In this document: in pieces, positions 1 to 60,000 of the stretch
How positions within the stretch are numbered: the first letter of the stretch is position 1
Layout: the number at the start of each line of letters is the position of its first letter
Assembly (NCBI GenBank): GCA_964187785.1
Contig: OZ076409.1
Span: 45,882,001 to 45,942,000 of the forward strand
Length of the DNA stretch: 60,000 bases
Source: Amphiscolops sp. MND2022
Lineage: Eukaryota
Direction: 5' to 3'
Position numbers and translations under genes: made by a program
Notes under the pieces: generated by a model
What the model was told of the DNA's origin: nothing
Seen by the model: the letters and a program-made list of their open reading frames with translations, nothing else
The model's database searches: none

Positions 1-939
1 GTTTCTCAAAGCACCCAAAAAATGTTTTGAATGCTATACATGTACAACTCTGTAATTACATGAAATTTGATAGAAGTTTAGGGTTTATTTTCGCCCAATT
101 ATAACCTTGCAGAAGTATTCTTCTTTAAAATCTTGAAGTAGAAGACAACAAAAAGTCTTAATCTGTGTAAGTAAGTTGCATGCCTTTAGAATCCTTCTGT
201 GATGATTGAAATCAATGATTGAAAATTGGAATGTGGTGAGTCAGTTAAAATTAATAGGATTATCTTTTAACACTACTTTCGACGGTTTTTTGACAAACAG
301 TGCATGCTTTCTTAAGATTTCACTTCAACTCTACCCATTTGCAAGAAAGCAATCTGCTCATACCCTTATTCAGTAAATAGAGTTTGAAAATCATAGAAAT
401 TAGAAATTGATGTGTAATTGTGTTCGTAATACAATAACACGATCTTCACGGAAAATCTTTTGTCTTTTCTTTACAAGATATATGCCCAACAAAGTCTCCT
501 TTTGGTGCCCAATTACATTGAGCTTCTACGTATGTCACTAAAAAGTACACTGCATTGGTGTATCTGCCACTATGAGATTTTTCAGAACCTTTTGAAAGAA
601 ACATTACTCATTTGCAGCCTTAAGTGGGGCGGTATGAAACTCACGGTGTGCATGAATCGAAAGTTACGAACATGCTGAGTGTATCAAAAACATCAATATT
701 ATCTCATTTTGTTTCAAGACTTACCCAATCACCGTACAAAATGATCGAAGCGACAGAGTGAAAAACATCAAGGGTTATACAGACCCTCAGCGTTGTAGAT
801 ACGGATACAGCGCAGAATCATTGTGTCCAAGGTTCAAGCTTTATTTAAACCCAGCACAGGATCTAGCTAAAAGCCGCTACTTAGGAGGAACATCAACGTT
901 CATCGCAGAAAAAGAAGCGAAACTATGAAAATTGATAAT

Positions 940-1785
940 ATTGAGAATCTTACAGAACGCAATCCACGCAAGGACTACAAAACTAAAAAGCGGATCGACA
1001 AGCAGTATCTCAGTGAAACCACTAATTGAGCTGTTCAAGAAAGCTAAGTATGAATAAAAAGTTTGACGTCTTTTTCAAGGTAAAAATGTAGCCAATAAAA
1101 TATTTTATTGCTTATTATTTTATTGCATATGCTTGTACAATTTACGAAACCGTATACTCTGTTTTCGGTCTCAGTTGTGAGATATAGGGGATCAAAGATG
1201 AAAAAATTACGTTTCTTCGAAACTTCTTCGAAGGAAACAATGAAGTCAATATTTTTTAGGCGAAAATGTAGCCTAGAATCTTGTGCAAAGTTTAGCGAAA
1301 ACATGGCTTTCATATCTTTTCTCTTGGTTTTTCTTTTGAGTATCCAATCTTTTCTATTGAGTATCCATATCTTTTGAGAAATTTGCCTCACAAGGCACAT
1401 GTCACGAAACACGTCGCGAAAAAAACTCGACCACATGGGCATCTCGTAAAGCTCGAAGACCCAAAAACTTCTCAACATATCAATTTTCAATTACTGTAAA
1501 CAACTTGGAAACAATAACGGGATTTTTCAAAGCTAAATCAATGGCGCGGAGAGGAATTTCCTTGTAGACACTGTTACGCCAACCTCAAAAATGCCAAACA
1601 ATCAAAAATGAATCCGGGAATCACACTTGAGAAGGTCAAAAACAACTTCGATGTCAACAAAAAGGAAACAATAATTGTGGGGAAAACAAACATTGGAAAC
1701 ACAAAAAGAAGTGTGAATGAACGAACCGAGAATGAAATTGAATTCTTCATCCATCCTAATACAACAGCTTGTCAAAACAAAAAAC
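940..1785 (+). pseudogene. Decayed Gypsy-like gag/protease remnant, interrupted by unrelated sequence at about 1043-1490
   Basis: About 1540-1600 reads NGAERNFLVDTVTP (aspartic protease LVDTG-like motif), followed by FDVNKKETIIVGK. The upstream part is only weakly gag-like. Confidence 0.3.
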
Positions 1786-2277
1786 AACAAGCCGGGATCG
1801 GCATAAGTCGGCGCCATATCTAAGGCTCAAAAATACCAAAAGACGTCGAAGTGACAAGTATTCCTTTGCAGTACCTGAAAGTGTCAAGTATTTTTTTACA
1901 GTACGAAAGTTGGGCCCAATTGGCACGCTAGCAGACCCCCGGCGCGCTAAAAGGGGGACCATTTCGGATTTTTTAACATCCATTGTTGTCAAATATCAAA
2001 GAAATTGACAGAGGAACCCTTTGGCGAAAAAAGTTTTCGGAAAAAAGTCTCACAATGCCGAAAATAGCTGAAAGGGGGACCCTTCAGTCACTCCCTGTAT
2101 TGTATGTTACGGGGAAAAAGAGGAAAAACCTTTTTGGTTCAGTCCGCTAGGCAAATGATTCTATTTGGAACCATAAAATTTCAAAAAACTTTCAAGAACT
2201 ATTTTGGTCAGTTCGTGTGGATTGAGAAAAAGTCACCATAATAGTCGCGTTTCACTTCATGAAGTGCCGACTGAAAA
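1786..2277 (-). mobile_element. Non-autonomous Helentron-type element (HINE/DINE-1-like)
   Basis: Minus strand has a 5' T-run plus AGTCGGCAC...CGCGACT stem-loop, a 3' subTIR GGCGCCGACT, a short hairpin GCCG-ATCC-CGGC and a TTGTT end. Same architecture and terminal sequence as 59453-59919. Confidence 0.7.
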
Positions 2278-2399
2278 TCAAGCGGAAACGTTCACGCTAA
2301 AATACTAATCAAAGCCATTATAAAGAAATTCCTTCCAATACTTGAAACAAATCATACAGAGAAAGGCCAGTCCATTAGCTCTCCATTTACAAAAAACTG

Positions 2400-3037
2400 T
2401 TTATTCAGAATTGATAAGACTGACAAAACCGATCACATTGTGAACGCCACGACATTGTAAAGCACGGACAAAAAAATCCCGGATTTCAAAACGAGAGAGG
2501 CGGGTTTGAGACTTGGATTCATGGTGAGGCGTTTCAGGAGGAACATTAGAAAAAAGAAACCGAACACATAAGAAGTGTTCCGTTTCAAGCCAGTAACGGT
2601 TATTAAGTTTAAACATACGTCAATGAAGGTGTGGATTGAAAAAATTAAACATAGTTGTTCAAGAAACCAAACAATGATGCGTGGAGTTAAAGTAGTAGGT
2701 TTGCAAAAACCATCATCATGGAGACAAGGTAAAGTGTGTCCATGATAGAATAATTTATTATCTTTATCACCATAGGCTATTCCAATTTCTTGCATAATTG
2801 AAGATCAACTATCTCTTTCAGTTATTATTTCATTCCGATCCCAACAAACAGTTTTTTAAAAGTTGCGTTTAAAACAAATTGAAAAATTGTTATCCAAGCA
2901 AAATCATGTTTTGAAAAGTGTTGAGTTTAGTTAAATGAAAAGGAGGTTTTCTAGTTTCCAGAAGGCGTTGTTTTTGAATATTGTCAAAGAAGGTGAAGGA
3001 GTTACTATAATCAAAAGCATTAGGAGGATTATCAGCT
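2400..3037 (-). pseudogene. Envelope/fusion-glycoprotein-like fragment (frameshifted)
   Basis: Reads LFYHGHTLPCLHDDGFCKPTTLTPRIIVWFLEQLCLIF, then after a frameshift RMFKLNNRYWLET. The C-x4-G-x-C...W...C spacing is like class III fusogen-type env genes. Same strand as Gypsy A pol. Confidence 0.45.
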
Positions 3038-3393
3038 CCATTCAACAGAGTTACATTCAAAAATGGTCATGTAGATTAATAACGAAGTTTATAGTTTCGG
3101 CTCTATGACCTCGAACACCACACATGTGAGGGGTAAAGAAGGTTATAATAGGTAATAGGTGAATGACTTTGAAACCTAGCCGAGCTGTTTGCGTTAGGCA
3201 CCTTCATATGTGTACCAAGTTTGAAGTCCTCAGGGTTATTCGTTGTAGAGAAAACCCTGACTGCGGGGATTCAATTTTGTGACGGTCGAAGTTTCTTTAA
3301 AATTCAATCGAAATTGTATGAGTTGAAGTTCTTGTTTCCCAACCAACATGTTCCAAATGGACGTTCTTGGCCTGCTGCTGACTGGCGCTAAAA
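3038..3393 (-). repeat. Truncated 3' LTR of BEL/Pao derivative
   Basis: Follows GTAGAAAAACAAGGCCGGCAA (PPT region) and aligns with 7415-7060. Confidence 0.75.
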
Positions 3394-6300
3394 TTGCCGG
3401 CCTTGTTTTTCTACCGAAAAACACTTTCAGAGAACAGGGTTGTCAGTTTCACTACTGGTCTTTTGAGTGTGTCATCAATCGTGGTTGTCTTTCTGAGGTC
3501 TTCAGCTTCATAGTCATGTTTGCCAGTTGTTTGCGGTGTTTTTTCTCTTCTGCAGTGATTTTCCAGCCCATAATCCAGTTCCAGGTCTCTGACCAGAAGG
3601 TTTTTTTTCAAAAGTTCACATACCACAACCAATGGTTTCCAAAAAACTGTTTCCTCATTTGAAGTCATAGTTTTCCCAATTCTACCAAACCTCATCATCT
3701 ACGTCCAACTTTCATTGTTTTCAATCAACTGCTTTTCCTTTGAACTTTTGAAAGGTATGATACAAAAAATGCCTCTGTTCATTCAACTCGCGAGAAAGAT
3801 ATGCCAGAGCGAGTTTGGTTTCTGGTTTTTCCAGATTTTTTTTTCGGATCCAGCCTTCTTGAAAAGACGTTGAATCATCCATCATCATATTTAGTAGATA
3901 AAGAGACTCTTCAATATTACAGCAACTGAAGTCCTTGTCTTTATTTTCAGTGGTTTCAATGCATCCAATGGGAAAGAATTCGTGCTTTGAATTCAATCTC
4001 TGGGCTACGTTTTGCTCTATGCTTACAGACACGTTGTTTTCCGTAGCTACAAGCGAATTTGCTCCCAGTAACTCCCAATGCACATTTCGACACATATGCC
4101 GCAAAAGTGGAATTTATCATCGAATATAAAGTGTATTTTCAGTAAAACGAGAACGAACCGTATTCTAGTCAAACAATGCATCTTGTTCATCGCGGATTGT
4201 GATGCAAAGTGTAATCAGATTTTGAGGTTTGTGATCATTGAGCGTAATAAGAGAGCGTGATAAGTTGTCTCCGAAATCATCTAGACCAATTGTGTCATCT
4301 TATAATCCATTCTCGTTCAAGTGAGCGCTTTCTTTCATTCCAGGAATCAGGTTCGAGTAAGATTCAACTTTCCAAGATCTTTTCTTCGGTTGCTTGCGGT
4401 GGCTGTTGGTCATGAGTTTTATCAATGTCATAAGATTGTGCCACTGCGTCCATCCCAGAGTTTCCATTACCATTCCGAGAGTTCCATAAATTACTATGAT
4501 TTAGGATAGATTCTTCAAAACTGCCTAAGTTGCATTCATTGTTTGTGTTTCACTTTTGGCGACGTTATTCACTGATTGTCATGTCCCATTGCAACGCGGT
4601 ATAGCTTTTGATGCCTTGCTTCTTCATTACAAACGTCTTGCAGTGCGAATTGTCGCTTATGCACAAACCCAAAACATTTGTCCAATTCAAAACATTTCAA
4701 CGACTCACAATCAATAATTTTGTCACTCAGATTTTCATAGCTGGAAGACTTGTCGGTACAATTAAACCGCTCAGATTCCCATTCCTCCATCGTACACTTT
4801 CCTTTTCGTTTCTGGTTAGGAATTTTTAGCGAAGCCGTTTCTTATTGCTTGTCCAGAACTTCGTCTTTTGTTTTCTGCGATCCAATTCGTTCACTTGAAT
4901 TTTCATTGCCTTGCTCGAAGTTTGCCCTGTTCGAGTTTGCTTCACAGTTGTCATTGTGGAACTTCCAAGGCTTCTATGGTTGGACCGCCATTGTGATCCA
5001 ACAATGCTCTTTGAATCAAATCGCCTAAAACACAGTTCTTTGTTGTTTCTCAGGTGTGACTTGACACCTTGTGCGTCACTTCATTCATGTCGTTCTGAGA
5101 GTGAGCGTTTCGCTCACACAGTTCAGTTCCAATAGGAGTCTTTGTTGATGTCTGATAACATTTCTGAGGACCTCTGCATGGTTGCAATTGCTTTGTTACT
5201 TTCTGCGATTGTGTCGGTGGTAACTGAATTCCATTTCGTGCTAATTCCTTGTCTTAGTTGGCAACCTGTTTAGTCCTCGCGTTCCTCCTTAGAGTTTAGC
5301 AATTTCTAGTCCTTCTGAGAGTTTCCTCAATTTCATCATTCGTGAGGTCCAACACATGAGATCTACGTTATGCAACAATGGTTTTTTCCGCGACATTCGA
5401 ATACCGAATGATTCATTTTTCTTTTACAAAGAAAAACACATCTTGCTAGTCAGGGTTGTCATCCAAGTCTTTAATCAGAGTCCGTAGTCTTCCAAAAAGT
5501 GTGGGCACAATATACAGATAACAGCGCCACATATACCAACCAGACGCAATCTCCAAATCTCTTGATCGGAGTTCCATCAGTTCTTGATTCTGCTTTGTGT
5601 TTCTTTGATCAAATACAATTGTCATTCGAGGATACTGCACCTCGAGCATTTCTTTCTTTCTTGCTTTCATTTGTTTAGATTGCAGTTTGTTGTTTAACTG
5701 AGCTTTTTCTGACTACACAATAGTTTCTTTTCGACTTTGTCATTTTTTCCAATGTTCGCAATTTGTTAGATTTGAAGTGTCAACTGCTCAACCCAATAAT
5801 CAATTGACAATTAACGAAGAATCAACCCAATAATGTCGATTATGCTTGCTTTCTTTGACGATCTTTATTGTTTCGGTGGATCTCGTCCCAATGACATAAT
5901 CCATCTGTTTTACTTGGTGGATATACTCGCAGTGATGCCTTAATTCAAAGTTTTGCTTTCAAATAGGAATACGTTTCCCAAGAATTGTCCCAAAACTGGA
6001 ATTGAAGCACACCAGCTCCTAGATTGCTGCTAAAGCACAACTCGCAGAGTACACAACTAATCCAGTTCCAAATCGCGCAATAGTTCATTACCAAAGCCCA
6101 GTTTATACTTTCCAGAGTGTTCCAATCACCAACTGTAGACCCAATTGCCACAGTTAGCGTTGGTCGTGAATAGTTGTTCTAGCTACTTGTCGCAATTCCG
6201 TTCGAATGCGACGACTCTTGCAATACTTTTCGATTGCTTTGCGAACAGGATCACCTGTTGCCAGTTCTAGGTTTGGAAGGTTTCCACAATTAGGCTTGTC

Positions 6301-6566
6301 CTCCCAGCTCTCTGGTTTGCCAATGAAACCAAGTCGGAAGCTTTTTCCAAGCTTCCTGTCACTTGGACAGATAGATGTCGTGTCACCCGTTTGATGGCTC
6401 TAACTGCTCACGGGTCTTTCACACATGATGAAAACGACGTTGCTCTTGCAGTGTCAACCCACATTGATGTCCACTGCAACAGTTGATGTCCGCCCAATGT
6501 GATGATGTCCGCCTCAAAAAAATGATGCCCGCCTCAAACTGATGATTTCCGGTTGGTGGACCAAAA

Positions 6567-7415
6567 TGCTTGATCACTTCACTTGACCAAACTTTACGCC
6601 ACTCTAAATTCGACGCTCAGCACTGCGGATCGTGACCAACCACTGCTTGCTTCTTATATTAAAAGGAATGTATCTTGACTTAGTAGGATCCAATGATCCC
6701 GAATTGCACTCCTTTCTTGTCTCATAACGCGTCCAACTCTCCACAAGTTGAAAGTAACTTACTTAGTCGCCCTAATTCTTTGGCGAAAAGTCGAAAAGAG
6801 GTAAAGAAATGAATTGAGAAAAGAAGTGGTCCTGAGACCCAACTTCACCATAGTGTTTCATCTCTATATAGTTAAAACCTCAATATAGTTTTCGTATAAA
6901 TATGGTTAACATCTCTACAGTAAGTATAAGTCAAAACATGATGTTTGTATAAATGACATTAAGTGAACTATTAAAGGTATTGGCTATGTAAACAAACCAG
7001 ATGCTGAGTCTTCAACATTGGATAGGTGGTCTCATAAGCATGTTTACACTATGTAAATATCATTCAATTCAACAGAGTCACATTCAAAAGTGGTCCTTTG
7101 GGCTCATAACGAAGTTTATATTTTCGGTTCAATGACCTTGAACACCACTCATGTGAGAGGTAAAAAGATGTTATAATGGGTGAATGACCTTGAAAATTAA
7201 ACGGGCAAGTTGTGTCAGGCACCGTCATATGTGTACCGAGTTTCAACTTTCTTGGGTTAATATTGTAGCGAAAACCGTTACTGAGGAGGTTTTTCAATTT
7301 TGTGATGGTCAACGTTTCTGTAATCTTTCATCAAAGTTTCATGAGTTTAAGTTCTTATTTCTCAACCACCATGTTCCAAATTGACTAGTTTGCCTGCTGA
7401 TGACTGGGGCCAACC
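6567..7415 (-). repeat. 5' LTR of BEL/Pao derivative
   Basis: The 3' half aligns with 46490-46775. It is directly followed by a PBS; the terminal GCCGTTACA is missing. Confidence 0.8.
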
Positions 7416-7419
7416 TTAC

Positions 7420-10335
7420 GGTTACAGTTATATTGAAGATTGCATCGTGGAGGTCTTCGGATAGTGGATTCAGAAGAGGTTTCTAAGAGATTATCTAAAG
7501 AGGAAGTGGTATGTTTAGAAGCGGAATTATAAGAAGGAAGACGAGGATAAATAAGAGAAAGTGTAGTAGAATTAGCGTCACTTGGGGCGTCTTTTTCACT
7601 AAAGGTGTCAGAAGATTCGAGAACAGGGGAATTCTTGAAGGGAGTGGAAGCGAATATTCAGGTACAGTATGTACACATGGTTTCGGGAATGAAAGTGAAG
7701 GATCCAATTGAGAGTGTCGACGACGACCTTTAACAGAAGTAGGAACTAGGATTGATTTACGAGGTTGAGGTTTCTTAATATTTCTTAAGAGTGCTGTGTC
7801 AAAATCCCTGAGATCAGGAACATGAGCTTGAGAGGCAGGAGGTGGAGAATGAGTTGGTGTGACATCAAAAGAAGTCAAAGGGAGTTCATTATCAGAAAGA
7901 GGAAGAGTTGAAGATTTTCGGAGTTGTTGTTAAACAGCAGTGGTTTTAAGAGCAAGTGTAGGATATTAGCACTAGTATTCAAAGAAGGAGCGATAGGGAT
8001 AGGATTTAGAGGTTCACGGTGTAAGATTAAATAAGTTATTTGAGAGGAGTTACTAGTATTAGTGGAAACTGAGGAAGAAACAGACGAAATAGAATCTGTG
8101 TAACTGGAGGAAAAAGGAACAGAAGGATCCAGGATGGAAACAGGGGAAGTTTCCTAAACAATATTAGTGAGTGTTATGAAGATGTTATATTCAATAAGTA
8201 ATTTTTCAATGAATGAGAGATTTCACAGAAGAAAACTGAAATGGTTATTAGCCCTTTTGATTAGCCGACCGTTCAATCAAAGCTCGTGAACAAAATGAGC
8301 AGAAAGTATTCAAAGAATTGGCTAATAGTTAGATTGTGAATGTCAGGTATCAGGCATAATCCTGTGTCTAGACATGTGAAATTCAACTAAAGCCTAGCAG
8401 GAAGTGTAATTGTTGGATGAACTTAAAATTAAGGAGGGAAGCTAAAAGTGGGTTTGGAGATGGGAGATGGTAATCTTCCGGTGGGAGAGGTAGAAATTTG
8501 TGTGGTGAAGGAGGCTCTCGAAAATGAGTGGGTAAGTTTTGAGAATCTGATGTAGATTCAAAAGAGAGATGGGGAGAATCAGCAACACGATTAGAATTGA
8601 GGAAAAGAGGGTGTGCTAGAGGAGGTGGAATGACGAATAGGATTTAACAGCATTTCAAAATCAGAGTTTGTGGAATCGAGAGTATTATCTGAATTGTTAT
8701 TTAAAAGAGTGGAAGGAGGGGGTTTTGATAAGTAGAAGGAGGGTGCAAAATCATTTCGTATTGTGCAATGGTTTTAGTACAAGTAGTGTTTGGATTAAAA
8801 GATTCAAAAGGGGTGTCAGATTCATTTCGAGGTAGATTAGAGAGAATATCTTGGTAGGAGTTCTTTAGGATAGTATGGCAAAATATGATTGCGATGAGTG
8901 TGGAACGTAGAGCCATTTTAGGCCATAAGTTCATAAGTAACATCGGAGAGATTTTGAACAGTTTTGTATGGGCCAAGACGGAGGGGTTTAGGTTTATTGG
9001 AGAACTTGACAGGTTTAAAGTTAGTGTGTATAACAAGTGTGTTACGAGGAGGGTTGTTTTGAATGAGTGGTTTCAAATGTGCAGTTTTGTGAATGAAATT
9101 TATTGGTTATGTGGCGATGAACTGTAGTTATTTTTCCTGATATTGCTTTCAATGGCCACAAGGAGATAGGTTTGTTGTGAAATGAATGGAAAAAGGGATT
9201 GAAATCTTGGTCACTTTTTTGTGTATGAGGTGGAGGAACGAATTACAGTATGTTGCCATAGAGTTTCAAGAGGAATCACGTAACAGATTGAGAGAGAAGG
9301 TTAATGGAGAACGAGGTTGAATATGGAAAACAATTTGATAAGGAGAAAGTGTAAATTGAGAAAAAGAGTACTATTGTGAACATAAGCGTACATTTGAGTT
9401 TGAAATGACCAATTAGTAGGAGGAATCTTGAAACATAGACGGAGGTGAGTTTCGAGATCACAATATTAGACTTCTACTAAACCATTTGTCCAAGAAGAGT
9501 ATGGAGTACGTGGAGAGTGGTTATTATTAAAGAGAAAGCAAAAACTTGTTTAATATATTCAGTACCTCGATCAGTTACGAGATTTTGAGGTGTGTCAAAT
9601 GTAGTAATCCAATGATGGAGTAGTGATTGGATAGCATTTCCGCGGAAAAATCAGCAGCAGGGTTAGTCACAACAAAACGACTCAAACCATCAATGATTAG
9701 AAAACTATAGGCGTTACCTTGTGAAGAAGGCAGGATAGGTCCGTTAGTGTTCATGGAGATTCGATAGTTAAAATGAGTGGCGTTTTTCAAAATGGTAGAG
9801 GAGGAGAAATATCATTTGGTTGAAATTGGTTGAAAAGGAAAGTGTTTGTTCGTTTCACATTCAATACAATCATGAAAGAAATTAGAAAATCATTAAGGTA
9901 AATGAGGATTATAGTAAAATTGGTTGAACGTTTTAATAGCGAATTTTGGCCATGATAAAACCTTCTTCAAATATTCGAGAGTTGAAAGTATAATATTGAA
10001 TAAAATGAGAGTTTAGGTCAAAATATAAATTTTGGAAATGTTTGTAAAAAGTATAGAGAAAAGAGGTAGTTTTAGAAATTGAAGTTGAAGTGTAAGGTTT
10101 GTAACCATGTATAAACAAACAGTGGAGAGAACAGGATCATCTTTTTGAGGTTGGAGAAGTATGGGTATAGTTGAAAAGGTAGTAAATGGAACGAATAGTT
10201 TTCCAAGAGCATTGCAATGAGCAAAAAAAGAATGGATCAAAAAATGGCAAAGACTGGGTGGAGGTCGGTTTAATAGGCGTTTGTATAATGGTGTTAGAAT
10301 AAGAAGATTCATCAGAGTTGGGATATAAAGACACC
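7420..10335 (-). pseudogene. Gypsy A: decayed integrase and long Pro/Ser-rich pol C-terminus
   Basis: Fragments QKDDPVL, GPILPSSQGNAYSFLIIDGLSRFVV and TPYSSWTNGLVEV, plus a terminal RRPPRCNLQ (RYNLR-like). Many frameshifts. Confidence 0.8.
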
Positions 10336-10663
10336 AACCAAATCACAAAGTAAAGCAAACAGCGGTCGCGAACCAACCAGAAATGGGTACTGCTTCTACT
10401 GCATCTAAGTTGGCCATTTTAGTGCAGAATGCCGAAAAACGAAACAAGAATATTTGCAGGAAAAACGGGAAAAACAACTGCCCTGAACAGTGATTCTGCA
10501 GGAAACAAGTTAAATGCAATACTTGCGGCAAACCACATAAAACGGAAGATGGTTGAAAAGGAGCCAACGCAGTCAACGATCTCAGAACGAAGCGCAACTA
10601 TCAAACAGAGCTCTAACCAGAAAACAACGTCAAACCAACGACATCAGTCCCAGCTGAAGAACC

Positions 10664-10692
10664 AAAAAACTAGAAACGCCGCGACTGCGTTT
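10664..10692 (+). promoter_or_regulatory. Candidate -1 ribosomal frameshift site at the gag/pol junction
   Basis: A AAA AAC heptamer, then TAG, then hairpin AAACGC-cgcgact-GCGTTT. The -1 frame stays open for about 50 codons. Confidence 0.55.
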
Positions 10693-13600
10693 TGGGGAAA
10701 CACTAAACGCGAGGGCATACACCATAGAAGATCCCCACCGAATACACTCAGTCCCAAATTGCAACGAAATCTCAACAGACGACTGGCAGCGACGCCGAAA
10801 CGTCGCAGCAATATAGAATTATCACGCCAAACATAAATAACAAGAATGCTACCCGGAATGGATGAAGATCAGTATATGATGACCAAACGACCACTGCCAG
10901 ACTCAAATCAGGAAGGCACCTACTTTAACGACAAAGATTGTAGATGCGATCCTTGGGACAAACGAGATATCTATGACCAGTCCACCCTCATCTTCAAACT
11001 CCACTCCTACACACCTCCAGCAACTCGACAGGACAATACTCCTAAGGAGCAGACCATACCCCCACCGCCCAAGAAAGATGACACCGGCTCCACAAATGAC
11101 ACTAAAACAATACTCCGATTTCACCTAATTCCATCAAGGAGTACATAGAAGAAAAAGGTTGCGATTTCTACCCACCACTCCACTCCATGATTCCACTGAA
11201 AAAACGACGAAGAATGCTGCACCTACCACTCAATTTTGAAGAAATAACAATGGACCGGTTAATAGACTCGGGCGCTTTCATCAATGCCATATCATGATCA
11301 TATAACACTATGATAAAACTCAATTGCGATAACCTGTCATCAAAGAGTACCCAAAACTGCTGTTCAAAATCGCATGCTCTAACGCCCAATTGGAACAATC
11401 TATAACCAGAGCAGTCATACACTTCAACATTGGGTCGTAAACAATCACAGACACGTTCGTTGTACTATCCAAAATCTCCTTCCTGAGAAGAGGTCTGAAC
11501 TTCTTTAGGAACAACCAAGCCTTTCTGGACATAGCCAATGAACAATCAGTTTCCCGCACGTCAGAATAACGATGGCAATGACCAACGAAATGAAAAATTG
11601 CAACCCAAAACTGCTTCAAAAACAAGCTGAGAGGAATCAAACAAAACCGCCACAGCAAATAACAACTGTCTCAGCAATAGTCATCACCACCAGTGCAAAT
11701 CACATCACCGGTGCATTGGAGTCACTACGCCGATTCGACTAAACAACTAACAAAACTGTCGAACCAGCATTGGCAGCACACAACAACAGAACAAACATTA
11801 AGAGGGCCAAAAAACATTCTCATTTACTATAAAGAATCAAACCAAATTAGCGGAACTCCAAATCCTCAAACTGGAGAAAACTAAACAAATACGGCCCATG
11901 GAGGGTGCAGCACTAATATTATTGGAAGATACGAATGACACGCACATGTACGTCAATAAACTCATAAAAGCAAAAGAATGCAACCAAAAAGACAAAAACT
12001 TTTGTTTCCCGACCCGAAAACCCAGGAAACGAAGACCAACACACGCCAATTTAACATCGGATACTCAACGAAGTACGAAAGTTCAAGAAAAAATAACTAG
12101 AACCGAAAAAGACGAAGAGTCGAGAGAGGAAATTCTCGACAAACTTAGGTTGGACGGATCACAATTATAATGCAAAAACAATGAACAACTACAACAAACC
12201 ATAGTTGAAAACAATGAAATTTTTGCCCGATAACAATTAAACATCGGAATCAACAATAGTTTCAAAGTAAATTTAACGCCCGAAGACGAACGCCCAGTGA
12301 AGACGCAAAGCTTCCCGATCTATTTTTGAAAAAAGACTTAACAGTCGAATTAGATCTGATTCAACGTTCTCACATAATACCAACGTGGCGATTTTACAAT
12401 TATGTCAGCTCAATTGTCGCACAACGCAAACCAAACGGCAAATTGTGCATACTTGTCGATCTGCGGAAAGTCAAGGCGCTAATATCAGATGATTATAACA
12501 TCAAAAATCATCCAGATAGCACCATATTAGATTCAGCGCAACACCTAGCTGCTGAAAAACTCTTTTGCAAATTAGATTGTTCGCAAGCCTACCAATGTCT
12601 ACAATTGACCTACAAAGATCACTTGAATTGTTTCAATTTCGCAAACAGAACCTTCGCAAACAAACGATTGGCACAAGGCTTGAGCAGACACTTATCAGCT
12701 TGTTCTAACTTCAAGCGAGAGTATTTGGACCAAGTAATCACAGCAAATCAATGCGCTCAATGTGTCGACGATTTTGGAAAAGCTGTAAATACCGTCATAC
12801 AATTGATGCGCAACGGTTTTTGAGTGCACCTGGAGAACTGGCTCGATATTCGCCAAAAAAATTGCCGTTTTGGTGTTACGGAAGTAGAATTTTTAAGCAG
12901 AACAACCACATTTTAAGGAGTAGCCCCCCTGGATGACAAACTCAAGAAATGTCTGTCAAATGTGCGATTTACCAAATCAAAAATCCATTTCAAAGATGTA
13001 TTGGTCTTGTCAACAATTATCGCAACTACATCCCGCATCTGTCCCAAAAAGTACTTGCAATTTACGAGCGTTTGAGAGCAGACAAACAGAAAGGGAAAAA
13101 ACCAAAAAACCGCTGGACAATTACAAAGCGATCATTGCAGCGCTAGCGGTAGCGCACGCATTGACCCTCAAACAGCCAATCACATAACGTCAATACGTCC
13201 TAATGGCAGACGCCAGCTTTTGCGCCACGGGATATGCGTAATGACGAGAATGACCAGAAAAAACTCAACTCAAAAAAAGAAAACTTTCGCCTCAGTCGCA
13301 TTTGGTTCAAAAGTTATTTTCCCCAGCGCAATTGAAATTGTCCGATTATTGCAAATAATTTCTAGCAATCTACCATGCTTTTTTAAAATACAGCCATATT
13401 CAGTGGAAGATGACGCTACCGACATTAGTTATGACTAAAAATAGGTCAGTGACCCGCTTCTTCCAAACGAAAGCAATACTACCACACTATGGAACACGAG
13501 AAACTACGTCCTGCAACTCAATTTATACTCACATAATGCACGTAGCAGATGCGCAAAACACTGCAGCTGATTTTTTATCGAGAAATAAATGAAATCCAAA

Positions 13601-14521
13601 AGAGCCAGTTGAACTCAAGCTAAGAGAAGACATAACAATTTAACCAATACAAGTCAATTTACAATCCGCTGAGGGAGCAGATGAGGATCAACCAATTTTT
13701 TTCTCGCAGAAGAAACAATGCAAACAAGAGAGGATATTCTGTCACAAAAAGAGAACAAACCACACAAAATGCGCGTGACGAAGAGCCGTCGAAGATCAAA
13801 AAGACAATAAAAGAAACAGCGCCATTACTCAATAACAAAGTCACAACTACGTTCGGAGCCATAAAAGAAAACGCCCTCATCAGAGTCTAACAAGATGCTT
13901 CAAACAGAGTCCAGACTTCCATTATTACACGCAGACAGACTAATTGTCGAAGACGGACTACTTATGCGCAAATACTACAAAAAATGGGGACAAATCACAC
14001 ATCACCAAATACCAGTCCTCGAAAATATATGAAAGAAATACTACGAGTATTACACGGGAAACTGGGAAAACACCCGACATAACTAAAATATTCCAAGATT
14101 GCTTCTCATAATAGTTTTGTTCTGTATTACCGAAAACAAACACGGGCTGCAGCGATTGCATCAAATACAAACGGATAGGCAACCGGCAAACACAACCGAA
14201 AATGCTCAGCAACACTGAACACGCCTTGGGATCGAAAGACATCCTTAAAAATCACATATTATTGAACTTACCAAATTCTACAGGCTACCAAGTTTTTGTC
14301 ACCACGGTAGACGTTTTTTCATGCTACCCATTTGCGTATCCTACCCAAAATATGAGCGCAAAGACAATCGATTGATGCATCATCGATGTCACGACGAGAC
14401 CTGAATAGACACTCATCCTGTTAGATAAAGTCTCGCAAATCCGATCAGTAATTGGGGCAGAGATTGCGGAAGTCATGGACATACAACTGAGTAATGCGTC
14501 CATCAAACACGCAGAACGAAT

Positions 14522-15368
14522 CTAGGCATCAGCAGGCAAAGAAAGTAAATTTGGAACAAGCTTGTTTGGACAAAAACTATGAAATCTTAAAAACTCAGAT
14601 GAAGTTTTCAAGAAAAGTCGATTGTCAGTACTTGTACAAAACTGCCTCCTCAAACGGGTTTTCTCAAAATCTGTTAACCAGAGAGTCATTAAACTTGTCA
14701 CATATATGCAAGTACCCAACACAAACGCTCCGGCAAAGTTTCAACTTCATTCAACTATCATAACCCCTTTTCCGCCACTTATGTGTGGTATTCAAGGTCA
14801 CTTGAGTCAAAATGTAAACGTTATTATTCACTCATAAGACCTCGTTAGAATGTAACTCCGTTGCAATTGATAACAGTTACATTGTGTAAACTTGCTTTTG
14901 AGACAACCTCATAGTGATACCAAAATCACTATGTCGTTTGTTTACATAGTCAATAACGTTAATTTTTATCTTTAAATGTCATATTTTTTACCACACATTT
15001 CGATTTTTATTTACTGTAGAATTGTAAATCAGATATACACCACAACCAGGAAGAGGTTTTAACGACTGAATAGCTGTAGTCAAGCTGCGGTTTAGGACCA
15101 CATATATTCTCAATTTTATTCTTCAACTCTTTTCGACTGTTCGCCAGAGTCTTCGGCGACTTAGTTAGTTACTTTCAACTTGTAGAGAGTTGGACGTGTT
15201 TAGAAACAAGGAAGAAGTGCAATTCGGGATCACTGGATTCCACTACGTCAGGATACAGTCATTTTATTCTACGAAACAAGCAGTGTTCGATAACGATATG
15301 CAGTACTGAGCACCGAATTCAGGGCGACGTAAAGTTTGGTCAAGTGAAGGGATCAAGCAGCTGTTTCA
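14522..15368 (+). repeat. Solo BEL/Pao LTR inserted in Gypsy B integrase
   Basis: Ends GGATCAAGCAGCTGTTTCA like the other LTRs and has no PBS. The flanks rejoin as integrase KHA...IGLLERTHA. Confidence 0.85.
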
Positions 15369-16385
15369 ATCGGACTACTGGAAAGAACACACGCTAGAAT
15401 CAGAACATCGCTCAAAAACTCCATAGGTTAACGACGATTGGTGTGGCGCAAGTATAATCAAATAGCGGTAATGAACTACAACACGACCTACCATGAAATG
15501 TTAGGTTGCGAACTTTCAACCGTCTTTCACGGACGAATACCTTATAATGTACCCGACCTAAAATTAGGTATCAAGCCAAAGTAGAAAACTACGCCAAATT
15601 GAACAACTACAAAAACGAATTGACGAAGTGCGCGCGTCAGCAAAGGACAACATAATGCTGTCTTACCTTAAAGACAAGAAATAGAACCGAAAAGCGTCTG
15701 CAGCGCTACTTGAAATTTAACGTTTATTATTACATTCTTGTCCCAAAAGCCAGGAACCAATCGACAAAGTTTGCGTTCCAAGACTGCATTTGGACAGGAC
15801 CTTACATTGTGATAAAAATGCCGTCAAACAAAAATTACACAGTCAAAAAAATGGGACCAGATAGACGCCAACGTTACATCGAATAAAATTCGTCCCTATG
15901 CTCCAGATCAGCTTTGGCAGCAAAACCCAGTTTCACTGAGGTTATTGACAACGTCGAACCGTCGTCGCCGGACTTTTCCAATCTTATTCCCTATTTGGGG
16001 GATAATTCTTATTTACGACGTCCTTCACTCGTTGAAAGTCCAAGTAAACCCTCAAAGTCACCGCCTGTCAGATATCACCGTTGTCAGATATAATCTGAGA
16101 AAAGTAGCAATATATACCCTTCGACTTTATTCTAAACCTAATGCTAGTCCTAATTATCACGTCGACATTATAAAAAAAGGATTAATCAATAGTCCACACC
16201 AAACCGTTCTGTCTTTTGTACGGCTCCTCTACTGCGACTTTTTTTTATCTTGGAGCCTCGTTCAATTTTGCAAGACCTAAAAGTAGTACACTGCACGAAT
16301 ACTGCAAAAAGTAATGACAGCAAAAAATTTACAAGACAACAAACAAAAAATTAATCAAATGGCCACAACAACTATCCAATTACAA

Positions 16386-17430
16386 CTATTCCTTTGAAAC
16401 GGAAGCAGGACTTTCCACAGACCTCTTCGAGGTTCTCTTTGACGTGTTCTCCACTTCTAAACGCGCCAGAAGATTCGATTGCATTTCCACCCCATTTCGT
16501 CGCACTGAACTAGATTCCTATTACAAGTTAGTGGACGACTCGGCATCGCCCGCGAGTTACAACAATCGATCACGTCTATTGGCATTGTGATTCCGGTTGT
16601 AAAACTCCCTATTCTTACAACCCAAGTGCAAGTGCACTCAAATAAGTCACAATACTGACCCACCAAAGCAACAACCGACCACTGCGTACATACTCCTACA
16701 GATCGAGACACGAAGATGACTTAAACCCGCCAGCGTCTTCAGTGCCATCATAAACACCCTCCATGTTTCGTGAAAAACGAAAATTGCCTGTAAACGGGAG
16801 CAGAAACACAACTCCTCCATGCACTCCTCCGACACAGGATGTTATCACAAATGATGGAGCGCAACAATCATTCAGACCTGTATTGACATCAGGATATTCC
16901 ATAGCGGGTTTTTGCTCCACCATCCAGCACAGCTTGAACACACGACACAGATTCATCCGCCACACAAAACCACAATCACCAAGCAGATAGCAAACAATTT
17001 CACTGATACCCTCCGAGCTGCGGCCACTTCTTCAATCACGAGCAGGAACGTCAACAAACATAGTGACAAATTCCTCGACGGCAGCTTCTGACTCGACAGA
17101 AGACAAAGATCCACTTTTCCCCAACAACCTCACAAGTTCACTGAACGAATCAAAAACATGCTCGTCATCGCCTTCTACCAGCAGCTCCGGAGAAAAGCAG
17201 TAGATAGCCCGCACGACCTCAGCAGAAATCGTGTGATGTGACAGAATCACGTCAATCAGATGTTCGAGAAACCCCCGACAACGATTGCGGGACTCTCGGA
17301 TTTCACAAGTTTCGGCTTCGTGAGAGTATTCATTAGACAAATTGATAGACCTCAAATTAATAATGAAAACCATAGTCAGTCCGTTTCGCTGCTTCTTGGA
17401 AGAACACCCATCGAAACAAATAAGCCTCAA
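16386..17430 (-). pseudogene. Antisense accessory ORF-A homolog (copy 1), unknown function
   Basis: ORFs 17032-17430 and 16696-16965 are one frame split by a stop. LLGKSGSLSSVESEAAVEEF, VITSCVGGV and DL*EYV align with LLAEMGRISLVEQGQMELGF, DVMSCICAV and TLWDDV of 41465-42250. Confidence 0.6.
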
Positions 17431-17477
17431 AACTGCTTGTACCCTACATTAACTACAAACTAATGAAGAGTACTCAC

Positions 17478-18180
17478 GCATATCCAGTATTTGCAACAGG
17501 GGATCAAGACGCAGTTAATTCGTATTCTCGGTGTAAATGAGCTAGTCTGTACCAGGCATCTGCAAAAATTAATCCAAACACTGAAAATTAAGGAAGTAGT
17601 TTGTTACCCTACGAATAACAAACACATTACACTCAAAAGAAGACCCAAACGGAAACTGGACACTCCTCACTAACCAAGAGAAACACAACAAAAGAGATTG
17701 CCCTAACAGATTCACTTCGTTCAGATAACAAATACAAAAAGTCGACGACAACCCTACGCAACTCTGGGAAGACCACTCGTGCAGCAATGACGCAACGACA
17801 GCGATAGGCAAAGGTTTTCACCCAGGGCTCCTGAAGAGAAATTCGCAGGCGTAACATCAAGTAGTCCACCATCGTTGTCACTTCCAGAAGATCAGAGACA
17901 TTTTGTTGTGTTTGTCGGGAGCACTGCAGAAACACGTCCACAGTATTTACCAGACGCACCACAAACGAATGTCTCTAAGCACCTGCAAGAGCGAAGGATT
18001 ATCACCCGGGATTGCAAAGAGGCAACTGACAAGAAACAACACTGTCTTTGACCCAGGAGAGCGACAACAATTCGACTTGCGGCACACGCTGTCCAGATTA
18101 CTCAACGCGCGCACAGATCTCCTGCAAATCGTGCTCGTCCCAGGCATGACATGGAACGAAGAAGGACCCATTGGAGACCC
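17478..18180 (-). pseudogene. Antisense accessory ORF-B homolog (copy 1) plus a small exon at 17559-17478
   Basis: GPSSFHVMPG, LFLVSCLFAIPGDNP and YLMLRLRISLQEPWV match GFSNFHLAVG, TWLINMWCCMHGEPVP and HLQKRLKRFVRDPFV of 42706-43224. The small exon is bounded by TTTTGCAG and GTGAGT. Confidence 0.5.
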
Positions 18181-18385
18181 ATTAGAAATTTTCGGAAAAA
18201 AAAAAGAAAAGAAAAGCCAAAAGAGGCAAAAGAGGGTTTGAATGGGTTCAAAAACAAATACTTAGTACTTTTATGAAAGTGCACTGTAAATAAGAAGTTG
18301 TACAAAAAGAACGAGGTCTGTGACCAAAGAAATTAAGCCACTGCAATAGTCGGCCACTTTTCACAAGAAAAGCGCTGACTAAACA
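18180..18385 (-). mobile_element. HINE-like 5' fragment
   Basis: AGTCGGCC...GCGCTGACT stem-loop and context like 2215-2277. Confidence 0.5.
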
Positions 18386-20228
18386 AACTAAATGCAACTT
18401 TTTTTAAGTTCATTTCGCTTTCAAAAAACACCACATCATTACTCAGATTCGAAGCCCAAATTTTCTAACCTCTGATGAATCATAGAAATTTACTCTGTTT
18501 CAGGTAATAAGAACCCAGTTACGTCACTTTCTACATATACTATCCGAAAACACTGATCGTATAATGAAATTTCAAAACGTGGACAGAATTGGCGACGAGC
18601 ATGGTTCGAGTCCGCAGGTCCAATCACAAGACAATCAAGGCCTGTTTTGAAGTGCCCGTTTTGTCTTTCAAATTTTGACCGCTTCATTGATGATAACATG
18701 GTAAACCAAAAATGAACATTGGAAATCTGCATGTGTAGAATAATATTGAGACACTTCCATGTCAAAGCCTTGTATTGAATTGGCCGAAGCGAGTGGCATA
18801 CCAGTCTATATATTGAGTTTCTTTGGGAAAGCGATAGAATTAATTGCCCAATTTACACTCATCTGCGATTATGCATGGGCATTTAAAGCCATCGCTATTG
18901 CAAGGAAACTCAATGCGTAGCTTGAGCTGCTTCGGAAATTAATAGGCACAAGTTTGGAATGCAAAATCAAAGGGCATTTTTGGCCATACATTCATACATG
19001 TCCATCGATTTTCGAATCGCACAACGAGTAAAATCTGCATTTTCGTTGCCGGTTACCCCGCTAGAAACTCCCGAACGTAATTTTCAGAAGATCGGAAGAT
19101 TATAAACTTTTCATGAAACTTTACACAAACGATAATTTTAAACGGATTCCCCATCTTCTTACTTTAGTCGTGAAGTTTCATCTTTGTTATCCTTGTTTTA
19201 AACTGGGTTCCGTTTCACATTTGTATACGATTGCAGTATTAGGGGCGTAAAATGAATTCATCATTACATACTAATCTGACGCATAGAACTTGTTGCCGCA
19301 GTTTGTGAAAGCTAAATTTATGCTGAAATGCGGCAGCAACAGGTGAATTCCAATTTTACATCGTTATGCCTATCGAGGTGTGATGTATATACGCCATTAT
19401 GCGTTTTTGTATAAACTGACTATGCGGTCCTTTACGTTCTGATGCTCGACGATTATATGTCATCATGCTTTTTCGTATGATATGACATTGCGGTACTATA
19501 AATTTTGATGTTCTTACATTTTTACCTCCTTGAACGCTTTTGAAATTAACAACTATGCTTTAGCGTCTAACGAACAAGCGTCACTACGCGAATCTCGTAG
19601 TGACGTTTGTACGACAGTTTACGTTCTTCAGGGTTTTTCCAATCCAAGTATTTTGCAGTTTAGTTGTCATGTAGAGCAAATTTATATACTATAAATAGGA
19701 ATACTACATTTTCACGAACAAACAAGCCTGTCATGTTCATCATTGTTTCAGTTTTGTAGTTGGTGTAGCTGATATCGTTGATCAGTTGTTGAAAAACAAT
19801 GCTTGTTGAAGACAGTTGCCTTCTCTTAAAGCGCCTCGAACGCCTTGTAATTATTAACTTCGATAAAAGTTTCACTTCTATTGTTTGACTGGAAGTGACC
19901 TCACAACAAATTCGAAGACTTCCGTGCCCTAAACCTACTTTCGCTTGAACAGAAAAAATAATAGGATGAAAAGAAAAACCAGTATTCCAAATCGAATTAC
20001 CCTTAAACCCTGAGAACGAGAATGATCACCCAGTCCTTAAATGAATTATCTTTTTCAGCAATTCTTGAACTGGAAACAACATTCCAAAGTAATTTGTGAT
20101 AGATTTACCAGTTTTAAATGTCTAGTTTTAAAAGACTACCTAAGTCATTTGGTTTAGGCCGCTTGCTTGTTTAAGCATCTTTTTTGTTCACCTTTGCTTG
20201 CCACTTAGCCAAAGGCAGGGACCCAACT

Positions 20229-20493
20229 CATTACGATACATATCCCGCAAACTTGGTAAGTGATCACTTGGTGTAAAAAGTATTTTGGGTGAATTAGTAA
20301 TTCAGTGAAATTTTGTCAAGGACCGTAGTAATCCATTAGTGTAGTGGTGCAGGAAAGTGTAATATGAATTGTTAAAGTGGAATTTCGCTAATTGCGTAAT
20401 GTGTAGTAGTTCACAACATTAACTCACTGTGATTGGTTATTGATGCTAGTCACAAGATCTGGGAACTTGCTTGCAGGGATATGTATCGCAATG
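20229..20493. repeat. About 265-bp unit with terminal inverted repeats (MITE or short LTR)
   Basis: CATTACGATACATATCCCGCAA versus the reverse complement of the right end, CATTGCGATACATATCCCTGCAA. No TSD seen. Confidence 0.55.
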
Positions 20494-20549
20494 CTTCCGA
20501 AATTCTCATCTTGTTAACGTAGGGCGAAGTCCTGATATAGTTTTTGATT

Positions 20550-22000
20550 TTCTTTCGTTGTTGTAAACTTATAGTTGTGAGTCCCGCATTGAGTATTCTG
20601 ACTTCTATCAGTTGGCCGGTTGATAAAAGATACCCTACAGATTCGAAATACCGAGCTCTGTGATGAAACGAAAATCATGAGTTGCAAAAATGATTTTTGG
20701 AAAAACAAACAACAGTGCGTTCTTTAATACAGTCTTTTGCTCCTTGGTTCAATTTTGATGGTAGTGTTGAGTTGGGTCAGTTATTCATCAAGAACGTGTC
20801 TTTCAAACCATTTCTACAGATAGTTATGTTTCAAGGTTGATTTAGACTGGATTGTAATGAGCATAATTGCTTTTTTAGTTTGGTGGCGGGGTTTGCAAGA
20901 AAGTTATGTACTTTTTCGAGAAATCGTGTTTTGGATTGGGGTTTCTTTGCCTTCGGTAGTTTCTATTGATTTATTGCCAAAGTATGAGTCCGGAATGATT
21001 TAAGCGGGCTGTTTACTCTCCGGCAGGTTGTTAGGTTCCGCTACACTTTTGGGGGATAATATTGTAGGTGCCGCTATTGGTTGTTGGAAGTTGGTAAATT
21101 ATCAGATCAGAGGGTCGTCTGCCTTGCCAGCGCGTACAAATTGTCGTTAAGAATTACTACTTCGTTGTCTGGCTGGAAATTCTTCTGTTGATTCTGTGTT
21201 ATCAGGCAAGCGGTTCCCGCTGGGGCACGGCTCCAGGCGAATGCTCTGAAGTTTTTTGGATGAAACGAGTCTGCAATGCACGAATTCCCTATTGTTCGGG
21301 AGAGTGTTAGCCACGACATTTGGTCTATTCGACAACAACTCCTTAAATCACAATTCCGACCCTTGGTTGTTGGCTTTGGGATGTAGATCATTGCAAAACT
21401 CGTTTACTTCCAAAGGATGAGCAGAAGTATGCTTGTGGTAATACTGTTTGTATTTTATGTAGAGCTGTAGAATGCTCATACTCACCGTCTAACGGGTTTG
21501 TCGAGTTTTCTGCAGTGAATACTCCCATGATGCTCAAACTGGGCTTGACCTGCGGGACTGTCGGACATCAAACTTTAGGTCCAAGACAGTATAGTATATT
21601 CGACCATTAAATACTCTACTTTGTTCCAATCACAACGCAGTGTGGTATTTAGTATTGTAGCTCAGAGTTGCAATAGGCAACATTTGGTCCCAGATGGTTA
21701 GCACTTCTCCAGTTGATATTTTCAATGTTTCTTTCAAAGATCCTTGGCAGCGGTCAAGTATCCTGATAGTTTGGGAGCGCTTCACCATGGGGCGCTGAAA
21801 GTTCAACACTCGTGCTGTATTGGCCATGTCTTCAGACTTTATTTGATTGCCTTTGTCGGTGATGATAGTGGTTGATAAATAAGCTTGTCTTGTCGTAATA
21901 TCTAGCAACACTCTGGTCACTGTCTCTGTATCTATTCAAGCTACATTGTTTGTGAATGAGTATCGTTAAAACACATCCATGGCGGTGACTATTCGGTTAC
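20550..22000 (-). pseudogene. Gypsy C: integrase core and C-terminus
   Basis: IVTAMDVF; TTRQAYLSTTIITDKGNQ...SQTIRILDR...SYNTKYH (ORF 21630-21920). Confidence 0.85.
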
Positions 22001-22566
22001 CATCGCCTTGTTCAACGCTGAGAACATTTCGGGTCTGTACTTGAGTTTAATTGCATTTTCGACTTCCTCGATGGGCTGTTCTGACTTTTTAAAGGTTTCT
22101 GTTCGTCGTAACAGTAACTCTACTATGTGTTTGTTGTAATCATTGCGAGCTAGGTTCTCATCAATTTTTTTCCAGCTCTACTGAGACCGACAGCTGTATC
22201 CTAGTAACTCACAACGTGGACATTGTCCGCTGAGATCTATAGAAAGTTTTCAATTTTGTCGAAAATAATCTTCCTGGTTTCAACCATTTCTTCTCGTGGC
22301 AATGGAAATCAGTTCCTTGAGTCACAACAGCTCATTCACCCAGAGACACAATAGCCCAATCTCCCACAAACACCATACCTCAATCTCCCTGCGGCACAAA
22401 AACACAATCTACCAGAGCCACAAAAGCTCAATATTCCAGAGACACAGCAGCACTGACTCCGAGAGTCAGACAACTGTTCTTCTTCGGAAAGATCCTCCAC
22501 TCCAGTTGTGTCCACCAACAAGTGAGTTGTCCTCTCCGTATTCCTCCGGGTCTTGGACGGACCAAA
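22001..22566 (-). mobile_element. Second, truncated BEL unit: PBS, 5' UTR and gag start downstream of a 3' LTR
   Basis: PBS at 22564-22545, GGGCTATTGTGTCTCTGGG UTR repeats, and MVETRKIIFDKIENFL...KLKYRPE, paralogous to 32648-32256 plus 28949-28880. Confidence 0.8.
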
Positions 22567-23443
22567 TGTAACGGCTGCTTCCCCGTATCTTGTGCTGAAG
22601 CGTGACAAATTTTACATCCCCCTGATCCGTTGTTTAGTTCTCTTTACCGTTACTGAACAAGCCTGGTTTTCGTGTTTGTAAAGGTCTGTATCTTTTAGTT
22701 GGTGGGTCCGATGCGATCCGCCGTGAGATCTCCTGCGGTCGCGCTTTTTACTAGAGTGGACTCTCTGAGATCCCTCACAAACGTCCAGCTCTGTCCAGAG
22801 TACCTTCACGCAATATAACTCTCCACCAATTTCCATTATGAGAGTAACTACTTGTTCGCTCTGTCTTCTAGTGAAAGATTGTAAAGATATGGGAAGTTAG
22901 GAATCTGTTGTCGTGAGGCTCAAATTGACCACTGCCATGCAGTCGTTAAATCTCTAACTAGTTATGGTAATTAATCGGTTTACCATTCTTCAGTAACTAT
23001 ACATCGAATTATGTAGTTCGGATATAAGGCATTCAACGGTAAAAAAGAAAGTGAAAGGTTGTGTAAACAAACCATTGTTGACTATTTCATGTTTCTCATG
23101 TGGTCCAAACAGAATTTTTACACAATGTGAATATCATCAATTTCAACAGTTACATTTTGAAAAGTCATTCGGCTAAACAACAAAGTTTACAAAGTAACTC
23201 AATGACCTTGAACACCACACATGTGAAGGGTACAGGGGAAATTATTGGGTGAGATGGCCTTCAGACATGGCTGGGGTGTTTGTGTTTGCTACATTCATAG
23301 GTAGGCCAAGTTTCAAGTCTCTGCGATGAAGAGTTGTCGAGAAAACCAAAAAGGGGGATTCGATTTATTCCCATTTGTTTTCTTAAAAATTCTATTGACG
23401 TTGCGAAGAGTTTGAATCTTATTTTCCAACTAGCAATATTCGA
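22567..23443 (-). repeat. BEL/Pao LTR (5' end and PPT deleted)
   Basis: Aligns with 32649-33558, ends AAGCAGCCGTTACA, and is directly preceded by the pol end RRPVRKLAP. Confidence 0.85.
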
Positions 23444-26400
23444 AGGGCGCCAGTTTCCTTACTGGTCTTCTGAATTTTCCATCTTCCGTTTTCACGAGCG
23501 CTGACCTCACTCGCCCATTGCATCCATGATAGACTTTCAACGTTTTCATTCATCTTGCAGTGTGCTCTTTCCATTTTCACATCATTCATCTAAACTAAAG
23601 GCTTAATTTCCACTTGTCTAACATCTCTGTTCCATTTAGATCTCTCATTCCACTGATGTAAATGTTCTCTATCCTGTCGGTTTCAGATCTATAACTCTAA
23701 ATACTCGTCTCAGATCTGTATATCGCTGAGCGTCAAGAATGAATGAGTTGCCACAAAAAGTGATTGAGAGGAAATGTTTTTATATCTTCAGGATCATCAA
23801 CACATCAATTGTCAGTGTTCTGTTTCCCACTATTGCCAACAAAGCACTCGTGCAGCTTCTAACCATTCGCTCCCAAACGCCTCCGAAAAGCAGCTCACCT
23901 GGGGTTGAACTTCCATTTCATCAGCTATTCATCCAAGGACTGCTCAATGTCCGATTGGCTCCAAGCTGCTATTCACTCTCGAGTTTTTCTGGCTGCGCCC
24001 ACAATGTGCGTTCCCTTATCACCTAAAATCATATTTGAATTTCTTCTTCGTGCGTTGAATCTCGTATACGCAGTGTCTGCTTCCAGACTGGTCTTGACTT
24101 CATCATGCACAGCTCTTGTTTACGAACATGTGAGAAGATAATACTAGCGTTTCATTTATTTCCTCAAAAATCTCACTTCGAATAGTCCAAATTAGAGTAC
24201 TCATGTATTAGCGAAAAGCTCTTTCTTCCAATCTAATTTTAGGCAGGTATCCATGGAACTTCGACCTCCCCGACATTGTTCGTTTCCGCTCTCAATACAC
24301 TTCAACTCCACAGTTCTAAGAGCATTTTGAGTCCATTTGTCCATTGCTGCAAAATACTGCGAACTTACACTGTTCATCCGTGATTGAGAATTTCCTGCGC
24401 ATCCTCAATTGACTTTTTCACTAATGATTGCTTCGCAGAAAGCAAGATGGGATGAGTATTCGCACGAACATGACGAAGTTGTCATCTTAAAGGCAAGAGG
24501 TGTTGATCGTCTATAAATGACGATAGTTTGATGATGTATTTCGATGCCGCCATAGGTTCACGTGCGACCAATGCTTGAAAAGTTGCACAAAGGGTATCTA
24601 TCTGGCTCTTCAGCAGTAGCAATCAGATCAATTTCTGCAATTCGTCTGTCATTGACACTCTCCTTTGACTTTTGATCGAAACCGAAGGCAGTAAGCGAAT
24701 ATTCGCGACGATCTTATGAAAGAACTGAAGTTCACCCATTCTACGTCCATTTTTTCCGCCACGATTTCAGAGACTTTTTCTGTGTTTTCTGTTTTCTGTT
24801 GAAACAACTGTGGTGAGGTTTGTGACCAAGCATCTTCTTCCTTTCGAATGCCGGCCCGGTGACTCACACATTCCTCTCCAGTTCATAACCAGTTTTTCCC
24901 CCTGTTCAAAAATCGGCCAGATTTAAGGTTCTTTCGACATGTCTCCACTGATCAAGGGTTGAGCTATCCAGGATTTCAGCGACTCTGTTTGCCACAAGCA
25001 CCGATTGTTTTTTGTCAGCTCCATGAAACCATTTCATAACAGTTGTTGACGCTGTCCAAAAAGCATTTGTTGACTTTCAATGTCGCGTTCGTCCACGTAA
25101 AAATGTTTCAATTGAGTTCCATACATAACTGCTTGTTGCTTTATTCGTGGTATTGACTGTTGCTTCATTGGCGGTGCTCTGTATTTTCTCACTACATAGG
25201 CGATCTCGGAAACAAGCTACTATGCACATGGAGTCGAAGAGAGCATCGGTAAAAATGTGCAAGTCCACCACTTGGGCATTATCCGATAGATACTTTCTTT
25301 TGATATGAGTCAACTTCGATGCCTAATCCTTGAAAGTTAACTTTCGTCCATCGATTACCCATGCGTTTTCCAAATTACGTTGAGCAACCGTCTCATACTC
25401 ACTGTGAAAGAGGAAGCCAACCTCAACGGGTCAAACACAGAGGATACTTGCTATTGAGTGAACTTGGCATCTAGTTTTTTACCCACACGTGGTCAGATCT
25501 CAAGACTATTTGACTTCGCTTTCCATCGAATGCTTGGAAATAAAGGTGCCAAGTGTTCAGCTTCGAATGTCTTGCTTGGTGTTGATCTATCTTTCTTAGG
25601 TATTTATTCCAGTACTTTCTTGGAGTTGCAAATTATTTCGTAATTTAAAAACCACCAATCGCTAAAACTTTTCGCAAGCTTTTGTACTTCCATTGCTTCT
25701 TCATCTGAAGCTACTGACTTCACAAAATGCTCCATTTAGAAATTGCTTTTGACCAACTTTGCGACCATTCCTTTGTCATTTCGGCAGTCCAGTCCGACTT
25801 GTTGCAAAGCAAAGTTGACACCTGTTGGCGAACTCTAAGCTCCAAAAATGTGCCTTTCATCTCCATACATAAATACAGGTTTAGTGTTGCTTTCGTTTAA
25901 CAGAAATCGTAGTAATTGGCAGTATGACGGTAGGACCTTCACATGCAGAAACTTCTCTTTAGCGTCTCTTGTCAGTGCAATTTGGTTCTCCCTGGTTCTG
26001 AAGATACTTCTGATGAGCGTTTGACAAATGTCTAAGCCAGCCATCAAAGTATCGTGGAAAGAAACGCCGAACTTTGAAGCAGCGTTACATACTCGTCTCA
26101 CATTGTCCATCTTGTTCGAGATCGGCACAGGAAGATGCGGAGTGTACAACTGAAAGTCTGATTTTGTGTTTTCAAGCTCTTTCTCATCCAGAATTCTTAC
26201 AATACCCTTTTTTTCACATCACTTGCCTTTTCGTTTTTCCAATGTAGACCGACCTCATATCTATCGCAGGTGAACTTTGTGGTTGCCTTGAGCATTTCAA
26301 GGTCTCTCTCATCTTTCTTGGATCTTCCGGATACGCTGAGCATCCATCCTAAGTTAGTTCGAAATCCCAAGTCTTGGAGTTCTAGAATTTCTTATATTCT

Positions 26401-29398
26401 GTTGGTCAATGCAAGAGATAACTGTCTTGGCCCATGATATCTTTTACCTCTCTCATGCTGATGGTTAAGTCTTTCAAAACCTACATGTGAGGATAAGCTT
26501 CCTTCAACTCCTTGGCAACTCAATTTTTACGTTGGGATGACTGTAGCAAATGATGTTTTCATCAACGTTTTAGTCTTAATCACCAATTTTGACTCGAATT
26601 CTTTGGCTCCTGATATCTGACGTTCCATGAATCCCTTCGACATTCAATTTAAAATCAACTGACGACCCCGTCAAGCTTAGATTTTTCAGCAAAATTGTGT
26701 CTTGCTTACAATTTACAGACTTGCTCTAGAGCCACGCAAAGCGAACGTCTCCAGTGTTTTGTTTACATTCTCTATCGTTATTGGAATGACTGCAAGCACT
26801 CCAATGCTTCTCATTAAGAACAGATTAGAGAGGTTGTATCAGCATTTTGATTTTGTTCCGCATCCTTGTATGGTCGGTGTAGAAATCTTTGATGAGGTTT
26901 TTCACAACCAATGACGTTGCAGAGACTTCCAGAGCAACTTCTTGTCTGATGTGCGTCTGACAAATATTTGACGCACAGTCTCAGTTCTTTCTCCTTTTGT
27001 CCTCTTTCTTTGACGTTCATCTTCTTGATTTCTCACACTTCAATGTTGAACAATTACCATCTTTCAGCACACACCCTCGATGGGATGGTTTTTTGATAAG
27101 GCTTTCCCAGTGTTTGTTGCCGATGTTGCAAACAGGCAGCCTTTGGCTTTTTGTTTTGGCTCGACTTCGCTCGATCAGCATTCGGGATTAAATTGACGAA
27201 CAATTCAACTAGGAAATTTGCTATATCGTTGCGAGTCCAGGTTGATACAGGTTCATTTGTTCGACATAAGTGAGCTACTTCGTTTTCATGACTAGTGTTA
27301 CCTTCCTTGTAGCACTGGCCAGAACTCCGTCCTAGATTTCTTTCCCGTAGTTGGGAGTAGATCTCCACGAATGGCGTCAAAACAATCACACAACTCGACA
27401 CTCTTCGCGCATACTTGATCAATGCAACTCCGTTATAAAATTTCGTAGGTGGGAAGAAACAAATTTGCTTCAACGCAGTACCACTTCAGGTTTCCCAAAG
27501 TAACAACTAGCACGATCCATAAGATATCTCAGCAGTGTTTTCCAATCAAGCAACCGCCTCTTTTGCTTTGCCCGTTACCATGGTTTTCAAGTCGTTCATC
27601 TTCAAATTGTCGTCCATATTTGCTGCGTAGATGGCTGCTTGGATTATCTGAGACCTTTTTGATCATTCCAACGGATCAGCGGAAAATTCTAACAACTTAG
27701 GTTTGGCAAACTAGTTCTGATGTATTAGTCCTCTCTTACTTTGAGGCAAAGTTCGGCCCTCGACTTGACAAATACTAGCTCTGCGTGCTCGCGAACTGTG
27801 GTGATTCAAATGCATCACTCACGTTGCCTCCTTTTAGAGGGCAGTTAACAATTGCGGCCTGCACGGTTTCGATGTGGCGAGTTTCACTTCTGGTTGTATT
27901 GTTGGTCTTTGACAGCCAGCAACGCGGTCAGTCTCTCTTCTGTCCCTTCTGTTTTTTCACACAGCGGCTTCTGTGGACATGGTCGTTTTACCTGAGAATT
28001 TCAAGTCCCTTTCTTTCGCAGAGCATTGTTCTCCAAGTGTTGATCGTACTGCAAACACCTGTTTTGACTTTGATGTTTGCGGGTGTACTGAAGTAATGTA
28101 AATGGAATGAACCACGTTTTAACCTGCAATTGTTTCCTCTATCCACACAGTGACTTTTGTCACAATGACTGGCGACCCGAGCGACGAGATACTTCGCAAG
28201 CTAGAACTGCAACTACTCGAACTTTTCGCCATTTTTGTTTCCTTTTCAGCCATTCTGCTTTTGCGGCCCAGCTCCTCTTCTACTTCAGCTGTTTGTTTTT
28301 GTTTTGCTTCACGTTCCGCGTTGTTCAGACGGGTGTGCAGTTATTCTTGTTTCCTCAAAGCTTTGAGATCCAAATGCAAAACTTAGACCGCACTTGATGT
28401 TTCTGATATTCTAGGTTTTTTGCTTTTAGTTTTTTGACCTTGCGAATGTATGCTCAATTCCTCTGTTAGCATTGCAATGATCTAGCTTCAATTGTTGACT
28501 CTTGGCCGCCACTCGGGTTGTGAACATCGTGATCTTTTCTCTCGTCGTCTAACTCCAGCTCCTTTTGTTGTGAGGTACCACTTTTATGGGTTCTATCTGC
28601 TGCGGAGTTTGCACTAACTTGTGCTAGTCTTCGTTCAGTGTCTTAAGAATTCGCAAACTGGCTCCCTCATCTCTTGACTTTAGGAAAGCATCAATTTTCC
28701 TTGTGATGTCAAACATTTCTTCAATAGCAGGTTTCTTTTCCTGAAAATACAAATAGCTTTGTATTTCCTCTTTATCGTGCAGTAATTGCATCAGTATTTT
28801 CACAATCCGAATGCTAGAGTTTTGTTGCTGTAACTAATCTAATTGGCTCCGCATCGCTTGGTTCACGGCTGGCACCATTTAGGGTTGGTACTTGAGTTTA
28901 ACTGCATTTTCGAGAGAGAGCCCTAATGAGTCCTTCTGACCTTTTAATGCCCTAGTCGAACTCCCATACTATTCTTGCAAGAATCTTGCAGAAATGGTAC
29001 ATATCAGACACTATCTGCAAGAATCTTTCAAGAATCTTGGATTTCAGACAAACCTGTCAGATTCTTGCAGATCAGACATTTCTTGCAGATTCAGACGTTT
29101 CTTGCAAAATTCTTGCAGGTCAAGACATTTCTTGCAAAATTCTTGGACGGATCTTGCGAGACAATGTCTGAAACTTGAAAGACATTCCGCAAAAAATTTC
29201 TTGAATGTACGGGACACGTCAAAGCTATTTTTTCAGTTTCAAACCAAGAATATGTTCGAATTGAATGTAAATGTCTCGTATATGTAGTCGCGCGGACTTA
29301 AATGTGACAGAGAATTTTGAACCAAGCAAGAATTTTGAACCAAGAAACAAGCCATCTTGGAAGGCGTTATTATTAGTAATAGTTGTCATGTAAACGAA

Positions 29399-30071
29399 GT
29401 GGAATAATGTTTATACTGATGTTATCACGTGAAACTGTACATATATGTACAGTAGTGATGTTTTTAAAAGCAACAAAAGGCAAATCTCAAAATCGAACAT
29501 CTCTAAAATAGCTGCGATTTTTGAAAAATGATAAGAATGAAAGTTTCTAGGATTTTTATCTGGTTTACAAAGATGTTTATTTGAAGGTTATGCGATGAAA
29601 ATTGTAGAAGTTAGGATACGTCATTTTTAATCAAATTGAGGTCAAAATTGAGGTTTCGATCTTTTCTGTTAATTCTCCCTCATCAATTCAATTCCCACCA
29701 GTTAAGCCGTCAAGTGAAATTATCATTGATAAAATAGTAACAACCAACCAAAATGCAGTATTTCACAACTTTAACTGCAACTGAAACTCATCGCTGATAG
29801 TGGTGGAAAAAAACGAAGAGATAGATTTGTTCAAAAATACATTTTTCTTTCAAAATTTTTTTGGAATTAAAAAAATTTAAGTGGGTCAAAAATTCAAAAA
29901 ACTAAAAAATGATGTTTTGGAAATCGTTCTCGACCAATGAAATGAGCGCGTCAGATCTTCATCAGCCAATGATATTTGTTTATTTGCTTTCTTTCCGCGT
30001 GCTATGTTGCTTCTTCTAGAATCACGGCTGTACAATTTTACGTGATAACATCAATATAAACATTAATCCAC
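29399..30071. mobile_element. TA-flanked MITE (29450-30030) inside a ~43-bp outer inverted repeat
   Basis: Outer arms GTGGAATAATGTTTATACTGATGTTATCACGTGAAACTGTACA and its near-perfect reverse complement at 30029-30071. Inner ends TA|CAGTAGTGAT...AAGCAACA and TGTTGCTT...ATCACGGCTG|TA. Confidence 0.65.
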
Positions 30072-30524
30072 CAGTGTGTCATCTGAAATTTGCTATTTCA
30101 GAGCTACAGCAATCGATGAATTTAACCTAAATAGAGGTAACATGGAACTGAGTAAGTTCACATTGATTGTGGTAACATAACGACAATTTAGAACCTGAAA
30201 CTGACGGAACTAACGTCCTAAAAACTGGTATAACGTTTAAATCTTTATAAGGTTAAAACGTTTCCTGAGAAATGAGTAAAATTTAGACGTTATTCCTTTA
30301 GACGTTATTCCCGCCCCTAGTTGATAGTTGTGGGCAATTAAAACTTCCCGTGCTTACTGTGGCAGGAACTAATAGAAAAGATCCAAATTATGGTCATCAT
30401 GTGTCATAGTATGAGGAAAGGTGAATTCTAGATTGAAAAGCGATGGACATAGATGGACATAGTTTCCTACTTGACGAGACAAAATACGTTCGAAATGAAC
30501 ATAAAAGTCTCGTATATGGAGCCG

Positions 30525-32255
30525 CACAGACTTAACTGTGACTGAAGATGTTGAAATATGATTTGTTTATTTTAGAACTACTGCTTTTAGGAGCTGTTCG
30601 TTTGCCACGATGGTGACCTAGGTAGGACCTAGCTAGGACAGTCGCTTGGGCCGTGTCATAACTTGCGAGGATCTTGATGAAGGAACTACTCAAGTGTACA
30701 TGTACAGTGAGCTGAAACATACGTCAGTGCATCCAGAAAAATACAGGTGTAAACAATTTCTGCTACTGCTAGCTATACAACAGGTGCAGCTCAGAAGGTA
30801 GTCTTATTCTCATGAAGACGAAAGCAGCAGACTACCTCAAGTGTGATTCGTCGAAGTTTGGAGATTCGGTCCACTTGACAGCAACAACAAACTTGAATCA
30901 CATATGCCGAACGAACGCTTAATCTTTGAATACGTGTACATATATATATTTATCTTCATCTATATTTGTTTTGCTGATGCTGTAAAAATCTTTCATTTGA
31001 AAATTGTTACACTCTTTTTTTTAATTTACTTTCGAGAATCAAGCATTTCTTTCAAGTTACTCTGAAGGTTCAGGCATTTTAATCCAAGTTACTTCCAAGA
31101 TCAGGCATTTTCTTCCAAGATACTACCAAGATCAGACTTTTTCTTCCAAGTTACTTCCAAGATCAGGCAATTTCTTCCAATTTACTTCCAAGATCAGATA
31201 TTTTTTGCAAGATCTTGCAAGACCAGACATTTTCTTTCAAGATCTTGCAAGACCAGACACTTTCTTGCAAGATCTTCCAAGATACCTGCAAGAATAATGC
31301 ATTGTCTTCCAAGATCTTGGAAGTGAAATCTGACAGATTCTTGCAGAAAATGTATGGAGGTTCGACTTATTCAATTCAACAAAAAACTATCAAAATATTG
31401 GATCAAACAAAAGAAAGATCTTATTATATTACAACTAATTCAATCGTTGTTCCCCACTATGGTGATGATAAACTATGTGTCTTATCTCCCCGGACTTAAA
31501 TGTACATGTGACCGAAGTTGTTGAAAAATGATATGTTCATTTTAGAACTGTCAGTTTTGAGAGCTGCACATTTAAATTGCCACGATACAAAATTGCTAAT
31601 GATGCCACGATGCAAAATTGCCAATGATGCCACGATGGTGATCTAGGACAGCCGCCTGAGCCGTGCCCTAACTTGCGACGATCTTGATGAAGGAGCTACT
31701 CAAGTGTACAAGTACAGTGAGATGAAACATACGTCAGTGCATGCAAAAAACAGAAAATGTACAGGTGTAAACAATTTCTGCTACTGCTATATAATAGGTG
31801 CAGCCCAGAAGGTAGTTTTGTTCTCATGAAGACGCAAGCAGTAGACTACCTCCAGAGTAATTTGCCAATTTTGGACATTTGACAGCAACAAACTTGAGTC
31901 ACGTATATATGGCGAACAAACGGTTAGGCTGTAATCTTTGAATACATGTACGTTTTGATCTTTATCTTCAACTATATAAACATAGTTTTGCTGTAAAAGT
32001 CTTTCAATTGGAAAATTTCAAACTCTTTTTCCAATTCATTTTGAAATTCAGGCACTTTTTCCCAAGTTACTCTCAAGAATCAGGCAATTTCTTCCAAGAT
32101 ATTTCCAAAATTAGGGATTTTCTTCCAAGTTACTTCCATAATTCACACATTTATTGCAGGATCTTGCAAGACCAGATATTTTCTTCCAAGATCTTCCAAG
32201 ATACCTACAAGAATAATTCATTGTCTTCCAAGATCTGACAGAAATTCGACAGGGG
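30525..32255 (+). repeat. Tandem duplication of the right ~800 bp of the TIR element (30525-31367 and 31490-32255)
   Basis: Shared blocks such as GATCTTGATGAAGGA(A/G)CTACTCAAGTGTACA and GGTGTAAACAATTTCTGCTACTGCTA. Both units end in TTCGAC. Confidence 0.85.
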
Positions 32256-32648
32256 TGGCATCTGTTTGTCGAAACAGTAACTCTACTATCTGTTTCTTGT
32301 CATCATTGCGAGCTAAGTTCTCTTCTATTGCTTTTACAGACCTGCCGTCCCCAACAGCTGTATCCCAGAAAATCACAACTTGGGATTTGTCCGCTGACTT
32401 CTTGAGAAAGTTTTCAGTTTTTGTCGAGACTTTTCTGTTTGGATTCAACCATCTTTTCGCCTACCACTTAAATTCAGTTCCCAGAGACACAACAGCCCTA
32501 TCTGCCACGGACACAATAGCCCAATCTCCCAGAGACACGGTAGCACTGACCCCAGGAGTCAGGCACCTGTTTTTCATGGGCAATATCTTTCAATTGTTTC
32601 CACAAGTTGAGTTGTCTTCTTCGTCTTCGTCCGGGTCAACGAACCAAA

Positions 32649-33558
32649 TGTAACGGCTGCTTGCCCTTATCTTGTGCTGAAGCTTGACAAATTTTACACC
32701 ACCCTGATCAGTTGTTTATTTCTGGTTACCGTTACTGAACAATCGGGGTTTTAGAGTATGTAAAGGACTGTATATTTTAGTTGGTGGGTTCGATGCGATC
32801 CGCCGTAGGATCTCCGTTGATCGCGTTTTTTACTTGCGTTGTCTTTCCCTCACAAACTTCCAGCTCTGTATCTTCACGCATTCCAACTCTCCAACAATTT
32901 CAACCATGAGAATAGCTCTGACTTCTACCAAAATTTGTAAAAATTTGAGAAGTTGATGCATCTCTTGTGGTGAGACTCGACCTGACCATAGCAATTCAGT
33001 CGTGAGAAGTTCTAGCTTGTTATTGCAGATATCTGATTTACAATTCTTCAGTAACTTTACGTCGAAATATGTGGTTGGAATACTTGCATCTAAAGGTAAA
33101 AACAAAAGTTAGTGGTTATGTAAACAAAGCATGGATGGCTATACCATGTTTGTCATGTGATCCCGAAACTAAGTGTACACAATGTAAATATCATCAATTT
33201 TATAATAGGAGAGATATGATATGAGAGATACATTCTAAAGATGTCATATGGGTCAAACACGAAGTTCACATTTTGACGCGATGACTTTGAACACCACACA
33301 TGTGAGGGGTAAAGGGAAGTTATAATGGGTGAGTGACTTTGCAACTTAGCTGGGTTGTTTTTGGTAGGTACATGCATATGTATGCCAAGTTTCAAGTTTC
33401 TACGATTAGTGTTTGTCCAGAAAAACTAAAAAAAAGAGTCCAATTTTTCTCTCTTTGTTTTTTTTGTCAAAATTTCAACTACGTTTTTAAGAGTTAAAGT
33501 TTTTTCAACCACTATGTTCCGAATCAAATTTTTGATTGTTGATGACTGGTGCCAACCA
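32649..33558 (-). repeat. 5' LTR of BEL/Pao element
   Basis: Starts TGGTTGGCACCAGTCATC, ends AAGCAGCCGTTACA, and is followed by PBS TGGTTCGTTGACCCGGA (32646-32630). Confidence 0.85.
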
Positions 33559-35880
33559 CGACGTCATGAATTTGATATGGGTTCTTTGGGTTTCAATGCA
33601 ATTCTCGCAATGGTTGATAAGGCGTGCAATTCTGGCTGCCATTTCGGGAAATACAGTTTTCCATCCATCACCGGATACACGTGGCAATACCCGGAATCTT
33701 TCTGCTCGTGCGTGGTGTGCACTGATGAACTGATAGTTGAACTGTGGATGTGAGAGGACTTGCAGGCATTTCATTTTGTCTGTTTCCCTGTAAAACTGTC
33801 GATATAGCAGTATATCATCCATTTTTGTCAGGCTTCCTGCGTTGAGTAGCGTACTCCTCGGGGATCCGTTGCTTTTAATTGCTCGAGAGGGCGTTGTTTT
33901 AGAAGATTTAAATCTGATCCGCTGATGTCTCAGGGTTCGCTGTTTCACTGCGTCAACTTCCTGGTATTCTCCTGACTGGACTGATTGTAGCCTATCCTTC
34001 ACGCCCAGTGCTTAGGCTCCCATGTTTGTTCCTCTGACTCGATTTTGTCTTCAGGCATGAAAACGAAGTGTTTTTTGGTGATATCGGATGATTGAAACGC
34101 ATTTGGAATTTTGTTTTCCGTATGTCATCTCTTGTGGTTTTCAGGACCTTTTCTTTAGAGTCGAAGCCTTGACGTGAGATGAAACCATGTGTCGTGTTCA
34201 TCAGTCTTTGCACAAGTGCTATGGTAAAGTTGAACATGAGTGCAAAATGTCCACACGGCTGGTGGAAAGGCATTTGCCTGGAAGGACATGAACACTGACT
34301 TGTTGTCCGACAGCAAAATGATCAATTTGGTTGACCCCTTCAATATATGGCTCTATTCAATGAATGCAAGTTCAATTATTAGGAAATTTTCACCGTGGAA
34401 GGACATCTTGATCTGAGCTGGCGCAAAACGTCTTGGACCCGAACGCGACGGTCGCATACGTTTTCGTGAATGAAGTCAACTTCTCGTCCCTGTAATTCTT
34501 GTTCAAGATGGCAAATGTCCTGCGCCCTTGAAGTTGGCGTCCATGATTAGTACGGTTTCGCGGTCGTTCAGGACGGGGTTCTTTTACTCAAAAAACCCAT
34601 TCGTTTTCCAGGGCTTTTTTGATGCTGCTTAAGTTTTAAATGATCTGGTTTGTGATCTAATTTCTCAAAAGTGATATGTAAATTAAGTAAAGTTTGACAA
34701 AGTCAATGTACCGTTTTTTTTTTACTTTTGAGACTTTGTCAATGTACCGTTTCGAACTTTTTAGGATTTTTTGATTTGTGATCCTAAGGAATTGTTTCCT
34801 CTTGGTGAGACGCTTAGTCTAAAGAATTCGACTTCCCCGGAAACGAACTGGCACTCTGCCCTTGTCGGGCTCAGGCCTGCCTCGTATATGCACTAGCTCT
34901 CGAGCGAGTTGTTTGCAATCCCAATGTCGTCGACATACTGGGCAGGCAAGCGTATCGGCTTTTATTCTCGCAAAAAATTTGAAAAAGTGGAGATGGACCG
35001 GTTGAGCTCTTGTGCCATTCACATTTAGGCGAAAGAACTATTGGCAAAATTGACTGCTTGTTGCTCAACAATTTTCTGGGCCGCCTTTTACAGCACATGA
35101 TACGCTTGAGACCAATCTAGCTTACAAAGCAGTTTCTTTCCAGCTAGACACCAGCCACCGTCGAACACTGAGCTCACTGGATAGTTGTTCTTAATGTTAA
35201 CATCAGTAATGAGGTCGTGAATTTTTCTGAGATCGACAAATAGTCTGAGGGTTACTTTAGGGAAGAAATCTTTGCTGAAAGGAATCGTGGTAAAGATGCC
35301 GTGATAATGCATTTTATTCAATTTCACTGCAATGACGTCTCTGCAGGCTCTGTGTATAGGCCGCTTGGTTGTTTTGGGGTGCTAACTTGTTGGAATTTTC
35401 ATGTTAATCCCGCTATCCAACCGGTGTCTGGTAAAAACATTGTGCCATTCGACAAGGATGTGTGCAATGTCTGACCTGTCTCGGCTGCTGAGTTGGGAGT
35501 CTGCCCATCTGAGATTTGCCAACTGTGCGGCTCTATCTTCGTGACTGTTATCGAGGTTCATTTTCTGTACGAATTTAAGCTCCTCGATTTAACGCAAAAT
35601 TCGTTGTTAGATAGGTTTATGGGTAGTTGGTTCTCTCGGATTGTTTGGCTCGAAACACCAGAAAGTTTTCGAGGTGTCTGGCTCCTCTGCGGATATGACG
35701 TACTCAATTGCCTGCTCTGAGTCGTGATGGACTAACGCATTGAATGGACCTGTACCGAGGTGTTTCACTCGTTTGGTTCCAATTTGGGACAGGATGATCA
35801 ATTCCGCTACAGTTGAATTCATTTTAACTGCGATGGTTTTGTGGAAGCGTTATTGATTCTGATTTCAATTTTTGAGTTCG
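33559..35880 (-). pseudogene. Gypsy C: RT, RNase H and integrase zinc-binding domain
   Basis: LFVDLRKIHDLI...CKLDWSQAYH (35088-35327); IILLSDNKSV; LLYRQFY...H...CENC (33505-34002). Continues at 22000. Confidence 0.85.
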
Positions 35881-35952
35881 TATCTGTTAAAATTAAAATC
35901 ACTTTGAAAATCTGGTTGTCTTCAGAATTCGTGGATGTATTATGGACTATAC

Positions 35953-38900
35953 CAAATGTCAGCATTCACAAGCGTAGTCCGTGAGCATTTGGACCCCTTG
36001 GTCAAAGCGGACCAGTGTGCTCAATATGTTGACGATATTGGAATTGCAGCACACCCACCTGAAGAACTAACCTTGAACTTGTTTTTCAGCAATTGGACAA
36101 AGCCGGTATTAAATTAGGCATGGGTAAATGTGAGTTTGGACAAAAACAAATCGAGTACATGGACAAAACAATTCCAGTACAGGTATTGCTCCCATTGAAA
36201 AACGTGTAACAGATTACTTGAACAAGTTGAAACCTCCAAACTCTGTGAACGCATTGCAACGTTACCTCGGATTTGTCAATTTTTACAGGTCTTACATCAC
36301 CCGTCTGGCAGATAAATTTTAATGTTTACAGGAACTAATCAAGAAAGACGTCCCATTCAAATTGAACCAACAGCATAAAGATGCAATTTTTGAAATTATT
36401 GAAAGTCTTTTGAAAGCTACTAAAGTGTCTCTAAAATTACCATTACCTGATAAACAATTGGTAGTAAAGTGTGACGGCAGCGAACACGCTGCCGGCTATG
36501 TTTTGTTGATCGAAGATTATGCTGACCCGTCAGCAAAACAGACATATTCCCCCGTCGCCTTTGGTTGCAAGAAGTTTCAGGGAGGCCAGATGTCTCTAAC
36601 AATGTATGCTAAGGAGTTTTTAGCGATGCACTTTGCATTTGATGAATTTGGCCACATTTTGTTGGGTGCGAAGAAACCCATCATTGTTATGACTGACAAT
36701 AAGGCCTTAACCATTTTTTCAGGCGAAGCACATCCCGCCTTCACTTTGGAGTTCTTGTGACCAAACTCTTCAGTTCAATTTTTTTAGCACACGTTCCAGG
36801 AGTTGAAAATCCCGCAGTGGACTACTTATCTCGCCGTGAGATTAGACCTGAAGATCGTGTTCATTTAAAATTGACTAATACCATTCCTATTCACAGAATC
36901 GAAATCGACATCGCTTCCAGAACACCGAAGCAGGAAGAAGACGAGCCTGACTACTTTCCCACAAGCGAACCACTCAGATGCAAACGCCAGATGAATGTAA
37001 AAGAGCAGAATTTGGCAGTTAACACTGATGTGGCCCACGACGATGGGAAAGGGATGAAGTTACCAACTGTGAGAGGACAGCGGCCTCACATGACTTCATA
37101 GCGAACGACAACCTTCTGACGTACCGCCTCACAGACGTGGACGAGCCGATACAGCTCACCCAATTCATCCGTAAAGTATCATTATCAAGCCCGGTAATGA
37201 GTCAGGTTAGCCCCGCTGAGGGGATCGATCTAATTGAAAGTCAAAAAATTTGCAACACCCAGTTAACATGCAAGACCAGTTTTTCCAAAAATTGTATAAA
37301 AATCGTAAAAGACTACAAGTTGTAAACGGTGTTCTGTACAGCCAGTTTTTTGACCACACGGGACTAGAGTCTCATAAGCAGCTAGTCGTTCCTGAAGACT
37401 ACATCACGAAGATAATAAGAGCTTTGCATTAAAAGCCCAGTACAGGGACACCCTGGTTTAAACAATATGTTGTTTGAAATACGTAAAAGATACTACTCCC
37501 CAAACCTAGCCTGTAAAGTTCAAAAAGAACTAGACTGATGTGAAAATTGCATGAAATCAAAAGGTGTAAAAGAATCTCAACTACGTCCACCGTTACAGAA
37601 AATCTACGACCCAGGCGACGGACCAGAAGACATGTTAGAAATAGATATAGTTGGTCCACTCCCGGCGTCGAACGGTTTCACACACATTCTAACGGCAGTC
37701 GATTTTTTTTCACGCTACCTGTTCGCAGTTCCGTTGAAACGACCTGATACGCATTCAGTCGGCAAAGGACTACTATCGATCTTCACGAGACACGCCTATG
37801 TGCCCAAGCACATACTGACGGACAAAGGTACGGCGTTTACGGCTGAACTACTGACCGAAATCGCGAAATCGGCTGATATACAATCTCCCACGCCACGATA
37901 AAACACGCACAAACAATAGGCATGGTTGAGCGAACTCACGCAAAACTAAAAAAGATCCCTAAAATTAGTGTTAATGCAGATAGACCACGATAGGACCGCT
38001 ATGTCGACATAGCAATCATGGCCCATAACACGACTTACCACGTCTCCCTGAAATGCACTCCGACAGAGTGTTTTCACGGTAGAATACCTTACAATCTACT
38101 AGACCTGCAATTCCGCAATGCAAAGAAACCGGCTGAAACAAAGTGCAAAGACGTGAATGAAATTCTAAACAAAATGAATTCCATATTCAGAGACAATTTA
38201 GATAACATCATATCCGCTTATCACAAGTACAAAATAAACTATGATAGGAAAGCACGAGCACAGCCACTGAAGGTGAACGAATTTGTATTCCTACTAGACC
38301 CTAAGTACGACTCTCAACAAAGCAAGGAAGAGTTTAAAACTTTCTATTGAAAAGGACCGTACAAGGTGATGAAAGTGCTATCCGATAGTAACTACATCAT
38401 CCGCAAAGTAAGAACACACAAGACTTAGTGCGTACCCAGAATGCGACTGAGACTGTCCAAACCGGAATTTCCTACTGACGACATCAACGTGTCCAAACAC
38501 CTTTACCCCGACAAGGAAAGGGTTGAAGACACAGACATATTCGATTCGAATATTCCGACAACCGACGAAGTAGATCAGAACAAAAACGACAATCTAGATC
38601 AAGACTTGGTCGAAGATGAGCCTTCAGAAGAAATAGTTGAAAGACAAACAGTACAAAACCGAAGTCCACCACTCAACAGCACGCCTGAAATAGACACGAG
38701 AAAAGAAAATCCACAAGTAGAAGTTGATCACATCGACTTTAGACCACCTACAGTGCGTTTTGGAACACATGAAGAAATTATCCTACCGCCTCCCCGCAAG
38801 GAAAGTAGGATAAGAGTACCTCTGAGAGATGAACCACACGAACGTCATTCGCAACAAACGCAAACGCGAACCGACGATGAGGAAAGGATGAGTTCTAGAC

Positions 38901-39037
38901 CGTCTAGAAACAATCAAAGTAGGTACAGGTTACGCGCGAATCCTACACCGAAAACATATCCAGACTTCCTCATTCATGAAATTACCACAGCCCGAAAAGC
39001 CTTGAGAAAGACAAACAACGTAAATGTGACGATTTGA
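35953..39037 (+). pseudogene. Gypsy D: pol from RT core to end (RT, RNase H, INT), 5'-truncated
   Basis: CAQYVDDIGI; KCDGSEHAAGYVL...YAKEFLA...VMTDNKAL; EIDIVGPLP...AVDFFSRY...LTDKGTAF; MAHNTTYH; terminal SRYRLRANP. Confidence 0.93.
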
Positions 39038-39916
39038 CGCAGAAACATCAGATTTCCAAACACACGAAGTGTTAAAAATGAATAAACTCGTCAACTTGAA
39101 CCAAATACATGCAATTCCACCTTAAAACGAACATGAAGATGTAAAATGGATGAACAAACACTAAAATTACATGCAAAACGAATCGCAACAAAACACGATG
39201 TAAAACGGATGAATAACTACCAAAAACTCCATGAAATGAACAGTAAAAATTTACAAGATGAGAAACGGATGAAATCACATAAAAACTCACACTACACCGA
39301 CAAGATAGAAAAAAGTGATGGTTTAGCCAACAAACGACTTATACACATGAAAACATTTTCTAACGATGTATTTGTGATGGAGAATACCATCAAACAGATT
39401 AAACTCATCGCCGTATTTTGATAATACTCTAGCTCGGCTAGAGGATGAAATAGCGATGAACTTGGTCAAAATATATCACATACATGAAAATCATTTAAAT
39501 GGATGCATTTACGATGGGAAACACCATCAACATGAGAATGAAACCATCGTTTTAATACCACAATACACTAGCTCGGCTAGAGGTTGGGAAAGGGATGAAT
39601 TTCATTCACCGATAGACTCAACTAAAAAAAATAGCTAAATGACCAATACATGTAATTGTATACCTGCCAAATAACTAAATGACGTCATCTAGTCAAACGG
39701 ACAGCCACAAAAAACATGTACCCAAATGAACAGCCTGACAATGCAATACACATGTAATGACACTTAATGGATTAGATAACATATGCAATTCACGCTAAAA
39801 TCAATTAAATCTAAATGAAAACTAACGAACCAAACAATCGAAAATACATGAAATCTACTAAAATACATGCTAAACAAAAGAATCTACAAGACAACCACAA
39901 AACGGAAAAAGGAGTG

Positions 39917-40128
39917 TGCAACCCCGGCAAAAGTCGGTTTAGGATGACTAAAATAGCTTTGTCAAAAACCAAAATCATTCCTTCGTGCTGGCTGGCGTTT
40001 CTCTGAAAAGAGTGCTTGTTGGTTGATGTGGGGGCTCACAACCATTTCGGATGAAGCTTTGCTGCGTGGGTAAACCAGCGGCAAGTGGATTCTCAGTTAG
40101 TTTTGAAGGGCCCCTGGGACCCGGGGTT
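39917..40128 (+). other. GC-rich foldable island preceded by a PPT-like tract (structured RNA or LTR start)
   Basis: GGAAAAAGGAGTG|TGCAACCCCGG. AACCCCGG (39920) pairs with CCGGGGTT (40121). Internal hairpins CTCT-GAAA-AGAG, TGGTTG/CAACCA and TTGCTGC/GCGGCAA. Confidence 0.45.
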
Positions 40129-40511
40129 TTGTGACGACAAGAGCCTGTCCAAATCCACGAACAAAAAAAAAATCATTAAAATATATGAAACTATCAATGG
40201 AAAATAACAAAACATGTATTAAGCTTAAACCGATTCAGAATAAAACCCAATAATGGGGCAACCCATTAAAACGAACACAAAAAAGCAATACGCCAAGACC
40301 ACGCACGACCTAAAAACAAACATGTAAACGCACGATATCGCAACTCTAAAAACTCACCAAAAAACAAAACCGTAGATGTCAATCATTGAAAGTGGTCATC
40401 TTGACTGTCAAATGGACAAATCCATTTCGACAATTAATAGTAAACAACCTACCGTAAAAAAACAGCAATTCTATATATAGACCGAAACAACGAGAATTCA
40501 TTCATCTGAAA

Positions 40512-40633
40512 GGAGCGGTGCAGCTCCACTCACCCAGCTCTGGACTGATACCCTCAGTAACTTGCACGCCTACAGGCTATCAGTACCATTGCTGAGTGAA
40601 CATCTATATTCGGCGGCCACGCAAGCGGCTGCC
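40512..40633 (+). ncRNA. Candidate cis-acting structured RNA element
   Basis: Stems GGAGC/GCTCC, ACTCA/TGAGT, ACTGATA/TATCAGT, GCC/GGC and GGCGGCC/GGCTGCC with a GCAA loop. Possible loop-loop pairing GTGCA/TGCAC. Confidence 0.4.
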
Positions 40634-41464
40634 ACATAAGATCGGAAAAAACTGCATGCAATAATTTTCAAAATTGACAAAATCTAGGCTGAATAACGAC
40701 GGTATATCACATGTAAAGAAAGTGCATGAAAATCCCTAAAAAACACGACATTAACCGACATGTACTTATCAAAACGCACAACGAAATAACACCGAAAGAA
40801 CGTAAACATCAATGAAACAATTGCACATGATACGAAAATACATTTCTGACTACGTTATACCAACATAATTATGTAAAAGAGCAAAAAACGCCAAATTTTC
40901 GAACGCACGATGAAAAAACGATGAATTTTGCAAATAAAACCCATGTAACAACATGCAATGTTTCTTATGTAACGCACAATGTAAAAAAGATAAAAACACG
41001 GATTTCGCGACGTCGCTCAGACGACTGAGGAAAACATGATGAGAATGAGATGAAAATCAAAGCTAAAATACATATGTATTTGTCATATTACTACGAGATG
41101 TAACAACGATGAACACTGGAGCTAGCTGACGTACCAATAAAGAAACACCTAGAGTAAAACATCGACGTAAAAATTACCCTGATTAAACGACTATTTCAAC
41201 CCACATAACCTAAAACGCTGATAACTCAAGAGAAAAACAAATTACGGGAACCAAAAAATATAAATATTGATTCACACCACGCCCAGTTTACATATTTTCC
41301 GCCGTAGCGTCTGGATTTGTATCCTTCTCATTAACTTCTTTGCTTTGCTTTCTTTTCATTGATGTTTTGTTTTCTCATTGGTCTCCCAATATACCAATGA
41401 CTACACTAATATGTAAATAAAATAAATAATACAGCAGACAACAACCAACGCAAACAGTTAAAAA

Positions 41465-42392
41465 TCATTTTCCAATCTCGGGACTGGCAGTCCGCTCCCC
41501 GGTAACATTGTAGCCAAGACTGGCATACAATTGGAAACGATAATCTTCCCCAGCCACGATGCCGACGTCATCCCACAACGTGTCCTCTGTAATCTCTGCT
41601 AAGTCAACGAGCCTCCTGTGCGACTCCATCACTTCTTCTAACAGAGGCTCACTGACACTTCCGTAGCTTCGCACATGATTAGCAGACAAATAACCAGAGA
41701 TTACAGCACATATACAGCTCATGACATCGCTCGACCGGTGCCCGATTCCTTCCCATGTAGCATTGGAAGTGTCCTGCACTCCCCCTCCCAGACAGAAGAC
41801 AAATTGTAGCAGGCTCTGCGCTCCACGACTGGAGCAGTAACGCAACAGATCAACAGCTGAACAGTCGGCAGTCGCCCCAGCTGGCCTAGGTTCGCGCCGG
41901 AAAGCAGTTGTATATTCCAGGAATCCGAGCTCCATTTGACCCTGCTCGACTAAACTGATCCGCCCCATTTCCGCAAGTAAGCCAGTAAAATTGTGAATTT
42001 CCGCCAAAAGATCAGCTTCCGCAACACAAACCAGACTGGAGACACTTCGGACGAAGGCAAGATCGTCGCGAATCCCTGGTAGCAATAATACATTCTTGAC
42101 GACAGACAATAAGAAACTCGGCACCCGCGACACATCCTCATCATAGACCGTCACATCTTCTGTCAAATTATGATCAGTGCTGAAACTCGCGATAAGGGCT
42201 TGTTGTTCAATCTCTGACAGGACACAACTGTCCAATCCACGAACAGCCACCGACGGATGTCCAGGGCAGTGGGCAGGCTCTCTTCGTCAACCAGTATGGT
42301 CAGCAAGCTCTTCACAAAGGAGGCACTCTCGATCGCCCAGTAACAAATCCGCAATGATGAGGACCCGAAGCTCCTTTCGGACGACGTCACTA
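41465..42392 (-). CDS. Antisense accessory ORF-A (copy 2), unknown helical protein, ~308 codons, one in-frame stop
   Basis: Acceptor TTTTCATTTCAG at 42393. The frame reads SDVVRKELRV...RECLLCEELADHTG*RREPAHCPGHPS into the 261-aa ORF 41465-42250. Homolog at 16386-17430. Confidence 0.65.
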
Positions 42393-42414
42393 CTGAAATG
42401 AAAACCACACCAAC

Positions 42415-42601
42415 ACTATATACTATAAATAATCAGACTGATTGGGATCCCGACTTCCACCCTCAAAGTCAGATCCAGCGCATCTACTGGCCCGTTTCCT
42501 GCAGCAAATCGAAGCAGACACAGTACGTCCGTCCAATTGGCCCCTAATTCGTCGCACACATCAGCAAGAGTCCACACATAGACTTCCCCGGATAAAATCG
42601 C
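42415..42601 (-). CDS. Putative small exon of antisense cassette
   Basis: Poly-T plus TTTAG acceptor at 42602, then an open frame AILSGEVYVWTLADVCDELGANWTDVLCLLRF...; GC-rich between AT-rich spacers. Confidence 0.4.
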
Positions 42602-42705
42602 CTAAACAAAAAAAAACAAGTTCCACATAGATAAAACAACCCTATTACAATACAAACTGTTACCAACATAAAAACAACAGAATTAGATAATGGGCACAAT
42701 TCATT

Positions 42706-43227
42706 TTAACACTCAAATAAAAGCGGAATACTACACTTACTTGCAACAAATGAGGGCAGCTCAACAACAAAAGGATCCCTGACAAATCTTTTTAGTCTTT
42801 TCTGCAGATGATTCAGCACCACGTGAATATCCGTCCCGCCTGGCACCTGCCCTCCCACGTCCACAATTGTCCGACTGACTTCAGACAGTACCAGCGTCTT
42901 CACCTCCAGTGATCCGACTCCCTTGGTGCTTCGGAAAAGTCCACCCAGCTGTGGCAACGCGTCACAATACAGTCCACGTGGAACTGGCTCTCCGTGCATA
43001 CAACACCACATGTTAATTAGCCACGTGATGATTCGTCTTTCCCAATCCCGTGCCAGACCAAAACTGAAGACGCAGTAATGACTGATCCCTTCTAATGAAC
43101 ACACTGTGACCGTACCAGTCACTCGCCCCTGTCCAACAGCCAGATGAAAGTTACTGAACCCACTGTTAGACCACAGAGTGATTAGCCTCTTCATTGCGTA
43201 CGGCCACAAACTTAGCAGAACCACACT
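42706..43227 (-). CDS. Antisense accessory ORF-B (copy 2), unknown protein
   Basis: 172-aa ORF preceded by acceptor GTTTTAG (43228), with a GTAAGT donor at 42740. Homolog at 17633-18171. Confidence 0.6.
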   Translation of the reverse strand, partial: SVVLLSLWPYAMKRLITLWSNSGFSNFHLAVGQGRVTGTVTVCSLEGISHYCVFSFGLARDWERRIITWLINMWCCMHGEPVPRGLYCDALPQLGGLFRSTKGVGSLEVKTLVLSEVSRTIVDVGGQVPGGTDIHVVLNHLQKRLKRFVRDPFVVELPSFVASKCSIPLLFEC

Positions 43228-43514
43228 CTAAAACGAACGTCAACATTACTGTACTTTAAATCACTTTACACTTAAAAACAACCCGATATCATTTTATTAG
43301 TCGACAGCCCAACCCCCATCCAAGTTCAACACTACCCATAGAATACCACCCAACCAATGAATTTTCACACTCATGCAAAACTCGAAAATTAAAACAAAAG
43401 AAAATACGAATTATCATCACGTCATTCAGTTCGCACTTAACACCGAACAGAGAGCCCACACCTCCCACAAATTAGTTACGCCGGTGAACTGACAATCCCG
43501 ATAGATTGCGTCAA

Positions 43515-45669
43515 TCACCATGCACACGAGCAGATGCACTGTCTCCTCGCACAATGAATCCTCTTCCTGCTCTTCCCCCACACACGTCGTCCAGCTCCCT
43601 CCAGTTCAAACACTTCCAGCACACTGAAAGAAGGGCACGTCTCAACGAACGGCACTGTTGCACCGCCCAGGCTGGTCCGGCACTCCGCGTTCTCTTCAGT
43701 GCTCATCAGCGACCCGTCGCGTCGCCGCAACGGTAGATCCCGAAACAAACGAATCAGACAGTCCAAACGATGGTGACGGAGCCCACGACAGTACTCCATG
43801 CATGTAGTGATACCTCGGCTAGCAACCTTGATATCACGCTTGCCCAGTAAGCATCGCACGTATGACAGCCGAGACTGATGGTTTCGCGCATAGCCTAGTG
43901 CAAGCCCACAATACTCATGGGTAAACCACCATGACTTGATCACCTTTCGTCCTGCAAACACATCACAACCGTACTTTAAACAACAGTACTACCACAAAAG
44001 TCATTAACAAAGAAAAATGAAAAATCATCCTCCTCACATCCTAAGAATCTAAGAGCCGTTAATTGCTTTAAATTGAAAATCAGGCGGAGAGATGAAAAAA
44101 TGATGTAAAATAATATTTTCATCAGGAAATACACACGGACAACAAACAATGGATAAGATGAAAAAGAGATAGTTTCTGCGAACCGAGAAAATGAAAAATG
44201 AAAAATAAAACGAATTGAACTGAAACAATTGAACGATGAGAAAGAGATGTAAAGTCGAAGAAAAATCTTGAACAACGAAAGGAAATGTAAAACCGAAGAA
44301 AAATTATAAAAGATGGAAAAGAGATGAAAATTACGAAAAGGACTGAAAAACTAAAAAGAGAAACATCCCGTTTGAAAACCTTTAGGTGATGAAAAAATGG
44401 TGAAAAATTGAAAACTTACAAGTAAGAATCGAGTAAATTGAAAGACTAAAAACGATAGGAAATAGATGGAAAAGTAGAGAAATTTTAAAGTTTCCAATGA
44501 AAACGAAAAAACAAAATGTAGAAAAGAAAAGAAAACTGAACAACGAAGGTAAGCGAGTCCACGATATTGCCAAACCGATACCTAACAAGTTTTTAAAAGC
44601 TGTTTAGGTAACCTGGCAAACGTGTAGCGATCATTTCATCATCGGGATCAATGAGGCTGGGCCCCATTGGCGAAGTTTCTTCCGGGCCAGACTCAGACGC
44701 AGAAGCAGCTAGCTCGGAAACAGATTGCGCAGCCAATAACCCGTCGACCGTAAAGTCATTCGGTGGAGCAACAGAAACGTCAGAGTTGGCAGGAGAGAGG
44801 GCATCTGGAAGAGCGAGATCAGGTGCTGCAGTTTCAATGACGTCATGTACAAGAGGAAGCGCAACTGGACCGGCATCAAAAGGTGCATCACACACAGTGT
44901 CAACATCACGGTACTCCACTACAGCTTGCACTGCCTTGTCTTCGCAATCACAGACGGCATCGGCGACCGCATTTGCGTATTGCACCTCGTCCCTGGTAGA
45001 AGTGCCACGACAAAGGGTCACTCGCAGAGGAGGAGGACTTCCAGGAGCAGACCCACTTCCCAGATACCTCTGGAAATTCGGCGACAGTACTGAAACAGGA
45101 GCCTTTGACAACGGAGAACTGGCAGCATTCAGGGACAGGTCTTGAAGAAAAGATGAGAACTCCAGCGGCGGAGGACCTCCTTGCGTACCAGCACCAACAC
45201 TGGCAGTACCGAAGTCGCTGGTCCCAATCCCGATGGAGTACGTGATGGGACGAGGCCTGGGTGCATTGATTGGAGTAGGGCCTGAAAGAGAAAATTGTCA
45301 CTCACCCATCAAAATATCGATTGGCGGGAAGATGAGCAAAACCAACACAAGAAATCCAAAATTTCATCTCAAATTCATCCTAGAAGAACAAAAGTGGTGA
45401 ATCGACCACAAAAGACTGAGAAGTTCGAGACTTCATCTCAAACTCATCCTAACAAACACTATGGCGAGTTGACCGCGAAGGACATTACATGAAGATGAGA
45501 TGGAAACATCGGAATTACAACGTAATGTTCGGACAACGCCTTAGAAAAGGAAAATTGGAAACTTTGTACTCACTGCATTGCTGCACACTTTCACGCAGCA
45601 TGTCCCTCAGGTATCGGTCGTACCACCCGAAGGTAATACTGCCTAGAGAAGCATACCACGGGAAATGAT
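43515..45669 (-). CDS. Spliced antisense gene X (exons 45669-45574, 45281-44613, 43951-43515): Pro/Ser/acidic region plus Cys/His-rich C-terminus
   Basis: Acceptors TATTTCAG, TTTCTCTTTCAG and TGTTTGCAG; donors GTGAGT (45573) and GTTACC (44612). All junctions are phase 1 and join about 400 stop-free codons. A possible further exon at 45885-45762 is cut by the BEL insertion. Confidence 0.65.
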
Positions 45670-45885
45670 CTGAAATACCAAGTGAGAAATCAACGTTTGG
45701 ACGAACGACGATGAAGAATACTACCCTCGGAAACTTGACTACTACAAAAATCTTCAAGTACTTGCTTTGACGACAGCTGCCAGTCTCAGAACGACTGCGA
45801 CGAAGATGAGCGGAAATGCGTAAAGGAAATCGTGGCGATTTTCAACCGACTTTACGAAGAGTGGTTCACGAAGAGTGTGTTGTTG

Positions 45886-46783
45886 TGTTGGCGCCAGTCA
45901 TTTGCGAGATCAGAAACTCAAATCCGAACGTGACTGATGAAACTTATATCTCAAAACTCTTCGAAAATTTATCAAGATTTTAGATGGAAAAATACAAGTC
46001 TAAGCAAAAATGACCCTATGTAATAAAACACCACCCCCCCCCCGTCAAGGTAAACCGCTCACTCAATCACCCTGAAACTTGACACACATATAGTGGTGGT
46101 GCTTCCCTAACTTTTCACTCTTAACAAGCTACCCCGTATCTCCCCTGGGTTCAGAGCAAGTAACACGCAAAGAGACCTAGGTCGGACCCCATGAATTACC
46201 CAATTTTCGATGTATCAATTATTATATGATTTTCTCATATGACCTTGAAGGAAATTCATCTCTGTTGAAATTACTGATATTTACATTGTGTAAACATACT
46301 TTCTAACCCACCTGACCAACATGCCAAAACTACCATATAGTTTGTTTACTTAGCTAATAACTTCATTTTATGCTTTAAATGTCATTTATTTATACAACAT
46401 AATTCAACTGATATTTGCTTATATTTACTGTAGAATTGTAAACCACATGTATACCATTATTAGATAGAGATTTTAACGACTGAATAGCTGTAGTCAAGTT
46501 GGGTCTTAGGACCATTTCAATTCTCAATTCATTTCTTCACCTTTTTTCGACTTTTCGCTAAAGACTTAGGGCGATTAAGTTAGTTACTCTCAACTTGTGG
46601 AGAGTTGGACGTGTTAAGAGACAAGGAAGAAGTGCAAATCGGGATCATTGGATCCTACTAAGTCAAGATACAGTAATTTCAATCTAAGAAGCAAGCAGTG
46701 TTCGGTAACGATCCGCAGTGCCGAGCATCGAATTCAGGGCGGCGTAAAGTTTGGTCAAGTGAAGGGATCAAGCAGCCGTTACA
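45886..46783 (+). repeat. 5' LTR (898 bp, TG...CA)
   Basis: TGTTGGCGCC...GCCGTTACA; direct repeat at 53512. Confidence 0.95.
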
Positions 46784-46785
46784 TT

Positions 46786-46802
46786 TGGTCCGCCGACCCG
46801 GA
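46786..46802 (+). promoter_or_regulatory. Primer-binding site, probably tRNA-Tyr
   Basis: TGGTCCGCCGACCCGGA, 2 nt after the LTR; resembles the tRNA-Tyr type PBS TGGTCCTTCGAGCCGGA. Confidence 0.75.
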
Positions 46803-47216
46803 CATCATCGATTGGGCGGACATCATCACTTTTGGGGCGCACAAAATCAATTGGGCGGACAACTGGATGATCATCTGATTGCTACACAGCCAGAACAGCA
46901 CTGTGCGAACAAGTGAACGTGTACAGTGAACGACAACTAGTGGTGATCTATACACAACTGTGTGTGCTGCAAAGTGGTCTCATCTGGGCTCTCCTTGGGG
47001 AATTGTGTACTCTGGGGCTTGGGCTACTTCTGCAGGCGCTGAAAGATTGTATTCGAAGTGTTTTTACTGGAAACTTTGGTTTACAGTGTACTCTGGGAGT
47101 TTGGGCTATTGTGTACTCTGGGGTTTTTGGGCTACTTCATCGGCTTGTTGGGAATTGTATTCACAGCAGAGTTTGGACTCCTGTGGTGAGCTAGTGTACT
47201 CTGGGGTTTTGGGATA
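46800..47216 (+). repeat. 5' UTR short repeats
   Basis: GGCGGACATCATC-like units (46800-46875) and GTGTACTCTGGG units (47005-47216). Confidence 0.7.
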
Positions 47217-47223
47217 GTTCAAA

Positions 47224-50200
47224 ATGGCTGAACCTAAGAAAATTGATTACAAAAGAATTGACAACTATTTGAAGAGTTCTATCGACAAGCCACAATGGGA
47301 AAGCAACATGAGAGCAATTCAAAACTTTGAGGCAAAATTGGATGAAATACATGCTGAGCTGCGCAAAGCAGACGTAACGAAGGAAAAACTCGCAGACCTT
47401 CTACCGAACCGACAAGACCTACTGCCTAAATGGAAGAGACTCGTCGGGGCGAACACAGCACTCTTGAAAGTCAAGTATCAGCCAGAATGGGCGGATAACA
47501 AAGGCGACCGATTCTGCAGATATCGGAATGAATTAGATTCCTTGGAAACACGACATAAAATCATTAGTCAGATGCTCACAATGATGAGGAGCCTAAAGAA
47601 TGAAGGACAGTTGAAGGAGTTCATACAACTTCAAAACTCCAAAGAGAAATGTGATGAAATGCTTCAGAAAAACGAAGATGAAATCAATAAAAATCGAGAT
47701 ACACTTTGCAACTCAGAGGATTACAAATCATTGGTAGAAACAAACGAAGAAACCCTCAAAAGGAGAGATGAAATTGTGGCTGAGATGGATGAGTTGTTGA
47801 AACACAGTGGAGATACTTCAATCTACAGTGAGTTGCATCGTGTGGAGGGAATAATGGCCCGTGCCAGGGTGAATTGGCAAGAGCAACAACTAAAGTCCCG
47901 TGACACTTCTCCTCAGAAGAATGCGAATGAAGAAATGGCACAAGGTACCGATAGACCCTATTCGTTTGAGAATCGTTGTGTTAATGATGTGAATTCGCTA
48001 CCTGAAGAAAGAGTTCAGTGTGCAAGCAAGGCACATTCAAAGGGCAACAGAACATCAGTTAGTTCAAAGTCAAATACTACAAAGCGATTGATGCTCCTCG
48101 AACTGGAAGCAATGAAGAAACAAGAAGAATTTGATGAACAACTAGCCGCCAAGAAACGCGAAGCAGAAATCCGGAAGAAACACGAGGAAATGGATAACCT
48201 CACAGAAGAACTCGAAATAGCTAAACTTCAAGAGGAGAAGGCAAGGGCTAAACGAATCGCAGAGAAGGAAATGGAAATCGCTCGGGCGGAGGGAAGCAGA
48301 GCAAGCACAAGTTTGCGAAACATCTCGCCAATACCCATCCACAGCGATCCGTTTGAAAAGGTACCTTCTTGGCTTGATGAAAATGGATGTGACGAAAAAA
48401 CAACGAAGTTTGGAGAAGAGTTATCCAAAATCGCACTGGCCAACGAACCTATCAAACCACAACCTGACCCTTTGCCACACACAACGCAAATGTCCCACCT
48501 GGCTGCTAAGACAGCGCAGCCGACCATGGTAAAGGATAGCACGTCGGCCAGTCAGTTCGCGCCGAACGCTGCATCAGCGAAGATGCAAATGAAAAAGACA
48601 TTTCAACAGCATGTGCAGTTTGGGAACTTCGAACCTCCAAACCAACCATTGTTAAGTAACCAATTGAAAAGTGGCACCTTGCCACCACCAGTGGCACCCT
48701 CAGCTAACTACTCGGCCCCCATACAGAGTCAATTCGCGACAACAAGAAATGAAGCAGTGAGCCTACCAGCCAGTTTGCCGAAGCTGAAGCTGGCAGAATT
48801 CTCAGGCGACCCATTGGAATGGCCTTAGTGGTCAGGGTTGTTCCTCTCGACTGTCCATGCTGCGAACATTGACACCAGTCTGAAGATGAATCACCTCAAA
48901 ACGCTGGTCACTGGAAAGGCAAAGGAAGTAATAGCTGGACTAGGCTACACTGGAGACATGTATGACATTGCTTGGAATACCTTGGTCGCGCACTTTGGAA
49001 GACCACAAGTGGTAGTTAACGCACAATTGAGACGAATATACACCTTTCCGCCAGTGAAAGCGTACGACTCCGTAGCATTGGTCAAATACTCAAGAATAGT
49101 TTCAAGTTGTGTACAAGTTCTGACGCAGATGAACTATGTTGGCGACTTGCAGTCAGAAGGCGTCCTGAGCAGTGCGACCAGAAAATTGCCAATGAACATG
49201 AAGACGAAATGGTTGGCGCACGCGAGACAAAATGCTAATTACTACATGGGGCTGGAAGCGTTCAGCTTATGGTTGCAAGAGGTAGCAGCAGTGCAGGAAG
49301 ATGTTCTCATGACAGGCAATCCCAACGCCGACAAATCGAAATGGACAAGTAAAGACAAACCAAAGAACTCTACGTTCTCAACCTTTGCTGACGACAGTGC
49401 CGACAAAAAGACTGGTCATGATTGTCCATTGAAAGATGGTAAACATCCTTTGTGGAAATGCGAGAAGTTTCTGAAGATGACTGGTCAAGCACGATATGAG
49501 AAAGTCAAGGAGTTGAAACTCTGCTTTTGTTGTTTGGCTGGGAAACATGTAGTGAAAGACTGCACATACAAAGCGTGTGGGGTCAAAGGTTGTAACAGGC
49601 GGCACCATCGATTGCTACACCGCGAGGCAAACGAACGGCCGAAAGAAAGTGGAGTAGAAGACCCACAACAGAAGGCGGAGGCGAACTCTGCATTTTGCTC
49701 ACTGAAGAGCAGTGGGATTCTGCCAGTTATACCGGTCATCATCCAAATTGGAAAAAAGCAAGAATCAACCTTGGCGTTGTGTGACTCCGGAACGAGTCTA
49801 TCGTTCATTGACAAGGAATTAGCCAACAAGTTAAATGCTCACGGGGAAGAAATTGACCTGAGTGTGGCTGGAATACATGGGACAAATGATGTAAAAGTGT
49901 GAACGATTCACGTTGGGAATTCGTGGCAAGGGATTGAGCGACACACACCACATGACAGTTTACACTCATCCAAACATAGACGCTGGAACAAAGACCTACA
50001 ACTATCAGGAGCTCAAACTTGCCTATCCCCATTTGTCGGTCCTAAGCGAAGAAACATTGAAACTCAAAGATGTAAAAATGATATTGGGACAAACCTGCTA
50101 CCATATACATCGGCCTGTAGAATATAAAAGCTGCACGAATGGTGAGCCTTGGGCAGTGAAAACGAAACTTGGATGGACTCTCTGTGGACCACTTCCACAG

Positions 50201-53200
50201 CAAAAGGCTGTGCAGATGACTGCATCTTGCGTAACAGCCTCTGAAGATGATGCACTGGCAGAACAGATAAAAACGTGGTGGGACATAGAATCCTATGCGT
50301 CTCGCTGCGATGTGTCTGGAAGGTCCAAGGAAGTTGAGAAAAGGTTGCAAATGCTGGAACAAACCACAAAGTTTGATGGTGAAAGATATGAAGTTGGTCT
50401 TCTCTGGAAAAGAAATGACTTGAAAAGAAATTCACTTGTAAAGAAACCAGAGTTGAAGAAACTCTATCAAGACTCTATCAAAGTAGATGTTGAAAAGGGA
50501 TTCGTCAGAATCCTAAAGCAGGAAGAATTGGAAGCTACAAAACTGGAAAGACAGTGGTATGTTCCACATCACCCAGTAGAAAACCCAAACAAACCAGGAA
50601 AGGTGAGGCGAGTGTGCAACGCAGCATCCAAATTCCGTGGAATTTCCTTGAACGATAACCTCTTGACAGGGCCGGACCTACTACAGAATCTGATTGGAAT
50701 AATCTTCAGGTTTAGAGAACAAAGGATCGCCATCACCGCCGACATTGAGGCGATGTTCCTCCAGGTGAAAGTACCACCGGAAGATTGTAAAGTGTTGAGA
50801 TTTCTATGGAGAGACAATCAAAATGAACCCGTTAGGGGGTATGAATATGGAAGACATATCTTCGGAGCCAAAAGTTCGCCAACTTGCGCCAATTTTGCTC
50901 TGCAACAAGTTGCCAAAGATAACGCACACGAGTCCCCACAATTTACTAAACTGATAATGCGAAACTTCTATATGGATGACTTCGTCAAGTCTGTCCCCAG
51001 CGCGGAGCAGGTTATTGAAATCTACAATATGTTGAGAGCGATGTTAGAAAGGGGAGGCTTTCACTTAACAAAATGGATTAGCAACTGCGAACAGACTATG
51101 ACGTCTATCGACCAAGCAGACAAGTCACCGTCCTCTAGTAAAACCTTTGAAGCTGAACCGACTTCTCCATCAATCTTGGGACTGCAATGGAACGTTGACG
51201 CAGACAATCTGGAAGTCTGCAGAGGCATGCAGAAGGAGATACCGGTGAAGATAACGCAGCGAGCGGTGTTATCCCATGTTTCAGCAGTGTTCGACCCTCT
51301 GGGAATAGTGTCTCCTTTTACTATCAGAATGCGACTGCTACTAAAATCTATATGGAAGGAGAACGGACAGTCGTGGGATAAAGAACTGAATGAAGAAAAT
51401 CGACATGCATTCGAGAAATGGGCATCAGAGATGATTCGAGTGAATCAAATGGTCCTTAAAAGAACATACTTCGAGTCTGGAGTGATCAAAGTTGATCTAC
51501 ATATCTTCTCAGACACTTCGTTGGAAGCAATGTGTATGGTTGCCTATTTGAGAAAGCAAGAAAATGGCGAAGTGACCTTTGTGATTGGCAAATGTAGAGT
51601 AGCTCCAATACGAAACATGACAGTGGCTAAGTTGGAGATGCAGGCAGCAGTTTTTGGAGTAAGACTGCGAGAGCTTATTTTGGAAGAACATGATATTGAA
51701 GTAGACCAAATTGTACATTGGACAGATTCAACTACGGTCCTACAATGGCTTCACGCAAGCAACAACAAACAACCGGTCTTTGTGGCAAACTGCGTTTGTG
51801 AAATTCTCGAAAATTCAACTATCGATCAATGGCGGCATGTTGAAGGAAAACTGAATCCTGCTGACATTGGAACTCGGGGAATGACAGTTGAAGCCCTAAA
51901 AGAAAGTGAGTGGCTCACAGGGCCGGCCTGGCTCACCGAGACAGAGGTTGCCTGGCCTAAGGCGCCCGAAAAATTGCAATTCAGCATTCAAGAAGAGCAA
52001 GAACCAGTCCTGGAAGCTGCTGTAATGGAACCCGCATTCGAATGGGAAAGATTTGGGTCTTTCAAGAAAATGATTCGAGTGCTCTCATACTGCCTAAGAT
52101 GGAAGAAAAAGAATTCTGGAGAAATTCTAACAGTGGAAGAACTCAATGCGGCAAAACTGGCAATTTTGAAGCGTTGTCAGAGGGAAAGTTTTCATGATGC
52201 CTACGAGAAGATCTACAAAAGGCAGCCGTTGTCGGCTTCAGATCAATTAAATAAATTATCGCTGTTTCTGGACGAAAATGGATTGCTGCGACTACATGGC
52301 CGACTGCAGCATTCAAGATCAAGTTATGAGGTCAAACATCCGATCTTGTTGTCAGCAAAGCACTATGTAGTCATCAAGTTGATTGAAGATGCTCATCGAG
52401 CGAATTTTCATGAAGGCACAGAATACGTCAGAAGTGTTCTGAGGCAAGAATACTGGATTATTGGATTGCGAAACGCTTTGAGGAACGTCAAAGCGAAATG
52501 TGTTAAATGTAGAAAGCAACGAGCTGGAGTGTCTCAACCATTTATGACTGATTTACCGCGAGAGAGATTGCAGGAACGAGTATTCCCCTCTACCAACACT
52601 GGAGTTGACTATTTTGGTCCCTTTGAAGTGAAGTTTATGCGTAAGACCATGAAGAGATGGTGTTGTCTCTTCACATGTTTGACAACTAGAGCAGTACACA
52701 TTGAAGTCGTTCCATCTTTGGAAGCAGAGACCTGCTTAACTGCTATCACACGGTTTATTGCCCGTAGAGGTAAACCTGCTACAATTTTGAGCGATAATGG
52801 GACGAACTTCGTGAGTGCAGCCAAAGAAATGAGAGACTGTATAAATGCATGGAATCAGTCAGACATTGAGACGTCGCTAGCTCAAAAGGACATCAAATGG
52901 AAATTCAACCCTCCAGGAGCCCCTCATTTTGGAGGAATCTGGGAACGATTGGTTCGAAGTTGTAAAAAAGCGATGATAGCTGTATTGGATGGGTGATCCT
53001 TGACAGACGACGTCCTTATAACAACTATGTGTTTAGTAGAACAGACTTTGAATGCTAGACCACTGACTAGTGTTAGTGACGATCCGGATGACCTGGAAGC
53101 TTTGACATCGAACCACTTCTTATTGGGAAGAGCTAATTTAGCCACACCATTCCTACCAGTTGCTCAACGTTACACAGATTTGCGACGAGTATTTCGAGTG

Positions 53201-53563
53201 TCGCAAGCTTATTCAGATATGATTTGGACTAGATGGACTAAAGAATATATGCCGGAGTGGAATGTGCGTAATAAATGGAACAAAGATGACGTGAGACAGC
53301 TGAAAGTCAACGATTTGGTTTGGGTCGTGGATGAAAATGTGAAGCGGTCTAACTACAAGATGGCGAGAGTATTTGAAGTGCAAGAAGGAAGCGACGGCAG
53401 AGTTAGATCTGCGACAGTGGTAACAAAAGATGGCAAACTCAAAAGACCAGTAGTGAAACTGGCACCCCTATTTTTTGAGAGTGTTTTTCGGGAGAAAAAC
53501 AGTTCCGGCAATGTTGGCGCCAGTCAATTGCGAGATCAGAAACTCAAATCCGAACGTGACTGA
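47224..53563 (+). pseudogene. BEL/Pao gag-pol polyprotein, with two premature stops (48826, 52994) and one frameshift (~49900)
   Basis: Coiled-coil N-terminus; PKLKLAEFSGDPLEW (DUF1759-like); three Cys/His knuckles; protease LCDSGT; RT FYMDD; RNase H LHIFSD; INT GVDYFGP, SDNGTNF and GGIWERLV. The ORF runs into the 3' LTR. Confidence 0.96.
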
Positions 53564-54301
53564 TGAAACTTATATCTCAAAACTCTTCGAAAATTTATCA
53601 AGATTTTAGATGGAAAAATACAAGTCTAAGCAAAAATGACCCTATGTAAAAAAACACTACCCCCCCGTCCCGGTAAACCGCTCACTCAATCACCCTGAAA
53701 CTTGGCACACATATAGTGGTGGTGCTTCCCTAACTTTTCACTCTTAACAAGCTACCCCGTATCTCCCCTGGGTTCAGAGCAATTAACACGCAAAGAGACC
53801 TAGGTCGGACCCCTTGAATTACCCAATTTTTGATGTATCAATTATTATGTGATTTTCTCATATGACCTTGAAGGAAATTCATCTCTGTTGAAATTACTGA
53901 TTTTTACATTGTGTAAACATAGTTTCTAACCCACCTGACCAACATGCCAAAACCACCATATAGTTTGTTTACTTAGCCAATAACTTCATTTTATGCTCTA
54001 AATGTCATTTATTTATACAACATATTTCAACTGATATTTGCTTATATTTACTGTAGAATTGTCAACCACATGTATACCATTATTAGATAGAGATTTTAAC
54101 GACTGAATAGCTGTAGTCAAGTTGGGTCTTAGGACCATTTCAATTCTCAATTCATTTCTTCACCTCTTTTCGACTTTTCGCCAAAGACTTAGGGCGATTA
54201 AGTTAGTTACTCTCAACTTGTGGAGAATTGGACGTGTTAAGAGACAAGGAAGAAGTGCAATTCGGGATCATTGGATCCTACTAAGTCAAGATACAGTCCT
54301 T
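53512..54301 (+). repeat. 3' LTR, truncated by gap
   Basis: About 21 substitutions and one small indel versus the 5' LTR over ~790 bp (counted by eye). Preceded by GGGAGAAAAACAG. Confidence 0.95.
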
Positions 54302-54501
54302 NNNNNNNNNNNNNNNNNNNNNNNNNNNNNNNNNNNNNNNNNNNNNNNNNNNNNNNNNNNNNNNNNNNNNNNNNNNNNNNNNNNNNNNNNNNNNNNNNNN
54401 NNNNNNNNNNNNNNNNNNNNNNNNNNNNNNNNNNNNNNNNNNNNNNNNNNNNNNNNNNNNNNNNNNNNNNNNNNNNNNNNNNNNNNNNNNNNNNNNNNNN
54501 N
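54302..54501. other. Assembly gap (200 N)
   Basis: Run of N. Confidence 1.
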
Positions 54502-54930
54502 ACAAAATTTGCGCTTAAATAGGGGCCTTTTTATATGATTTTAGCTTGTTTCAAACGTGAATTTCTGTTATTTTGGACAATAATATCAAAGACATATGGT
54601 TATTTTTTTTACCTGAAGTTTCCAAACATTTGGAGAGACAATCCTCTAAGTGTATACATTCATATAATATTCTTTAATTGGTGAAATATTTTTATTCAAG
54701 AACAAAATGTGCTTTCGTGTTGGGGGAAATTCACAACAAGGTGTACCTGGGGGGAATAGATGACATGGTCCAATTCCTGTTTTTTGTCTTCCATTGGAAT
54801 GTGTAACCTGCAAGGTTCCATTGATATTTCTTCAGAGGTGCTAAATCATATCTTTTAGTTTGAGAGAAAATTTCTGACCGACTCCTGCAAGAGTTGAGCG
54901 AAAATCTACAAGTTTTACAGAATCCTTCAT

Positions 54931-55002
54931 CTAGGGGGATACTCTAGGGAGGGATACTCTAGAGGGATACTCTAGAATGTAGATCTTCTCTAGGGGATAC
55001 TC
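54931..55002 (+). repeat. Short tandem repeat GGGATACTCTA x4
   Basis: Directly visible. Confidence 0.75.
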
Positions 55003-55749
55003 GAACAATAGATAACATTTTTTATAAATCCTTCGTAAAATTTTGCTCCTGAGTCTTCTGTTTTGCCAAATTTTCGTCCTGAAAACGCTTTCAATATTTT
55101 GAAAGATCAACTTTTTTAAATTTTTATTGATTTTTTTTAGCTTGAGTGCTGCACATGAGGAAGAATGTAAAGGTTGGCATTATGTAGCCTCTGCGTTTAT
55201 AACAGCTAAAATTCGGTGAAAAAGGCATTTTGTATAAAACATCTGTGTGGTTCTCTACAAGCAGCCAACTTTGTATCGCTTGTGGCTTCCACTTTCAATC
55301 ATTTCACCTCAAGATCCAAACAACTTAAGCTACGATATAGAAGTTTCCATCACATGCGGTGGCTTGCCCCACCAAAGATTTATGTAATCCTTTGATGTAA
55401 CTACCACCTCACTTAAGAATTTTTGAGAAGTTTTGGACAATTTTTCAAGAAGGGAACGCATTAGAAATATGAAAAGAAAGAATTCAAGTACTTGATTGCT
55501 TCGTTTTAGAGTGTTTTTACCCTTTCATTTTCAATTTCGAAGCGGCTCGGACTTTTGAGAGAAAAAATCCGGTTCCGATCATTTTTACTTATCATTGCTT
55601 TGCGTATTCTATGAACAGTCAGAAAACACAACGTTCGAAGGTGAGCAGTGAAAAAATGTTTTTCGTGTAAGGTTCTTATACAATACAACTTTCGCATCTT
55701 GATCTAGGTTGTTATTTTTGTTTTCTTGAACAAAAAATTTCAGTTTTAG

Positions 55750-56385
55750 CACAGGAATTGTTTCCGTTTTCGCCTCCAGTTTCCGTAAATACGAGAAGCG
55801 CTGGTGGAAAACTCAAACGAACGTTTCCACTCGGGCTGGAGCAAAAGCGATTTCCTCTACGTGGTAAGAAAATTCCACTGCATGTACGTGGGTTCAAAAA
55901 CCACGATAAACAGGAAGTTTTTAACGCTTGCAAGTATATGGGGAAGGCCATAATCTACTGCATTTGCGTATTGTTTGAACATTCAGAAAACACAACATCC
56001 GAAAGTAAACAGTGCTCGAATATAAAAACTTTGAACAATTACTGAGCTTTTTCAACGCGATAGTTTCCAGCAATGTTTCTCTTCTGGAAAACAAGCTATG
56101 GAGATTGTGCGTGCAAGGTTCCCCTTTGCGTGCAAATTTGAACTACTTCGCTATCTTTTGTTTTCATTATCGAAAAATTTCAATTATACCACAGGAATTG
56201 TTTTTTGTTATATATTCCAGTTTCTCCAAATAGCTAATAGAAGCACAAGGATTTTCCACTTTGCCTGGAGGCAAACGCGAATTTCTCTACGTGGTGAGCG
56301 AATCACTATACATGTACGTGGTTTCAAGTCACAAGGTGAACCGTTTTTTTAAAATTTCAAAGTTAGGGGGAAGCCATATTTCTCC
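55750..56385 (+). repeat. Degenerate direct repeat, ~440-bp period
   Basis: ACAGGAATTGTTT...CTCTACGTGGT...CATGTACGTGG..TCAA at 55751-55950 and 56191-56380. Confidence 0.6.
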
Positions 56386-57300
56386 ACTTTTTTCTCCATA
56401 TTTCTCCATTTCTAGTTTCTTTTAGGTCCGGTGCGAAACACGAGGGACCACTTTTTTCATGAAACACGAGGGACCGTTTAATTACTAGCCAGGACGTGGA
56501 GTTTTGCGAGCATTAAGTACCGCTCTTTGAGCCTTGTGTGACTCATCGATGAAGGTTTTAATTTTTCAAATTCAATCACTTTTAAAGTCTTAAGGTGACT
56601 CCTTTGGTTCTTTTCGCTGGACCGTGGGACTGATGAGATCTTTTCTCAGGAATTTTTCCTGAATGAATGGAAAAACCGACTCTTTGGGCTCCGTCTAACT
56701 TTTCAGAGCATTTTCCTCTTCTCAATAGGTGTTCGCTACATCGATTTGTTTATTTCTTTCAAAGCATATTTCGAGACTGCTGGATTATTTTTGGTTTCAA
56801 TCGAATTTCTTTGAAGTGAAGAAAAAACTCATTATTTCAATTTTTCATTATGAAAAATCTTTCCTTGAACGAGTTTTGTCCTTGTAGGACTTTTCAAAAA
56901 TGTTTTTCATCATACATTTCCCCAAGCGTGGGAGTTCAGAACAAACTCAGTGTCAAGAAGCTTTTGAGATTTACAAATAAATAAAACCTCTTTTCTGTTA
57001 CTTTTTTGTCCAATTTTTATGTCTTTACAGCAGTAAATTGTATGCGTGATCAGGTTTTCAGATGACTAGAGGCATTTTAGCTGAGTCAATGCCATTGCTT
57101 TTTGTTTTCAAACAATTGAGTTTGGTAAGTGTCGCGTTTATTCCAAAGGCAATAGTTTACAAAAGTTGTTGCTGAAGCAGCCTAAGAGTGATGGTTTTAA
57201 ATTCAAGGTGTCAATATTGGTTTTGGCATAACAATCATTAATCATTCAAAACAATCTAAAAACAATTCACTGAAGAATCTGGGCACTAAAAACAGAAGTT

Positions 57301-57830
57301 AACAAGGCGAGAACGTCTAAAGTCAGCGCCCCCACTAAAACTCGAAATCAGCAAATTTTTCTGAATATGCTCAGGGCGTTTTCCACTGAAATCTCACAAA
57401 AATAAGAACGCCGAAAAGACACAAACTGAGCAGCCCGCATTCAAAAACTCTCCAATTGAAAACAACAGAAAGCTCCCAAACAGTTGAAAAACTATTTTCG
57501 AAAAATGTCGCACAGTACCGGAAAACTTGGAAATGGGACTTTTCAAGCTCCTGAAATGTATAGCTCTAAATGAAAGCATGAAAGCAGCGAATTTGATAGG
57601 GGGCTTTGTTAAAATGGGAAAAATTCCAAAAAAAAGTCGCAGACACTTTGGACCATCATAGTTTCGAACAGTCTGTAAAACATTGAAGAACACGAAAAAA
57701 AAACATTTGGCCTCTTGGGGTACGCCTTAGAACTAAGGCGTAAAGTCTGTTAAAACAGGACCTTTTTGTGTGATCTATGTTGTCTGGACAGCAACTGTAA
57801 TTGTCAGGCACATTTTCTTAATCAGCCTAT
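57301..57830 (-). mobile_element. Older HINE-like copy
   Basis: AACAAGGCGAGAACGTCTAAAGTCAGCGCC matches the terminus of 59453-59919; the other end is degenerate. Confidence 0.55.
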
Positions 57831-58665
57831 CAAAGTAATCACGAATTTTGGAGATTCTAAGCTTGCGAAAATTTTTTTTTCGATTAGGCTTGTTATGCTG
57901 GTTATCAGTTATGATCGAATTTTTCACGTTTGAAACTTTTTCTGGTAAGTCAAAACTTCCTAATTTTCAAAATCATAAACAACCTCCATAAATGAATTGC
58001 AACACTCATATGTAAACAAACTAGTTGCTTGTTGTCAAGGCTCAAACTTTTAGTTTGGATTGAAAATGTTTCGAAAAAAAAATTTGTCTCTAAAATAATG
58101 TACAAAAACGTGTTCATTTGACAAATTCTGATATTCTCCATTGATAGGATTGTATTCGATTTTGAAGGTCAATATGAAACCATGGGATTACTTCAATTCA
58201 GAAAACTGCTGTATTTTATTTAACAATGCGAAATTTTTAACAGCCTACAGTATTCGCAATTTCGAAGTTCAAGGTTCATTTGCCGCTAGCTTCTGACAAA
58301 TTTTCGAAACGTTTTGAGACAAAACTTGTCCAATTTCGGATCCTATCTGCACAACTACCTTGTTCAAGTACGCAGTAAATTACTTGATTCTGTTTGGGTC
58401 TATGCTAAATATACCGTAAAAATTTTCAAGTACGTTTAATGTACGAAACGGTTTGTCTTGGAAAGCAAGTTTTCAATAGTTTCAGTGTTGAGTTGATTAC
58501 GTTTTTGGTAAGCCAGTGAATTTTCTATATTTTAAAATTTGGAAATCATCAAATTCTGTTCGCTTTCTTGCTGTTGTATGTTTATAAACCCGACGTTTTC
58601 TCTTCAGTAACATAAACCACCTGTATCTGCAACATCCAATTAAAATACTGCGATATCAACACGAG

Positions 58666-58939
58666 ATGAACTTTTCTGATGTTCCAAATATCACTGCTGA
58701 CTATTCTCCACTGGATGATGTCATGAAAGAGGAGAAATTTGTTCTGTGGATGACGAAAGCGCTGACTTTGTCAACTACAATTCTGTCTGTTCTTGGTCTC
58801 TTATCGGATGCTATCGCGTTCCGTATCAGCTGGGGACTACCGGAGAAAAAATCAGCGAAATCTTTGATGCAAATGCAAGCGGCAGCGGATTGTTTTCAGA
58901 GTGTTTTCCTTTTTTTGGGAGCAATTTGGAGGCTGAAAG
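58666..58939 (+). CDS. First coding exon of a probable rhodopsin-family (class A) GPCR: N-terminus, TM1, ICL1, TM2
   Basis: NFS and NIT sequons, hydrophobic TM1 (ILSVLGLLSDAIAF), KKSAKSLM loop and QAAAD (LAxxD-like). AAG|GTGAGG donor after 58939. Confidence 0.7.
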
Positions 58940-59452
58940 GTGAGGCAAAAGTTCTCAAACTTCATTGAAATGTGTTGATGTTGTACTACACCTTCAACTA
59001 GATAGTCAAAGATTATCCTAAACTTAACTTTCATGGTTTAAAAAGTCTAGTTACACATTGAAAACGCAATCACAGAAACTGAATATACACTACGTTAACA
59101 AAAGTTTTCGCATACCTAGTATTTTCTCGAATTTTTAGCTATGAAAACAATTTTCTGGAGGAATTGAGTGCAACGCGACTCAATGAAAGGCATCGGAGGT
59201 ACCAAAATTCACAAATCCAGAAAAAACCTAATACCAAAAACTGGTTGATTGAACCTGGCGTATCTCTTCAAAAAGTTTGTGAAAAAGTTTTCATAGAGGA
59301 TTATCGTGCTTACTGCTTTGATTGAAAAAAAGTGCTGTACGTAAACTATTAGAAGGCAACTGTACGTGGACTGTCATTTGATTCAAGGTTATCATATTGA
59401 ACTGCTAAAAGTGCGGCTAGCAATTGAACATGATTTTTTTGGTTGTTCCATG

Positions 59453-59919
59453 TTTTTAGTCGGCGCCTTTTCCCTTAAGGAAAAAAGCCCGACTCTTACA
59501 GTGAGTAGTTTTTTTTTTGTTTTTTTCAGTTGACAATCTCACTCTGAGTGGTCCACTTTTCTTACAATTCTTACAATTTTCAAAATCTTACAATTATTAC
59601 TTAGCAAAATTAAAATACTGGCGCAAAAGTAGTTTTTATATCATCTAAGGGTCCCCAAAGGGTATTTTCGGCACTGTGCGACTTTTTTTCGAAAAAATTT
59701 TTATTGTTCCAAAAGGGTCCCCCCTTCGAGTTTTTTCATATTTTGCAACTGAATGTATGTTAATACATCACAAAGGGTCCCCCCTTTTACATTTTTCGGC
59801 ACTATGCGACTTTTTTTGAAAGAAATTTTTTTCAAAAATTCATGTTTTTTTCCAAAAAAAAATTTTTGCGCTTTTTGAGCCTTAGATATGGCGCCGACTT
59901 TGGACGTTCTCGTCTTGTT
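59453..59919 (+). mobile_element. Complete HINE/DINE-1-like non-autonomous Helentron element
   Basis: T-run, subTIR AGTCGGCGCC (59458) with partial IR ending at 59494, 3' subTIR GGCGCCGACT (59890), hairpin GGACG-TTCT-CGTCT, and a TGTT end. Confidence 0.8.
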
Positions 59920-60000
59920 AAATTATATTGTTAGTACCAGAATTTCAGACGGCATAATTAGTAGGAAAGGGAAAGGGTGTCCGAGTATATCAGTAAGTAA

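Follow-up and report, generated by a model that had tools for sequence, protein, structure and literature searches.

The locus and its two Gypsy copies

Two different Gypsy elements in the window, the whole stretch of 60,000 nucleotides that was analysed, are followed by reading frames on the opposite strand; the question is what these frames are, whether they are related to each other and why they lie where they do. Both Gypsy copies are decayed and lie on the plus strand (B, pol 10664-16157; A, pol 35956-39037), with minus-strand frames downstream of each pol. The first-pass annotation had described the frames as two diverged copies of one antisense cassette, each with an ORF-A and an ORF-B. 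In the list below, 16386-18148 is assigned to a family B copy and 41465-43951 to family A.

10334-10670, plus strand: decayed gag 3' end, Gypsy copy B (tblastn with intact family B gag, 47-55% identity)
10664-16157, plus strand: pol of Gypsy copy B (PR-RT-RH-IN), colinear, with many stops and frameshifts (Pfam domains of relatives)
14523-15359, no strand assigned: later insertion that interrupts the copy B integrase (gap in the integrase alignment; repeats D3, D5, D8 at 70-87%)
16386-17413, minus strand: last exon (ORF-B) of antisense gene copy B (42-50% identity to the intact family B exon; profile 180 bits)
17478-17559, minus strand: 82-nt exon of copy B, with AG acceptor and GT donor (same exon in 40/40 loci of families B and D)
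17702-18148, minus strand: remnant of exon A (ORF-A) of copy B (39% identity over 157 aa, E 2e-25; profile 108 bits)
35956-39037, plus strand: pol of Gypsy copy A (RT end, RH, IN), 5'-truncated (~85% DNA identity to young relatives)
41465-42354, minus strand: last exon of antisense gene copy A, broken near 42235-42290 (73-80% identity to the intact family A exon)
42418-42601, minus strand: copy A small exon, which measures 196 nt in intact relatives; damage affects its end and the next intron
42742-43227, minus strand: exon A of copy A, 162 codons, with AG and GT ends (77% identity to an intact relative)
43415-43951, minus strand: frameshifted copy A exon with the zinc finger, C-x2-C-x16-H-x5-H (in an intact relative Pfam zf-BED gives E 0.0016)
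44593-45297, minus strand: upstream exon region of copy A, low-complexity and Ser/Pro/Ala-rich (same frame in intact family A copies)

The region 16386-18148 is a dead, decayed fossil of a spliced antisense gene that lies between pol and the 3' LTR. As annotated, pol ends a few hundred bp before the frames (decayed end at ~16157, ~230 bp ahead), gene order and orientation are those of the cassette at 41465-43227, and the frames are genuine remnants of coding sequence: the 137-aa frame at 17035-17445 matches 150/150 scored genome candidates. In DNA, the pol of copy B shares ~70-74% identity with the closest relatives sampled, and the antisense gene of this copy ~70%. Stops interrupt the last exon (17359, 17335, 17332, 17034, 16698; frameshift near 17310-17340), the 82-nt exon (17544 and 17517) and the exon A remnant (18100, 18004, 18001, 17977), which is without its first ~40 codons. 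Copy B is 5'-truncated at ~18148, and the zinc-finger exon, the upstream exons and the 3' LTR are missing.

Structure of the antisense gene

What had been taken for two ORFs proved to be exons of one multi-exon gene with an N-terminal zinc finger, in which at least four spliceosomal introns are predicted. Splice signals stand at fixed positions in the sampled loci, and intron sequence and length vary. The small exon proposed at 17559-17478 was placed exactly: 82 nt between AG and GT, with an open frame, in 40/40 family B and D loci; a 196-nt counterpart is found in 17/19 family A loci. The donor GT after the zinc-finger exon is present in 53/59 loci. An open product is predicted in 38/59 loci, with a four-exon core of ~725-760 aa; the 21 loci without one were left out of the spliced-product set. 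Low-complexity exons lie further upstream, where 1 to 222 exon chains are possible per element.

P0202, a natural single ORF of 890 aa, follows all four exons colinearly (profile positions 5-744, 384 bits) and thereby gives independent support for the predicted junctions; it is either a transcript or an intronless copy. P0181, P0183, P0202 and P0233 have no intron at the zinc-finger exon junction and read straight across it, and are either transcripts or evidence of intron loss in some lineages; most of the 54 library relatives that reach this junction turn into intron-like sequence. In a retrotransposon the genomic RNA is the strand opposite to antisense introns, so that such introns are not spliced out in replication and survive it.

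Carrier elements and families in the genome

The carriers are Ty3/Gypsy LTR retrotransposons. In intact relatives Pfam finds gag followed by pol in the order PR-RT-RH-IN (RVT_1, RT_RNaseH, rve and Integrase_H2C2 on an intact relative of the copy B pol); window copy B is colinear with these and has no LTRs. The order of the full element is LTR, gag, pol, antisense gene, LTR. Four full elements have LTR pairs 99.2-99.9% identical and 5-bp target duplications, from which it follows that the families moved recently; TG...CA ends are present in 4/4, and the primer-binding site is common to families A and B. In both families the gag frame starts within the 5' LTR of 2.2-2.5 kb and crosses the primer-binding site (L062:8292-9854; L080:5284-6825).

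Genome searches returned 859 candidates for the family A frame, with a match in all 142 that were scored, and 3371 for the 137-aa frame of family B, with a match in the best 150, all scored; many of the latter lie in open frames of 400-490 aa. An opposite-strand integrase lies downstream in 40/40 sampled A and B hits (every seventh hit, one substituted) and in 19/20 hand-picked loci of family D; the best 30 pol-end hits carry the cassette in 30/30. All samples were drawn from the best-scoring 150 hits and thus favour intact copies. Within this scope the genome-wide co-occurrence that the first-pass annotation had proposed as a check was found (59/60 sampled cassettes adjoin an integrase on the opposite strand), and its claim that the cassette is more than chance adjacency to a host gene held. 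Tandem cassette/pol-end copies were seen at a spacing of 3.6 kb on C8 (C8:14544514, C8:14548072; L005, L006) and of ~13.8 kb on C149 (L215, L218).

Family D, the third family, was revealed by a genome search with a metagenome contig; the metagenome scan gave three related contigs, one of which shares the exon layout (26-33% identity). In a protein set with clusters at 50% identity, 750 relatives were retrieved by a zinc-finger exon profile; every one of the 150 listed matches the cassette, and none of the 10 looked up has a name.

Family B elements further hold a conserved sense-strand ORF of ~246 aa that runs into the 3' LTR (L079:4974-5711, minus strand; L064, L067, L077); it is acidic and Ser-rich, 50-56% identical between types, gave no Pfam hit, and was seen neither in family A nor in the window. 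It stands head-to-head with the antisense gene, divergent and ~400-470 bp apart, and a bidirectional promoter between the two is possible.

Homology of the family A and family B genes

The frames of the two window copies had been matched by eye in several colinear motifs. This homology stands through intact relatives and has no significant counterpart in a direct comparison of the window copies: tblastn (BLOSUM62, BLOSUM45) and tblastx of one against the other gave nothing significant, and the family A profile reached only 3.1 bits (E 0.13) on the window B region. The by-eye match was therefore not verifiable from the window alone; the lack of DNA similarity that had been noted is correct (best blastn E 0.57).

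Profiles from intact copies gave a different result, and the alignment with shuffling statistics that had been called for was significant for spliced-product profiles. For the zinc-finger exon, cross-scores of A against B were 21-33 bits (best of 1000 shuffles, 10.1); for the rest of the protein, in predicted spliced products with family D added, they were 10-40 bits (500 shuffles, at most 3.1; reversed, at most 0.3). By hhalign of A against B, exon A alone (E 0.34) and the last exon alone (E 0.085) were marginal; globally, the joined region was weak (E 0.012) and the full length gave E 3.8e-10. P0202 bridges the families (A at E 4.5e-12, B at E 2e-83). Two intron positions and phases coincide between A and B in the alignment, and the intron that separates exon A from the small exon lies ~46 codons out of register. 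By these profile comparisons the antisense genes of families A and B are homologous. That the two window regions are unrelated, a chance adjacency or an artefact of the eye, would agree with the null result of the direct comparison; contradicted as it is by the profiles, the bridging protein, the intron positions and the co-occurrence with Gypsy, it has a negligible chance of being true.

Selection and exchange of the cassette

The exons of the antisense gene are under purifying selection: dN/dS was 0.02-0.37 in all unsaturated pairs of different types, copies with stops or below 75% coverage being excluded from alignments and from dN/dS. Across families, the distances of pol and cassette go together (Spearman 0.83, 32 copies), and A, B and D group alike in both trees, from which 6/38 loci without intact RT/IN were left out. 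Within families A, B and D the correlation is 0.16, 0.34 and 0.06, and AU tests reject a shared tree both ways in each (p <=0.007). The module is thus old and clade-wide, vertical between families and exchanged against pol within them. The ancient, vertically inherited accessory module of the first-pass annotation is upheld in its age and, between families only, in its vertical descent, and the comparison of cassette and pol trees divides in the same manner, with agreement between the three families and conflict inside all of them.

The exchange is sharply bounded. Comparison in 500-bp bins puts three elements of family A at 94-100% identity in LTR, gag, pol and spacers; over the gene they are 46-80% identical, with the borders at the antisense gene; a fourth element is more diverged throughout. 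In 15 family A pairs the DNA of pol differs by <3% and the cassette protein by >20%. At least four synonymously saturated cassette types occur in family A on backbones with RT pS of 0.01-0.27; the backbones of family B are themselves diverse (RT pS up to 0.7). Of the properties found here, the most surprising is that old gene types are exchanged, within such sharp bounds, on a uniform backbone.

Neutral history could produce cassette diversity, if backbones were homogenised by recent sweeps together with recombination and if divergence itself blocked recombination within the cassette. Synonymous saturation between types, purifying selection inside them and the diverse backbones of family B agree with this; it has to contend, however, with the four or more saturated types on the family A backbones at RT pS 0.01-0.27, and with the same pattern seen again in B and D, and we consider it rather unlikely.

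Origin of the protein

The N-terminal finger reads C-x2-C-x16-H-x5-H, with D, G, D and R invariant nearby; its C and H residues are invariant or nearly so across families. Pfam zf-BED gave at best E 0.0016 (18.8 bits, below the cut-off of 20.6) and was found in 4/21 members. In comparison with the Ac-type hATs of this genome the finger was the top-scoring segment (z 8.6). When the profile, with the finger excluded, was aligned with gaps to 46 natural hAT transposases, its score was reached by 1/340 block shuffles, in one of several tests tried. Controls were reached by 76/109, 37/111 and 6/123 shuffles, the last for an unrelated BEL pol, so that the null is loose. In the alignment to the 46, hAT C279 and H282 fall on mostly-Cys and mostly-His columns, at different spacing. 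The hAT D1, D2 and E606 columns hold no conserved catalytic residue (E/V/A/S/T/K, R/Q/E/L/V/S/C/N and S/K/D/N/T/G/E/V at the DDE-aligned positions), in an alignment that is weak.

Other comparisons with hAT proteins were null or marginal. Without the finger, the score of the Ac-type profile was reached by 61/390 shuffles; hhalign against the hAT alignment gave E 0.12 for exon A and E 0.048 for exon B (in the Dimer_Tnp_hAT register); cassette HMMs on 144 proteins from hAT searches did no better than shuffles. Pfam gave no hit to the C-terminal Dimer_Tnp_hAT (PF05699), only weak zf-BED and no hAT family on single exons, and a transposase domain in 0 of 31 library relatives. Sequence searches of the PDB reached E 0.079 at best (ZBED2 finger, E 0.84), and the Atlas gave no usable hit. 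Word-based searches for longer homologues with the exon A and zinc-finger alignments, which are weak as evidence, found none, and a DUF4371 search of the genome matched nothing anywhere, its controls likewise.

Two AlphaFold models are of low confidence (mean pLDDT 51 and 48). The topology predicted at this low confidence for exon A, helix-strand-strand-strand-helix, would fit the start of an RNase H fold; for the exon B model Hermes ranked third (Z 5.2, rmsd 4.1, 93 aligned), level with helical bundles that are unrelated. No clear match came from Foldseek or VIA, and the exon A list contained no hAT.

From this modest sequence evidence we think it fairly probable that the antisense protein originated from a hAT transposase and is catalytically dead. 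A gene that is real and selected and of another origin, either a captured host zinc-finger gene or some other domain, seems doubtful to us. It would explain why Pfam hAT families, PDB sequences, the Atlas and Foldseek gave no hit, why the 150 listed of 750 relatives match only the cassette and why the 31 scanned with Pfam have no transposase domain; the BED-like N-terminal finger, the length, the order of strands and helices and the colinear Cys/His match nevertheless fit the architecture of hAT transposases.

An env-like ORF3 was also considered and rejected: the gene is antisense in all sampled copies, and no strong hydrophobic segment occurs in 9 products (highest 19-residue hydropathy 1.4-1.9, for the four-exon core only).

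Comparison with known systems

The closest published kind is that of the antisense ORFs flanked by pol and the 3' LTR in plant Ty3/Gypsy elements: Retand (TRP28, Transposase_28, PF04195), maize Grande gene23 and rice RIRE2 (PMC11963269, PMC7264820). For such extra antisense genes of LTR retrotransposons, origin and function are given as unknown (PMC7264820). The present gene falls under the structural definition of aORF-3R (antisense, flanked by pol and the 3' LTR), and like the Retand-type ORFs it is conserved and near-universal in copies of its family; in both, a nuclear DNA-binding regulatory role is proposed and a transposase-like label is given. It shares the structural plan of the known antisense ORFs and is set apart by introns, finger and exchange. 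At least four spliceosomal introns are predicted in it, whereas the word intron is absent from the main text of PMC11963269; unlike the Retand type it has a BED-like finger and is exchanged between near-identical backbones. Transposase_28 (PF04195) of Retand TRP28 is absent from all Pfam scans made here (E up to 0.1-10), and tandem arrays of the Retand kind were not seen in the elements examined. The Retand type has plant hosts, whereas the present host is likely an animal, given the BEL/Pao elements in the window, which are not known outside animals.

Host genes domesticated from hAT transposases include the ZBED family and DAYSLEEPER. With hAT transposases themselves (Hermes, Ac; PRKRIR/ZMYM1-like) the present protein shares an N-terminal BED-like C2H2 finger, a similar length and a weak colinear match that includes a Cys/His motif; it differs in having neither a conserved DDE nor a significant family hit, and in being carried by a retrotransposon rather than by the host or an element with TIRs.

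Sequence-specific regulators encoded by transposons are also known: TnpA of Spm, reported to be transposase-derived (bioRxiv 10.64898/2026.08.24.746577), and VANC of VANDAL (PMC5735166). By description they resemble the present gene as accessory proteins diversified between related elements, with short motifs repeated in non-coding regions. They differ in that DNA transposons regulate themselves there, whereas in the present case a class II protein would serve a class I element, and in that the motifs found here do not vary with the type of protein. In the literature that was searched, Repbase and most subscription papers lying outside it, no report was found of an LTR element carrying an antisense hAT-derived gene.

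Possible origin and function

The chances seem evenly balanced for the combined reading preferred here, namely that the window holds a dead, truncated copy of a gene reassorted against pol by Gypsy families A, B and D, whose protein would likely be a dead hAT-type transposase serving as a nuclear DNA-binding helper. Of this, the position and exon boundaries of the gene, the purifying selection on it, the homology across families and the exchange of cassettes are shown by the results above. Under this reading an ancestral Gypsy would have received a hAT DNA transposon in reverse orientation, and the DDE residues of the latter would have been lost, a step that we think fairly probable. The antisense introns would persist through replication, lying on the strand opposite to the genomic RNA; a promoter of its own near the 3' LTR would drive the gene, whose spliced transcript would encode a protein of >750 aa. 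The zinc finger might, with a chance a little short of even, bind short repeated motifs of the element's own LTRs and spacers, and promote transcription or shield the element from silencing. By template switching in the conserved flanks, old cassette types would pass from one backbone to another, and balancing selection in some form would keep many of them.

Candidate motifs are present. GATGAA occurs 87 times in one family A element (19 expected), and TGACGT/ACGTCA 20-37 times in three family B elements (7-8 expected). Family-specific hexamers cluster in LTRs and spacers; the enrichment may reflect sites for host transcription factors, TGACGT being CRE-like. In family A, LTRs and spacers keep 94-99% identity while the types differ, so that the putative targets are unchanged and self-binding leaves the divergence of types unexplained. 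With this non-coding DNA nearly constant across protein types, a role as host antagonist or a neutral history would fit equally well.

As an antagonist, the same gene would act against a host defence protein, as decoy or inhibitor, and its types would be kept by frequency-dependent selection against host alleles. That many old types share a near-uniform backbone and change sharply at the gene, that the C-terminal exon is the least conserved part, and that putative DNA targets do not co-vary with type is what such a role would lead one to expect; yet no pair has dN/dS >1, the residues of the zinc finger are invariant or nearly so in all families, and no host partner was identified, and we hold this role to be improbable. 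We can propose only tentatively, and with more doubt than belief, the fullest form of the preferred reading: that a Gypsy clade domesticated a hAT transposase, whose dead form it retains in a spliced antisense gene as a sequence-specific regulator or anti-silencing factor, and that many ancient allelic types of it are shuffled among near-identical backbones under balancing selection as a hypervariable counter-defence locus.

If the hAT origin is true, one class of mobile element would have brought the other's enzyme under its control. Young copies number in the hundreds, the introns are conserved, the zinc finger can be recognised, and natural variants exist whose differences lie almost wholly in this gene, so that origin and function can be tested directly.

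Other elements in the window

A young BEL/Pao element lies at 45886-54301, upstream of cassette A (LTR copies 96-98% alike; frames with stops; DUF1759, RT, Peptidase_A17 and integrase domains), followed by a gap of 200 N at 54302-54501. Its LTR at 45886-46788 is resembled by the insertion in the copy B integrase (14523-15359) and by an inverted piece at 6567-7077; both are probably solo-LTR remnants. A third, more distant Gypsy (pol 29-38% identity) lies on the minus strand at 34002-35837 and 21177-21995, its parts separated by a BEL fossil (23825-26513) and its 3' side abutting the truncated end of cassette B; beside it, at 18200-21200, deep profiles gave no cassette match. The minus strand of 7500-10340 has a strong G skew and pol-like frames of another element, and abuts the gag end of Gypsy B. 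Two blocks of 31-nt repeats occur at 31015-32236.

Follow-up and report, generated by a model that had tools for sequence, protein, structure and literature searches.

We wanted to establish what is encoded on the minus strand at positions 43515 to 45885 of a 60,000-nucleotide stretch of the Amphiscolops sp. genome (hereafter the window), where exon-like segments join without stop codons, and what the gene concerned, gene X, might do for the DNA that carries it. A DNA search of the genome returned 1,237 candidate copies, 40 of which were scored, and the interval is therefore a repeat. The carrier of gene X is a ~19.3-kb Ty3/gypsy LTR element with many young copies in the genome, in which the gene sits antisense between pol and the 3′ LTR; an antisense ORF at this place, conserved in most copies, is what characterizes an aORF-3R. 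Five of the six copies fetched with flanks were ~18-19-kb elements with 2.1-2.2-kb TG..CA LTRs, and a 5-bp target duplication was found in five of the six, the sixth (copy D) being split by a nested element. In copy A, the gag frame spans 521 aa and pol 1,703 aa. The RT-RNase H-integrase order in pol, the TG..CA LTRs, the PBS, and the 5-bp target site duplication (TSD) all identify the carrier as Ty3/gypsy. LTR identity was 99.2-99.9% in eight of nine complete elements and 96.5% in the remaining one; families with an intact antisense gene have been active very recently and are abundant. We also note that, in all three gypsy families described below, the gag frame has its start in the 5′ LTR and encloses the PBS (TGGTGACAGGAG).

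In the window, the element survives as a decayed, 5′- and 3′-truncated remnant (35957..45885, plus strand), delimited by collinear blastn matches to six other copies. Its broken pol (35957..39037, plus strand) retains the end of RT, RNase H, integrase, and the C-terminal tail, as identified with Pfam (RT_RNaseH, E 2e-14; rve, E 4e-13), and is 82% identical to intact pol. A non-coding spacer (39040..41400) separates pol from the antisense gene, at the far end of which lies a conserved non-coding leader or promoter remnant (45690..45885, minus strand); a deletion of ~620-640 nt adjoining this remnant took exons 1 and 2. A BEL/Pao element (45886..54301, plus strand) abuts the gypsy remnant. The 3′ LTR of this element extends as far as a gap of 200 N, and sequence of the gypsy family does not resume past this LTR and gap. 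Over exons 3 and 4 and the spacer, the window copy is 86-95% like copy D, whereas over exons 5 to 8 it is 83-89% like copies A and E and only 65-78% like copy D. Judged by these switches in segment identity, the window copy is a mosaic of two subfamilies, a structure that fits cassette exchange. An equal deficit of 23 nt in the window copy and copy D was considered as a subfamily trait and rejected, the two being separate lesions.

A sequence-only reading of the interval had proposed a gene of three exons, and much of that proposal was borne out. The segments 45669-45574 (96 nt), 45281-44613 (669 nt), and 43951-43515 (437 nt) have AG/GT flanks on the minus strand, both introns are in phase 1, the join is free of stops for 400 codons up to a single terminal stop, and the internal exon boundaries are kept in other copies. 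The donor GTTACC, described as non-consensus, is indeed so, and this is a family trait, with GTTA in 23 of 24 rows and GTAA in 1 of 24. The three segments correspond to exons 3 and 4 and the first part of exon 5 of a longer gene. The end of the third exon at 43515 did not stand, since the homologous exon measures 560 nt in 27 of the 28 other copies mapped. One base near 43580 is absent in the window copy alone, among five aligned copies, and as a result of this loss KSRKRIHCARRQCICSCAW reads a conserved acidic stretch out of frame. The basic Cys/His end (HCARRQCICSC; 43515..43579, minus strand), on which a nucleic acid-binding role had been based, is thus a frameshift artefact that lies outside the conserved protein, and the shifted frame is not conserved in the 17 copies read but varies freely. 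For an upstream exon suggested at 45885-45762, all 11 other copies lack a GT at the proposed donor, and single-base indels occur within it, so this segment is conserved non-coding DNA. The proposed size of 400-440 aa also had to be given up, because the gene extends by two exons on its 5′ side, deleted in the window, and by three on its 3′ side.

The window copy carries lesions in most of its remaining exons. Exon 3 (45574..45669; all exons on the minus strand) encodes a 32-aa aromatic segment and is followed by intron 3 (45282..45573) and by exon 4 (44613..45281), which is acidic and rich in Pro, Ser, and Ala and ends at the conserved weak GTTA donor. Exon 5 (43415..43951), longer than the third exon proposed before, has the frameshift near 43580 and a 22-nt deletion near 43455 and has lost its donor; the BED-like C2H2 zinc finger that it encodes (43773..43853) has two of four ligands altered. 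Exon 6 (42741..43227), which encodes predicted strands of an RNase H-like core, is frameshifted near 42772; a deletion of ~144 nt removes the donor of exon 7 (42440..42601); and exon 8 (41465..42392), the last coding exon, has a frameshift near 42235 and an in-frame loss near 42040. As exons 1 and 2, including the ATG exon, are deleted, the window copy is a decayed gene fragment that would make no full protein. The window interval therefore represents a dead copy only, and the Cys/His motif is to be dropped.

The intact gene was reconstructed from other copies. In copy A it consists of eight coding exons of 52, 156, 96, 654, 560, 486, 196, and 938 nt, separated by seven introns, and its predicted product is a protein of 1,045 aa with no internal stop. 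The exon boundaries are kept in 23 near-identical loci and in copies B, C, and F, and, with AG/GT, in 20 diverged copies with 58-65% protein identity in exon 8; the exon-2 acceptor and the exon-7 donor were placed by cross-copy conservation. For all eight exons, pN was lower than pS in each diverged pair, and the median dN/dS ranged from 0.02 in exon 3, the most constrained, to 0.35 in exon 2, as determined from exons that are open over their full length (12-22 per exon) in pairs with pS>0.15, which are not independent of each other. By this comparison of sequences, each exon is under purifying selection. Further, motifs in intron 4 directly behind the weak GTTA donor (window 44612-44575) are conserved in all copies, at distances not divisible by three. 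These motifs suggest regulated splicing, and the weak exon-4 donor may itself be regulated; retention of intron 4 would end the protein after its acidic N-terminal part. Upstream of the gene, a CCAAT-like box is kept in 10 of 11 family-1 copies (locus L031, ~5300-5330) and is also present in family 2, there with the word TGACGTCA (locus L041, ~6505-6570). It is a candidate for an internal antisense promoter and has disappeared from the window copy at its junction with the BEL element.

What kind of protein this gene encodes emerged from its relatives. Homologous genes occupy the same place and orientation in two further gypsy families with the same PBS. The gene of the second family is a distant homologue of gene X with fewer introns, and a profile of families 1 (that of gene X) and 2 retrieved 632 proteins at E≤0.001, including P0025, an 890-aa single ORF whose close relatives are encoded, antisense and in the same place, by the third gypsy family in the genome. 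The three families have 3, 2, and 0 introns, respectively, in this domain. In one family-2 subfamily (L104:4476-5969, L105, and L106), the intron that follows the finger exon contains no stop and keeps the frame. The AlphaFold model of P0025 (pLDDT 84.7, 83 sequences) has the RNase H-like core with helical insertion of the Hermes fold. A Foldseek search with it gave 12 matches at E≤0.001, the best 10 of the 12 all being Hermes (top E 2.1e-6), and the next protein other than Hermes had an E value of 0.069. In a VIA comparison, residues 206-728 of the model aligned with residues 116-609 of Hermes (Z 13.7, rmsd 5.5, 388 aligned), and the next non-Hermes structure had a Z score of 6.9. Several ESM Atlas matches of P0025 were hAT-derived clusters, which serve as leads only, all matches being under 0.9.

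Profile alignment carried this fold over to gene X. Exons 5 to 8 of eight family-1 copies (of 10 copies in which all these exons were open, 2 with a mismatched acceptor were left out) are collinear with 21 family-3 proteins over 498 columns (probability 97.6). The splice junctions of these exons are in register with the intronless family-3 ORF, which gives the predicted splicing of gene X indirect support. We conclude that the product of gene X is predicted to be a derivative of hAT transposase, the fold being that modelled for a distant intronless relative. Profile alignment revealed no sequence match between the gene X family and the genome's own hAT transposases, and no donor was found. Neither hAT nor BED Pfam matches were detected in the family 2 and 3 proteins, and a DUF4371 search of the genome gave no match anywhere, the controls being silent too. 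Taken alone, exon 8 was modelled poorly (pLDDT 57), its model had no match in Foldseek, and its similarity to the relatives was weak (E 0.23 and 0.048). Nothing significant came from searching PDB sequences with profiles A2, A3, A5, and A7 or with exons 3 and 8; among longer proteins, no homologue of exon 5 reached E≤0.01, and no counterpart of exon 3 could be detected in family 2 or family 3.

A further hAT-like feature of gene X lies in front of this core. Exon 5 opens with C-x2-C-x16-H-x5-H, a BED-like finger whose four ligands are kept in 17, 17, 16, and 17 of 17 other copies. The match to zf-BED (PF02892) has an E value of 0.0016 and 18.8 bits, below the cut-off of 20.6, and was seen in only 6 of 17 members; the spacing C-x2-C...H-x3-5-H/C of the hAT BED finger is nevertheless present in family 1 and is damaged in the window copy. 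The N-terminal 319 aa are acidic (net -29) and disordered-looking. Pfam scans of exons 2-8 and of the relatives gave no match to PF04195 (Transposase_28). An accessory protein that probably binds nucleic acid thus remains the best reading of the locus, as had been proposed from the window, the predicted BED-like finger and hAT fold taking the place of the Cys/His end.

Candidate targets of such a protein are short words repeated in the non-coding DNA of the elements. In family 1, GATGAA occurs 18 times in the LTR versus 2.2 expected, 20 times in the spacer versus 3.4, and 12 times in the window spacer versus 2.1, and all 21 family-1 upstream regions contain 15-29 occurrences versus ~4 expected, an excess above all shuffles. 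ACGGAG marks 12 of 13 family-2 regions and GGGAC all four family-3 regions. A family-specific word is therefore enriched in non-coding element DNA, as it is for VANC and TnpA. Because the words were picked from the same sequences, the first enrichment is post hoc; their test was spacing and other copies, with the reservation that related copies are not independent. Same-strand GATGA pairs at exactly 11 bp number 17 versus 0.35 expected in copy A and 6 versus 0.17 in the window copy, with counts of 0 and 1 elsewhere in the window. The pairs in the window copy (GATGA-N6-GATGA) lie in the spacer at 39257, 39444, 40909, and 41038 and in intron 3 at 45364 and 45433. ACGGA pairs at 11 bp and GGGAC pairs at 12 bp were found in small numbers. 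Over the whole genome, inside and outside these elements alike, the GATGA pair was counted 26,127 times versus 2,207 for the reversed pattern. The half-sites have ~2.2-2.6 of 6 flanking bases in common in four of five copies and 1.4 in the fifth, and with so few in common the pairs are not fresh tandem duplications. These results suggest that the paired GATGA words are the cognate binding sites of the antisense protein. We note separately that CATGTA is enriched in the spacer only (14 versus 1.6 in window 39040-41400; 17 versus 1.8 in the copy A spacer) and that GATGA pairs in LTR and spacer have a higher-order spacing of ~60 bp.

On balance, the sequences and models lead us to consider it slightly more likely than not that this eight-exon antisense gene is hAT-derived and that its product, with a catalytic triad that is probably incomplete, binds the element's own paired words and keeps the element transcribed. 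The reading that we favour, and hold to be somewhat more probable than not, is of a self-specific transcriptional activator or anti-silencer. An ancestral hAT gene would have become fixed in the spacer between pol and the 3′ LTR, and its introns may have been kept because the packaged RNA is of the opposite strand. Transcription of the gene would start at a promoter immediately within the 3′ LTR, and the BED fingers of a dimer or oligomer would read two GATGA words one helical turn apart. The acidic N-terminal 319 aa and the invariant exon-3 segment would recruit host factors, leading to activation or anti-silencing like that by VANC or TnpA. We advance more tentatively, with slightly less than even confidence, the wider proposal that a retrotransposon clade domesticated a DNA-transposon transposase as a private sequence-specific regulator, with protein and word diverging together by family (paired GATGA and paired ACGGA at 11 bp, paired GGGAC at 12 bp). 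This would constitute VANC-like self-activation in LTR retrotransposons of an intron-rich eukaryote, with tens of thousands of sites.

The strongest alternative places the protein at the DNA-intermediate stage, where it would bind the LTR words, pair the ends, and protect the cDNA or steer integration. hAT proteins are described as oligomerising and bridging ends via their BED domains (PMC10368747), and the density of words is highest in the LTR (18 versus 2.2). However, the internal spacer is as dense (20 versus 3.4), words also occur in introns, far from the ends, and the long acidic N terminus (net -29 in 319 aa) fits a regulator better, so we regard this alternative as unlikely. We give a lower probability still to a protein that acts through the words as a self-limiting repressor controlling copy number, or to words that are sites of host factors, with the protein acting through partners. 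The antisense position resembles that of the regulators HBZ and APH-2, as presented in PMC11963269, and the sign of the effect cannot come from word data. That the words could be host-factor sites also counts against the activator or anti-silencer that we favour, as do three GATGA pairs inside pol; yet a single host factor would not require a different word for each protein family, as is observed, and the very recent activity of the families with intact genes (LTR identity of 99.2-99.9% in eight of nine) and their abundance speak against repression.

A third alternative, that the protein is still active as a nuclease or transposase through a displaced active site, turns on its catalytic residues. 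hAT transposons are TIR-bounded units with an 8-bp TSD, whereas self-comparisons of the present elements gave direct LTRs only and no TIR-bounded unit, the gene lying within LTR elements with a 5-bp TSD. The genome's own hATs have the catalytic motifs, with 67-68 residues between the two Asp residues, CxxH, and RW. Hermes is reported to require D180, D248, R318, W319, and E572 (PMC6027215). We placed the corresponding positions by strand position and spacing, not by residue-level superposition. For the first Asp (Hermes D180), no Asp or Glu was found at the end of strand 1 in 8 family-1 copies or at position 278 in 21 family-3 proteins, and family 2 has Glu. At the second site, family 2 and the greater part of family 3 carry Gly and family 1 possibly Asp; in family 1, with the alignment ambiguous, an invariant Asp occupies the candidate second site (12 of 12) and Asp or Glu the candidate third (20 of 21). 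CxxH is missing at its expected site, and the RW motif has lost Arg and kept Trp (8 of 8 in family 1; 21 of 21 in family 3). Since none of the three families has the full catalytic set, cutting activity has likely been lost and the triad appears incomplete. The overall fold is kept, as are the Trp of RW and the family-1 acids at two candidate sites, but with the first Asp, CxxH, and Arg missing, a different subset of acidic residues kept by each of the three families, and LTR-type 5-bp duplications, we consider retained activity very improbable. Finally, the 400-440-aa protein with a basic Cys/His end, although its join is open in the window copy and the weak exon-4 donor could allow short isoforms, is scarcely credible given its off-frame, unconserved tail, the deleted ATG exon, the non-coding upstream segment, and the full-length exon 5 in 27 of 28 other copies.

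The activator or anti-silencer that we favour has partial precedents. Antisense ORFs between pol and the 3′ LTR are reported from plants and fungi as being of unknown origin (PMC7264820; PMC11963269), and PMC7264820 states that antisense extra ORFs have no similarity to other TEs; extra ORFs are also known in animal elements (PMC5408684; PMC6431247), and accessory TE proteins provide further context (PMC13547354; PMC12477816). The aORF-3R examples (maize Grande, rice RIRE2, Retand TRP28, and fungal Boty) share with gene X the place, orientation, presence across copies, conservation, and a proposed role as DNA-binding regulator (PMC7264820; PMC11963269). Unlike these examples, as those sources describe them, gene X has 7 introns, ~1,045 aa, a traceable hAT origin, and no PF04195 match. 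With hAT transposases as represented by Hermes (PDB 4D1Q and 8EDG; PMC10368747, PMC6027215), the predicted protein shares a BED-like finger followed by an RNase H-like core with helical insertion, and the element shares short repeated words with the cognate hAT element, Hermes BED being described as binding short subterminal repeats cooperatively (PMC10368747). It differs from them in that the first Asp, CxxH, and the Arg of RW were not found in the gene X family, which has no TIRs, possesses a long acidic N-terminal extension, and has an LTR element as its carrier.

HBZ is a spliced bZIP protein, and HBZ and APH-2 are unrelated to gene X in protein class and size. HTLV-1 HBZ and HTLV-2 APH-2 nevertheless resemble it as antisense accessory regulators near the 3′ LTR (PMC11963269). 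As for VANC of VANDAL, which is reported to bind dense family-specific motifs (PMC5735166), and TnpA of Spm, a family-specific short dense motif is found in non-coding element DNA (PMC5735166; bioRxiv 10.64898/2026.08.24.746577), and TnpA is described as transposase-derived, as is predicted for gene X (bioRxiv 10.64898/2026.08.24.746577). In these sources VANC and TnpA serve plant DNA transposons, whereas the carrier of gene X is a retrotransposon, its donor another TE class, and its role as a regulator a prediction. Literature searches, which covered mainly the main texts of openly accessible papers, found no description of an LTR element with an antisense gene of hAT origin. The origin and role of gypsy antisense extra genes were open; gene X offers a traceable predicted origin, from hAT transposase, and a candidate target, the paired words, and the long-proposed regulatory role thereby becomes directly testable by a binding assay. 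If our reading is true, one transposon class has domesticated the enzyme of another, and ~26,000 paired sites genome-wide could bring host loci under the influence of the protein.

Further repeats were observed elsewhere in the window. Several LTR-like sequences related to the BEL LTR, solo or partial, lie at 6567-7077, 14849-15373, 22557-23334, and 32639-33413, and a 31-bp degenerate tandem array is duplicated at 31015-31317 and 32025-32236. A second decayed antisense gene, similar to that of family 2, is located at 18151-16675 on the minus strand (profile E values of 8e-20 and 2e-42; 28% identity), adjoined by a broken gypsy pol at ~12198-15884.
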